39,926 bases of DNA, from the NCBI GenBank assembly GCA_965140935.1, contig CBCSLL010001219.1:1-39926 (forward strand), given 5' to 3'. This document shows, piece by piece, positions 1 through 39,926 of this stretch (within the stretch, counting starts at the first letter, position 1; the number at the start of each line of letters is the position of its first letter). The notes beneath the pieces are model-generated. The model worked only from the letters and a program-made list of their open reading frames with translations, did no database searches and was not told the origin of the DNA. The translations under genes were made by a program, and so were the position numbers. The stretch comes from Rotaria magnacalcarata (Eukaryota).

Positions 1-260
1 AATACAATTTTTAACATTTCACAAGAAATCCTCCACTCTGACTAGAACTTCTATACATAGTTTTGTTCAGAATAAAATTCTGTATCGAATGGTGTATAAA
101 GCATCTTCTTTTTTGTTGAAAAAGTACCGACTCAAAATTCAATCACTGTACCTAAAAGCTGCTCACATGAGCAAGATCGCATCTGACCTTATGTACCATG
201 GATCACGCTGAAACTTGTAGAAATGATATAGACCAACGTGCTCTGCAGTTTGGGAAACTT

Positions 261-611
261 TCAGACTGAACCAATGTCTTTTTCAAATTGGGCCGAAATG
301 AGCACAAAACGTCCCTCGTCCTTTAGAAAAAATTGTGCTTCAGATGAAGTAGAAAATTCTAGGTCGCATAATGACAACAAAAATACATAGAAATCGTCAA
401 AAGTTCGAATATACTCTCGAACTCGATAGTATTTTAATTCTATGTCGCCCTCAATCAACATAGGAATTGCTCTAGAGCGAAGACTTCGCACCATACGAAA
501 CTCGTGTAATTTACTTTCAGTTTCGTCTAACCATTCAAAAACATTTTCTTTGCCAGAAAAACGAAGAAAGTTTTTCGATATGAAAAAGTCAAAATTATCT
601 TTAGTATCCAT
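261..611 (-). CDS. hypothetical 116-aa ORF with no recognisable family; could be a terminal exon
   Basis: ATG-initiated ORF in the supplied track. I recognise no motif and cannot exclude a chance ORF in AT-rich DNA. Confidence 0.2.
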   Translation of the reverse strand: MDTKDNFDFFISKNFLRFSGKENVFEWLDETESKLHEFRMVRSLRSRAIPMLIEGDIELKYYRVREYIRTFDDFYVFLLSLCDLEFSTSSEAQFFLKDEGRFVLISAQFEKDIGSV

Positions 612-1257
612 TTTAATAAAATGTTACGTGTTGTTGTAGTGTAGTGTGATTTACCCGATATAATTTCAATAATTGTAATAAGCCAATGCAAATTAATTTT
701 GCAGAAAAGATCAGAAGAAATAATAATAATATATGAAAATAATAGGGCAGACAAATCGCCCAACTTCGCCACCAAATGTTAGCTCTTGTTTAGGGGCTAT
801 GTAGCAATGGTAGAACTAATATTTAGTCTGCCAAAAAGAGAGAGCTAAACATGATTTAATAATAGACTTTGTCGTCGTATCATATATAGAATATATTGAG
901 TATCGAGTATTCGATACTATAGCACATCAACAACTGCGCAATAACGAAATACAAAAAGATAATCACGAGATGAATCATAGTTGAGAGATTACGTAACGAA
1001 TCAAATTAGAGATTCAAGAAATAGATAATACAAGAAACGTTTCGCGTCAGTGAGTGTCATCTACTGACGCTAACATCGACTGTTGAACGTGTAGGAAGCT
1101 AATACTTCTCACTTAGATTCACTCAGATCTCGTCTCACCAACTATGAGGAAAAATATCAGAAAATTAATGCCTGAAACAGGGAGATTATTTGAAGCTTTG
1201 CTTAATATTTAATAATTCAAAGTAGTTCGGGTATTCGATAAAATTTCTTATGATCGC

Positions 1258-2470
1258 ATTTTTAGACGGGTATTCGTAACTTATGCAAATACTACAAACA
1301 CCCAACTTTTCCAAATCACACTAAAGTTCCGCTTACTAACACTCACACCTTGGCGGATTATATTCACTAACACCTACTAACATCCACTTTGTACAAGCCC
1401 TAGAAAAAAAGCTGTTAGCGCAATCCCGGTGGGATTAAAAATGTGAAACACGTTGATGCCTCTTTTATTGTAAATGAGGAATTCAGTGGCGTATGTATCA
1501 ATTTTTGAATCACTATAAGGTTTATGATGGACTGTTGCTCAGGCGTCTCTCACGATATGTGACAAGGTAAAAAGAACATCTGTCTGTCACGTATGTGGAG
1601 GAGGGGAGGGCTGGATCCAAATTTCTACCCCTATATGCTTCAACACTCCTTTCAGATCGTGTTTCACAAAATATCATCAGCAAAGGTCATAAAATGACCA
1701 CCGCCAACACGAACACCCAGGATCTCTTTTATGTTATACAGAAGCAGTACAACTTGTCCTCACTAACATCCACAGAAGTATTCAATCTACTTGTTGATGT
1801 ATGATAAGTTAGCTTTTTAAGCATAGTCATCTCGAAAACATCATAGAAAAGGAAAATAGTGTTAAAGTTAGGTACCAAAAGCGAAAAATTAAAACAACTT
1901 TTTTTTCATTCTTCTACATGCTAAGATAGAGCTCGACGAGCTGAGTAAGAAATATATGCTTCCAAATTCTTTGAAAGCCTTTCGATAAAAACATACGATT
2001 TTTTCCTATAGGCTGGAATGGTCTATTTTTTCTATTTTGATACCATCTACTTTTTATCGAAAGGCTTTTAAAGAATTTGGAATCATACATTTCTTACTCA
2101 GCTCGTCGAGCTCTATCTCACCATGTATAGGAATGAAAAAAACGTTGTTTTATTTTTTCGTTTTTGGTACCTCACTTTAACACTATTTTCCTTTTCTATG
2201 ATGCTTTCGAGATGACTATGCTTAAGAAGCTAACGTATCATACATCAACAAGTAGATTGAATACTTCTGTGGGTGTTAGTGTTGGCAGTGGTCATTTTAT
2301 TACCTTTGCTGATGATATTTTTTTGTAGGGCTTGTACAAAGTGGGTGTTAGTAAGTGTTAGTGAACATAACTCGCCAAGGTGTGGCTGTTAGTGAGCGGA
2401 ACTTTAGTGTGATTTGGAAAAGTTGGGTGTTTGTGGTGTTTGCATAAATTACAAATACCTTTTTTAGACG
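1258..2470. repeat. large imperfect inverted repeat (foldback-like element) with a central near-perfect hairpin
   Basis: Left arm ~1258-1920 is the reverse complement of right arm ~2130-2470. For example, 1660-1920 matches revcomp 2130-2330, and 1262-1300 matches revcomp 2435-2470. The left arm carries an extra ~270-bp segment (~1392-1665) that is absent from the right arm. The centre has stems 1924-1990 and 2055-2125 around a ~64-nt loop. The left arm is C/A-rich (cacccaac, cactcacacc) and the right arm is G/T-rich (gtgggtgttagtg). Confidence 0.8.
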
Positions 2471-3308
2471 CATATTTTCTGACGCTCTCACTCAGAGTTG
2501 ATGAAAATGGATCATGATAGACTTAGTAGGTGCGGAACCGATGTTCTATCGAATCGGAAATGTCTGAGTGAATTGGCGTTCAGAACGAACTTAACTAATA
2601 CTCCTCCCATTGTATCAGTGAAAAGAAATAGAGGCAGAGATACAAGCAAGCATACGTGTTGTATAATAACCATTCATGCATGATAATTGTCGCACCATTG
2701 ACTAATGTATGAATAGAAGACAGATATATCCATATGTACTCTTTTTACTTTTGATAATACCGAAACGAGAAAATACAGGAACCTTCAGACAAACGCACTA
2801 CTTTTCCTCGTACACGCGGCAATCATTACATTACCAATCAAACTGAGAAGAATAGACAGCACTATAAAGATTCAAGTATAAACTAGTTTTCTCTATGCGA
2901 GACCTGTTCAGGCGCTGTAAAGGTGGCGATTTCACTTATGTTTTTTCAGCGAAAGACTAGAAAGGTAGGTTATCTTTCTGTCGCCGTAATACCTAATAAG
3001 AGTAGAGTAGTCATGTAGCGGGGGTTAGAAAAGAAATCTTTTTCTACATTATACTTCTAGGCATTGATAATCTTCATTGTCATTTACAAGGGTGTTTCGA
3101 CTAGGAGAGCATGCGTTGGTTGAATAAAATTGGGATTTTCCATCTCAGAACATATTTGATTTTCTACAGCCAAATTGATTAAGCTTCTTTGTGCTCTATG
3201 CGGGGCCTCACACCCTTAACCATAGTTTCTTTCATGACACTCTTGACTGTATGAACAGACAATGAGAAATACAGAACTTCGGTGTTTGTATTGATGATGA
3301 AGTGAGGT

Positions 3309-3327
3309 GAGAGAGAGAGAGAGAGAG
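3309..3327. repeat. (GA)n microsatellite
   Basis: gagagagagagagagagag read directly. Confidence 0.9.
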
Positions 3328-4389
3328 CTAATCAAACATCAGACAAAATAATGTTTCACGTCTATAAATTTACAAGAGGAAACGAAATATCATTGAATAT
3401 TCCGTCCATCCTTAGTCCAATTAACATCAGAAAAAGTTACCTGGGACTCCACTCTATTCCATACGTCGTAGAAGTCAGGTCTATTATCGACTTCGAATTA
3501 AAGCTTTCCGTTCGTCTGCCGCCATATTAGTATCTCAAAAAGTTGCCGGAGCTGCTTCTGTTTAAACTACATGGGGTAAAAAAACTCCTTCATTTCTTTC
3601 TATCATATATTTGCAGATAATAATATTATGTATATGACAATAATACGGGAGACAAAGTTCTGGTCGCTTGTCATACATGAAACCTTCAAAGGATACGAGA
3701 TATCTTCGTTGTTCCTTGTCTGTTCGCAACAACGAAAATACAATAGAGTATAGCATTACATTTTTTACAAGGGCAACGAAATGTGATATGAGAGGTATCA
3801 TTTGAATAGTGTAAACTAAATACAAGTCGTATAGTGGTACTTACCGTTAAATAATGTCCAACGGTGATCGAAGTCGAAGAAGAATATGTGAAAGCGCTAG
3901 CTAAGAATGTGTGTGAAAGCGAAAAACGAAAGAAACAAGTGAGAAGTGTATCTTTTTATAATACTTCTATCGCTGTGATCACTGATGCATATATGGCTTT
4001 TCTTTCGTCTTAACGGAAAAAAGGAGTGATTTCGATAAAAGAACCCGCAAACAAGGTATTTTTCGCGTCGTACACGTAACGAACGCTATAGTACTTAATT
4101 GATAAAGATAAAAGAAGGAAGTCGCATTAATCACCTCCCTTGAATCTGAGAGACCCATTTCTTGGAGCGTAAATCCAGCTTCAAAGTTTTTCGAGTTTCA
4201 ATTTTTGCTTTCTTCTGTTTTATAAACTATTTGAAGGGTCCTCTATCTACCTGACATATTTGAAGGATCAATACATATCTATTAGAGTCAAAGAATCTAA
4301 AAAGACCATGTGACGAAAATCAATCAAAATGGCGAATTTTGTCGATTTTCGAAAAAAAACGTCGGGTTGTTCTTTCGAAAATGCTCAAT

Positions 4390-4420
4390 TAACGGGTGGG
4401 CCAGAATAAATGGCGGTCTC
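4390..4420. repeat. left TIR of the Tc1/mariner element
   Basis: See the element call; it pairs with 5669-5699. Confidence 0.8.
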
Positions 4421-4516
4421 CGCATTTCTTGAGTATTTTCGTCAATTCTCATATTTTCGAACTGAGCTTTTTTTGAACTAATCGTCTTTCGATTCTCTAC
4501 AAAAATAGTCTTTTTA

Positions 4517-5572
4517 TTATCTTAAATAGCTTCCTTTAACTTGAGACAATCGATACAATCGATTGGTCCAAGATGAACAAATTTCAAAAACAACATTGAG
4601 AGAAACTTTACGAACAGCACGTTTCACTTCGTTAATTAATGTCGTTTTAGATGTTACTGCGTCCCAGTTAACTTGATGTGCGAGTTTGTCCCATATGCAG
4701 TAATCTAATGGGTTCAAATCAGGACTGCTTGGAGGCCCATGATCTTTGTCGATGAAGCATGGAAAGTGCTTTGCACACCATTCTTGTGATTTCGCATGAA
4801 TGCGTGACTTTGCATCGTCCTGCTGAGAGGTCCAATCGGCTCCAAACGTATCATGACCAAACTTGAGAGCAACCGGTAGGACCTCCTTGATGTATTGATC
4901 ATGGTCTACTGTCCCGTCCTCGAAAATGACTAAAGGTGATACACCTTTAAAACAAACTGCGAGCCAAACCATTACTTTTTGCGGAAACTTACGTTTTTGC
5001 CGAATACCACCGTTGGTATCAGCAGCTAAAAGATTAACCGCCCATATTCGACCGTTTTGAGAACTATAAATTCCGTCAATGTCGAACATCTTCTCATCAG
5101 AAAACAAAATTTTCATTGTGTTTTATTTTCGGAAGTTTGTTCGTATCCAATTAGCAAACTTAATTCTTTTTTCTTTATGCTCATTAGTGAGCAATGGTTC
5201 GTTTTGTATTTTCTAGGCTCGCAGTCCTAGATCATTTTTGAGTATTCGTCGAGCACTGGTCCTAGAAATACTCAACTCACGAGCTACTTTTCGTGATGAG
5301 ACAGGTTTCCGGTACTCCAGCAGATTTTTTACCTTTTGTATGGCTCCTTTCGTTCGAATAATTCGGTGACACCCCGATGGACTAGACAGGTTGATTGAAC
5401 CGGTATCGCGTATGTTTTTGCACCATCTTTCGATTGTCCGAAGACCGATTAAACCATTGAGATCGCGAAAAATTTTTGTCGGCCCATCACCACTTTGATA
5501 CTTTGAAAGTACCAAATTTTGAAAATCTTTACTTTTCATGAACACAAGTAAATCCAATGAAATTGAATTCAT
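4517..5572 (-). pseudogene. Tc1/mariner transposase (~346 codons) interrupted by two in-frame stop codons
   Basis: The two ORFs (5213-5572 and 4517-5116) lie in the same frame. The ~24 codons between them, bounded by a TAG and a TAA, read KIQNEPLLTNEHKEKRIKFANWIRTNFRK, the usual linker between the HTH and catalytic domains. N-terminal paired-like HTH: ...LSISRTSARRILKNDLGL. Catalytic motifs: ILFSDEK (first D), WTSQQDD (second D) and SPDLNPLDY (third residue is D, not E). By my count there are ~37 residues between the last two, a DD37D-like, maT/mariner-type signature. Confidence 0.85.
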
Positions 5573-5668
5573 AGGGAACTACTCTGTCTTGTAGAGAATT
5601 GAAAGGCGATTTGTTAAAAAAAATTATCCGGAACGAATGAAAATTAATGAAAATATTTGAGAAATACA

Positions 5669-5699
5669 GAGACCGCCATTTATTCTGGCCCACTCGTTA
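5669..5699. repeat. right TIR of the Tc1/mariner element
   Basis: Reverse complement of 4390-4420 with one mismatch. Confidence 0.8.
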
Positions 5700-6843
5700 T
5701 TTACAGTGACTTCAACTCAACATGACGAAACTCTCTAAACTAATATCCGTTTCAAAATATAAGAGCGGTGGCTGATTTTTGAATTACTCTGCCTAGGAAC
5801 ATGATAGAAACCTGCCGTTTCAACCATAGATAGAGGAGATCTGACATCATAATTTCACATGGAAACGAGAGAAATTCTAGTATGTAAGGGAACCAATAGG
5901 TTCAACCCAAGGAACTTCGACATGGAGAAGATCCTCAAAAATTTTGAATTTCAAATTTTATTATCGGGTTGGGTAGAGCTTGCAAACTTGAGGCCATACC
6001 TAAATTTTCAGTCTGTTTGGTTGAACCATTCTTGAAATAGGGATACCTTACTTTTAGTGGTTGCACAGGCGATTTTTTACAATTTTCACTTAAAAAAATT
6101 TTCTTCCGATGACCATTTAAATCTGAAAGCATGTTCGATTCATCCTTTGTTTTATATAAATTAATAGAGCAAAATCTGCTCTACAAAACTATGTCACTTT
6201 TATTTGTTTTCAACTGATCCATGTGAACTACAAACTTGAGCATTATGAAAGACTATGCATTCCCATATCTGCTATCTCTGATTTGGTGTTTTAAAAATAT
6301 GTATCCTTGATTAAAATAGATCAGAAAGCTTTCTGTGTGAAAGTACCAAGGATAAACGAATAACTATATTTAGTTATTAGTTGTCTAAAATGCATAAAAT
6401 ATTTCATAAGAGACATTTTCCTAAATTGAATCGTTCACTGCTTTTTCGGCGAGAATCTTTTAGATGGTCTACTTCATTCTTTTTTTGTGATAGGCAGTTG
6501 ACACACTGTTTCTTTTCAAGTGGAATTCTAGGGCTAGTATAAGGAGAAAAGTATATCAGATCAAGTATACGAAAAGAAATCTTCTAAATATTAGGTTACA
6601 TATTAGCGGGAAAGAAGCAAACGCAAAGATCGACTAAATTACAGTATTATAAAATTATTTATGACCGAGTTTTTTTTCATTATATTTAGATGTCATCGAC
6701 AATGATACATATGATGATGAAGCTATTGATAATGATAACAACGACGAGGAACAGTTTCAAATTCAATCAGTTGAACATGCAAAAAATATGTACTCGTTAG
6801 CACACGAATTGATTATCAGTATCGTTTTGATAATCTCAATAGA

Positions 6844-9643
6844 ATGTGTTTATATGACTTTGTTAGCATATTCTATAAGAAAAAAATGAATTCTACAGAT
6901 CTGAAATATTTATCCAAGATAGCTGGATCAATAGAAGAAAAAATTAACCGAAAAGGTCGACCACCTAATGAACGATTTCTTTTTCAAAAGCAGCATCCTC
7001 AGGCTACAACCTATTTAATGATGAAGTACAGCGAATCTCATGTGCCTGTTCTCTATGGTCCTCAGATCCCTCGACAAGATCGTGATGATACTCGAGAACG
7101 ATATTGTCGGGCTATTCTCACACTTTTCGTACCCTGGCGTACTGTGACTGATATTTGTGACATCGGTCAGACATGGGAAGATACATTTAAATCTCGACAA
7201 CATCTTATTTTGAGACATTCATGGACGATAATAGAAAACATTCAACTTTTGCATGAATGCAAAAAGGACCGCGATGATCATTTACTTCAAGTTATCGCCG
7301 AAGCACAAACCGATAATAGCTTAGTCGATCCTGTACTAATACCGACTAATCAAGTCGATGGTGAATATGGCACTGATGACAGTGACGATTTAATTGAATT
7401 ATTAGGTAATTTGGATGAAAACACAGTTGCTATGCTCAATGCTACAAAAAACTCAACAGAAAACAGATATATTGAAGAAACAATCGAAGCAGTCAAGAAC
7501 GTCGGACGATTTAACAGTGTGAACAGTAAGTATTATTTGAATGTGATCTTTAGAATCGACAATAATCGTACAAAATTTGTTGTAGCATATGACCAATATT
7601 CTTTAAATGAACCGAGCGATCGTATCGATCAATCATTGGTACCATTTATTTCTGCAACACCTAATCTTGTTCGACTCAATGCAAAATGGCAAGAACAACT
7701 GAAAACTGAGAAAGAACAGATTAGAAGAGGTTTGATTACGGGCAACTTTGACAAAGACGATGATGGTATGTTGAACTTGGATGCTGCAAGAAGTGCCGTT
7801 GCCACTGTAGTGACTCTAAACAATATGAATATTAATACGAAGATATGCGAAAACTATGGTTCGATTCCTGCAGTAATATTAGTCAAAGCGAACTCTTGTA
7901 CTCAGAAGAGTGTTGCCGATGAATTTACACTGAACAGAGAACAACGGGCTGCATTTATGATCATAACAGGTCATCTTGATGGTGATAGCCGCTGTCGTAC
8001 AGGTAATCTTTATAATAGAAGTCATCACATATTGAAGTACATAATATTTTCAGGTGACAATAATGGTCAGCTTATAATGTGCATACCTGGATGTGGTGGT
8101 ACAGGCAAATCACAATTGATTCGTGCTCTTACCAAATACTTTTTAGTTACAAAGAGAATACAAATGATGCGGAAGTTAGCACCTACTGGTATTGCCGCTG
8201 CTGAAATCGATGGTATGACCATCCATTCGTTTTTGGGTGAACAGCGTAACTCAGGAAAGGCACGTACAATTAAACCAGGAGATTTAAAACTCGAGAAGGA
8301 ATGGGCCCTCGTTGAATACCTCTTAATTGATGAAATAAGTATGGTTGGTTTAACTCTACTTGCGAAACTCAACCGAATTATATGTGCTGCAAAACATACC
8401 GATCCTCAAGTTCCATTTGGTGGTGTAAATGTCATCTTCTTCGGCGATTATTTACAATATCGACCTGTATATGATGTACCTCTACATACAGATTTCACTT
8501 TGCCGGTCAAAAATAAATCAAACAAGATAGCAACTGAAAAACAAATTCAACAACGTGTTGCACGTTCTTTAATTCTTCAAATCAATTGTGTGGTCAAACT
8601 TACTCAACAGATGAGAACAGAAGATCTACGTTATCTTCAGCTACTCGAACGACTTCGTCATGAAGAATATGTAACTACGATGACTACGAATTATTGTTAA
8701 CACGAATAGTGGGGCAATCTTCCGTACCCTTGTTAAGTGATTCACCATGGAATAAAGTAAATTTGTTTTTCTAGATTTAGACAATTCACTATCTTCATCT
8801 TTTTAGGCTCCGATTCTTGTATTTCGTAACGAAATACGAACACAATTAAATCACAAGGCACTTAGTCACAAAGCACAACAAGTGGGACAGACACCTATAG
8901 TATGCATTGCCCAAGACACCTGCAAAGGCAAACTAATTGAAGATCGAGCACTTATTAAAAAATGATTAGAATTATCTGATAGTAAAACAGAGCATCTACC
9001 AGGTCTATTACCTCTTGTTCCTGGAATGCCTGTAATTTTAACGCAAAATATTGCAATTGAATTGGGTCTTATCAACGGTGTGAACGGAATCTTTCGGCAG
9101 CTTGTCTACCAGGAAGATTCCGTGTCAACTGATATTATTTCAGAAGAATTTTCCAAGAATGCACGATATGTCCATCGACCTCTGTACGCCTTGGTGGAAA
9201 TTAGCAAATCAACGATCGAATGCAATTTAGAACAACTTCAGCCAAAACTGATTCCAATACCGGTAATGGAACAAACATTTCGAGTCGATATAGGCGATAT
9301 GCTTCCAAAAGATAAGAAACCAAAATCAAATAGAAAAACACTGTTATCAATTAAACGGCGCGCATTACCACTTGTACCAGCTTATTGCATTACAACACAC
9401 AAGAGTCAAGGTCAAACATTGAATAAAGTTGTGATTGATTTAAAACTGCCAAATGAAACCGATGATATTGCTGCAGTCTATGTACCCTTATCGCGGGTAA
9501 AACGCTTAACTGATTTGTTTATTTTGCGATATTTTGATTACAAGGTGTTGTTAATTAAACCCAGCAAGTCACAACTGACAGAAATTGAACGACTCGATAA
9601 ACTATATTTAGAGACCCAAGCACGCTTTCCAGAATGGTTGTAA
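6844..9643 (+). pseudogene. PIF1-family (Helitron-type) DNA helicase, degenerate: one frameshift and one in-frame TGA
   Basis: ORF 6844-8700 carries Walker A (PGCGGTGKSQLIRAL), Walker B (LLIDEISMV), FGGVNVIFFGDYLQYRPV and QQMRTED motifs of PIF1/RecD-like SF1 helicases. After a frameshift, 8815-9025 reads ...QDTCKGKLIEDRALIKK*LELSDSKTEHLPGLLPLVPGMPVILTQN and is interrupted by a TGA. ORF 9026-9643 supplies the C-terminal helicase motifs (CITTHKSQGQTLNKVVIDL). I see no HUH Rep motif upstream. Confidence 0.8.
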
Positions 9644-10830
9644 CATCTTTTCTGCTTTGCATGAAAACTGCTCTAGTTTGTGTCAATTTTTATGTATATG
9701 ATTTTCTTTTCTATATTAGTTACTCTATGATCTATACATTTGACTATACTTTGTTGCTCGTATTGCATGTATTAGCTGTAGTCTCCTTTTTTTTATCGTC
9801 ATATGAAATGATATGCGAAATATTCAGGTACTACTTTTGTTCTATATATTCATCCCATATTCCTTTTTTTCATTATAAATTTAATATCTTTGTAATTCAT
9901 GATTAGTTATCGAATTTCACGAATAAACACACTCTGCTACAATACCATCTTATACTTCTAATTAAATCATTTTATGGTACTATGTGACTAGGATGGCCCA
10001 TAAATTCGACAATGAAATCATGTTTCATCTTAAGTACATTTTTAGCTAATATTTTGGTATACATGTGTTCTGGCTATACATTCGAACCAGCCCTGGAGAA
10101 CCATATCCACTTCTGATAATTGGAATCAACTTCTTTCAGTTCATTATTTGCCCCATAGAATAATATTTGTCTTGGCAAATGGCTTTATCAACTAACGCTA
10201 GTATGAATGGTCGCTGTATCATATTCTGAATAAGTTTGTGTTGACAGACACATTGTTTTCATATTAAAAATCTCAGAGCATTTCAAGATATTGTTGTGAC
10301 CATCGTGATATGAAAATCAGAATTTTATGATATATATCTTTGTAAGACTTTATCTAATCAAAATGTTAGCGCAACGTATCAATTTTATATCCAGATATTA
10401 CTATCATTTGAAGCTGCGGACGTTTTGAAAGTCAACTATAACATAATTGTGGTAGAGGAGATTCGGTACTTTGATATTGTTAAAGTTCTTCCGGGTAAGA
10501 TTGAATAATATATTCTTGCTTTAAACTCTTCAGTCGAGGGTTAAGCGAATCGCACAGCGACGAGCGTTACTTGTATTACTAGATTACGATAATCGAACTA
10601 TAAATGCTTCATATAACCGAAAATCAATTCGACTCCAGAATTTGAACGAGGAATAAAAAAGATGATTAAAACAGAAAATTGATCAAACGCAATTGATTTA
10701 TTATAGTAATGGGTTATAATTGTACCTAATTTCAGTGACAAAGCAGCGATCTGAAAATATTTCAAATTCAGAAATAATCAGAAACATGTTCAAAATTTAG
10801 AAATTTTCCCTGGTTTTCAGAAGATCTGAC

Positions 10831-10856
10831 CACCCTGCACCACACTCACACACCCT
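10831..10856. repeat. C-strand telomere-repeat-like tract (CCCACA-related)
   Basis: caccctgcaccacactcacacaccc. Confidence 0.5.
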
Positions 10857-11084
10857 TGCATACTTTCACCATGGTCATGAAATAAGATGATACCTCACAT
10901 GCAAAAATCACACAAAATCTGTGTTGTATTTGGATGCGGAGAGCGCCAAAGCGTTTGATTATTATGCTAACAGAAAATGATTTCATCACAAGGAACGAGA
11001 AACAGTCTTATAGGTATATGCATGTGTGCAAAGAAGACAATTTACAGAGTGAATAAACACAAGCCGATGATTTCTCTGACAGAA

Positions 11085-11102
11085 TCCGGCGGGGGCCCGC
11101 CG
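11085..11102. repeat. GC-rich palindrome CCGGCGGG-GG-CCCGCCGG
   Basis: 8-bp perfect arms. Conspicuous in an AT-rich context. Confidence 0.7.
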
Positions 11103-11187
11103 GTAACATCGTCTTTTTCGGCTGATTCCTACTGAAAAGATTCCCGTAAGATGCAATCAGTATTCCTGTCGGAAACATACCGGAGTA

Positions 11188-11282
11188 TGGGGTTTGGGTG
11201 CGTATGCGGGTGTGTGTCGGGGGTCTGGAGTGTGCGTTTCGGTGTGACAACAAATTACAGAAATACCCACACACACACCCCT
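11188..11282. repeat. telomere-repeat-like hairpin: G-rich tract then C-rich tract
   Basis: ggggtttgggtgcgtatgcgggtgtgtgtcgggggtctggagtgtgcgtttcggtgtg ... cccacacacacacccc. Confidence 0.7.
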
Positions 11283-11730
11283 TTTTTTGAAATTTCCATA
11301 TTTTCAAAACTCATATTTCGGGAACGGCTTATTCGTTTGAGTTGAAATTTTGGGACTCTCCATAACTTTATGATATCTACCCACAGTAAAAAGATCACTC
11401 AAATCAGTGAAATTCATTGAGCAACGTTCTGTGGCAATTGGTCGTGGCTTACGTGCAATGCCTCTTAGTCGTAAGCCAAGCATAATTACTAGCGCGCCAA
11501 AATTTGCACTGAGGATTCTTGCAACTACTTTTTCCAACACCTGACTCATGAAAAACATGAGGATGTACGCCTTATGTTTACTATTACCCTCACACATTTC
11601 CACCGGCACGCTTGAATGCTTTGCTTTTTTTGTGCTCAAGAATAAACAATATCGATGTGATTCATGATTAGAATAATAAAAGTGTAATGGTTAAATTATT
11701 AAAACAATCGATGGCACTGAAAATCAATTT

Positions 11731-11946
11731 TTAGTTATCGCCATGATCGATGCCGATAACTATACGTTGAATAAACATGTCCCATGATGAATCGCTCAAT
11801 TCTAATTGTTTACAATAGATACGATTACGTTGACTTATTTGTTGATAGAATCCGATCGCTTTGTCAAGTTTTTCACTTGTGTTAGCAGATAAATGATTGC
11901 AGAGAAAAGCCTTAGCAACATAAAGAGAGTAGGATATAAATTTCAA
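11731..11946 (-). CDS. exon-like segment resembling the vault-PARP (PARP4) C-terminal region
   Basis: KAIGFYQQISQ...CKQLELSDSSWDMFIQRIVIG resembles the human PARP4 C-terminal segment AFEAIKQASEW...RLELGNDWDSATKQLLG, from memory. I could not fit the splice phase to the upstream exon. Confidence 0.35.
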   Translation of the reverse strand: MKFISYSLYVAKAFLCNHLSANTSEKLDKAIGFYQQISQRNRIYCKQLELSDSSWDMFIQRIVIGIDHGDN

Positions 11947-11960
11947 AGATTGGAAAAAAT

Positions 11961-12096
11961 CAATTCACTTTGATTTGTTCAATGTTAAATAAAAATGGAC
12001 ACGTGTTTTGTGGTGAGTCTTGCATTTGAAGAGCGAGCCAAAACAGAATGACACCTGTACCAATTAAACGAAGAATTTCATTTTGTGTGTTCAAAG
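11961..12096 (-). CDS. exon (PARP4 C-terminal-like; ...SLG ALNTQNEILRLIGTGVILFWLALQMQD...)
   Basis: Acceptor ttttttttag at 12097-12098; 50-nt intron. Resembles PARP4 ...SLGVKGRECLLDLIATMLVLQFIRTRLE. The low-end boundary is uncertain. Confidence 0.45.
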
Positions 12097-12146
12097 CTAA
12101 AAAAAAATTAAAGGTCATATCTCTATAATAAATCTTACGATCTTAC

Positions 12147-12255
12147 CGAGCGAGTTAAAACCTAGTGCGCGTAAGTATTGTTCTAGGCCATCGAAAATAT
12201 CAACATTGACATGAAGTATATCAGCTAAATCTTTATTCAACGTAAATGAACCGTC
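12147..12255 (-). CDS. exon (DGSFTLNKDLADILHVNVDIFDGLEQYLRALGFNSL; the DGSW-type motif of the PARP4/VWA5A C-terminal region)
   Basis: Acceptor catag and donor gtaaga. 63-nt intron upstream, phase consistent. Confidence 0.5.
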
Positions 12256-12318
12256 CTATGTTCGAATCAAATGCAAAACAATGATTTGGTAATAAGACTT
12301 GAAAATAGTATCAATTAC

Positions 12319-12410
12319 CTCAGATTGAATTTTGATGAGCTCTTCAGTTAACGTTTTTGAAAATCGAACATTTTTCAGTTGAATGAGAAGTGGAGCACCA
12401 ATTGTTTGAC
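12319..12410 (-). CDS. exon (GQTIGAPLLIQLKNVRFSKTLTEELIKIQSE)
   Basis: Acceptor gaattcag and donor gtaatt. The reading phase matches the phase-1 end of the Hsp70-SBD exon at 12670. Confidence 0.45.
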
Positions 12411-12669
12411 CTGAATTCATACACCATTTTCGCTATATCTTTCAAACAACAACGAAGGACAAATTACCGAATGATGTTATAAGTTCACCGGAAAAGTCAC
12501 GTATTACAGATGTAATTTGGCCAGCCAGCTGAGAAAAACAGAAAAAGTGAACAATCGAACTATGAAAAGATGACATAATACGAACTAAATACAATCGATC
12601 ATTGGGTTTGTGATCATGAACTACAAAATAACAATAATTGAACATCATTTATCCTTTTTACACACTAAC

Positions 12670-12741
12670 CAGATTTAGCTGCAACATTTGCATCACTTTC
12701 TACATATGCAATATGTCGCTCAATATCATTTTTGCTCAATC
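12670..12741 (-). CDS. Hsp70-family substrate-binding-domain gene, exon 5 ([24 protein letters not shown])
   Basis: Matches Hsp70 GRLSKEEIERMV.EAEKYKAED. Donor GTTAGT at 12668-12669. Acceptor tatctag after the 58-nt intron 12742-12799. Confidence 0.7.
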
Positions 12742-12799
12742 CTAGATAAATATAAAAGGCATTTAGCGATGGTATGAAATATCTGAGTAATTGTCGAAC

Positions 12800-12968
12800 T
12801 TTGCTGATCAGATCCAAGAATAAACGAAGCTTTCGCGCCCGAACGTGCTTCTTCAGCATCGACATGAAGTATCCCATTAGCATCGATATCCATACGAATA
12901 GCTATTTCGAGTGTCTGAGCAGAGAAGTTGCTTGTTAGACCAGAAAGACTAAACTCGCCCAATAATCT
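12800..12968 (-). CDS. Hsp70-SBD gene, exon 4 ([11 protein letters not shown]...[37 protein letters not shown])
   Basis: Near-canonical Hsp70 SBD-beta: [50 protein letters not shown]. Exon length 169 = 56 codons + 1. Confidence 0.8.
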
Positions 12969-13022
12969 CTGCAATAGAGGACGATTAGAAAATAAAATTT
13001 ATGAAGTTAGAACACTATATAC

Positions 13023-13269
13023 ATTGTATTTTGTGAGATAATGTTCACCTTCAAATATTCGAATGGTAGCTGTTGTCTGATAGGCATAAGCATTTGTGAA
13101 TATAGGATAAAGTTGAGTTCGCGTTGGAATAACTGTATTACGGCGTACCAATGTATGCATCTCACCCTTAATATCTTCGATGCCCAGACCAAGTGGGCAT
13201 ACATCCAGAAGAAGTAGATTACAGACAGATATGTTGGACGTTAAATTAAGTGCAAATTGTCTTCGAAAT
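13023..13269 (-). CDS. Hsp70-SBD gene, exon 3 (FRRQFALNLTSNISVCNLLLLDVCPLGLGIEDIKGEMHTLVRRNTVIPTRTQLYPIFTNAYAYQTTATIRIFEGEHYLTKYN)
   Basis: LLLLDVCPLGLGIE matches the Hsp70 inter-domain linker plus SBD start, DLLLLDVAPLSLGIET. 54-nt intron 12969-13022 (gtatat..tgcag). Confidence 0.8.
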
Positions 13270-13372
13270 CTAAATTTTCATTTCGTTATCATTAAAAAGA
13301 AAGAGCCATCGATCGAAAATGACAATCAATAACGAATCATTGCATATCCTCGTCAAGCCTTTTAAAACTCAC

Positions 13373-13464
13373 GTCTCTAATTCTCTTGTCTGTTTACAAA
13401 TCGTGGATTTTGGTTGCGCACTTTCACGTGCAAAGTCTATCGTTCTATCGTCATATCGGTGCTC
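13373..13464 (-). CDS. Hsp70-SBD gene, exon 2 (EHRYDDRTIDFARESAQPKSTICKQTRELET); no Hsp70 ATPase motifs
   Basis: Donor GTGAGT. 103-nt intron 13270-13372 ending aatttag. Confidence 0.55.
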
Positions 13465-13512
13465 CTAAAATTGGATGATGTTTCTGTAAAACTTGCATTT
13501 TAATGTACGTAC

Positions 13513-13644
13513 TTTAGTGTATCGAACTGATTTTTTCGTTGACATATTCGCTTCTTCCGAGCTTTTTGATTCACTTGTAGCAACTTGTATGCTATCGTGT
13601 CTACCACCAAATGACGACATTTCTAAAGATGGTTCTATGTTCAT
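13513..13644 (-). CDS. Hsp70-SBD gene, putative first exon (MNIEPSLEMSSFGGRHDSIQVATSESKSSEEANMSTKKSVRYTK)
   Basis: ATG at 13642-13644 preceded by an in-frame TAA. Donor GTACGT, 48-nt intron 13465-13512, acceptor ttttag. No Hsp70 nucleotide-binding-domain motif (DLGGGTFD, GIDLGTT) found in any minus-strand frame up to ~14750. Confidence 0.5.
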
Positions 13645-14339
13645 GATCCATTAATTAAAGTAATCGAGAAATTTATGTGGTTCTAACTTACCAACACTTG
13701 GGTTCGGTTTTAATGCTATTGGAGATGGCATATAGCTGTCATTAGTGCAGGATGATAGTGTTCGACATGATATGTCTGGTGACAGTGGCTTGGGAAAAGA
13801 AAGAGAAGCCCATGCAGAAGTATCAGTGATAAGGCCGTAAAAATCGAATGGTTCTGCCAATTCAACGCCTAACATGGATAGCAAATCAGAACGTAGCATG
13901 TTTAACATGCACAGCTGACAACAAACTAATAAGGGTGCCGCACTTTGATAGCTCAATTTCTTACCATCGTTCTTTCTACTCCAGCAAAAGTATTTAAGAG
14001 AGTGCGAATGTAAGGGTAGATATACGTAACAGGAAGATTCACCGTTATTCACATTCATGTAAAGGTAATTTTCTGAACTTGTAAACTTCAGACTTTCGTT
14101 AGGGAAAGGTTAGCAATAATATGAATAAGAACACGAATATTACTTATCAGTGACAGTAGTCGAAACATAACATTTCTAACTTTTAATTACTTTTTGTAAA
14201 CTCGATGGAGTCTCAGTAACTCTGAATTTAAAATATCGGGCAAAAATCACTAAAACTCAATCAAATTCATAAATTGCTGTTTTCTTCTCGGAAATAAGTG
14301 TACAACATTCGGAACTCTTGATCGTATACAAACAACCTA

Positions 14340-14760
14340 TTATTCAAATCTTACTTGATTGTTTTGGAGGCGGTTCGAGTGATAGCCCTGATAGTGGCGC
14401 AGACAATGACCCTATAACGAATATAATGTAATAAGCTTGATAATAATGATGATCTTACCTCTCTTCTTCTTTCCTGCCAGTTTGTTATAAACAGTAGATA
14501 TTGGTACCGGTTGATCTTCTAATTTCGAAAATATATTAAGACCAGTCGGTTCTTTTAAGCGTTCATTTCCATTATCTAGAGTGGTCTTCCAAGTGGGAAA
14601 ATCATGACTCATCGGCGAAGGCCCACGAGTGTCTGTAAACCGAAGCGAAGGTAAATCGCCACTGAAACTATTGCCATCGCCAGCGTCAGTGCCCTTGCCC
14701 TTATCTGAATCAGCCTTTTCATATTCCTCTAATGATTCTTGTTGCAAACCACTTATTTTC
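14340..14760 (-). other. exon-like open segments (Ser/Gly/Pro-rich) bounded by GT/AG sites; gene unassigned
   Basis: ...LAGKKKR|gtaaga...ttatag|GSLSAPLSGLSLEPPPKQS|gtaaga. No family recognised. Confidence 0.25.
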
Positions 14761-15089
14761 GATCGGAATTCTGGTAGTTGCCATGCTAAAAAATACTACT
14801 GTCTAGAGAAGTGACACATAAAGTATTCATTTTTAATAAAAAACCAAACCATTACATCAAATTAATTACTCTTCCTCGCTGACTACAGCTGCAATAAACT
14901 ATAAAACATTATCACAGATACTCCAGTGCTAAATTAAATGTCTACATCATGCCAATCTACAAATCTCATATGTCAAAAAACAATTCGATATAAGAATAAT
15001 CCATATATGTCCCTGAAAAAATAGTTGAAGCTGATATTTTGAATATATTATCATGCTAAAAGTATATTTGTAAAAAGCCCACAATGGTT

Positions 15090-15350
15090 TCGACCCATGG
15101 CTCTTTCTTCAAAATTTATGGTCCTTTCACTGCATTTTTTGACCTATTCCTAGATATTTATTAAAAAAATCAAATTAAGCAAGTTCGATCTGAAACTTTC
15201 ACGATATTCTAAGAGTTCTTAGACTAATCCGTGGGCAAAGTTTCAGATCGAAATTGCTTAATTTTATCTTTTTAGTGCATACCTAGGAATAGGTCAAAAT
15301 TTCACTAAAAGGGGTATAACTTTTCAAAAGCCATGAACCAAAGCGCTTTT
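15090..15350. repeat. MITE-like imperfect palindrome (foldback)
   Basis: Nested inverted repeats: attaagcaagttcgatctgaaactttc / gaaagtttcagatcgaaattgcttaat, and tgacctattcctag / ctaggaataggtca. Confidence 0.6.
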
Positions 15351-16130
15351 GAGATTTTTACTACCGCTATATACTCTATCAAATGAGATATGAATGGTAC
15401 TTACGTGGATTATGTTCAATTTTTCCTTCTTCGAAGTCATCTGAGAAAACAGTTTTCTGAAAACTGCTAGAAGGCATCAAGATGGTGGAAAATAGGCTAA
15501 CTTGACTATGTTTTATAATTCAGATGAAATCTATCTGTGGTTTCCTGTATCTTGATGCATATCTTTTTTTTAATTTTGAGCTATTTTTGAACTGAAATGA
15601 AACAGCTAGTCGTTTAGCTCTACTTGAATTTCTCTCAGTTTCGCTTCGGTTCAAAATTTACGAACTCAAGCCATGGCCATCTCTGCTTCAAATATGCACA
15701 CAATTCTTTTCTCGGTCTTGCTATAAAACTGCGTTAAAGTGGAGTTTTTTTTATTAATGGAATCCCCATGTTGAATGTTACTTTCACAATAACTTATTCT
15801 CCCGTATTCACAACCAAACATATTCGTGTTTCGCTAACTGAAAACAATTACCGGATTTATGATGTAAGAGTCCTCAATAGGTACCTGACAGTAAGCAGGC
15901 AAAGGCACATATATCTATAAATAAGATGCTTTATGTTTACGCTAGTGAAACGTCGCTGCGAAATTGTCGTTTGTTTTTTCCTGAAGACGTTTCAGCAACT
16001 GAAATTTCAAACAGCCGCAATCTTATTCGTCAGAACTCCAACACTGAAAACCCGTAATTGGTTTAGATTCCAAGCTGGAATACTCTGATTGGACGAACGC
16101 TAGTCATCGAAGAAACCTGTACATTGTTCT

Positions 16131-16236
16131 TTAAATAGATCTTTGTTTGATCTTACCTCCATCAATATCAGCTTCTCGAATCATTTGATCAACTTCTTCA
16201 TCAGTGAGTTTCTCACCCAAACTTGTCATCACATTA
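16131..16236 (-). CDS. calmodulin-like gene, exon with EF-hand 4 region ([27 protein letters not shown]...)
   Basis: Matches calmodulin [28 protein letters not shown]. The donor gtaaga at 16155-16156 suggests a further downstream exon. If unspliced, the reading frame ends [12 protein letters not shown] at 16131. Confidence 0.7.
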
Positions 16237-16287
16237 CTTTTAAAGAAGAAGCAGAATAAGTATATTTTTATGTTAGTTTTTTCCTTA

Positions 16288-16539
<252 letters not shown>

Positions 16540-16709
16540 TTATAAGTGTGAGCGTCTATGTTGAATTAAAAGATAGAATTTTTTTTCTTCTTAAAATGAT
16601 CAAAACGCATAAACCAAGTCAGAGGAAAAGGGTACATAAGGGCCGATTTTGGATCATTGCCATTTTTCGTTCATTCATGGTTTATCTGATGGAAAATTTT
16701 TGACGATTC

Positions 16710-17522
16710 TGCTCACACAAAAATGAAGTGGTTTTGGCACATTTGGACCCGTTTTCTACTAGAAATATTGAGTTCATTTTCTACAGTAAAAGTGCACAAT
16801 TCGTACGTGATTCGTTGACCCCTACGAAGTTTTGTGGACAATATTATTATGAAATGAAAATCCTATCAATTAATTGTTTACTATCAGTTTAATCTCTGAT
16901 AAAAATTTCTGGCCATTCCTTCTTACTCTTTTTGCTATATCACGAGACAGAAGAAAAACAGCATGGGTTTTTAATTGATTCTGAAAGTCTGGGAGATAAG
17001 CTACAAAATCATATGTTTTTCAATTATTTTAGCAATGAATTTTGATTACTAGTGTACTCTAAGTTCAGTTAAACCTAATTTCTAGTATTTGTATTGGATT
17101 ATCTGGGAGATTCTGATCATAAAAGGTGGCACGTCCATCAAAATTAATTACAGATTTGGAATCAGCGTTGTCAGTTATCTAGTTCAGTATATCTTTCATA
17201 CTTCCGTTTTAAAATGTTTTTTTTTCGTCGGATATTGACATGAGGAAGCTCAAAAACGAGAATTCTTTTAAAACACAATCTTCCATTATGATTATGATCT
17301 CCATCGTCTCCATGAATTCCATCTCTGATCAAGAATTCGTTTTGTGTGGTAAATTCCTCTCTCTTTCAATCTGTATCTTGACGAAAAATGCATATTGTTT
17401 TCTTCTCTCTTGAGATATTGCAAAAAAAGAGTAAGAAGGAATGACCAGAAAGCTTTATCACAGATTGAACTGATAGTAAACGGGTCCAAATGTGTCAAAA
17501 CCACTTCATTTTGGTGTGAACA
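16710..17522. mobile_element. ~0.8-kb non-autonomous TIR element (MITE-like) inside the calmodulin intron
   Basis: 16710-16762 tgctcacacaaaaatgaagtggttttggcacatttggacccgttt pairs with revcomp of 17471-17522, tgttcacaccaaaatgaagtggttttgacacatttggacccgttt. That is a ~45-bp TIR with 3 mismatches. No coding capacity between the TIRs. Confidence 0.65.
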
Positions 17523-17637
17523 GAATTGGTATAAAATTCTGCATCACATAAACCATGAATTGATGAAAACTGCCAATAACCCAAAGTCCACCGTTGTGGG
17601 CCACCATTCTGTACTATTTGATTGGTTAAAAACTTAC

Positions 17638-17715
17638 CATCGGCGTCAACGTCATTGATCATATCTTGCAATTCAGCTTCAGTTGGATTTTGACCAAGAC
17701 TACGCATCACCGTAC
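17638..17715 (-). CDS. calmodulin-like gene, exon ([25 protein letters not shown])
   Basis: Identical in pattern to calmodulin 27-56. Acceptor cactag, donor gtaagt. The 1207-nt intron to the next exon contains the TIR element. Confidence 0.9.
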
Positions 17716-17766
17716 CTAGTGAATATTTAGGTAGATACATATCTAAAAAACTGAAGAATTTCATAC

Positions 17767-17863
17767 CAAATTCTTTTATTGTAATTGTTCCATCACCATC
17801 TTTGTCAAATAGAGAAAAAGCTTCTTTAAATTCGGCAATTTGTTCTTCTGTCAATTGATCAGC
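17767..17863 (-). CDS. calmodulin-like gene, exon ([32 protein letters not shown])
   Basis: Calmodulin residues 2-33 ([32 protein letters not shown]). Preceded by the acceptor ttttag, as in calmodulin genes with an intron right after the initiator codon. Confidence 0.9.
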
Positions 17864-18005
17864 CTAAAATGAATAATACTTAGGGGTACACAAAAGTTTT
17901 TCTATGCCGTTTCATCCCTATTCAACTGATATCATAATAATAAAATTTCAACAGGAATTGTTGTTATTGAAAATTTAACAAATACTTAAAGCAGATTAAA
18001 TTGAA

Positions 18006-18062
18006 GGTGTGGATGTGGGTGTCGGCATGCGCTGAAAAAGACATACCCACACCCACACCCCA
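18006..18062. repeat. telomere-repeat-like hairpin
   Basis: ggtgtggatgtgggtgtcgg - 20-nt spacer containing gcatgc - cccacacccacacccc. Confidence 0.75.
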
Positions 18063-18822
18063 TTCCTATTTGATTTATTATGCTTATAGTCCGGAAGACC
18101 TTGTATCAGCAAGGAATCAATAGATCTCTTAAAAGAAGTTGATTGTTTCTCTATAGAGACATGTTGTGAAGTCTCTTCTTTCGAAATACATACATCTTGT
18201 ATTTATATCAATCAAAGCCATCCTTTTCTTAATAAACTGTTCCTTTTTCCCTTTCAAATATTTACACCAGTTTTGAGAAAAACCATCAGATTTTTATATA
18301 AGATTACCCTGAATAAAGCTCAATTTTGCTTTTAATCACTAAATCATGTTACTTCACAGATCAATAATTACATCTAAGCACTATCAATGCTGCCTTTTAT
18401 TTAATATTATCCTGAAACATGTGTATTTTGTAGCGAAAGATTTATCTGACGTCAATATAGATTCTTTGTTGATTTTGGCACCACCCACGAATCGCCCGCA
18501 GTTTGATGTTTTGTGCTCTATTGTTTACCATACTCTTTCTACAACAACGGCTTAGCATCGGAATCAATATCAACTCAGCTGCATAAAGTATTTTGGAGAT
18601 ACGTTTACTGCGAACGAAAGACCCTTATAGGAAAATTTGTTTGCCAGTCAAGGTGTAGCTGTGGTGATGATCCCTCTTTCACTCACGCACCTTTATCTTC
18701 ATGTTATCTGTAGTTGGAAATTGGTTTTAAGGTATTGTTGAGAGGTTTTATGTTGCTGTTGATATAAATAATTCATCAATAAAATCGGGTGCTCATCATC
18801 ATTGTATAACTAGCTTTCTTAC

Positions 18823-18884
18823 CTTATCCATTTGTTCAACTGTTGTTAAATCCTTGGAATCAGCTCCAAGCATACGAATCAAAT
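18823..18884 (-). CDS. candidate upstream exon (DLIRMLGADSKDLTTVEQMDK), phase-compatible with the calmodulin exon at 17863
   Basis: Acceptor ttttcatag and donor gtaaga; phase 0 at the donor. Assignment to the calmodulin-like gene is inferred only. Confidence 0.3.
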
Positions 18885-19287
18885 CTATGAAAATGAAATA
18901 TAAACATTTCTCTGAAAACCACCTACACGTTTTCAACGCGGTATTCATTGTGATGATCTTAACATGTTCTACTCAGTATAGGTCGGGGTTTAAATTTAGA
19001 CTATATAATTCTTTCAAAACATCCAAGTGGTTCCATTTAATGTCACTTCACCGAAGCTTTCTACCACCGTTTCCGAAGTAGAATGACCGAGTTTCCTTCT
19101 TACCATCGTATTTAATTAATGATCCGCTGCAAGAGAAAGGATACACGAAATAATTTTTAAATGTTTCTTTCCTTTCTTTCACTTACAATTCGTCATTTGT
19201 GATTATTAAATTGTTCGCTAGACATTGTTGCTGTAATGCTTGCCGTTCTTCTACGGTTGCACTAATCATTTCGGTCATTATATCTAT

Positions 19288-22200
19288 TCATTTTTTAAAT
19301 TCGATATATGTAGATTTTGGTCCTAGATCAATTAGCATACCCTTTTGCATTTTATCTTTTAGTTCATCTGCTTTATCGTAATCATTCAATGAATGTCGAT
19401 ATGTGCGTATGATAGCCATCATGATAGCAAATTTCGCATCACCACCTGCTCGATAGGAAACTTTTTGACAAAGTTTTTCAATATCAACAATTGTTTCTTT
19501 TTTGCCCTGAATCGATGCACATTCCAGTGAAATACGCGCATCGGCCAATTTCTGTTTGATTGAAGTCAAATTTGAAACATCACCATCCCATCCCATGCAT
19601 GGTAGTAAGTCAACATCGCGTTCCAGCATAACTTCAAGCAAACGAACACCTATAACAGAGAGTACATGTTTCAATAGTGATGTAGATACTTCAATTTTGG
19701 TGCTAGTAAGATTTTTGATCCATAGTGTAAGAAACATACAGATAAATTTTTGCTTTTCTGCTATTATTTTACTAACCTGGTTGAACAGTTTTTATATCCG
19801 TGTTGACATCACGTTCTTCGATGGCAACAAAACTAGTGTATTTACTGACAACAGAATGTTTGATGCTGAGATCGATGAGATCTCGTTTGTATTGAACTTT
19901 GATCAATTCGTTTTCGCTCTCGTCGACATCCAATAGCCCGTTGTCATAATCATCAATAATCGCTCGAGTGGTTAGACAGTGTAAAATACGTCCTCTGGTC
20001 GTTGTCATTGCACTACTAAATACAGTCGTAACAAATTCTTGTTCGTCAATAGTAGCCGCCAATGTTGCCTTGTGACAATTTTCTATGAATCGATAAACAG
20101 TAAGTCGCATTCCATTGAACAAAGATCGAATCATTTTCGGTGCTTGCATATTGAGTTTTTGCTCTTTATTCAAACAGCCATGCCAGTCGATTGATATATT
20201 TGTAACACACGGTTGTCGAATCTGTTCGAGGATGTTAAATACTTTTGTTTTCCACTTCGATCGATAGTTTGAATCGAATACTATTGTTAGACCACCTCCA
20301 TTTGCTCCATTAGCTAACTGTTTCAAAACATGTTTGTTTGCAACGTTACCAATTGAGCATGTAAACAAACGATCACGACGCATAGTTGGTCGATGTTTGA
20401 GTAGAGCCAGAATTGAATTGAGGTCGTGAATATGTCCATCGGATAAAAGAACGATTTGACGGCCAAATTTCGACGATAACGACGATCGTAATAACGAATA
20501 ACGTTGAAGGACAGCAAATAGATCCGTATTACCACGATGGACACGTGAATGCTAGAATTTATGAAAACGGATATTTCAATAGAAAAATCAGATTCAAAAA
20601 AATAAACTACTAACTAGAACAAAGTGTTTGGCTTTATCGAGATTTTCTTTTGTAGTTGGTGCTGACATAGGAAAACATTCATCGTTATCTAAATAGTTGC
20701 AATTTCAATAGTAAAATAAATGTAGATCCTAATACTATATGTACTTCAAAAAGTAACTAGGCTGATTACGATGACCCAGCCTAATTATCTAGACTGATCA
20801 TTTTTTTAGCCCGTAAAATTCTCTATCGAACGGTATATATCACGTCGCATGGGTCAAGGCGATCCATTAGATCTTCGTGACTGTGCAAAATCTTGTAATA
20901 TTTAGGTGCCTGTTTCTGAATCTCAGAAACCAAGCTGAGATAGCTTACCTTTGTGTATGACTTAATATACTTCACTATAATATTTCAATTGATTTTCATA
21001 ATATAGTACTAGAGGACCAAAAAGTGCGTCCACGTAACCTGGATAGGCCAATGTTCCCATAGAGAAAACGAAGGCAATAATGACATTTTTTAGTATAACT
21101 CACTGCGAATCATTGTCATCCTCGAACTTGCTCGAAATATTGATGAGACGATTCTGTGTGCGAAATTTCATCAAAATCAAATGATATTTTGAAAGAGTTA
21201 TAGTGTTTTGAATGCGCAATAACGCTGTAGAATATCATCTTATTACCTGATCCAAAAGTAATTACATTAAAATATGTATTCTCATCTTCAACTTTCAAAT
21301 TCGTAAGAAACAAATGAGCTAACTGTTTAGCTTGCTGTACGTGACTGCCATCCATTGAATTTGATAGATCAACAATGAAAATAATTTCAACTTGTTCTTT
21401 CGAAGTCGTCAATGTTTCGAATCGTGGATAAAAGGTAAGCATACATGTTTGAGATTGATGGCTGTTCGATGTGTCAGTTGTTTCACTGTTGTCATCCAAT
21501 GGCAATGTTTCATTTGCTATTCGCGGTAAATTAGGACTGTTGAGTGTGATCGAAAGAATAAAATCTTGATCAATTAAGACATTATCAACAAGTTCAATCA
21601 TAGCTATACAATCGGTTACTTTCCGACGTAGATGATGTGTTGGGGAAAATAATTTCGTTATTTTATAGGGCATTCGAATCGATGCTTTGAAACTGAATTC
21701 AACTTTTTCATCGACAATACCGATAGATCGTAAAATCGATTGATCTTTGGTTTCGACAGCTTTTTTCGATTGCCATGAAGTCATTTTGGTTGGAAGGCGA
21801 AAAATAATGTCATCATTTTCGATTTCTAATTCGGCAACATAAATTATTTTGATGATAACTTCAGTATGCGCTGGCAAATTACCAACCGCAACGCTGAACA
21901 CTTGAGCTTCTTCTTGATGCATTAAATAGGCGCCATGACCCTTTTCAATTGCTTCTCTATACTCGCGTTTGGCTTGTTCTTTCTCTTTAACGACACCTTT
22001 GATAACTTTATTGTTAATATGTGCTTCGAAACCGCATACAGTTGAATTTTCATCAAGAGGAAACACATACTTAGCTTCGATAGGTATCGAACTTGTATTA
22101 TGATAGACTTGATAGAGAACAACCTTTTCATTTGATAGAAACATGAGGAATTAGTATTTTACTTCAATCGAAACGTAGATATAATTACTTCAACTGTAAC

Positions 22201-24696
22201 ATCAACAATTTGAGCACGAATATGAAATGATTTAAGTGGTACAAGGTCTCTCGATGATGAACATATCAAACCATAGTCTTGTTCGGCTACTTCAATGATT
22301 TCATCCTCCATCGTTAATGGAACTTCAGCTAGAATATTTTGAGAAAAATTTAGTCAATTGTTTATTCCAACAAGAAATCATAGCTTATCATTACCGTGCT
22401 CACTTAATTTCAATGCATGTTCTTGATGGTGAACAATAGGTAATCGTTCTAAAGTGATACTGAGAGCATCAATCGGCGACCATGAAACTTCCACAACATA
22501 AAGTAAACGTTGTTGTTCAACTTGATAGATGGCATATTCATTATCCTATTTCGATCGAACACAAAGTAGATTTGTGAAATAGTATCATAATTAATAAATC
22601 CTTCTAGCATTTCACTTACAGTGAACTTTGATTGATTTTCTTCTGTTTGTTTGACTCCATGTGTACTATGAAAACCATCAGGAGGTTTGGTGAGAGTCGG
22701 CGAAAACAAATAATAATTGGCTGATTCACCAAGTGCTACTTGACAAATGCATAACAAACGACGACCTGGCCGTATTCTACTTGCTGTCGTATATTTCAAA
22801 GACGTCGAAGCAGAATCTGAAAAATAGATCCCATAACCGAGACAACCCACGTCAGTACGTTCAACGCCCAATTGCTCCACTACAATTTTAGGCATGACTA
22901 AACCACTAAACGTACGCACAACCGCCATATAAATGTTGTCTAGAGAACGAAATGAGTATTTTACCGTGAAAGAATCCCAAGAAAATTGACATATTTCGAT
23001 CCATGAAACAGCTGCCATTGGTGGGAGAGTGTTGTACGAAAATTGAGTGCATCTGTCTGTCTAGTCACACTGAATATGTTGTGAATTAAAATTTCTTCAC
23101 CACTAATAAACAAAAAACAATCATTATGAAATAGAATGTTAAATTCTCTCGCCTATTAGTCGACGACTGAATGAGCTTAGCAATATTCTTAAAGTCGAAT
23201 GTTGAACTCGCTACTGTTTCAATATGACATTTCAATGCTCGATATTTAGCTTCGATTGGTGCTTTAACATTCCAATTGGTCAGTTCGTTGACTGTATGCA
23301 TATCTCGAAGCATCTGAACGGGGAAAAGATCAAGTAAAACAATTTAAAACAAGATTGACATACCTGACATAGGTCTATTTTTTCGATCAACGCTCGATGA
23401 TTCTTGATTAGATCAATATTGTACTCTGGTCGATGTGGTATAAGTGAATAGAAACGAAGTGCAGCAGCAGGATTGTTGGTCGCTTTGAGTTCGAGTAGTG
23501 CAGCTTCGGCCTCAATGATCTATTTGGATGTTTAGAACACACAGTAATATGAAAGTGTACACATACTGTTTTGAGAGTAATCGATTCAGGTGATATGCTC
23601 AAAATTTTATTCAGATCACCAATCGATTCTAGCCAAATCGATTCAATCAATTGACATACATTTTCATCGAGTATTTGTGTGTCGATACGTTGTGTAAATA
23701 AAGACTAGAAACAATTTCTTTTATGTGTAAAAACTAAATTATATTCTTTTATCAATGTCATTTGCATACACGTAATAATAATTTTGATCCTAATTTGTTA
23801 GGTAACATCTCACTAATTCGTGTTATACGTGGCATTGCAGCCACACGATAATAGTACGACGCAAACAACTGTTGTTGTTCGTTTGGATCATCACTGAATG
23901 CGTATTGTACCAATACTTTTTTATCGTGTTGTGAAACTTCGTCGGTAATAGTCTGTTTTTCATATCGAAATCGTAGTTGATAATCACTCGTTGTTCGATC
24001 ATAGTACTCTTCGGGAATAACTTGAAGTTCAAGAACAAAAAATACACTTGAATTATCATTGGTTTCCTGTTATGAACAATAGAAATATAAGAGAATAACA
24101 GCTAGAAATGAATACAAATCTACTTTGAAAATCGCCCATCTGCCAAGCTCACAATGTGCCAGCTCATCGAAACGAGGCAAATTTACATCGTCCGAATTCC
24201 ACAGTTTGATTTTAGTCAAATCAAATCTATTGGTTTTAGTCACGTTTGTTCGAGTTTCTAATGAACATCTAATACCTCCCATGGAAATAGTGCCAGTTTT
24301 TACAAAATTTTCTTGGTCTTCTGCTGACTTGATAATAAATTTGCTAATATCAATAGGTGTTTGACCAGGTCGCAAACAACGACATTTGTGTACATATTCA
24401 ACATTCACTACCGGTAAGCCAAGCCGTTTGGCACGACGTATTTTGTAGCTATCTACATTAGTCGTAGTTAGAACATAATCAGTCTAAAAGAAAGGTAACT
24501 CCAACCACATGTTTGATGAAATAACACGCGAACATACACTGGCTGTCAAAATATACGAAATATGTGCTTGCTGTTCTCGTAAATAATTGATCAATTCTTG
24601 CTTAGCTTTGAAACCTATTTCATGGCCAAGTTCGAGTACAATGTTTTTGCCATTGAATGGTGATAATAATGAAGTAGAGGTAGTAGCTGGTTTCAT
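19288..24696 (-). CDS. multi-exon PARP4-like (vault poly-ADP-ribose polymerase-like) gene: BRCT-like N-terminus, PARP catalytic domain, VIT, VWA, and a long C-terminal region
   Basis: All domains are collinear on the minus strand; see the sub-features. Exon/intron boundaries are not fully resolved. Confidence 0.75.
19772..20570 (-). CDS. PARP4-like gene, VWA C-terminal half and post-VWA region
   Basis: RQIVLLSDGHI (TDG-type MIDAS motif) ... ANGGGLTIVFDS. Then LSIKHSVVSKYTSFVAIEER, typical of VIT-VWA proteins. Confidence 0.7.
21116..22144 (-). CDS. PARP4-like gene, VIT domain plus start of VWA domain
   Basis: VIT: SSIPIEAKYVFPLDENSTVCGFEAHINNKVIKGVVKEKEQAKREYREAIEKGHGAYL. VWA MIDAS: EIIFIVDLSNSMDG. 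The VIT start exon (VPLKSFHIRAQIVDVTVE) is at 22200-22330. Confidence 0.85.
   Translation of the reverse strand: MFLSNEKVVLYQVYHNTSSIPIEAKYVFPLDENSTVCGFEAHINNKVIKGVVKEKEQAKREYREAIEKGHGAYLMHQEEAQVFSVAVGNLPAHTEVIIKIIYVAELEIENDDIIFRLPTKMTSWQSKKAVETKDQSILRSIGIVDEKVEFSFKASIRMPYKITKLFSPTHHLRRKVTDCIAMIELVDNVLIDQDFILSITLNSPNLPRIANETLPLDDNSETTDTSNSHQSQTCMLTFYPRFETLTTSKEQVEIIFIVDLSNSMDGSHVQQAKQLAHLFLTNLKVEDENTYFNVITFGSGNKMIFYSVIAHSKHYNSFKISFDFDEISHTESSHQYFEQVRG
22449..23018 (-). CDS. PARP4-like gene, PARP catalytic-domain exon
   Basis: GYGIYFSDSASTSLKYT...RRLLCICQVALGESANYYLF...DGFHSTHGVKQTE...INYDTISQIYFVFD aligns with the PARP signature GKGIYFAD..SKSANYC...LLLGEVALG...NEYIVYD. The upstream alpha-helical regulatory region is at 23086-23650 (ALRFYSLIPHRPEY). 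Confidence 0.8.
   Translation of the reverse strand: MAAVSWIEICQFSWDSFTVKYSFRSLDNIYMAVVRTFSGLVMPKIVVEQLGVERTDVGCLGYGIYFSDSASTSLKYTTASRIRPGRRLLCICQVALGESANYYLFSPTLTKPPDGFHSTHGVKQTEENQSKFTVSEMLEGFINYDTISQIYFVFDRNRIMNMPSIKLNNNVYFMLWKFHGRRLMLSVSL
24484..24696 (-). CDS. PARP4-like gene, N-terminal BRCT-like exon
   Basis: SPFNGKNIVLELGHEIGFKAKQELINYLREQQAHISYILTA has a BRCT-like pattern. Weak. Confidence 0.45.
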   Translation of the reverse strand: MKPATTSTSLLSPFNGKNIVLELGHEIGFKAKQELINYLREQQAHISYILTASVCSRVISSNMWLELPFF

Positions 24697-25122
24697 CTGA
24701 AAATAATCAATGATTTATGAATCAATCTACGAACGTATCCATTTTATATGATCGATTTTCAATAGAATCGTGTGATAACTAATGTGGTTACGCGTTACTT
24801 CATGCAAAGGAAAAGAGAAAAAAACAAGGAGTAGACAAATGTTGTTCATATATTTCTTTTCAGTTCTGCACGTTGAGTTATTGCACAAGCTGCTGAAATA
24901 GTCGGTATACCATGGAAATTTTCATACTTCATGAAGCTCAACATTAATGCATTTTATTATGAACGTCGTCGCTAATTGTCCCATATCATGAAAACCAGAA
25001 GAATGTGAATCTTAATGTAGCGCTTAAACAACTATAAAGATATAGTTGTTAGGTGGCCATGAAAATAAAAGGTTTTCAGAAAACATTTTCTTCTTTCAAA
25101 CTTTGTAGAGCTCTCTTTGTCG

Positions 25123-25136
25123 AGGGTGTGGGTGAA
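25123..25136. repeat. short G-strand telomere-like tract
   Basis: gagggtgtgggtg. Confidence 0.4.
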
Positions 25137-26797
25137 AGATTATCTATCCATGCTACCAGTGACGGAGCCAGGATTTTAGTCTAGGGCGGCTGAGCCGTCA
25201 TCTATTGTGTCGTACTACATTTTTTTTCTCAATATTTTGATTTTCTCATTAGGATGAGTTGCAAAATTTTTCACTATTATTATATCGGATAGTGCAGTGA
25301 AATTGCAACAAATCGATGCATGTTCCTAATGCCGAAAAAAGAAAAAAATCAGCCAAAACTCAAAAAGTTTTTATAACTTGACTGCTGTTGTTCGTCGACT
25401 ATTACTCATATCTGAAGAGATTTTTGAAAAATGTGTTTTTGTCTTATCCAAAAGTGTATTAACGCGCGGTCGGAAATTTTTCAATCGAAATGATCTTTTT
25501 CACTTTTAATTGGACGGAAAGTATTTTCGACTTGCTTAAAACTATTATTAGTTACTATCAAAAGTTGGTACCTGTTTTGGAAATTGACCTAGAATTCAGT
25601 TTTTCTTCGAAAGTAATCAGTGAAATATTCTTCAGAAAAGCAAACAAATAGGTGAAGATGGAAAAATTTTCCGTTCATTTTTGTATTTTGGTTTGCAATT
25701 CAAAATTTGTTCTTATCAAAGCTCATTTCTGTAAAATCGACTTTTCAACAAAATCATTTTACGTTAAGAGGAGCTCTTAATAAATGCGTTTAGAATTAAT
25801 TGAGTTAAAGCTAGTTTAAATCAATACCCCGTTTTTTGTCGGGAAGTATCCGCTCAAGAAAATCACGCACTACGACCATTCTTAACATCTTTTGAAAAAA
25901 ATATACACAACATTTATAAGATCATCTTCGAAAATGCGCAAAACTTTAGCCATAGAATAACTTTTGACTCGTCTGAAATGCCTTCTAGTTGAGTGGTAAT
26001 GAACAAAACCGTTTCTTAAAATCTTCCAATCATTAGTTATGTGTTCGAAAGATAGATTATAACCTTTAAAACCTGATTGGAAATTAGAATTAAAGTATTT
26101 TATTTTCTTACGGAACAGCTACGAACCTCACCCAATAAATAAAGCATTAAAATATTCAATTGCAAAGACTTATACATCTTTTTATAACAAAAAGTTCATC
26201 CTTCAAAAATTTGGCTAGGAATGGGGGGCTCAGTCCCCCTAACCCCTCCCTTTACCCGCTACTGCATGCTGTGTATTTTAGAAATAAATATTTTAAAATC
26301 ACTTTGATATGAACGAAACTTAATACATTTTCGAGTGTTGCACTTCGTTTTTGTTCTTGTTTTTCAAAAACGTGTGTATTCATTCATGTAATATAGACTT
26401 TATGTTTGCTGGTGACTTAAATAATGAAAATCTTATTTATTATTCGATGGAGATTTGCCGTCAGTGACAACATAGATACATGAAAGCAGCAACTATGTAA
26501 TTAAATGTATGCTTTTTTTATAGCACAACTTTATACGTCGTGTAAAAGCATGTTTTTGTTTTATGAATCGTTCTTATCTTTATTGCAATTGTGACATGAT
26601 AGTTTTTCTTCTTGTCAACATTATACTTTAAGCTTTTGTGGTGATAATGTATTTGCCTTATTTATTTCAATTGTTTTTAGCCAATAGGATGATGGACCGT
26701 TGTTTTTCTATTATGTACTTAGGAGTTAACGATTCATGTCATCCGATCTACAACATATAACATTTGATTATTCTGTCTCTTGCGATTATATTTCTAT

Positions 26798-27062
26798 ATG
26801 AAACACATTATTGATTTCAATTTTAGAAATATAAGTGAAGATTCACATCTCATGGACTTGGAAAGCCAGGAAGAAAGCTCGATTGCCAAAGAAATTAATG
26901 ACAGTAGCAAGAATACTAGAGGTAAAAAGATTTTTATTCCGGCGACTGGCACTCTAGGAGATGTGAAACCTTTTATGATACTTGCCGAAGAACTTAAAAA
27001 ACGTGGACATATCGTATGGCTTGGTGTACATCGACGTTATCAAGACATAGTAAAAGCTGCTG
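26798..27062 (+). CDS. GT1-family UDP-glycosyltransferase, exon 1
   Basis: N-terminal GT-B motif KKIFIPATGTLGDVKPFMILAEELKKRGHIVWL...IVKAAG. First ATG at 26798; an alternative ATG at 26852 (MDLESQ). Donor GGTAAGT at 27063. Confidence 0.8.
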
Positions 27063-27208
27063 GTAAGTACTATCAATCTTAAATCCAACAATCGCTTGAT
27101 ACTTTCCCATATTATCATTGTATCATCGCACAATATAAATCTAAATCTAATATTGAAGAGTTCTTTCATTAATATTTCCATGATATCACCTTCTATTTGT
27201 TTATTCAG

Positions 27209-28380
27209 GTTTCGATGTAGTTGAAATCGGTGGTGACCTAGAACATTTTTTATCGACAAGCCCAGAAGGAATCGAGCTCCGACGGAATCCAAGTATTTTA
27301 AAAATGGGATTAGTAAAACGTATATTTCAACCAGTGATTGAAGAATGGTTTAATGGAATTCTGTCTGGTGTAAAAGACGCTGATTTAATTGTTCTAACAG
27401 TTGCATCTATTTTCCCTGGATTAAGTTGTATTGAGAAATTTCCTAATATTAAAGCAATTGGAATCTACACATTCCCAGTGATACGAACAGTTCATTTTTC
27501 GCCGCCTGGTTTAGGTGGGAAAAGTGGTAGTTTGTTCAAGTGGGCCAATTTATTGAAATGGAAAATAGTCGACTATGCTATGTCAAGCATCTATAATGAT
27601 AAACTCAATGAACTTCGTGCCACTAATGATTTACCACCAATGAAATTAAATTATGAACGTATGACTCAATTCCTGTTTCGTAAGCCATTGGTATCTGCAA
27701 CGATCTATTCCAAATATTTAATACCATGTCCATCCGATTGGCACGAAAATGATCATATGGTCGGTCCAATACTTGAAAAAGAAAATGAGAATTTTCAACC
27801 GCCAACTCCTATTCTTGACTTCTTGACCAAATGGAAAAACGAGAAGATTATCTATGTTGGTCTTGGATCAATGATGGGTACCATGTTTGGAGCAGATGAA
27901 CAAATGGAATTTATACGCAAAATTTTATTGGCTCTTGATAGAAATAATTGTAAAGCAGTTATGTCATTAGTTGGATTTAAAAGCGCAGATGCCAGTACGT
28001 TATCCACAGCTGATAATATATTTTATTTGACACATGCCATTCCACATTCTTGGTTATTTATTTATATGTCAGCAACAATTCATCATGGTGGTGCCGGTAC
28101 TACACATGCAAGTCTTTGGTATGGATTGCCTACATTAGTATTATCTTTTGGAGCCGATCAACCATTTAACGGTGATCGAATATTTATCAATAGATTAGGA
28201 CCAAGATCTATTTCCATACGTCACACCAATGTGAAGAATTTAACTAATGCAATTCGTGATCTTATGATTGACAATTATAACATTTATAAAACCAGTGCTA
28301 AAAAGATTAGCGAATTAATTAAAAATGAAGATGGACTTAGTCATTGTGTTCGTCTTATAGAAGCAGAACTAGCAGAATAA
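27209..28380 (+). CDS. GT1-family UDP-glycosyltransferase, exon 2 (sterol 3-beta-glucosyltransferase / bacterial MGT-like)
   Basis: 146-nt intron 27063-27208 (gtaagt...ttattcag) joins in phase: ...KAAG|FDVVEIGGD. C-terminal donor-binding signature SATIHHGGAGTTHASLWYGLPTLVLSFGADQPFNGDRI is the HHGGAGT...DQ motif of UGT51/UGT80 sterol glucosyltransferases and bacterial macrolide-type GT1. It is not the animal UGT HCGANG signature. Confidence 0.85.
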
Positions 28381-28879
28381 CGTTTACCTTGTCAAGATTT
28401 TTTCAGAGATATTTTTTTATTGAATTGTTTCCTATTGGATTTGATATGCCACGGATATGGTATAGTTTGATCGCTTTGAAAATCGAAATATCGACTGTGT
28501 CGTCAATAAAAGGGATCGTATATATTCGAATCAAATGAAAAATTTCACTGACAAACTAACAAGGTTAAATTGTAGTTAAGTATGCAAAAATCCACGAGTT
28601 CTCACAGATTATATGAACATGTAGTCATAATCGAGTTACTTATACACTCGAAATATTAGACTTTTAAAAGTTTGCATGAGAAAAATATCACACATACAAT
28701 ATTCCACCACCTGATGACAATCAGGAATTATGAAACTTGATATGTACCCATAATGACGATTTTGTTGCATTTAAGATCAACTACAATAACATATATAGCA
28801 GTTCATAACTTTACAAATACTGAACTGCGAGTAACATAAAAATCGAATATCTCCTTCTTGACAAGCCAGCGGCCGTTAG

Positions 28880-28930
28880 AGGGTGTGCGTATGCGTGTTG
28901 TGTTTACTAACACTTACTCCCACACCCATC
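28880..28930. repeat. telomere-repeat-like hairpin 0.5 kb downstream of the glycosyltransferase
   Basis: agggtgtgcgtatgcgtgttgtgtt ... ctcccacacccatc. Confidence 0.65.
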
Positions 28931-29138
28931 ATTGACGCTTAAATCTATTGGTACTTTTAGGTCTCTTTTTTCTGGCAAATTGATAGTATGTTTCTTAGTC
29001 ATAAGCAACACTAGCTGATCCTACAATTTTAAATAAACAAAATGCCATCTCTTAAGAAGTAAAAGGAAATAAAATTTAAAATTGAAGACTCGCATTTATT
29101 TTCTTATTAATTAGCCTGTGTTACTCGTAATAATATGT

Positions 29139-29142
<4 letters not shown>

Positions 29143-29170
<28 letters not shown>
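29143..29170. repeat. (CT)n microsatellite
   Basis: ctctctctctctctctctctctctctct read directly. Confidence 0.9.
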
Positions 29171-30134
29171 CCACAACCGGTTCCATCTCATAACTATGAT
29201 AGAGGGATAAAGATGGTCGTCTTATGTCAGGAGATGTCTCTACTAACATAACATTTCCCCCTCCAACAAAAAGTTACAAAGTAACGATAAAATACGAGAT
29301 TGAAATGATTCAAACACTATGAGAAGAAGAAAAAAAACGACAAGAACATAGTAAGAGTAAAAAGAACGAAAAACTTTAAATAGTTCATATTGTTCACTAG
29401 AAACAATATGCGAGATGATTACAAAGAGAACAGCTGATGATAAAGTAATTCAAATACGATGAAGAAAAATGTTTATGATACGATCTGATTGAGTGGTGGA
29501 TGTAGTGGCAATGGTGACTGATGAGGTGATGACAGAACTGACGAGTTGTGTTTGTGTAACGGTTGATTAATTACTGGATTTGGAGTGTGATAATAAGACG
29601 ATGTAATTGATGTTAAATCATTGATACGATTTCTAAGTCGTTTACCACGGCAAGCGATCTTTATGATCGACCAACAGTATCGATCAGCATAGACAAAAAG
29701 AATGACGAAAACCACAACACTAAGGATTATCTGTATCAGTAAGACATTGTGGGTCCAATTGCTAGGCGTACATGTTTTGTGTTCATCGAGATTTGTTTCT
29801 GTTCATTGTGATTATTATCATATTTTGTTTCGAATTGAACATTGACTTTGTCACCACAAAATAAAGTGTTGGTACATGATACATCGACGAATATGAAAAA
29901 AACGTGTAATGCAAGTATAATGAATGTATTGTAGTTGTCTGAGTGAGTAGTGATCAAATAGCTGCTGCGTGGTCATCAACAATAATAATTGGAAGTAATC
30001 ACCAACTAAGCCTTCAAAGGACTAAGTGAAATCAGGAAAAAAAACTGTTGTTTTATATCTATATTGGGCCATGTTTCGTCATCATTGTATGCTTTACTGA
30101 ATAGAACATTAATAAAGATGTAATCCATATGCGA

Positions 30135-30186
30135 AGGGTGTGGGTGTGTTAGAACAATTGTATCAATCACCCACACGCACACCCCA
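30135..30186. repeat. telomere-repeat-like hairpin
   Basis: agggtgtgggtgtgtt - spacer - cacccacacgcacacccc. Confidence 0.75.
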
Positions 30187-30192
30187 TGATCG

Positions 30193-30378
30193 GTAGATTA
30201 AGTTTGAGGGATTAATTTCGGGGATAGATATAGATAAGGTGATAGCTTAAGTTTGAGGGATTCATTTCGGGGATAGATATAGATAAGGTGATAGCTTAAG
30301 TTTGAGGGATTAATTTCGGGGATAGATATAGATAAGGTGATAGCTTAAGTTTAAGGGATTAAGTTAAGGGATAGGTTA
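30193..30378. repeat. minisatellite, ~3.7 copies of a 49-bp unit
   Basis: Unit gatagcttaagtttgagggattaatttcggggatagatatagataaggt, repeated with one or two substitutions per copy. Confidence 0.85.
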
Positions 30379-30924
30379 TCGGTTGAAATCGTGCAAGCGC
30401 AGATCAATTACATTGCAACTGTAATGAACTTCCAGGTACGAAATCATTTTCAGTGTGAATTGAAGATAGCTGGGTATGGAACCATACTTTTACAAAACCC
30501 AAAACCAAATGTCTATTTCATTGCAAATCTGTGAATCTTTATTAAGTTCTGTATGAACCTTTTTCCAGTGTAGATAAATTGTAGAACCTTAATAAAAATT
30601 CGACCTGATCCGGTTAGTTCCCTTTATTTTTATTGCATGATCCAATATAATCCCGTTGGATCCATTTGTCGGAACTAATCGGATCCAACGAGATCCTTTC
30701 CAAGTCAAATGTTCATCGAATTCCGGGTCACTGGATTTAGGGTTCATTACGACAGAATCCGATCGGATTGAGCCGAAAACCAACCATTTCCGACATTATC
30801 CAATATAGGATCGTATCCGATTCGACAAGATGCATTGGTCGGAACTCTCGCCATGAGTTAGTATTTGCTACTCCACTCCAAAAGCTCATTTCTCGAAGCA
30901 TGAGTATAAATCTTCCCCTCAATT

Positions 30925-30938
30925 ACACCCACACCCTA
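30925..30938. repeat. short C-strand telomere-like tract
   Basis: cacccacaccctaa. Confidence 0.4.
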
Positions 30939-31830
30939 ATGAACAGCTGTGAAAAAATAATGTCCGTTTTCTTCGCATTCTTTTCATCCAGCATTTTATA
31001 CAAAACAAAAAGAGAAAATACTGAAATTAGCACGAAATCAAAAGATAATATGGAAATAAATGATTAATATAAAGTACAACATTGATTTGTTTTTTGTGTC
31101 TAAAAAATCAAAAATAATATAAATAAATCAAGAATAGCTTCATACTGTTTTAAAAAATGCTTTAGACTGAATACTTAAATCCGTTGATATTCCTATTAAA
31201 TCATCAATTTTTTCACCACGACCATTTTAAATTAACCAATGTATTTATCTACAAATGAAACGTAAATATTTTCTTATTGAAACATTTTAAATGAAAACAA
31301 AACTGACAACAATGTCTGTGGTATCATCAAGATCTTTTTGAAGAGCCATTAATGGATCAGCTTTGTGTGGATTCTAAATTTAAATAAGATAAAAAAAATA
31401 ATTTATTAGTATATGTATATATCTTACCTGATATATCCTCAAAGACTCACTCAATGATGCCAATTTACCCGTTCTAATATAAGACAAATAGAATTAGATA
31501 TTGTTTTTCTTAAGAAATGACTTGAACCTACTGTTCTTCCATTTGTACCCATGTGGTGAATGGATATGTATTAGTAAAATCATTCATAACCTTAAATTAA
31601 AGAAAACGAAAGCTTGTTAGCGCAACCCCTTTGAGGCTAAAATATCTAAAAGACGCCTGTTCTATTTCCACGATGATCGATTGTGAGCAAACGCTGTCTT
31701 TTTTATTTCCACATTTCGAACAAAATATTTATTTTTTTAACGGGCGCTCTATTTTTCTTATTATGAACATCGAACTTACTTGGCTGAGAAGAGTATGTGA
31801 AACTCGTTGTGGATATTCGCTATCCGAAGC

Positions 31831-31915
31831 AATAACTGATGCAAGACCATCTGGACTAACGCTAGCATGAACTATAACTGATGCAAGATCATCTGGACGA
31901 ACACTAGTATTTTCG
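31831..31915. repeat. tandem duplication of a ~42-bp unit
   Basis: ataactgatgcaagaccatctggactaacgctagcatgaact followed by ataactgatgcaagatcatctggacgaacactagtatttt. Confidence 0.7.
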
Positions 31916-32716
31916 TTTTTCTTGCCATTAACGTTTTGATAAGCCTCGACAGACCGTCTTGTACCTAACGCTGTACGTTCGATAACTGTTCTTGCTGAAA
32001 AGACAAGTGATTCTCGTACACTAAAACGAACAAATAGTTGTCATGTCAAATGAAAGTAAATTATACTGAAATGAACCTCACATGCGCTGTTGAAAGTAAC
32101 CAATGCCTTCAAGGTTAAATTCACTTTGAAGTATTCTTACTTTTCTATCATCTTCCTTATGTAAAACAAATATTGCCAATAATTTCATTGTTTTGAAATT
32201 TTTCAATAAGACTGGTGAAAATCTCAGTGAAGTTATTAAAATTTAAAAGGATAAAGATTTAATGTGAATAATACTACATGAATATATATAAGAATCCTCG
32301 AAGACTCGTTAGTCATCAATGCGAATATCAATGAAACCTTTTTTTTTGTGACTCAACTTCGGATGATGTGGCAGCTAGAAACCAATCAAAGAGTAGCTAG
32401 ATGACATAAATATTGGTTTGTGAATAATAAGTAAGTACTTTTTACCAACATCGTTATTACTCACATTTACTCTGACGTTACACATATGCGAATCATTAAA
32501 AACTAAGGTTTTCTAAAAATTGAGCCGCCAATTTTATAAAATAGAAAATGAAATCAATTATGTCTTAAACAGATATTGTGTATTATTACCATTGCAAGGT
32601 TTATAGATGCAGAGTCTAAATCAGATCATATTTTACTTTTTACTAAGACTTATGGGTACGGATTTAGTGTAGGTCGGTACAAGTGTGGCTGTGACTGGAT
32701 GCAAGAGAAGAAAAGA

Positions 32717-32732
32717 AACACCCACACCCGCT
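32717..32732. repeat. short C-strand telomere-like tract
   Basis: aaacacccacacccgc. Confidence 0.4.
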
Positions 32733-32875
32733 ATATAGAATGTCAATGTCCTTTGGAAGCTGATATTGACGCATCGAAATGCATACGAAATTACCCGTTG
32801 GAGTCTAGTTTATTGATATTCTTAACGACATATTCGTTACTATGTACATAGTTTATCTATCCATAAAATGAAGAT

Positions 32876-32945
32876 ATGGATGTGGGTGTTTGTATTAAAT
32901 GATAAACAACTCGCACTCATACCTCGACCCTCACACCCACAACCA
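32876..32945. repeat. telomere-repeat-like hairpin
   Basis: atggatgtgggtgtttg ... ccctcacacccacaacc. Confidence 0.7.
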
Positions 32946-33083
32946 TATTATTCGATTTAATATTCGCTTTAATTGTTTGCAGAAAAGCAAAAGTCGAGAT
33001 CAGAAGATTGGTTTGTCTCTTCGTTAAAAGATCGATTGGCCTGTTCTATTATTTGATTTAGGCATATTCTAGAAAAGAATGAA

Positions 33084-33130
33084 GTGTGGGTGCGAGTAAA
33101 GAATCAGTTATCCATACCAACACACACATC
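33084..33130. repeat. telomere-repeat-like hairpin (degenerate)
   Basis: gtgtgggtgcgagt ... ccaacacacacatc. Confidence 0.55.
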
Positions 33131-33957
33131 TGCATTCATACGTACAACCGTCAAATCTGTGAGCTCCTGGAGTTCCATGAGTTCTGTAGAACAGTAAGCT
33201 TGTGAATTATTTGAAAGGTTATTGTTATTTTTCATTATTAGCCCTGCTGAAACTTGAGTTCTGAAATCATTTAGGCTTCAGCATTCGCAGAATTCGGTCA
33301 TTGTTGGAAAAAAAAGATGTACCTACTGAAAAAGCACCGAATACTCATATGTAATATCTTTCGTAGGAGTCTTTTTGGTGACAAAAATTATGAAACAGAC
33401 CTAATAAATCAACAGATTCCGGAGATAGTATGCCCGAACAACTGGGTCTCCAGTTAAGCATATTCTTGAAGTTTGCAGAAAGATGTCTAGTAGTCTCATA
33501 TTACTTCAACTCGTGAAAACCTCTCCAGGAAAACGTGTTTCACAAAATGTTCGGAAAGATATTGGTTACCGTCGTTATTCTCTTTGTCTTAGCGGATTTA
33601 TCGTAAATGCGCATATCTCGTTCGATTTTGTCAAATATTTGTTAATCGAAAGGAAGTTAAAGGGGTACTTTTGTTATCTTCCTACTTTTAAAAGAGAAAA
33701 AAGGGATTATTTATTGAGATTGGCGACTGATGCCGTATAAACCTTGTTTTTCATGAGACTTGCATAAAAAGAAAGCTGTTGTAGCACTATAAAAGTAAAT
33801 ATGATGCTTTCTTCGAGAAAAACATATATAAGTGAAGTGTGACATTTTAATAAAACGCATAATGCATATCACTTCGTATCCGTTCACAGTTTAAATATGT
33901 TCTATTGAAGCAGTTTTACTTTCATTATTTTCATTCTTATTATTTCGAAGCAACAAA

Positions 33958-39926: not shown

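Follow-up and report, generated by a model that had tools for sequence, protein, structure and literature searches.

Vault function and the selection of vault cargo are long-standing open questions; to our knowledge, PARP4 is the sole vault enzyme, and its targets are not known. Human PARP4 is arranged as BRCT-WGR-HD-ART-VIT-vWA-disordered region-MVP-ID/MINT (PDB 9bw6, 9bw7, and 11jf) and, according to a domain survey, is without an Hsp70-derived domain (PMC10450202). The human MINT domain binds to repeats 3-5 of MVP, and cargo can be loaded into vaults by way of MINT fusions; in the engineered MINT/INT-tagged cargo of recombinant vaults, a domain fused N-terminal to MINT enters the lumen (PMC12280208). 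Canonical Hsp70 proteins (HSPA8, BiP, and DnaK) comprise a nucleotide-binding (ATPase) domain (NBD), the interdomain linker LLLLDV, an eight-stranded substrate-binding domain (SBD-beta) with its pocket and arch residues, the lid helices, and an EEVD tail. Isolated SBD-beta plus linker is represented by lid-truncated or NBD-less constructs (PDB 7a4u, BiP oligomer; PDB 1ckr, Hsc70 SBD), which are laboratory truncations; such isolated SBD constructs bind peptides without nucleotide and self-associate via linker-in-cleft contacts (PMC3696110).

We analyzed a 39,926-nt stretch of rotifer DNA (the window) and found a set of minus-strand exons that unites elements of these systems. With a probability of about 0.7, we assign these exons to the C-terminal module of a paralogue of vault poly(ADP-ribose) polymerase (PARP4) from a bdelloid rotifer, a paralogue whose architecture arose by SBD insertion in an early bdelloid and was followed by paralogue expansion. 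The predicted order of bdelloid PARP4 is BRCT-PARP-VIT-vWA, a long disordered linker, an Hsp70 fragment, a conserved linker of ~45 residues, and an eight-helix MVP-interaction (MINT/MVP-ID) domain, such that the catalytic part, VIT-vWA, long disordered region, and C-terminal helical MVP-interaction domain occur in the same order as in human PARP4. Unlike the human protein, the bdelloid proteins have an SBD-beta ~45 residues before MINT, and the window locus also has calmodulin exons in the linker. As judged by alignment, all that the Hsp70 fragment retains of the canonical protein is the LLLLDV interdomain linker, SBD-beta, and helix A of the lid; the ATPase domain, the rest of the lid, and the EEVD are absent. 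An ATPase-less Hsp70 peptide-binding domain is, by this prediction, placed directly ahead of the domain that docks PARP4 inside vault particles. The features of the locus were as follows, where L002 is the copy of R. magnacalcarata used for comparison of dN/dS and indels:

18823-24714, minus strand: PARP4 5′ module with BRCT-like, PARP catalytic, VIT, and vWA domains, post-vWA helical region, and linker start (Pfam PARP, VIT, VWA; homology to P0008, P0014, and P0121)
17863-17767, 17715-17638, 16430-16289, and 16236-16157, minus strand: four calmodulin exons (dN/dS 0.20 versus L002), in frame with exon N1 and the PARP4 tail
14459-14785, minus strand: exon N1, disordered linker with RFTDTR motif (ORF, GT-AG sites; homologous to the P0001 and P0004 N-termini)
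14355-14387, minus strand: exon N2 (GLSLEPPPKQS), matching 'PSLEPPTKQSSK' of P0001; 102-nt indel versus L002 in frame
13692-13868, minus strand: exon N3 (..SPIALKPNPSV), GTAAGT donor, homologous to P0001 residues ~157-215; 6-nt indel in frame
13513-13634, minus strand: exon E1, after the acceptor AG at 13636-13635; 30-nt indel versus L002 in frame
13373-13464, minus strand: exon E2, pre-SBD linker
13023-13269, minus strand: exon E3, LLLLDV linker and first half of SBD-beta (Pfam HSP70, PDB SBD matches, DnaK/Hsc70 alignment)
12800-12968, minus strand: exon E4, second half of SBD-beta (same three lines of evidence)
12670-12741, minus strand: exon E5, lid helix A, phase-1 GTTAGT donor (DnaK/Hsc70 alignment)
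12586-12620, minus strand: micro-exon E6a (VHDHKPNDRLYL), with the linker SVYDRKPNDPLYL conserved in all paralogues and splice sites kept in L002
12468-12528, minus strand: micro-exon E6b (LAGQITSVIRDFSGELITSF); the R. socialis P0318 model starts ELITSFGQTIGAP
12319-12410, minus strand: exon E7, start of the MINT/MVP-ID domain (profile match to human PARP4)
12147-12255, minus strand: exon E8, MINT (DGSFTLNKDLADILHV..GFNSL), homology to human PARP4 MINT
11969-12096, minus strand: exon E9, MINT (ALNTQNEILRLIGTGVILFWL..), homology to human PARP4 MINT
11731-11910, minus strand: exon E10, end of MINT (..YCKQLELSDSSWDMF..), with the stop TAA at 11733-11731 conserved in L002

The module was modeled as 14 GT-AG exons on the minus strand (14785-11731) that encode 614 codons with no internal stops. 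Exon N1 is preceded by a phase-1 acceptor at 14787-14786, while a second acceptor, conserved with L002, gives a start at 14728 (..EEYEKADSD..). A candidate origin of 'SLEEYEKAD' (14735) from a duplicated PARP4 'SLNDYDKAD' (19380) was dropped, as P0004 shows ordinary linker at this position. The first-pass annotation had opened the gene with an ATG at 13644 in a putative first exon; this start was replaced, as (i) a 57-nt intron has its acceptor AG within the sequence 'ATGAACATAG', making the ATG intronic in the revised model; and (ii) homologous in-frame exons were identified upstream at 13868-13692, 14387-14355, and 14785/14728-14459. The same annotation had correctly assigned the exons at 13269-13023, 12968-12800, and 12741-12670 to the Hsp70 linker, SBD-beta, and helix A, and its intron lengths of 48, 103, 54, and 58 nt were reproduced. 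The proposed 12669->12410 junction (a 259-nt intron) is in frame (96 nt skipped) and is used by the P0010 model, but it skips the two micro-exons at 12620-12586 and 12528-12468. These micro-exons encode the family-conserved 'SVYDRKPNDPLYLLDGQ...FSGE...' linker; with both included, the introns in this region are all 49-63 nt, and the 12468->12410 junction is used by the R. socialis partial protein P0318, which is 100% identical to the window. One peptide quoted in the annotation was also corrected from 11 to 12 letters. Read-through of the exon E5 donor would yield ..KSG*, and a model with a gene end at ..AAKSG* and a separate 205-aa MINT gene starting from ATG 12576 was rejected because every paralogue conserves the linker across this point and the phases of the junctions agree. 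All of the homologous 'proteins' used here are gene predictions, several of which are visibly wrong at their ends (e.g., the P0001 C-terminus) or, as for P0010, omit the micro-exons.

The identity of the Hsp70 fragment was determined by profile, structure, and residue comparisons. Pfam HSP70 (PF00012) matched with an E-value of 1.9e-27 over profile positions 376-519 of 599 only, and a PDB profile search returned the SBDs of Hsp70, BiP, Hsc70, and DnaK at ~1e-38. The hydrophobic interdomain linker (D/E)LLLLDV is present (NLLLLDVCPLGLGIE in the window) and conserved in the family. Pocket and arch positions F426, A429, Q433, and I438 (DnaK numbering) are retained, with the first three invariant in the family, and an SBD-beta sandwich with a predicted peptide-binding cleft is present. 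The LLLLDV linker, eight-stranded SBD-beta, pocket/arch residues, and helix A are shared with canonical Hsp70s at 32-50% identity. In contrast to the canonical proteins, the rotifer family has an invariant loop (FTNAYAYQTTA), held by exon E3 as FTNAYAYQTTATIRIFEGEH, and a 2-residue insertion; of the lid only helix A aligns and is followed by the family linker and MINT, without helices B-E or the EEVD tail. As the first-pass annotation had noted, there is no NBD: three full-length Hsp70 queries (tblastn) aligned only over residues ~360-523 anywhere in the 39.9 kb, and no member of the SBD-MINT family has a nucleotide-binding domain. The absence of an NBD implies that the module has no ATP-driven cycle and offers no NBD for control by J-proteins or nucleotide-exchange factors. 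A structure model was made from the R. sordida homologue P0003 in place of the window protein; its SBD part, although of low confidence, has eight strands, and the top 50 Foldseek matches listed for this model were Hsp70 SBDs only (including DnaK and BiP), with nothing added for MINT.

The similarity of the downstream exons to PARP4, also reported in the first-pass annotation, held in a profile search. Human PARP4 residues 1574-1641 were matched by the single sequence with an E-value of 0.005, and residues 1575-1702 by the family profile with an E-value of 2.6e-9. Homologues carry precomputed PF26156 matches; our Pfam scan of the window protein and 13 family members gave no PF26156 match, the model being seemingly absent from that Pfam copy, and the MINT homology was instead established via the PDB PARP4 sequence. 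In the P0003 model the MINT part folds into eight helices (pLDDT 75-92), and the MINT fold and a C-x-x-LEL motif are conserved. The human MVP contacts S1614, K1618, Q1682, and R1689 (PMC12280208) align with S, N, R, and Q, such that one of four (S1614) is conserved; since the other three are changed, MVP binding by the rotifer MINT is putative. The central claim of the annotation, an NBD-less Hsp70 SBD spliced in frame to the MVP-interaction domain of PARP4, is thus upheld.

The distribution of this pairing was next considered. About 25 proteins with HSP70 and PF26156 were found in bdelloids (Rotaria, Adineta, and Didymodactylos), and SBD with MINT was found in bdelloid rotifers only. Among the 150 matches listed from a search of 1.84 billion representatives, the named proteins covering MINT were all bdelloid, and a few short MINT-only fragments were nameless. 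A literature search for rotifer PARP4 with an Hsp70 SBD found no describing paper. In A. steineri (L007), BRCT to vWA at 3286-8042 is followed by the linker and then by SBD-MINT, giving a complete BRCT-PARP-VIT-vWA-linker gene; its two gene models are parted only by a frame-shifting 10-N scaffold gap, with the frame open on both sides. In A. ricciae (L001), the post-vWA region to MINT lies within a compact 3.2 kb and the ORF is open up to the contig end, and at the R. magnacalcarata P0013 locus the PARP4 5′ part lies upstream on the same strand. The continuity of the SBD-MINT module with a complete PARP4 in A. steineri and A. ricciae indicates that PARP4 gained the SBD in an early bdelloid, and the data support SBD-linker-MINT as a conserved protein architecture and not a chance juxtaposition. 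A Didymodactylos paralogue has a truncated SBD, suggesting that the SBD is dispensable in some copies. No PARP4 5′ part lies within 10 kb of L002, the R. magnacalcarata copy, showing that the SBD-MINT module can exist detached; for R. sordida P0007 the PARP4 5′ part is likewise absent within 10 kb, yet a linker-type motif occurs 4.9 kb upstream, so stand-alone status cannot be claimed for this copy.

The window was also examined between the catalytic part and the module. An upstream PARP4-like gene on the same strand was confirmed with respect to its PARP, VIT, and vWA domains, but it is not the full gene described earlier, as it has no MINT domain of its own. Its final exons are at 19287-19187, 19126-19104, and 18884-18823 (..TTVEQMDK|gtaaga); a gene end at ..NDEL* (19186) was rejected, the donor being TT|GTAAGT in phase 2 and leading on into the micro-exon at 19126-19104 and the exon at 18884-18823. 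The SBD-MINT module (14785-11731) probably represents the C-terminus of this upstream PARP4 gene, from whose catalytic part (24714-18823) it is now parted by the calmodulin exons, which occupy what was once the linker. The calmodulin exons are under selection (dN/dS 0.20) and encode three intact EF-hands, and a phase-1 donor truncates the fourth at ..READIDG; no canonical last calmodulin exon (four EF-hands, ~149 residues, ..DGDGQVNYEEFVxMMxxK end) was found in the window. P-stalk-like motifs were also looked for in the window and none were found. The 3′ module has no conserved start codon, its transcript presumably beginning farther upstream, and joining it upstream requires three introns of ~1-1.4 kb. 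Introns of this size are unusual here, most in these gene models being 48-103 nt. The PARP4 tail, calmodulin exons, and 3′ module assemble into one stop-free spliced ORF, with introns of ~1 kb across the calmodulin exons; every junction is phase-compatible, from which a PARP4-CaM-SBD-MINT or CaM-SBD-MINT chimera is the predicted product. The ~120 nt of ancestral linker directly after 18823 contain five in-frame stops, and the PARP4 part may terminate there.

Several other accounts of the locus were weighed against the main reading. The first-pass annotation had suggested that a separate SBD-only chaperone-like gene, descended from an Hsp70 paralogue, locally took up a duplicated 3′ end of the neighboring PARP4, and an NBD-less SBD beside PARP4-like exons 6 kb from a same-strand PARP4 gene would fit this capture. 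We regard it as very improbable: the neighboring PARP4 has no 3′ MINT end available for copying, and with a single PARP4 3′ end in the window nothing is duplicated; the SBD-linker-MINT order in Adineta and Didymodactylos belongs to full-length PARP4 loci; and the exons that precede the SBD share homology, including the RFTDTR motif, with the linker of PARP4. The annotation's other suggestion, a rearranged fragment cluster, was half correct, in that calmodulin exons do lie between the PARP4 5′ part and the module and the linker does carry five in-frame stops. A further account is that SBD-MINT is a transcriptionally dead or decaying remnant of a PARP4 paralogue broken by rearrangement, intact in appearance only since the break is recent. 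Consistent with decay, the module has no start codon of its own, its N-terminal part has a dN/dS of 0.81 versus L002 and carries large indels (including 129 and 6 nt in exon N1, both multiples of 3), exons are slightly more diverged than introns (7.7% versus 5.8%), and redundancy is likely given the many PARP4 paralogues of bdelloids. However, dN/dS is 0.22 for the SBD (binomial P 2e-4) and 0.47 overall, although MINT, at 0.46, does not fall significantly below 1 (P 0.06); the 614-codon ORF is without stops despite AT-rich sequence; all five exonic indels are multiples of 3, with small intronic indels of 1-2 gap columns per intron; all 13 introns are GT-AG in both copies; and at least three Rotaria lineages keep the same arrangement. 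The window copy, intact and under constraint, is improbable as a dead relic.

Two further alternatives accept a functional module. Gene fission after the calmodulin exons entered the linker would leave a PARP4 truncated at its C-terminus and unable to reach the vault, alongside a separate CaM(-lobe)-linker-SBD-MINT protein, that is, a calcium-sensing, vault-docked peptide binder without PARP activity; this differs from the main reading only in the transcript and protein made at the window locus. The five stops directly after 18823 point in this direction, as do an ATG (..AACATGAAGATAAAG|gt, 18702) that could open a CaM-first ORF in phase with CaM exon A, the copy L002, which keeps only CaM exons C and D plus SBD-MINT, with no PARP4 5′ part, and yet remains intact and under constraint, and the P0001 gene model, which has precisely this chimeric form. 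Splicing from PARP4 to CaM is just as possible, though, since phase 0 is shared by the strong donor GTAAGA at 18822 and the acceptor of CaM exon A, and the Silwood2 model P0121 links the PARP4 post-vWA region to the CaM exons; we therefore hold fission to be possible but somewhat short of an even chance. The other alternative is an expressed module in which the SBD does not bind clients and serves as a structural spacer or in self-association, with the LLLLDV of a neighbor in its cleft, or in which the MINT-like domain is re-targeted from MVP. The strong conservation of LLLLDV where its usual partner, the NBD, is absent would suit such a role, and lid-truncated BiP crystallizes as linker-in-cleft oligomers (PDB 7a4u, among the top fold matches), Hsp70 oligomers form through linker-SBD contacts (PMC3696110), and three of the four human MVP-contact residues differ. 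The substrate-pocket residues are nonetheless family-invariant, which fits a conserved ligand without saying which, and the MINT fold and C-x-x-LEL motif are conserved; we find this alternative unlikely.

Returning to the vault PARP4 reading, the module is likely to function as a vault-anchored, ATP-independent peptide-binding unit, as suggested by its domain content. MINT would dock the protein on MVP repeats 3-5 at the inner vault wall, as for human PARP4, and the adjacent SBD, with neither nucleotide control nor lid, would serve as a clamp that takes up extended hydrophobic peptide segments without ATP and exchanges them rapidly. Its ligands may be client or cargo proteins of the lumen, the disordered linker of the protein itself, or the conserved LLLLDV of a neighboring copy, the last of which would chain copies along the vault wall. 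SBD-MINT has the same topology as the engineered MINT/INT cargo, but that cargo is artificial, whereas the rotifer fusion occurs naturally, dates far back within bdelloids, and belongs to PARP4 itself, with a predicted vault location; similarly, the rotifer SBD is naturally encoded, unlike the truncated Hsp70 constructs. More speculatively, and we think doubtfully, the bdelloid vault may be a protein-holding compartment, in which vault PARPs and detached CaM-SBD-MINT derivatives line the wall with ATP-independent Hsp70 clamps, capture unfolded or specific clients beside the ADP-ribosyltransferase, and contribute to desiccation and radiation tolerance. If this were true, vaults would have their first described cargo-receptor mechanism of natural origin.

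The placement of an Hsp70 peptide-binding domain beside a vault-docking domain suggests the testable idea that the vault lumen can hold extended polypeptides, and it provides a natural "MINT-tagged binder" ready for experiments. Hsp70 SBDs that have neither NBD nor lid and evolve under purifying selection are an unusual case in chaperone research. For annotation, gene predictors routinely split bdelloid PARP4 in the disordered linker, which hides the architecture. A. vaga has MVP genes whose expression, like that of many PARPs, rises upon radiation or rehydration (PMC10809525); given this induction of MVP and many PARPs in bdelloids that have been desiccated or irradiated, the architecture may bear on their stress tolerance.

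Three minus-strand exons were found to encode an Hsp70 substrate-binding domain (SBD), NLLLLDVCPLGLGIE...FTNAYAYQTTATIRIFEGEH..., with the 54- and 58-nt introns proposed in the first-pass annotation between them; the window is AT-rich (GC ~35%), and introns in the gene models here are ~50-60 nt. The coding features are:

24714-18823, minus: PARP4 upstream gene with PARP, VIT, and VWA domains
17863-16157, minus: four calmodulin (CaM) exons (A-D) with three intact EF-hands
14785/14728-14459 (exon N1), 14387-14355, and 13868-13692, minus: upstream exons with homology to the N-terminal part of the predicted bdelloid proteins P0001 and P0004
13269-13023, 12968-12800, and 12741-12670, minus: SBD exons
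12620-12586 and 12528-12468, minus: micro-exons encoding a stretch conserved in homologues
12410-11731, minus: last four exons
27304-28380, plus: intronless glycosyltransferase ORF (EryCIII-like_C / UDPGT), 358 aa
6844-8700, plus: intronless PIF1-like helicase / AAA_19 / AAA_30 ORF, 618 aa

The Pfam HSP70 match of the SBD (E 1.9e-27) was restricted to profile positions 376-519 of 599, which correspond to the interdomain linker, SBD-beta, and first lid helix; with a family profile, the BiP, Hsc70, and DnaK SBDs in the PDB were matched at ~1e-38. Three full-length Hsp70 queries aligned to the window solely via their residues ~360-523, and no ATPase domain (NBD) was detected across the entire 39.9 kb, which upholds the earlier reading of an SBD lacking its NBD. 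In an alignment to DnaK and Hsc70, the pocket/arch positions F426, A429, Q433, and I438 were retained and the lid ended past helix A. Among PDB sequences, the last four exons (12410-11731), in a region previously likened to the PARP4 C terminus, matched human PARP4 alone, at its residues 1574-1641 (E 0.005), and the likeness was borne out by a profile built from 13 rotifer homologues (residues 1575-1702, E 2.6e-9). The MVP-interaction domain of human PARP4 has been placed at residues 1562-1724 (MINT; PMC12280208) or 1570-1724 (MVPID; PMC10450202); the matched residues fall in this domain, and the downstream exons represent the vault-docking domain of PARP4 (here MINT). Homologous proteins carry the precomputed Pfam label PF26156 'PARP4_MVP-ID', and the AlphaFold model of one homologue displayed eight strands and a helix, a disordered stretch, and then eight helices (pLDDT 75-92).

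The gene model was revised at two points. Homologues read ...AAKSVYDRKPNDPLYLLDGQ..NFSGE...S.GQT.. through the 259-nt 'intron' previously drawn between the SBD and MINT exons (junction 12669->12410), and this stretch is encoded by the two micro-exons, around which the introns (49, 57, and 57 nt) are all GT-AG and in phase. P0318, an incomplete R. socialis protein that shares 100% identity with the window, starts at its N terminus with ELITSFGQTIGAP; thus, its model uses the 12468->12410 junction. Because the micro-exons sum to 96 nt, the original junction is likewise in frame, and as it is also used by one gene model (P0010), skipping of the micro-exons may be an alternative. The start codon proposed earlier, ATG 13644, was abandoned: it lies in 'ATGAACATAG', which provides the acceptor for a 57-nt intron, and homologous exons lie further upstream. 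The refined 3' module (~14785-11731) comprises 14 exons and 614 codons with zero internal stops; no conserved start codon belonging to the module itself was found. Annotations of the PARP4-SBD-MINT family in bdelloids are unreliable at both ends, as the R. magnacalcarata model P0001 (L002 14924-17390) bypasses a conserved TAA stop and gains a spurious distant exon, while the P0002 gene model has an unrelated C-terminal extension.

The module was compared with its copy at locus L002 (R. MAGNACALCARATA), which is 88-92% identical over window 16852-11647. The dN/dS values relative to L002 were:

SBD: 0.22 (binomial P 2e-4)
MINT: 0.46 (P 0.06)
Linker: 0.42
N-terminal region: 0.81
CaM exons C and D: 0.20 (purifying selection)

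All five exonic indels (129, 6, 102, 6, and 30 nt) were multiples of three, and the small intronic indels summed to 1-2 gap columns per intron. This comparison argues that the SBD-MINT module is constrained coding sequence. Over window 11731-13634, divergence was slightly higher in exons (7.7%) than in short introns (5.8%), with dS (0.14) likewise above intron divergence; constrained short introns or gene conversion are possible causes. Upstream of the point aligned to window 16852, L002 contains unrelated genes, and so no PARP4 5' part is attached to this copy.

HSP70 and PF26156 occur together, with the NBD missing, in about 25 predicted proteins of Rotaria magnacalcarata, R. sordida, R. socialis, Rotaria sp. 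Silwood1/2, Adineta steineri, A. ricciae, and Didymodactylos carnosus. The N-termini of two homologues (P0008 and P0014) match the post-vWA region of the window PARP4 (19647-19187). The A. ricciae locus (L001) fits the post-vWA region, linker, SBD, and MINT into a compact 3.2 kb, in an ORF open up to the contig end. The A. steineri locus (L007) has BRCT, PARP, VIT, vWA, and post-vWA at 3286-8042, followed by the linker and then the SBD-MINT model; here two annotated genes abut at a 10-N scaffold gap (9885-9894), with the frame open on either side. At a further R. magnacalcarata locus (L006), P0013 is preceded by a PARP4 5' part in the same orientation. When 1.84 billion representative proteins were searched with a profile, the named proteins covering the MINT positions among the 150 matches listed were all bdelloid (a few short MINT-only fragments were unnamed), and the long non-bdelloid matches among those listed were ordinary or merged Hsp70s. 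The presence of SBD-MINT in PARP4 loci of several bdelloids, together with these bdelloid-only named matches, suggests that the Hsp70 SBD joined PARP4 early in bdelloid evolution. This reverses the direction first envisaged, in which an SBD gene had captured a PARP4 3' end, as SBD-MINT belongs to PARP4 loci in Adineta. An NBD-less Hsp70 SBD within the bdelloid PARP4 is a real, conserved, and unexpected architecture.

In the window, the PARP4 5' part, formerly described as a full gene, does have PARP, VIT, and VWA domains but no MINT domain of its own was found. It runs beyond 19187 through a micro-exon (19126-19104) and an exon at 18884-18823 (..TTVEQMDK|gtaaga). Beyond this point, the ancestral linker has kept an open frame in Rotaria sp. 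Silwood2 (P0121); window 18690-18822 (minus) is colinear with it (..IRKLCTMLGEAPDFTDELF..), with no indels and five in-frame stops (TGA TGA TGA, TAA, TAA), so that the once-coding linker is non-coding in the window. The fourth EF-hand of the CaM exons breaks off at ..READIDG, where a phase-1 GTAAGA donor lies, and the canonical last calmodulin exon was not found anywhere in the window. As this donor matches the phase of exon N1, and the phase-0 donor at 18822 that of CaM exon A, the PARP4 tail, CaM exons, and 3' module can be assembled as one stop-free ORF, requiring introns of 959, 1207, and ~1400 nt. The 3' module is most likely expressed via the calmodulin exons, and the PARP4 catalytic part may lie on the same transcript. 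Synteny with L002 breaks (window 16852) in the 1.2-kb intron between CaM exons B and C, which also includes a 112-nt segment (17474-17585) with an inverted match in L002.

Acidic (D/E)n-DMGFxLF(D/G) motifs, close to the conserved ribosomal P-stalk C-terminal tail (..DDDMGFGLFD), are repeated in disordered linkers of bdelloid paralogues (plus strand: L007 ~8300-9000, L003 2061 and 2551, L004/L005 5110, L006 6102; proteins: P0005 residue 22, P0129 residue 369) and are absent from the window copy. Several N-terminal linkers (P0169 residues ~60-400, P0313 residues 1-480, L007 ~9300-9990) have poly-proline and FG-type low-complexity repeats (..SFGGSNVASS.., ..MQLFGAQQAQ.., ..SFGASPFGG..) that recall nucleoporin FG repeats. 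In the D. carnosus P0313/P0182 paralogue, the SBD is cut to about its first four strands (..LVLLSDVAQSSIGVETVDKEMACVLRRNAEIPSRQIRDSFTNAYGYQHTGIIKIFE) and followed directly by MINT. Beyond the PARP4 locus, the helicase ORF is followed by a second ORF (205 aa, 9026-9643, plus) with zero Pfam matches; the two may form a Helitron-type transposon. Horizontally acquired genes are common in bdelloids, and the glycosyltransferase ORF is a candidate; an identical protein occurs in the Logan assembly of run ERR2135451, beside a Glyco_transf_28 ORF.

For the SBD-MINT module we infer a function in vault docking and peptide binding. MVP repeats 3-5 are the docking site of human MINT within the vault, and proteins fused to MINT all enter the vault lumen (PMC12280208); in A. 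vaga, MVP genes are present and, alongside many PARPs, are induced upon irradiation and rehydration (PMC10809525). The SBD-beta, ~45 residues from MINT, would be placed at the inner vault wall, where it could clasp extended hydrophobic segments; with neither NBD nor lid, binding would be expected to be ATP-independent with fast exchange. Candidate ligands may include luminal clients or cargo, the long disordered linker of the same protein, or the retained LLLLDV segment from an adjacent copy; linker-in-cleft oligomers are known for Hsp70 (PMC3696110) and formed by lid-truncated BiP (PDB 7a4u). Tempering this proposal, human MVP-contact residues are conserved in 1 of 4 cases, the SBD part of the structure model is of low confidence, and one Didymodactylos paralogue has a shortened SBD.

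Among the domains added to PARP4 in other taxa, surveys of its domain variation describe 14-3-3, actin, and ubiquitin-related ones and do not mention Hsp70 (PMC4245714). Literature searches turned up no account of an Hsp70 SBD in a rotifer PARP4, and only automatic database domain labels exist. This architecture, a PARP4 carrying an Hsp70 SBD that lacks the NBD and in the window also with calmodulin exons, provides a testable handle for the vault field.

Follow-up and report, generated by a model that had tools for sequence, protein, structure and literature searches.

The question raised by this locus of the bdelloid Rotaria magnacalcarata is where its vault-PARP (PARP4) gene ends and whether the encoded enzyme keeps its catalytic residues. 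The window, which is the whole contig of 39,926 nt analyzed here, had been described in the initial annotation as holding a complete PARP4-like gene within positions 19288-24696; this description proved too short, as the coding sequence runs on for about 7.6 kb, to 11731, and the span corresponds to exons 1-14 of 35 (62% of the coding sequence). The locus is most probably a single minus-strand gene, from 24696 to 11731, which encodes a 2151-aa member of the PARP4 family.

11731..24696, minus strand: model of the whole gene, with 35 exons and 2151 codons followed by TAA; spliced by hand and verified by translation
19341..24696, minus strand: exons 1-14 (aa 1-1336) with BRCT, helical domain, ART, VIT, VWA and post-VWA helical region; from Pfam and tblastn of annotated orthologues

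The gene starts on the minus strand with the ATG at 24696, stops with the TAA at 11733-11731, and its reading frame is open across all 2151 codons of the 35-exon model. According to the splice table, the 34 introns are all GT-AG; 29 of them measure 47-127 nt and the other five are long (486-1371 nt). The full-length model shows 97.8% identity to the R. socialis model P0001 and aligns with the R. magnacalcarata model P0005 in two blocks (99.9 and 98.2% identity), and the best protein matches of the gene product range between 97 and 99.9% identity. The boundary of exon 12 was set from orthologue models, which also overruled a draft model with FGS joined straight to APTTKEN and with other donors at exons 6 and 9. 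The exon 6 donor is ambiguous (GT at 23164, GT at 23167, or the GC at 23152 implied by model P0002); all these donors have the same phase and none is close to the catalytic triad. An Rfam scan of the window gave no match.

The product of exons 1-14 shows 33-39% identity to PARP4 of vertebrates, molluscs, sea urchin and Hydra, over up to 98% of this part. The non-rotifer matches are all PARP4, the closest with E-values of 1e-165 to 1e-200, and the following domains were located:

24382..24663, minus strand: BRCT domain (aa 12-87), spanning intron 1; Pfam BRCT, E 8.5e-5
22480..23689, minus strand: PARP helical (regulatory) and ART domain (aa 278-583; exons 4-9); phmmer against PDB, and Pfam
21839..22236, minus strand: VIT domain (aa 643-753); Pfam VIT E 1e-35, VIT_2 E 1.3e-15
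20300..21385, minus strand: VWA domain (aa 905-1059); Pfam VWA E 7e-11

This agrees with the earlier description of a minus-strand gene with the collinear domain order of PARP4, for which the Pfam matches to VIT, PARP catalytic and VWA are far beyond chance, and the PARP4 architecture is further upheld by the nearest solved structures and by the nearest proteins from outside the rotifers, all of them PARP4. Residues 278-583 matched the human PARP4 helical and ART crystal construct 8sx1 (chain residues 13-326) with an E-value of 7e-57, and the full-length human PARP4 in PDB with 2e-55, whereas PARP2 and PARP1 structures were weaker (9e-20 and 7e-15, respectively, in an overall range of 1e-19 to 1e-14), all by phmmer. 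The Pfam PARP catalytic domain was found with an E-value of 2.6e-23; the PARP_reg match is weak (2.4e-4) and under its cut-off, and the 8sx1 alignment shows the helical regulatory domain immediately before the ART domain. Introns 11 (558 nt) and 12 split the coding sequence of the VWA domain, and the domain keeps the MIDAS DxSxS motif as DLSNS. The weakly supported BRCT assignment rests on the Pfam profile, since pairwise BLAST of the N-terminal 272 aa against bat PARP4 was not significant. A scan of the N-terminus on its own (aa 1-115) gave this profile a score of 23.2 bits, above its cut-off of 21.3; the same profile is matched by all ten aligned PARP4 N-termini, and the rotifer N-terminus is collinear with those of PARP4 from mussel, Hydra, fish and bat. 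A pairwise comparison of the post-VWA helical region with sea-urchin PARP4 gave no significant homology.

The catalytic triad H-Y-E is intact after splicing, each residue being aligned to the matching motif of human PARP4:

23003..23005, minus strand: codon of the catalytic histidine H453, in LFHGS; aligns with LLHGS of human PARP4
22824..22826, minus strand: codon of the catalytic tyrosine Y493, in GYGIYFSD; aligns with GSGIYFSD of human PARP4
22537..22539, minus strand: codon of the catalytic glutamate E564, in DNEYAIY, third codon of exon 9; aligns with DDEFVVY of human PARP4
22546..22619, minus strand: intron 8 (74 nt, GTAAGT..AAATAG); from the sequence and the splice table

In the initial annotation the position of the catalytic glutamate had been read as INYDTISQ and the histidine of HGS could not be placed, which led to the suggestion that the protein may be a mono-ADP-ribosyltransferase or catalytically inactive. 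INYDTISQ is translated intron 8, a segment skipped by all orthologous protein models, and exon 9 begins GAT AAT GAA TAT (DNEY); the suspected defect arose because this intron was misread as coding. The histidine is present as H453, and the alignment of the PARP catalytic domains, in which H453, Y493 and E564 all fall on the human PARP4 motifs, refutes the defect. An intact triad does not distinguish poly- from mono-ADP-ribosylation; PDB entries label human PARP4 as a mono-ADP-ribosyltransferase.

The end of the gene depends on how the TGA at 19288 is read.

19284..19340, minus strand: intron 14 (57 nt, GTATGC..GAATAG, phase 1); holds the TGA at 19290-19288

The splice sites and the length of intron 14 are typical, and we infer that the intron, together with its TGA, is spliced out. 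The comparison of related loci points in this direction. Two Rotaria loci (L003 and L004) show the intron at the same position and with the same length of 57 nt, while the Adineta steineri locus (L002) has an intron of about 60 nt there, in which the frame is not kept; every one of these three copies contains an in-frame stop, and L003 has an extra TAA. The related genomic metagenome contig L001 does not contain intron 14, and its ORF, which retains the next intron, is continuous across the junction and reads ...GKVQIDIMIEMINATAEERQALQQQC... Beyond the stop, the sequence of the window is open in frame and there is a strong acceptor, TTGCAG, at 19127; the peptide encoded after the stop is conserved in all paralogues read. 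The earlier proposal that the TGA is bypassed by splicing is supported by a GT-AG intron kept in three other bdelloid loci and absent in L001, and the gene does not end conventionally at this point, as its coding sequence extends beyond the TGA. Selenocysteine insertion or stop-codon read-through was also considered and rejected on the basis of the extra TAA in L003, the frame change in A. steineri and the deletion of the segment in L001. No transcript of the locus was found: two degenerate junction patterns gave no match among metagenome and metatranscriptome contigs, at the protein level the junctions of exons 14-18 matched nothing but genomic read-through ORFs and gene predictions, and a search across the junction between the calmodulin region and exon 22 was dominated by calmodulins.

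It is distinctly unlikely that the gene, or its main product, ends at this TGA by retention of intron 14. Such a product would have 1353 aa, end in ...KGMLIDLGPKSTYIEFKK, and contain BRCT, ART, VIT and VWA but neither the calmodulin nor the SBD and vault-docking parts that are described below. The ORF with the retained intron does stop at the same place in numerous genomic contigs of relatives (e.g., ...GMFIDLEPKYTYIEFEK and ...GILVDLEPKYAYIQFEK, each directly followed by the stop), and the length of the intron in all Rotaria copies is a multiple of three. However, the peptide is not kept in frame, since an earlier TAA interrupts it in L003 and both frame and length are altered in A. steineri, and other contigs end in GMLVNLR or GMFIHRRQIFNLKNK when read in this way. 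Furthermore, the ORF of L001 reads through where the intron is deleted, the exons downstream of the TGA are conserved, and a PARP4 ended there would orphan its MVP-docking tail.

With intron 14 removed, the model continues through a conserved helical linker, a calmodulin-derived module, a second linker, an Hsp70 substrate-binding domain (SBD) and a C-terminal tail:

18823..19283, minus strand: exons 15, 16 and 17, linker DIMTEMISATVEERQALQQQCLANNLIITNDEFGSLIKYDDLIRMLGADSKDLTTVEQMDK; conserved segment, dN/dS 0.31-0.35
16157..17863, minus strand: calmodulin-derived module (aa 1398-1529; exons 18-21); Pfam EF-hand_7 E 8e-31, EF-hand_1 E 1.5e-29
13373..14785, minus strand: exons 22-26, low-complexity linker (aa 1530-1787); dN/dS 0.83-0.93
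12686..13241, minus strand: Hsp70 substrate-binding beta domain (aa 1798-1945; exons 27-29); Pfam HSP70 E 4.7e-27
11773..12345, minus strand: C-terminal MVP-interaction-like domain (aa 2005-2138; exons 32-35); BLASTP and PDB sequence match

The first linker shows a segment, DI.TEM..AT.EE.Q.L, conserved in all bdelloid paralogues read, and its exon 16 is a micro-exon that measures 23 nt in L001 and L002 as well as in the window. The module that follows, a captured piece of a calmodulin gene, is by its sequence calmodulin-derived but not a calmodulin. EF-hands 1-3 have intact canonical loops, while the fourth reads DIDGAWQLPEFR and is cut after DIDG, at the splice to exon 22. The module lacks its own stop codon and differs from the free protein of about 149 aa with four functional EF-hands in that its fourth EF-hand is truncated and the whole is embedded in a protein of 2151 aa. 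Judged by eye, its identity to the canonical protein is about 85-90% across residues 2-133, and the strong EF-hand Pfam scores agree with this. In A. steineri, the module shows the same exon structure and the same truncation point. Three-frame translation of the long introns, intron 21 included, gave no remnant of the last calmodulin exon, and AWQLPEF was rejected as a relic of the calmodulin QVNYEEF because the PWQ motif is also found in the calmodulin-less paralogues P0022 and P0020. The calmodulin exons of the window are flanked by long introns (959, 1207, and 1371 nt); the cassette of exons 17-21 adds up to 459 nt and its skipping would keep the frame, so that its inclusion is not forced.

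The linker of exons 22-26 is probably disordered, and Pfam found no match in it. Its frame stays open despite the high dN/dS (exon 22 alone has 109 codons), and motifs such as RFT..R.S..SHD are common to this linker and the A. steineri model P0020. In the SBD, the Pfam HSP70 match is limited to model positions 376-519 of 599, and in PDB the closest region corresponds to residues about 384-523 of BiP and Hsc70 (E 1e-26). It includes the LLLLDV interdomain linker, with neither a nucleotide-binding domain nor a lid. The protein is not an Hsp70, in which an N-terminal actin-like ATPase is coupled to the SBD and lid; in contrast to Hsc70 and BiP, its Hsp70 part cannot run a chaperone cycle.

In human PARP4, a C-terminal domain docks the enzyme to the major vault protein (MVP). 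The rotifer tail matched bat PARP4 residues 1572-1700 by BLASTP (E 4e-9), and its only sequence match in PDB is human PARP4 1574-1699, with an E-value of 0.005 for the single sequence and 4e-5 for a profile of five sequences. A fold search of PDB with the tail as modeled by AlphaFold (pLDDT 73.5, pTM 0.78) yielded no match with an E-value under 1. This predicted MVP-interaction domain would be part of the PARP4 protein provided that exons 15-35 share its mRNA.

That all these exons belong to one gene is suggested by comparison with relatives, namely L001, A. steineri, Rotaria sp. Silwood1 and the dN/dS values. A. steineri shows the same exon order and the same truncation point of the calmodulin module; its gene is compact (8.7 kb), with mostly short introns, and the Silwood1 locus is collinear. 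The dN/dS values in relation to Silwood1 and A. steineri, respectively, were 0.20 and 0.15 for the core, 0.17 and 0.34 for the calmodulin module, 0.68 and 0.28 for the SBD, and 0.51 and 0.40 for the tail. The dS of the calmodulin module is anomalously low, which might reflect gene conversion with the canonical calmodulin gene. Furthermore, the model closes with 135 aa that share homology with the MVP-interaction domain of PARP4, the expected end of a PARP4 gene.

Public annotations of the locus disagree on the gene end. The Hsp70 part is a separate gene of 229 aa in the Silwood1 annotation, the R. sordida annotation has a separate EF-hand protein of 394 aa (P0192), and model P0002 ends within the calmodulin region, about 360 nt before the end of its contig. 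These splits, together with the long introns that separate the blocks in the window, would fit a locus in which predictors fused two or three adjacent same-strand genes (PARP4-like, calmodulin-like, and Hsp70-SBD with tail), which we hold to be slightly less probable still than an end at the TGA. In A. steineri and Silwood1, the calmodulin ATG is still present at the end of exon 17, ahead of an intron typical of calmodulin genes, so the module began as a whole gene. However, it now has neither its own stop nor its last exon, Adineta and Rotaria share the codon at which it is cut, and the first Met of the SBD block falls within the domain. In P0022, an A. vaga paralogue that lacks calmodulin, the motifs found on the two sides of the insertion directly follow one another (...QLPTTDNM... 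then ...CPWQHVL...), and the phases of all junction exons, including the 23-nt micro-exon, are conserved. The compactness of the A. steineri gene, and the fact that the MVP-docking tail is part of PARP4 in other animals, also argue for a single gene.

That this copy, in a family that counts dozens of them, is a decaying paralogue whose 3' half is turning into a pseudogene is very improbable. Exon 17b of the window, which Silwood1 keeps intact and the R. sordida protein models include, is destroyed by a 60-nt deletion and two in-frame TAA relative to Silwood1, the introns hold a foldback repeat and other long insertions, and constraint is relaxed in the second linker (dN/dS 0.93) and in the SBD in relation to Silwood1, but the 35 exons show no stops or frameshifts, all splice sites are intact, the strong donor AAG|GTAAGA at 18822, common to the sister species L003, removes the dead exon 17b segment cleanly, and dN/dS is 0.17-0.51 in the core, calmodulin and tail regions.

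As a single gene, the locus is a lineage-specific variant of the known PARP4 family and otherwise an ordinary intact member. Human and vertebrate PARP4 show the same order of BRCT, helical domain, ART with H-Y-E, VIT, VWA, long linker and C-terminal MVP-interaction domain, although identity to them is only 33-39%, and their linker between VWA and tail is disordered and proline-rich, whereas the rotifer linker carries the calmodulin-derived module and the Hsp70 SBD. Most animals have one PARP4 gene (PMC4245714), while the bdelloid family is expanded, with 42 clusters at 90% identity among the matches, from about seven species. PARP4-like proteins with appended 14-3-3, actin or ubiquitin-like domains were described in amoebae, Capsaspora, lancelet, sea urchin and others (Perina et al. 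2014, PMC4245714), and these likewise represent a lineage-specific gain of a signaling or protein-binding domain on a core of PARP, VIT and VWA. The 14-3-3, actin and ubiquitin Pfam domains are also found among the database matches of the rotifer protein. Neither calmodulin nor the Hsp70 SBD was reported as an added domain in that survey, and the added domains are C-terminal in the surveyed proteins but internal, upstream of the docking tail, in the rotifer. The A. vaga genes FUN_013713 and FUN_002086 (Hsp70) and FUN_024910 (EF-hand pair) belong to the same bdelloid subfamily, with the same Pfam combinations in a different genus, and the A. vaga models P0022 and P0026 show 67-73% identity but do not contain the calmodulin module.

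In A. vaga, FUN_013713 (PARP, VIT, VWA and Hsp70; log2FC 4.5), FUN_002086 and FUN_024910 (PARP, VIT, VWA and EF-hand; log2FC 2.1) were induced 2.5 h after X-rays, as were five MVP genes, and bdelloid PARP, MVP and "von Willebrand factor" genes are found together among the radiation- and desiccation-induced genes (PMC10809525). A role in the stress response is the most likely setting for the rotifer gene, given the induction of its A. vaga relatives by irradiation and desiccation. In the proposed mechanism, the tail would tether the protein to vault particles (bdelloid MVP genes exist and are stress-induced), and the ART domain would ADP-ribosylate targets using NAD+. The calmodulin unit would make a conformation or the interaction with a partner Ca2+-dependent, and the SBD, which has no ATPase, could bind hydrophobic peptide stretches that are exposed on unfolded clients, or else an internal segment. 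What PARP4 does in vaults is not yet understood (PMC4245714). A more speculative reading, which we consider unlikely, is that bdelloid PARP4 proteins form a family of stress-induced, vault-tethered sensors; in this subfamily the calmodulin would make the enzyme respond to Ca2+ and the SBD would capture unfolded proteins, damaged clients being brought to vaults or ADP-ribosylated there during recovery from desiccation and irradiation. If true, this would add to the small number of molecular functions of vault PARP that have been suggested and can be tested. With a putative Ca2+ sensor and a domain for chaperone clients placed between enzyme and vault anchor, the subfamily suggests ways to probe the function of vault PARP.

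The A. vaga chimeric genes were counted simply as "PARP", and one of them under "HSP", with no discussion of the chimeric architecture (PMC10809525). In practical terms, the rotifer annotations of this locus are inconsistent, and some expression studies class such genes as "HSP" or as generic "BER PARP".

The window consists of eukaryotic, AT-rich DNA with a GC content of about 35% and short introns. The minus-strand protein read from position 24696 downward shows as top database matches "Poly [ADP-ribose] polymerase" models of two bdelloid rotifers, Rotaria socialis and R. magnacalcarata (97-99.9% identity), followed by other Rotaria and Adineta species, and then by PARP4 of fishes, turtles, mammals, molluscs, sea urchin and Hydra, with 33-39% identity and E-values of 1e-165 to 1e-200. 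An exon model was assembled manually and verified by translation and against related rotifer and PARP4 proteins. The initial annotation considered the gene complete in 19288-24696; the frame runs on through 21 exons downstream of exon 14 and ends at a TAA (11733-11731, minus strand). The full model encodes 2151 amino acid residues and shows GT-AG at every intron, the choice of exon 6 donor being ambiguous among three candidate sites, all in phase. The features of the N-terminal core are:

24696-19341, minus: exons 1-14, 1336 residues, with GT-AG introns of 47-127 nt and one of 558 nt
23005-23003, minus: catalytic H453 (LFHGS), opposite LLHGS of human PARP4 in the HMMER alignment
22826-22824, minus: catalytic Y493 (GYGIYFSD), opposite GSGIYFSD of human PARP4 in the HMMER alignment
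22619-22546, minus: intron 8 (GTAAGT...AAATAG), whose conceptual translation gives INYDTISQ
22539-22537, minus: catalytic E564 (DNEYAIY), opposite DDEFVVY of human PARP4 in the HMMER alignment

According to Pfam, the product of exons 1-14 contains VIT (E 1e-35), PARP catalytic (E 2.6e-23) and VWA (E 7e-11) domains, the last carrying a MIDAS motif, while the helical regulatory domain obtained a weak score. Residues 278-583 align with the crystal construct of human PARP4 helical and ADP-ribosyltransferase (ART) domains (8sx1) with an E-value of 7e-57, compared to just 1e-19 to 1e-14 for the same region against PARP2 and PARP1. When the N-terminus was scanned alone, BRCT was above the Pfam threshold, and this region is collinear with the PARP4 BRCT of four other phyla. 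Because of these Pfam, 8sx1 and BRCT matches, the PARP4 architecture initially proposed is real and not a product of chance. Everything in PARP4 membership that can be tested in sequence was found, and by these sequence criteria the protein is a member of the PARP4 family.

A defect in the catalytic triad had been suspected because intron 8 was read through as coding, which placed INYDTISQ at the catalytic glutamate. In the spliced frame, exon 9 opens GAT AAT GAA TAT GCC ATC TAT (DNEYAIY) and supplies E564, and the HGS histidine that could not previously be placed is H453. With the H-Y-E triad intact and aligned to human PARP4, the sequence offers no reason to consider the enzyme inactive. The triad is compatible with poly- or mono-ADP-ribosylation and does not by itself decide between them; PDB entries label human PARP4, which has an identical triad, as a mono-ADP-ribosyltransferase.

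Downstream of exon 14 the frame adds further modules, all on the minus strand:

Intron 14, 57 nt: starts GTATGC after AAG G, ends GAATAG before AT ATA ATG ACC, and holds TGA 19290-19288
Exons 15-17: linker, including a 23-nt micro-exon of equal length in L001 (a 905-nt metagenomic contig of a related bdelloid) and A. steineri
Exons 18-21: near-canonical calmodulin (Pfam EF-hand_7, E 8e-31)
Exons 22-26: low-complexity linker of about 260 residues
Exons 27-29: Hsp70 interdomain linker and substrate-binding beta-sandwich (Pfam HSP70, E 4.7e-27)
Exons 30-35: C-terminal tail, with homology to bat PARP4 1572-1700 (E 4e-9) over its final 135 residues

The calmodulin module shows three intact Ca2+-binding loops, with EF-hand 4 cut after DIDG, and neither a final calmodulin exon nor a stop codon of its own was found throughout the following 1371-nt intron. 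The module differs from calmodulin in lacking a full fourth EF-hand and in not being a free protein, and therefore it is not a calmodulin. The Hsp70 part matches the Pfam HSP70 profile at positions 376-519 only and aligns to BiP/Hsc70 residues 384-523 in the PDB (E 1e-26), without lid or ATPase; since it lacks the ATPase, unlike Hsp70, the rotifer protein is not an Hsp70. As a five-sequence profile, the tail matches human PARP4 1574-1699 (E 4e-5), the domain by which that enzyme binds major vault protein (MVP), and no other significant match was obtained in the whole PDB sequence set. Fold comparison of its predicted AlphaFold model (pLDDT 73.5) gave no PDB match below E = 1.

Public annotations disagree on whether the locus would be one gene, tail included, or several adjacent genes, which makes this the main uncertainty. 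Fused models exist for R. socialis, R. magnacalcarata, A. steineri and also A. vaga, whereas in Rotaria sp. Silwood1 the Hsp70 part is a separate 229-residue gene and one R. sordida model shows a separate 394-residue EF-hand protein. The split reading also draws on the introns of about 1 kb that set apart the calmodulin exons of the window; however, A. steineri holds the entire arrangement within 8.7 kb, with introns mostly of 50-100 nt. Against separate genes, the tail, a defining feature of the PARP4 C-terminus, sits at the far end of the frame, and the calmodulin module cannot terminate alone, its truncation codon being identical in Adineta and Rotaria. Furthermore, the flanks of the calmodulin insertion (...QLPTTDNM / CPWQHVL...) are contiguous in P0022, a calmodulin-less A. 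vaga paralogue. Codon-level comparison of the window with Silwood1 and A. steineri, respectively, also speaks for a single gene, since selection is purifying in three downstream parts: the calmodulin module (dN/dS 0.17 and 0.34), the Hsp70 substrate-binding domain (0.68 and 0.28, constraint being relaxed against one species) and the tail (0.51 and 0.40). The PARP4 core shows 0.20 and 0.15, and the disordered linker (0.93 and 0.83) is the sole near-neutral part. A search for transcript-derived sequence returned none; the frame-neutral calmodulin cassette of 459 nt would be constitutively included.

Intron 14 resembles the remaining introns of the gene in length and splice sites, and its spliced junction reads ...DELKDKMQK|DIMTEMISATVEERQALQQQC... 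Its position is identical in R. magnacalcarata L003, Silwood1 (L004) and A. steineri (L002), with an in-frame stop in each, but the reading frame inside it varies, with one more TAA in L003 and a change of both length and frame in A. steineri. L001 lacks introns 13 and 14 and shows a single ORF, ...DKADELEGKVQIDIMIEMINATAEERQALQQQCLTNN; since it retains intron 15, it is genomic. The peptide after the TGA is conserved in every bdelloid paralogue read. These three lines of evidence (kept position with unconserved frame, continuous ORF in L001 and conserved post-stop peptide) indicate that the TGA would be bypassed by splicing, as the initial annotation suspected, and exclude stop-codon read-through or selenocysteine. 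The strong downstream acceptor which it invoked does exist (TTGCAG, 19127) but belongs to the next intron; the relevant acceptor lies at 19284, directly after the TGA.

Exon 17 of A. steineri and Silwood1 still ends ...ATG|GT, that is, with the calmodulin start codon and an intron immediately after it, and calmodulin genes of animals typically have an intron at this position. The module therefore most likely derives from a copy of a whole calmodulin gene that was inserted into a PARP4 intron and then exonised. Its dS between Rotaria and Adineta (exons 18-21 against L002 4980-5584) is 0.19, compared to 0.69 in the PARP4 core, which points to strong constraint on codons or nucleotides, or to gene conversion with the canonical calmodulin gene. 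Exon 17b (...IRKLCTMLGEVPDF...PTTDNMKIT), an extra coding segment after exon 17, is intact in Silwood1 (L004 15664-15850), and protein models of R. sordida contain it. In the window (18690-18822, minus) it is dead, with 60 nt deleted and two TAA codons in frame, and in L003 (16396-16590) it is broken by a frameshift. The window and L003 show a new strong donor, AAG|GTAAGA, where Silwood1 has AAG ATA AGA.

The long introns of the window probably owe their size to the repeats they contain. A foldback-type element inside intron 19 (16635-17598; nested inverted repeats, the arms being 58-66 nt long and 77-91% complementary, spanning about 960 nt) probably accounts for its 1207 nt, and a separate 63-nt hairpin lies in intron 21 (15137-15299). 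Introns 11 (20689-21246, 558 nt) and 23 (13869-14354, 486 nt) are likewise unusually long for a gene whose introns otherwise measure about 50-75 nt; the VWA domain is split by intron 11, the first 150 nt of which are open in frame. Intron 18 (17716-17766, 51 nt) has no in-frame stop, and the R. magnacalcarata model P0005 retains it as an extra peptide between EF-hands 1 and 2, while the R. socialis model P0001 takes part of intron 19 as coding; A. steineri supports neither.

One open frame contains an intact PARP4 catalytic core, VIT-VWA with MIDAS, three EF-hands, the substrate-binding domain and the docking tail. Going beyond domain content, we infer that the tail would tether the protein to vaults, the ART domain could use NAD+ to modify targets, the calmodulin unit may confer Ca2+ dependence on a conformation or interaction, and the orphan substrate-binding domain might hold extended hydrophobic peptides, either unfolded clients or an internal segment. 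A biological setting is suggested by Adineta vaga, in which PARP+VIT+VWA+Hsp70 models FUN_013713 (log2FC 4.5) and FUN_002086 (log2FC 1.8) are up 2.5 h after X-irradiation, as is the PARP+VIT+VWA+EF-hand model FUN_024910 (log2FC 2.1) (PMC10809525). Regarding the vault components to be looked for, the literature alone supplies MVP genes, in this sister genus, where five are likewise induced (PMC10809525). Animals reportedly have one PARP4 as a rule, and PARP4-like proteins with appended domains described in other lineages carry 14-3-3, actin or ubiquitin-like domains (PMC4245714), whereas here the extra domains are Hsp70 and EF-hand. Among the 120 best matches, to which bdelloids supply 42 clusters, Hsp70 and EF-hand Pfam domains are confined to bdelloid entries. 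No literature describing the combination with PARP4 was found; it occurs in supplementary tables and automatic database entries.

An acceptor-like TTTTCAG (24697-24703) stands immediately before the start ATG at 24696. It may point to a 5'-UTR exon further upstream or to spliced-leader trans-splicing, a process known in bdelloids. An intronless ORF of 358 residues (27304-28380, plus strand) shows signatures of a glycosyltransferase (EryCIII-like C-terminal domain, E 6e-10; UDPGT, E 1e-4) and may belong to the genes of horizontal origin that are common in bdelloids. Two long plus-strand ORFs (6844-8700 and 9026-9643; 618 and 205 residues) match PIF1 in Pfam (E 2.7e-22) and encode a PIF1-like helicase such as Helitron-type transposons carry. 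Two adjacent minus-strand ORFs of 119 and 199 residues (4517-5572) combine a weak homeodomain-like HTH match with a DDE-like C-terminal part; they resemble the remnant of a Tc1/mariner-type transposase, with marginal Pfam support. In L003, a neighbouring called gene (1234-2580), some 8 kb upstream of the PARP4 orthologue, has TPR repeats and a weak Pfam match to the ADP-ribosylating toxin family ADPrib_exo_Tox, and would add a second candidate ADP-ribosyltransferase, of unrelated type, near the locus.

Follow-up and report, generated by a model that had tools for sequence, protein, structure and literature searches.

The 39,926-nt stretch of DNA analyzed in this study (referred to as the window) derives from Rotaria magnacalcarata and carries, on its plus strand, a two-exon glycosyltransferase gene (26798-27062 and 27209-28380) whose spliced product is 478 aa long. 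The gene is flanked by two host genes, a multi-exon PARP/VIT/VWA/EF-hand gene and a longin gene, and the linkage of the PARP and glycosyltransferase genes is kept in R. socialis. It is located outside any biosynthetic cluster in this window. Recognizable transposon relics lie at least 17 kb upstream, so that an earlier statement that such relics surround the locus was exaggerated. The gene comprises the following features:

26798..27062, plus strand: exon 1, with codons 1-88 and the first base of Gly89; ATG at 26798-26800, alternative ATG at 26852.
26948..26971, plus strand: GTLGDVKP, the N-terminal G-x-x-G-D-V-x-P loop (residues 51-58), with Asp55 as the putative catalytic base.
27063..27208, plus strand: spliceosomal intron of 146 nt (GTAAGT...TTCAG; 27% GC), in phase 1 within a Gly codon.
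27209..28380, plus strand: exon 2, encoding the remainder of the N-domain and the entire nucleotide-sugar-binding C-domain; stop codon TAA.
28081..28104, plus strand: HHGGAGTT, the donor-site diphosphate-binding loop (residues 380-387), which aligns with HHGGSGTT of UGT51.
28150..28173, plus strand: GADQPFNG (residues 403-410), in which the D405-Q406 pair is the sugar-hydroxyl-binding motif.
28505..28510, plus strand: AATAAA, a candidate polyadenylation signal 125 nt past the stop codon, recognized from the sequence only.

The spliced translation is identical at 478 of 478 residues to protein P0123 (Rotaria magnacalcarata CAF2163330.1 / CAM4808977.1 / UniRef A0A816YIB1). The open reading frame is therefore intact in three independent R. 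magnacalcarata assemblies, and a disruption in the real assembly, which a preliminary description of this DNA had named as fatal to its proposal, did not come to light. That description was accurate as to the structure of the gene: the single in-phase GT-AG intron of 146 nt was confirmed, the 460-aa product it gave corresponds to the form starting at the second ATG (both forms are present in the NCBI annotation), and the composition is AT-rich and host-like (35.3% GC in the coding sequence versus 34.6% in the window). Without splicing the reading frame terminates at 27082. The sole hint of splicing in the family comes from a single intronless 443-aa Logan contig of unspecified library type.

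The motifs listed above are those of GT1 enzymes. Residues G51, G54, D55 and P58 of the first loop, H381, G382, G383, A384 and G385 of the donor-site loop, and the D405-Q406 pair are unchanged across 75 aligned homologues. The Asn of GADQPFNG takes the place of the Trp found in bacterial and canonical sterol glucosyltransferases, a change common only to the bdelloid paralogues and two orphan sequences, P0131 and P0132, described below. A Pfam scan identified two glycosyltransferase domains only, EryCIII-like_C (PF06722) and Glyco_transf_28 (PF03033), together with a weak match to PF00201 (20.5 bits versus a cutoff of 19.5). The AlphaFold2 model (pLDDT 90.6) has a GT-B fold with the two Rossmann-like domains and the C-terminal HHGGxGT ... 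D/E-Q motif that define CAZy family GT1. Its N-terminal 43 residues, encoded by exon 1, are disordered, with low pLDDT and poor conservation. In a Foldseek search of the PDB, the best fold match of the model was UGT51 (TM 0.84), followed by GtfB/GtfD, and the top 50 matches were all glycosyltransferases, nearly all of them named GT1-type natural-product or UDP-glycosyltransferases. UGT51 was also the best PDB match by sequence (100 bits).

In agreement with the preliminary description, the protein does not fit the metazoan UGT signature (PS00375), which has no regex match in it. The N-terminus is hydrophilic, unlike the ER signal peptide of metazoan UGTs, and a C-terminal hydrophobic segment that could act as a membrane anchor is absent, the only hydrophobic 19-mer corresponding to a strand and helix in the core of the Rossmann fold. 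Two more specific identities were considered. The protein is not a demonstrated sterol glucosyltransferase, because the Pfam scan detected none of the GRAM/PH domains, which are membrane-targeting parts of the fungal sterol glucosyltransferases (PMC9698648). A macrolide glycosyltransferase identity was set aside because the score against the MGT model (TIGR01426) was 65.5 bits, far under the curated cutoff of 260; the Mgt, OleI and Rgt models gave 21-32 bits versus cutoffs of 700-800. The placement proposed in the preliminary description, with UGT51/UGT80 and bacterial macrolide enzymes, thus holds at the level of GT1 and the GT-B fold, with UGT51 as the best solved relative by both sequence and structure, and fails in that the nearest non-bdelloid relatives belong to neither of these groups.

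Comparison with known systems gives a similar picture. The bdelloid protein has the GT1/GT-B fold, both loops (GxxGDVxP and HHGGxGT) and the DQ pair in common with yeast UGT51/Atg26 (PDB 5GL5, 5XVM) and plant UGT80. The identity to UGT51 is only about 22%, though it is the best solved match, and the bdelloid protein differs from UGT51, UGT80 and the fungal enzymes in a six-residue insertion after GxGSM, in FNGD in place of F[WY], and in branching apart from them in trees. Bacterial MGT/OleD/OleI, GtfA-E, CalG and YjiC/YojK are like the bdelloid protein in their catalytic-domain-only layout, length, Pfam domains and fold, with only 15-20% identity to the solved members. The protein would act as an inverting glycosyltransferase. 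Ser309, together with the HHGGAGT loop and the D405-Q406 pair, would hold a UDP-sugar, probably UDP-glucose, and Asp55, by analogy with the literature on GtfB/UGT51-type GT1 enzymes, would deprotonate the hydroxyl of a lipophilic small-molecule acceptor (e.g., a sterol, xenobiotic or secondary metabolite).

Homologues of the protein, with 53-85% identity, were found in Rotaria, Adineta and Didymodactylos. Among animals the family appears to be confined to bdelloids. A word-indexed search, which included annotated monogonont rotifers in NCBI, revealed no non-bdelloid animal among its named matches down to about 89 bits (many matches are unnamed), and none was found among the named matches of exhaustive HMMER or profile searches of protein databases. 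No such protein of Monogononta, Seisonidea or Acanthocephala was present in the protein databases searched.

The position and phase of the intron are the same in all genomic family members examined, namely an R. magnacalcarata paralogue (intron of 640 nt), A. vaga (74 nt) and D. carnosus (about 1.6 kb), and therefore the acquisition of the gene is older than the bdelloid radiation. The intron length of 146 nt and its boundaries are also retained in R. socialis, where the sequence is identical, and in Rotaria sp. Silwood1. The family consists of two paralogue clades, each holding both Adineta and Rotaria sequences, and the copy in the window forms a Rotaria-specific branch within one of these two old groups. 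The preliminary description had set the acquisition in a telomere-repeat-marked neighbourhood; the event was instead ancient and bdelloid-wide, with duplication afterwards, and not a local one tied to this setting.

Outside bdelloids, an exhaustive HMMER search of 1.84 billion representatives placed only three sequences, P0131 (314 bits), P0132 (297 bits) and Vermistella (192 bits), above a swarm of matches at or below 178 bits. P0131, from a metagenome, and P0132, from a protist-like contig, show 36% identity to the bdelloid protein, and the protein of the amoebozoan Vermistella antarctica (P0136) shows 32%. The six-residue insertion after GxGSM occurs in the bdelloids, P0131, P0132 and Vermistella, as well as in Auxenochlorella (P0113); bacteria, UGT51, UGT80 and the sterol glucosyltransferases of fungi lack it. 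P0131 and P0132 have in common with the bdelloids the motifs DQxFNGD, RNPSxFK and WxNxxKWK. They differ in being intronless at the bdelloid intron site, and P0132 carries a C-terminal FYVE domain. The neighbours of P0132 are the eukaryotic genes Thg1, CHCH and Rad17, and a search with this Thg1 matched only the gene itself; a giant-virus origin was considered for it, and a scan of viral contigs found nothing.

In neighbor-joining trees, 162 of 200 replicates united the bdelloid sequences with P0131 and P0132, and 152 of 200 recovered this group together with Vermistella, P0138 and Auxenochlorella. These trees are distance-based and the data saturated (distances of 1.2-1.6), so long-branch effects are possible. 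A first tree, constructed without the orphan sequences, had placed the bdelloids beside a long-branch Treponema-like group (134 of 200 replicates). This was judged to be long-branch attraction, because the Treponema-like sequences are less similar to the bdelloid protein than many others and the grouping disappeared once P0131 and P0132 were added. Outside bdelloids, the closest relatives are orphan eukaryote-type sequences, and not the bacterial macrolide enzymes or UGT51/UGT80 named in the preliminary description.

We conclude that the window probably contains a functional nuclear bdelloid gene for a soluble, catalytic-domain-only GT1 (GT-B fold) glycosyltransferase, whose family was acquired horizontally from outside the animals, at a time before the present bdelloid families had separated. 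The horizontal origin is well supported. In studies of bdelloids, a gene is considered horizontally acquired when its best non-metazoan match scores at least 30 bits above its best non-bdelloid metazoan match. Here the non-metazoan matches reach 314, 297 and 192 bits (175 for named bacteria, with many matches unnamed), which exceeds this margin, and the linkage to host genes, the intron and the host-like composition also correspond to what is expected of such genes in the bdelloid literature. In the proposed course of events, the family would have entered the bdelloid lineage from a non-animal source before the living families split, one phase-1 intron would have been gained or kept after the transfer, and at least one duplication would have preceded the Adineta/Rotaria split, with moderate purifying selection since.

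Since the nearest non-bdelloid relatives are a few orphan eukaryote-type sequences, a microbial eukaryote is a somewhat likelier donor than a bacterium. One of P0131 and P0132 might, for its part, come from an animal not yet sampled, or from an organism that received the gene and is no kin of the donor. The word-indexed search had initially indicated a cliff in identity, with bdelloids at 53% or more and bacteria no higher than 33%. Closer relatives were then uncovered by the exhaustive HMMER search, which showed that this picture was incomplete, and a bacterial donor was therefore dropped as the leading reading. Direct transfer from a bacterium (e.g., Clostridia-like Bacillota), with the orphan eukaryotes having taken the same gene independently or from bdelloids, now seems unlikely, though several observations speak for it: the catalytic-domain-only architecture is like that of the bacterial homologues, the top GTDB tblastn matches are from Clostridia and Oscillospiraceae (E of about 1e-47), and P0054 and Anaerosporobacter score 175-178 bits. 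The Clostridia-like profile also gave the best clade-profile HMM score (236 bits versus 205 for eukaryotic sterol glucosyltransferases), within a range of 169-236 bits across groups that shows no clear separation. Against such a donor, neither the insertion nor the FNGD motif of the bdelloids, P0131 and P0132 occurs in any bacterial sequence, the bacterial matches (26-31% identity) come from eight or more phyla without clearly pointing to a nearest lineage, and the tree including the orphan sequences places the bdelloids among eukaryote-type sequences.

A second alternative concerns only the copy in the window, which might be a decaying or functionless paralogue in a family that is functional as a whole, its reading frame being intact by chance or youth. 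Compared with R. socialis, there are four differences, all four nonsynonymous; this is too few for a dN/dS estimate, and Rotaria sp. Silwood1 was used instead. In the latter comparison, 30 synonymous and 47 nonsynonymous differences gave a dN/dS of 0.41, which suggests only moderate constraint. Two copy-specific changes were also found at otherwise conserved positions (LPF to LSF before GADQ, and LRYG to LWYG). While these data are compatible with decay, the excess of synonymous differences relative to Silwood1 is significant (30 observed versus about 17 expected), the reading frame, intron boundaries and every invariant catalytic and donor-site residue are intact, as are the orthologues of R. 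socialis, Silwood1 and R. sordida, and R. socialis carries an intron and a 400-nt upstream region identical to those of this copy. Decay of this copy is therefore considered improbable.

Vertical inheritance would presuppose a eukaryotic GT1 subfamily so old that it already existed in the ancestor of Amorphea and later disappeared from all sampled animals, fungi and choanoflagellates other than bdelloids. The nearest relatives are indeed eukaryote-type sequences, including those of an amoebozoan and a green alga, and not bacteria, and the gene has an intron and host-like composition. However, the distribution is extremely patchy and would demand many independent losses, no other animal was detected among the named matches (monogononts included) or by the profile search, P0131 and P0132 lack the intron, and the nearest relatives are only 32-36% identical; we regard this explanation as very improbable. 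Contamination of the assembly by a microbial contig, for which nothing but the non-animal affinities of the protein would speak, is effectively refuted, because the flanks are ordinary multi-exon genes of animal type on a 49.5-kb contig, and also by the spliceosomal intron, a GC content of 35% versus 43-73% in bacterial homologues, and the same arrangement in three R. magnacalcarata assemblies and in R. socialis.

The horizontally acquired family has parallels among animals. About 8% of A. vaga genes are horizontal-transfer candidates (PMC8494291), and the family is like other bdelloid foreign genes in its non-metazoan best matches, host-gene linkage, intron and ameliorated composition, and differs in being an old bdelloid-wide acquisition and not a recent subtelomeric one. 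It was not singled out in the bdelloid literature searched. An animal precedent is provided by the UDP-glycosyltransferases of Tetranychus urticae, acquired from bacteria and involved in xenobiotic conjugation (PMC10731231). The solved Tetranychus TuUGT202A2 is among the fold matches, yet it belongs to a different GT1 subfamily and scores only 24-27 bits by sequence; the mite family comprises about 80 genes, whereas that of the bdelloids is small, each species contributing only a few distinct proteins to the match lists.

The preliminary description also reported a telomere-repeat hairpin 0.5 kb downstream of the gene. This structure is real (28879-28929) and is one of a recurrent, unexplained class of such hairpins. 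The window holds eight head-to-head telomere-repeat pairs, several of them at breakpoints relative to R. socialis, and contains 10 telomere-type 12-mers versus 0.01 expected. These elements include:

18005..18061, no strand: telomere-repeat inverted pair in an intron of the neighbouring EF-hand/PARP-like gene (z = -4.3).
25122..25135, plus strand: lone G-strand arm of telomere repeats, located between the PARP-like and glycosyltransferase genes, within a segment (24995-25203) unaligned with R. socialis.
28879..28929, no strand: degenerate telomere-repeat inverted pair near the gene, with the structure GGGTGTGCGT, loop, CCCACACCC.
30135..30185, no strand: telomere-repeat inverted pair in downstream intergenic DNA (z = -3.6).
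34663..34737, no strand: telomere-repeat inverted pair, the longest and best-paired in the window (z = -5.5).

The junctions have the layout (TGTGGG)n, short filler, (CCCACA)n. In the pair beside the gene, the two 19-nt arms (28881-28899 and 28909-28927) show 74% complementarity, with a DNA folding z of -2.9, and R. socialis lacks the segment 28730-28902, which includes the left arm. In the pair at 18005-18061, the arms (21 and 20 nt) and their spacing are identical in R. socialis (L092, 185-241). A further R. magnacalcarata contig is 99.8% identical to the window and uninformative as to presence/absence polymorphism of the hairpin. Where examined, at three annotated genes and two ORFs lacking annotation, the G-arm begins 15-90 nt past the stop codon or annotated 3' end. 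No Rfam matches to known RNAs were found in the window. A MITE or foldback transposon family was considered and set aside, as the loops are unrelated, the arm lengths vary and no target-site duplications were seen. Apart from Gladyshev and Arkhipova 2007 and Arkhipova et al. 2017, which were not covered, the literature searched contained no description of inverted telomere-repeat pairs in bdelloids.

Neotelomere formation and rejoining at deletion breakpoints in Adineta vaga was reported in 2026 (PMC13564844). As a tentative reading, the head-to-head junctions that cut this Rotaria region into gene-sized blocks might be fixed scars of telomerase-capped neotelomeres later joined end to end. Gene cassettes (e.g., the TPR gene of R. 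socialis), and perhaps ancestors of the glycosyltransferase copy, would then have been inserted, moved or deleted via neotelomere joining. A functional role of the hairpins, as elements marking 3' ends or boundaries, stands on an equal footing with the scars.

The glycosyltransferase adds one more ancient bdelloid-wide enzyme family of foreign origin to an already well-established phenomenon, and the significance of the gene itself is modest. The useful details are the source, for which a microbial eukaryote is the likeliest candidate, and the conserved intron, which places the event earlier than the radiation of bdelloids. Should the enzyme act on sterols or xenobiotics by glucosylation, bdelloids would have a type of conjugation that is normally missing from animals or carried out by unrelated enzymes. 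The neighbourhood is of greater importance than the gene, since telomere-repeat pairs are found at structural differences between species with coding DNA about 99.7% identical. These pairs may record neotelomere formation and rejoining at the sequence level, which bears on bdelloid DNA repair, rearrangement and possibly uptake. If they are indeed scars, they would constitute a readable genomic footprint of the reshuffling and uptake of DNA in bdelloids.

The two-exon gene model of the preliminary description, with one intron and a frame closed by TAA, was found to be correct:

26798-27062, plus strand: exon 1, with ATG at 26798
27063-27208, plus strand: 146-nt intron (GTAAGT...TTCAG, 27% GC), phase 1 in a glycine codon
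27209-28380, plus strand: exon 2, with the TAA stop at 28378-28380
125 nt beyond the stop codon: AATAAA sequence motif

The unspliced frame runs into a stop at 27082. The spliced product has 478 aa; the length of 460 aa reported earlier arose because it was counted from a second ATG (26852). Over its full length the product equals protein P0123, a Rotaria magnacalcarata entry of NCBI and UniRef (CAF2163330.1, CAM4808977.1, A0A816YIB1). The gene is also present on the 49.5-kb R. magnacalcarata contig CBCPNK020001032.1 and is intact in three assemblies of this species, i.e., the ORF is not disrupted, and its GC content is that of the host, as had been proposed.

A Pfam scan of the protein revealed an EryCIII-like C-terminal domain, a family-28 N-terminal domain and a marginal UDPGT match. 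Among solved structures, the catalytic domain of the yeast sterol 3-beta-glucosyltransferase UGT51 is closest in sequence (100 bits). A confident AlphaFold2 model based on 75 homologues (pLDDT 90.6, pTM 0.88; unstructured only in the first ∼43 residues) again had UGT51 as its top fold match (TM 0.84), followed by vancomycin Gtf enzymes, spider-mite UGTs and macrolide glycosyltransferases. Residues G51, G54, D55, P58, G308, S309, H381-G385, D405 and Q406 were invariant in the 75-sequence alignment and putatively form the catalytic loop and nucleotide-sugar site of GT1 enzymes. The earlier family placement therefore holds for GT1 and for UGT51 as the best solved relative, but not for the macrolide glycosyltransferase subfamily (65.5 bits; cutoff 260); as stated earlier, the metazoan UGT signature was not matched. 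Fungal sterol glucosyltransferases carry GRAM and PH domains (PMC9698648), whereas the Pfam scan detected neither in the bdelloid protein, and no membrane anchor was found in its sequence. The enzyme is predicted to work like a UDP-sugar small-molecule glycosyltransferase, with an acceptor not pinned to sterols.

Members of this family occur in Rotaria, Adineta and Didymodactylos (53-85% identity in a word-indexed search) and on many metagenome contigs, whose annotation by prokaryotic gene callers gave only the exon-2 ORF. Among the named matches of the word-indexed, exhaustive HMMER and profile searches there were no non-bdelloid animals. Microbial contamination was ruled out because the gene is flanked upstream, on the opposite strand, by a large gene of several exons that encodes PARP, VIT, VWA and EF-hand domains and downstream by a longin-domain gene; the PARP-glycosyltransferase arrangement is also kept in R. 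socialis. The non-animal origin of the gene is well supported, and the central proposal of a domesticated, horizontally acquired GT1 gene is borne out by its restriction to bdelloids among the animals named, its host-gene neighbours, its host-like GC content and its intron.

The window gene, its paralogue in R. magnacalcarata and the A. vaga and D. carnosus members all carry the intron at the same codon and in the same phase; in R. socialis and Rotaria sp. Silwood1 the intron matches in length (146 nt) and boundaries. Bdelloids contain two old paralogue clades, each with Adineta and Rotaria. The shared codon and phase, together with these clades, show that the family, including its intron, is older than the bdelloid radiation. 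The acquisition is not specific to the telomere-repeat neighbourhood to which it had been tied. Comparison with Silwood1 (30 synonymous and 47 nonsynonymous differences; dN/dS 0.41) revealed significant but moderate constraint. The coding sequence is ∼99.7% identical to that of R. socialis (four differences, all nonsynonymous, zero synonymous), and no differences were found in the intron or the 400 nt upstream (window 26398-28380 compared).

In A. vaga (locus L006, 5037-13415, on chromosome CP075492.1) the family member lies between a SnoaL-like gene (polyketide-cyclase-type, weak match), a MOSC_N gene and an ABC transporter. Purple acid phosphatases are found upstream, and the neighbourhood may represent a foreign or metabolic gene cluster.

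In the word-indexed search, the next relatives after bdelloids were bacteria (≤33% identity). When prokaryotes were scanned with each species represented by one genome, relatives with 26-31% identity were spread across Clostridia, Chloroflexota, Cyanobacteria, Actinomycetota, Alphaproteobacteria and other groups, and no prokaryotic lineage stood out as nearest. The exhaustive HMMER search altered this picture. Its best non-bdelloid matches were P0131 (314 bits, 36% identity), encoded on a 2.7-kb metagenome contig with 35% GC and long non-coding flanks, P0132 (297 bits, 36% identity) and P0136 from the amoebozoan Vermistella antarctica (192 bits), above a named Clostridia protein (175 bits) and oomycete (155) and fungal (140) sterol glucosyltransferases. 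P0132, the closest full-length non-bdelloid relative, is fused at its C-terminus to a FYVE zinc finger. Its contig (Logan SRR33677529, 5252 nt, 48% GC) carries five intronless genes on one strand (PH-like gene, Thg1, GT-FYVE, CHCH, Rad17) with spacers of 60-200 nt and strongly positive GC skew; no relatives of this Thg1 were found in a database of 5.8 billion proteins. The source is apparently an unsampled protist-like eukaryote.

A neighbour-joining tree (distance-based, on saturated data) including P0131, P0132, P0136, P0138 and an Auxenochlorella sequence gave the following support:

Bdelloids monophyletic: 199/200 replicates
Bdelloids with P0131: 138/200
Bdelloids with P0131 and P0132: 162/200
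Bdelloids with P0131, P0132 and Vermistella: 82/200
Bdelloids with P0131, P0132, Vermistella, P0138 and Auxenochlorella: 152/200

A six-residue insertion after GxGSM is common to all members of this last group; none of the bacterial sequences inspected has it, nor do UGT51, poplar UGT80, Fusarium or a chytrid. The change from DQPFWG to DQxFNGD occurs only in bdelloids, P0131 and P0132. Both are shared derived characters, independent of the tree. Judged from these characters and from a distance-based tree of saturated data, in which two of the three key sequences (P0131 and P0132) have unnamed hosts, a microbial eukaryote would be the likelier donor and transfer into bdelloids the presumed direction. 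The non-animal source proposed earlier stands, but not its family and donor setting, as P0131, P0132 and Vermistella are closer than bacteria or UGT51/UGT80.

The telomere-repeat hairpin reported downstream of the gene is real, though degenerate. Eight window sites contain a degenerate (TGTGGG)n run (G-arm) and, 15-50 nt further on, a (CCCACA)n run (C-arm):

11190-11281: pair
18005-18061: pair, intronic
28879-28929: pair, the hairpin reported earlier
30135-30185: pair
32682-32731: pair
32877-32945: pair
33083-33128: pair
34663-34737: pair
25122-25135 and 30924-30937: single arms

The pairs are all intronic or intergenic, with DNA folding z-scores from -2.9 to -5.5. Six further pairs were found in R. 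socialis and two at the paralogue locus; the loci examined in A. vaga, D. carnosus and Silwood1 had none. In the Rotaria loci the G-arm is 5' of the C-arm in 16 pairs and the order is reversed in none, which is the orientation of head-to-head telomere fusion. The pairs had no target-site duplications and no Rfam match, and their loops are unrelated to one another. No account of such inverted pairs was found in the literature searched, outside which key primary papers fell.

The statement that transposon relics surround the locus was overstated, since no transposon-like ORF or repeat was found between 24.7 and 34 kb. Recognisable relics are located elsewhere:

4387-5702: small DNA transposon relic with 115-nt terminal inverted repeats (4387-4502 and 5589-5702) and two minus-strand ORFs, one with an HTH_32 match
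6844-9643: PIF1-like helicase ORF (618 aa), then a 205-aa ORF with a weak UvrD_C_2 match

No Rep domain was detected in the helicase region, which may be Helitron-derived or foreign. Two long self-complementary palindromes (1761-2281, 520 nt; 15108-15327, 220 nt; 78-88% identity) are also present, and a tandem repeat (30194-30374; 49-nt unit, 3.7 copies) directly follows the 30135-30185 hairpin. Window 19981-20349 (369 nt, PARP/EF-hand gene region) is missing from an older assembly contig, probably because a gap was filled or because the isolates differ by an indel.

Beginning 350 nt beyond the glycosyltransferase stop, R. socialis DNA is heavily rearranged relative to the window. The telomere-repeat pairs are tied to structural differences between the two species. 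The intronic pair at 18005 is conserved, 24995-25203, bearing a lone G-arm, fails to align, and 28730-28902, including the left arm of the 28879-28929 hairpin, is missing in R. socialis. At window 29138-29281, R. socialis has a 3.7-kb segment (locus L092, 12131-15818) with a 624-aa TPR gene absent from R. magnacalcarata, bracketed by inverted pairs (L092 12228-12277, 14511-14571 and 15052-15147); the window has only a (TC)14 microsatellite and the remnant CCCACAACC. Homology stops at 29604, the position of another R. socialis G-arm.

The pairs could alternatively be a 3'-end or boundary element, or cassette boundaries. Three annotated genes (the longin gene, the paralogue and the R. socialis TPR gene) as well as ORF111 and ORF206 are each followed by a G-arm that starts 15-90 nt beyond their stop codon or annotated 3' end, with no AATAAA in between; at the glycosyltransferase gene the distance from the stop (28380) is 499 nt. 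The sample is small (window 28380, 31027, 34578 and 11304; L009 7990; L092 12301), and ORF111 and ORF206 are not secure 3' ends: the former lacks annotation, and the latter is annotated as exon 1 of a gene with several exons, so its hairpin is intronic. In A. vaga lines, telomeric repeats and Athena fragments were reported at deletion breakpoints, for which transient neotelomeres leaving scars were proposed (2026; PMC13564844). Scars left where two such capped ends were subsequently joined head to head would resemble the pairs seen here.

Horizontally acquired genes of bdelloids are already well known, and the glycosyltransferase adds a further, uncharacterised case. The recurrent telomere-repeat junctions are the part of the locus most worth following up.
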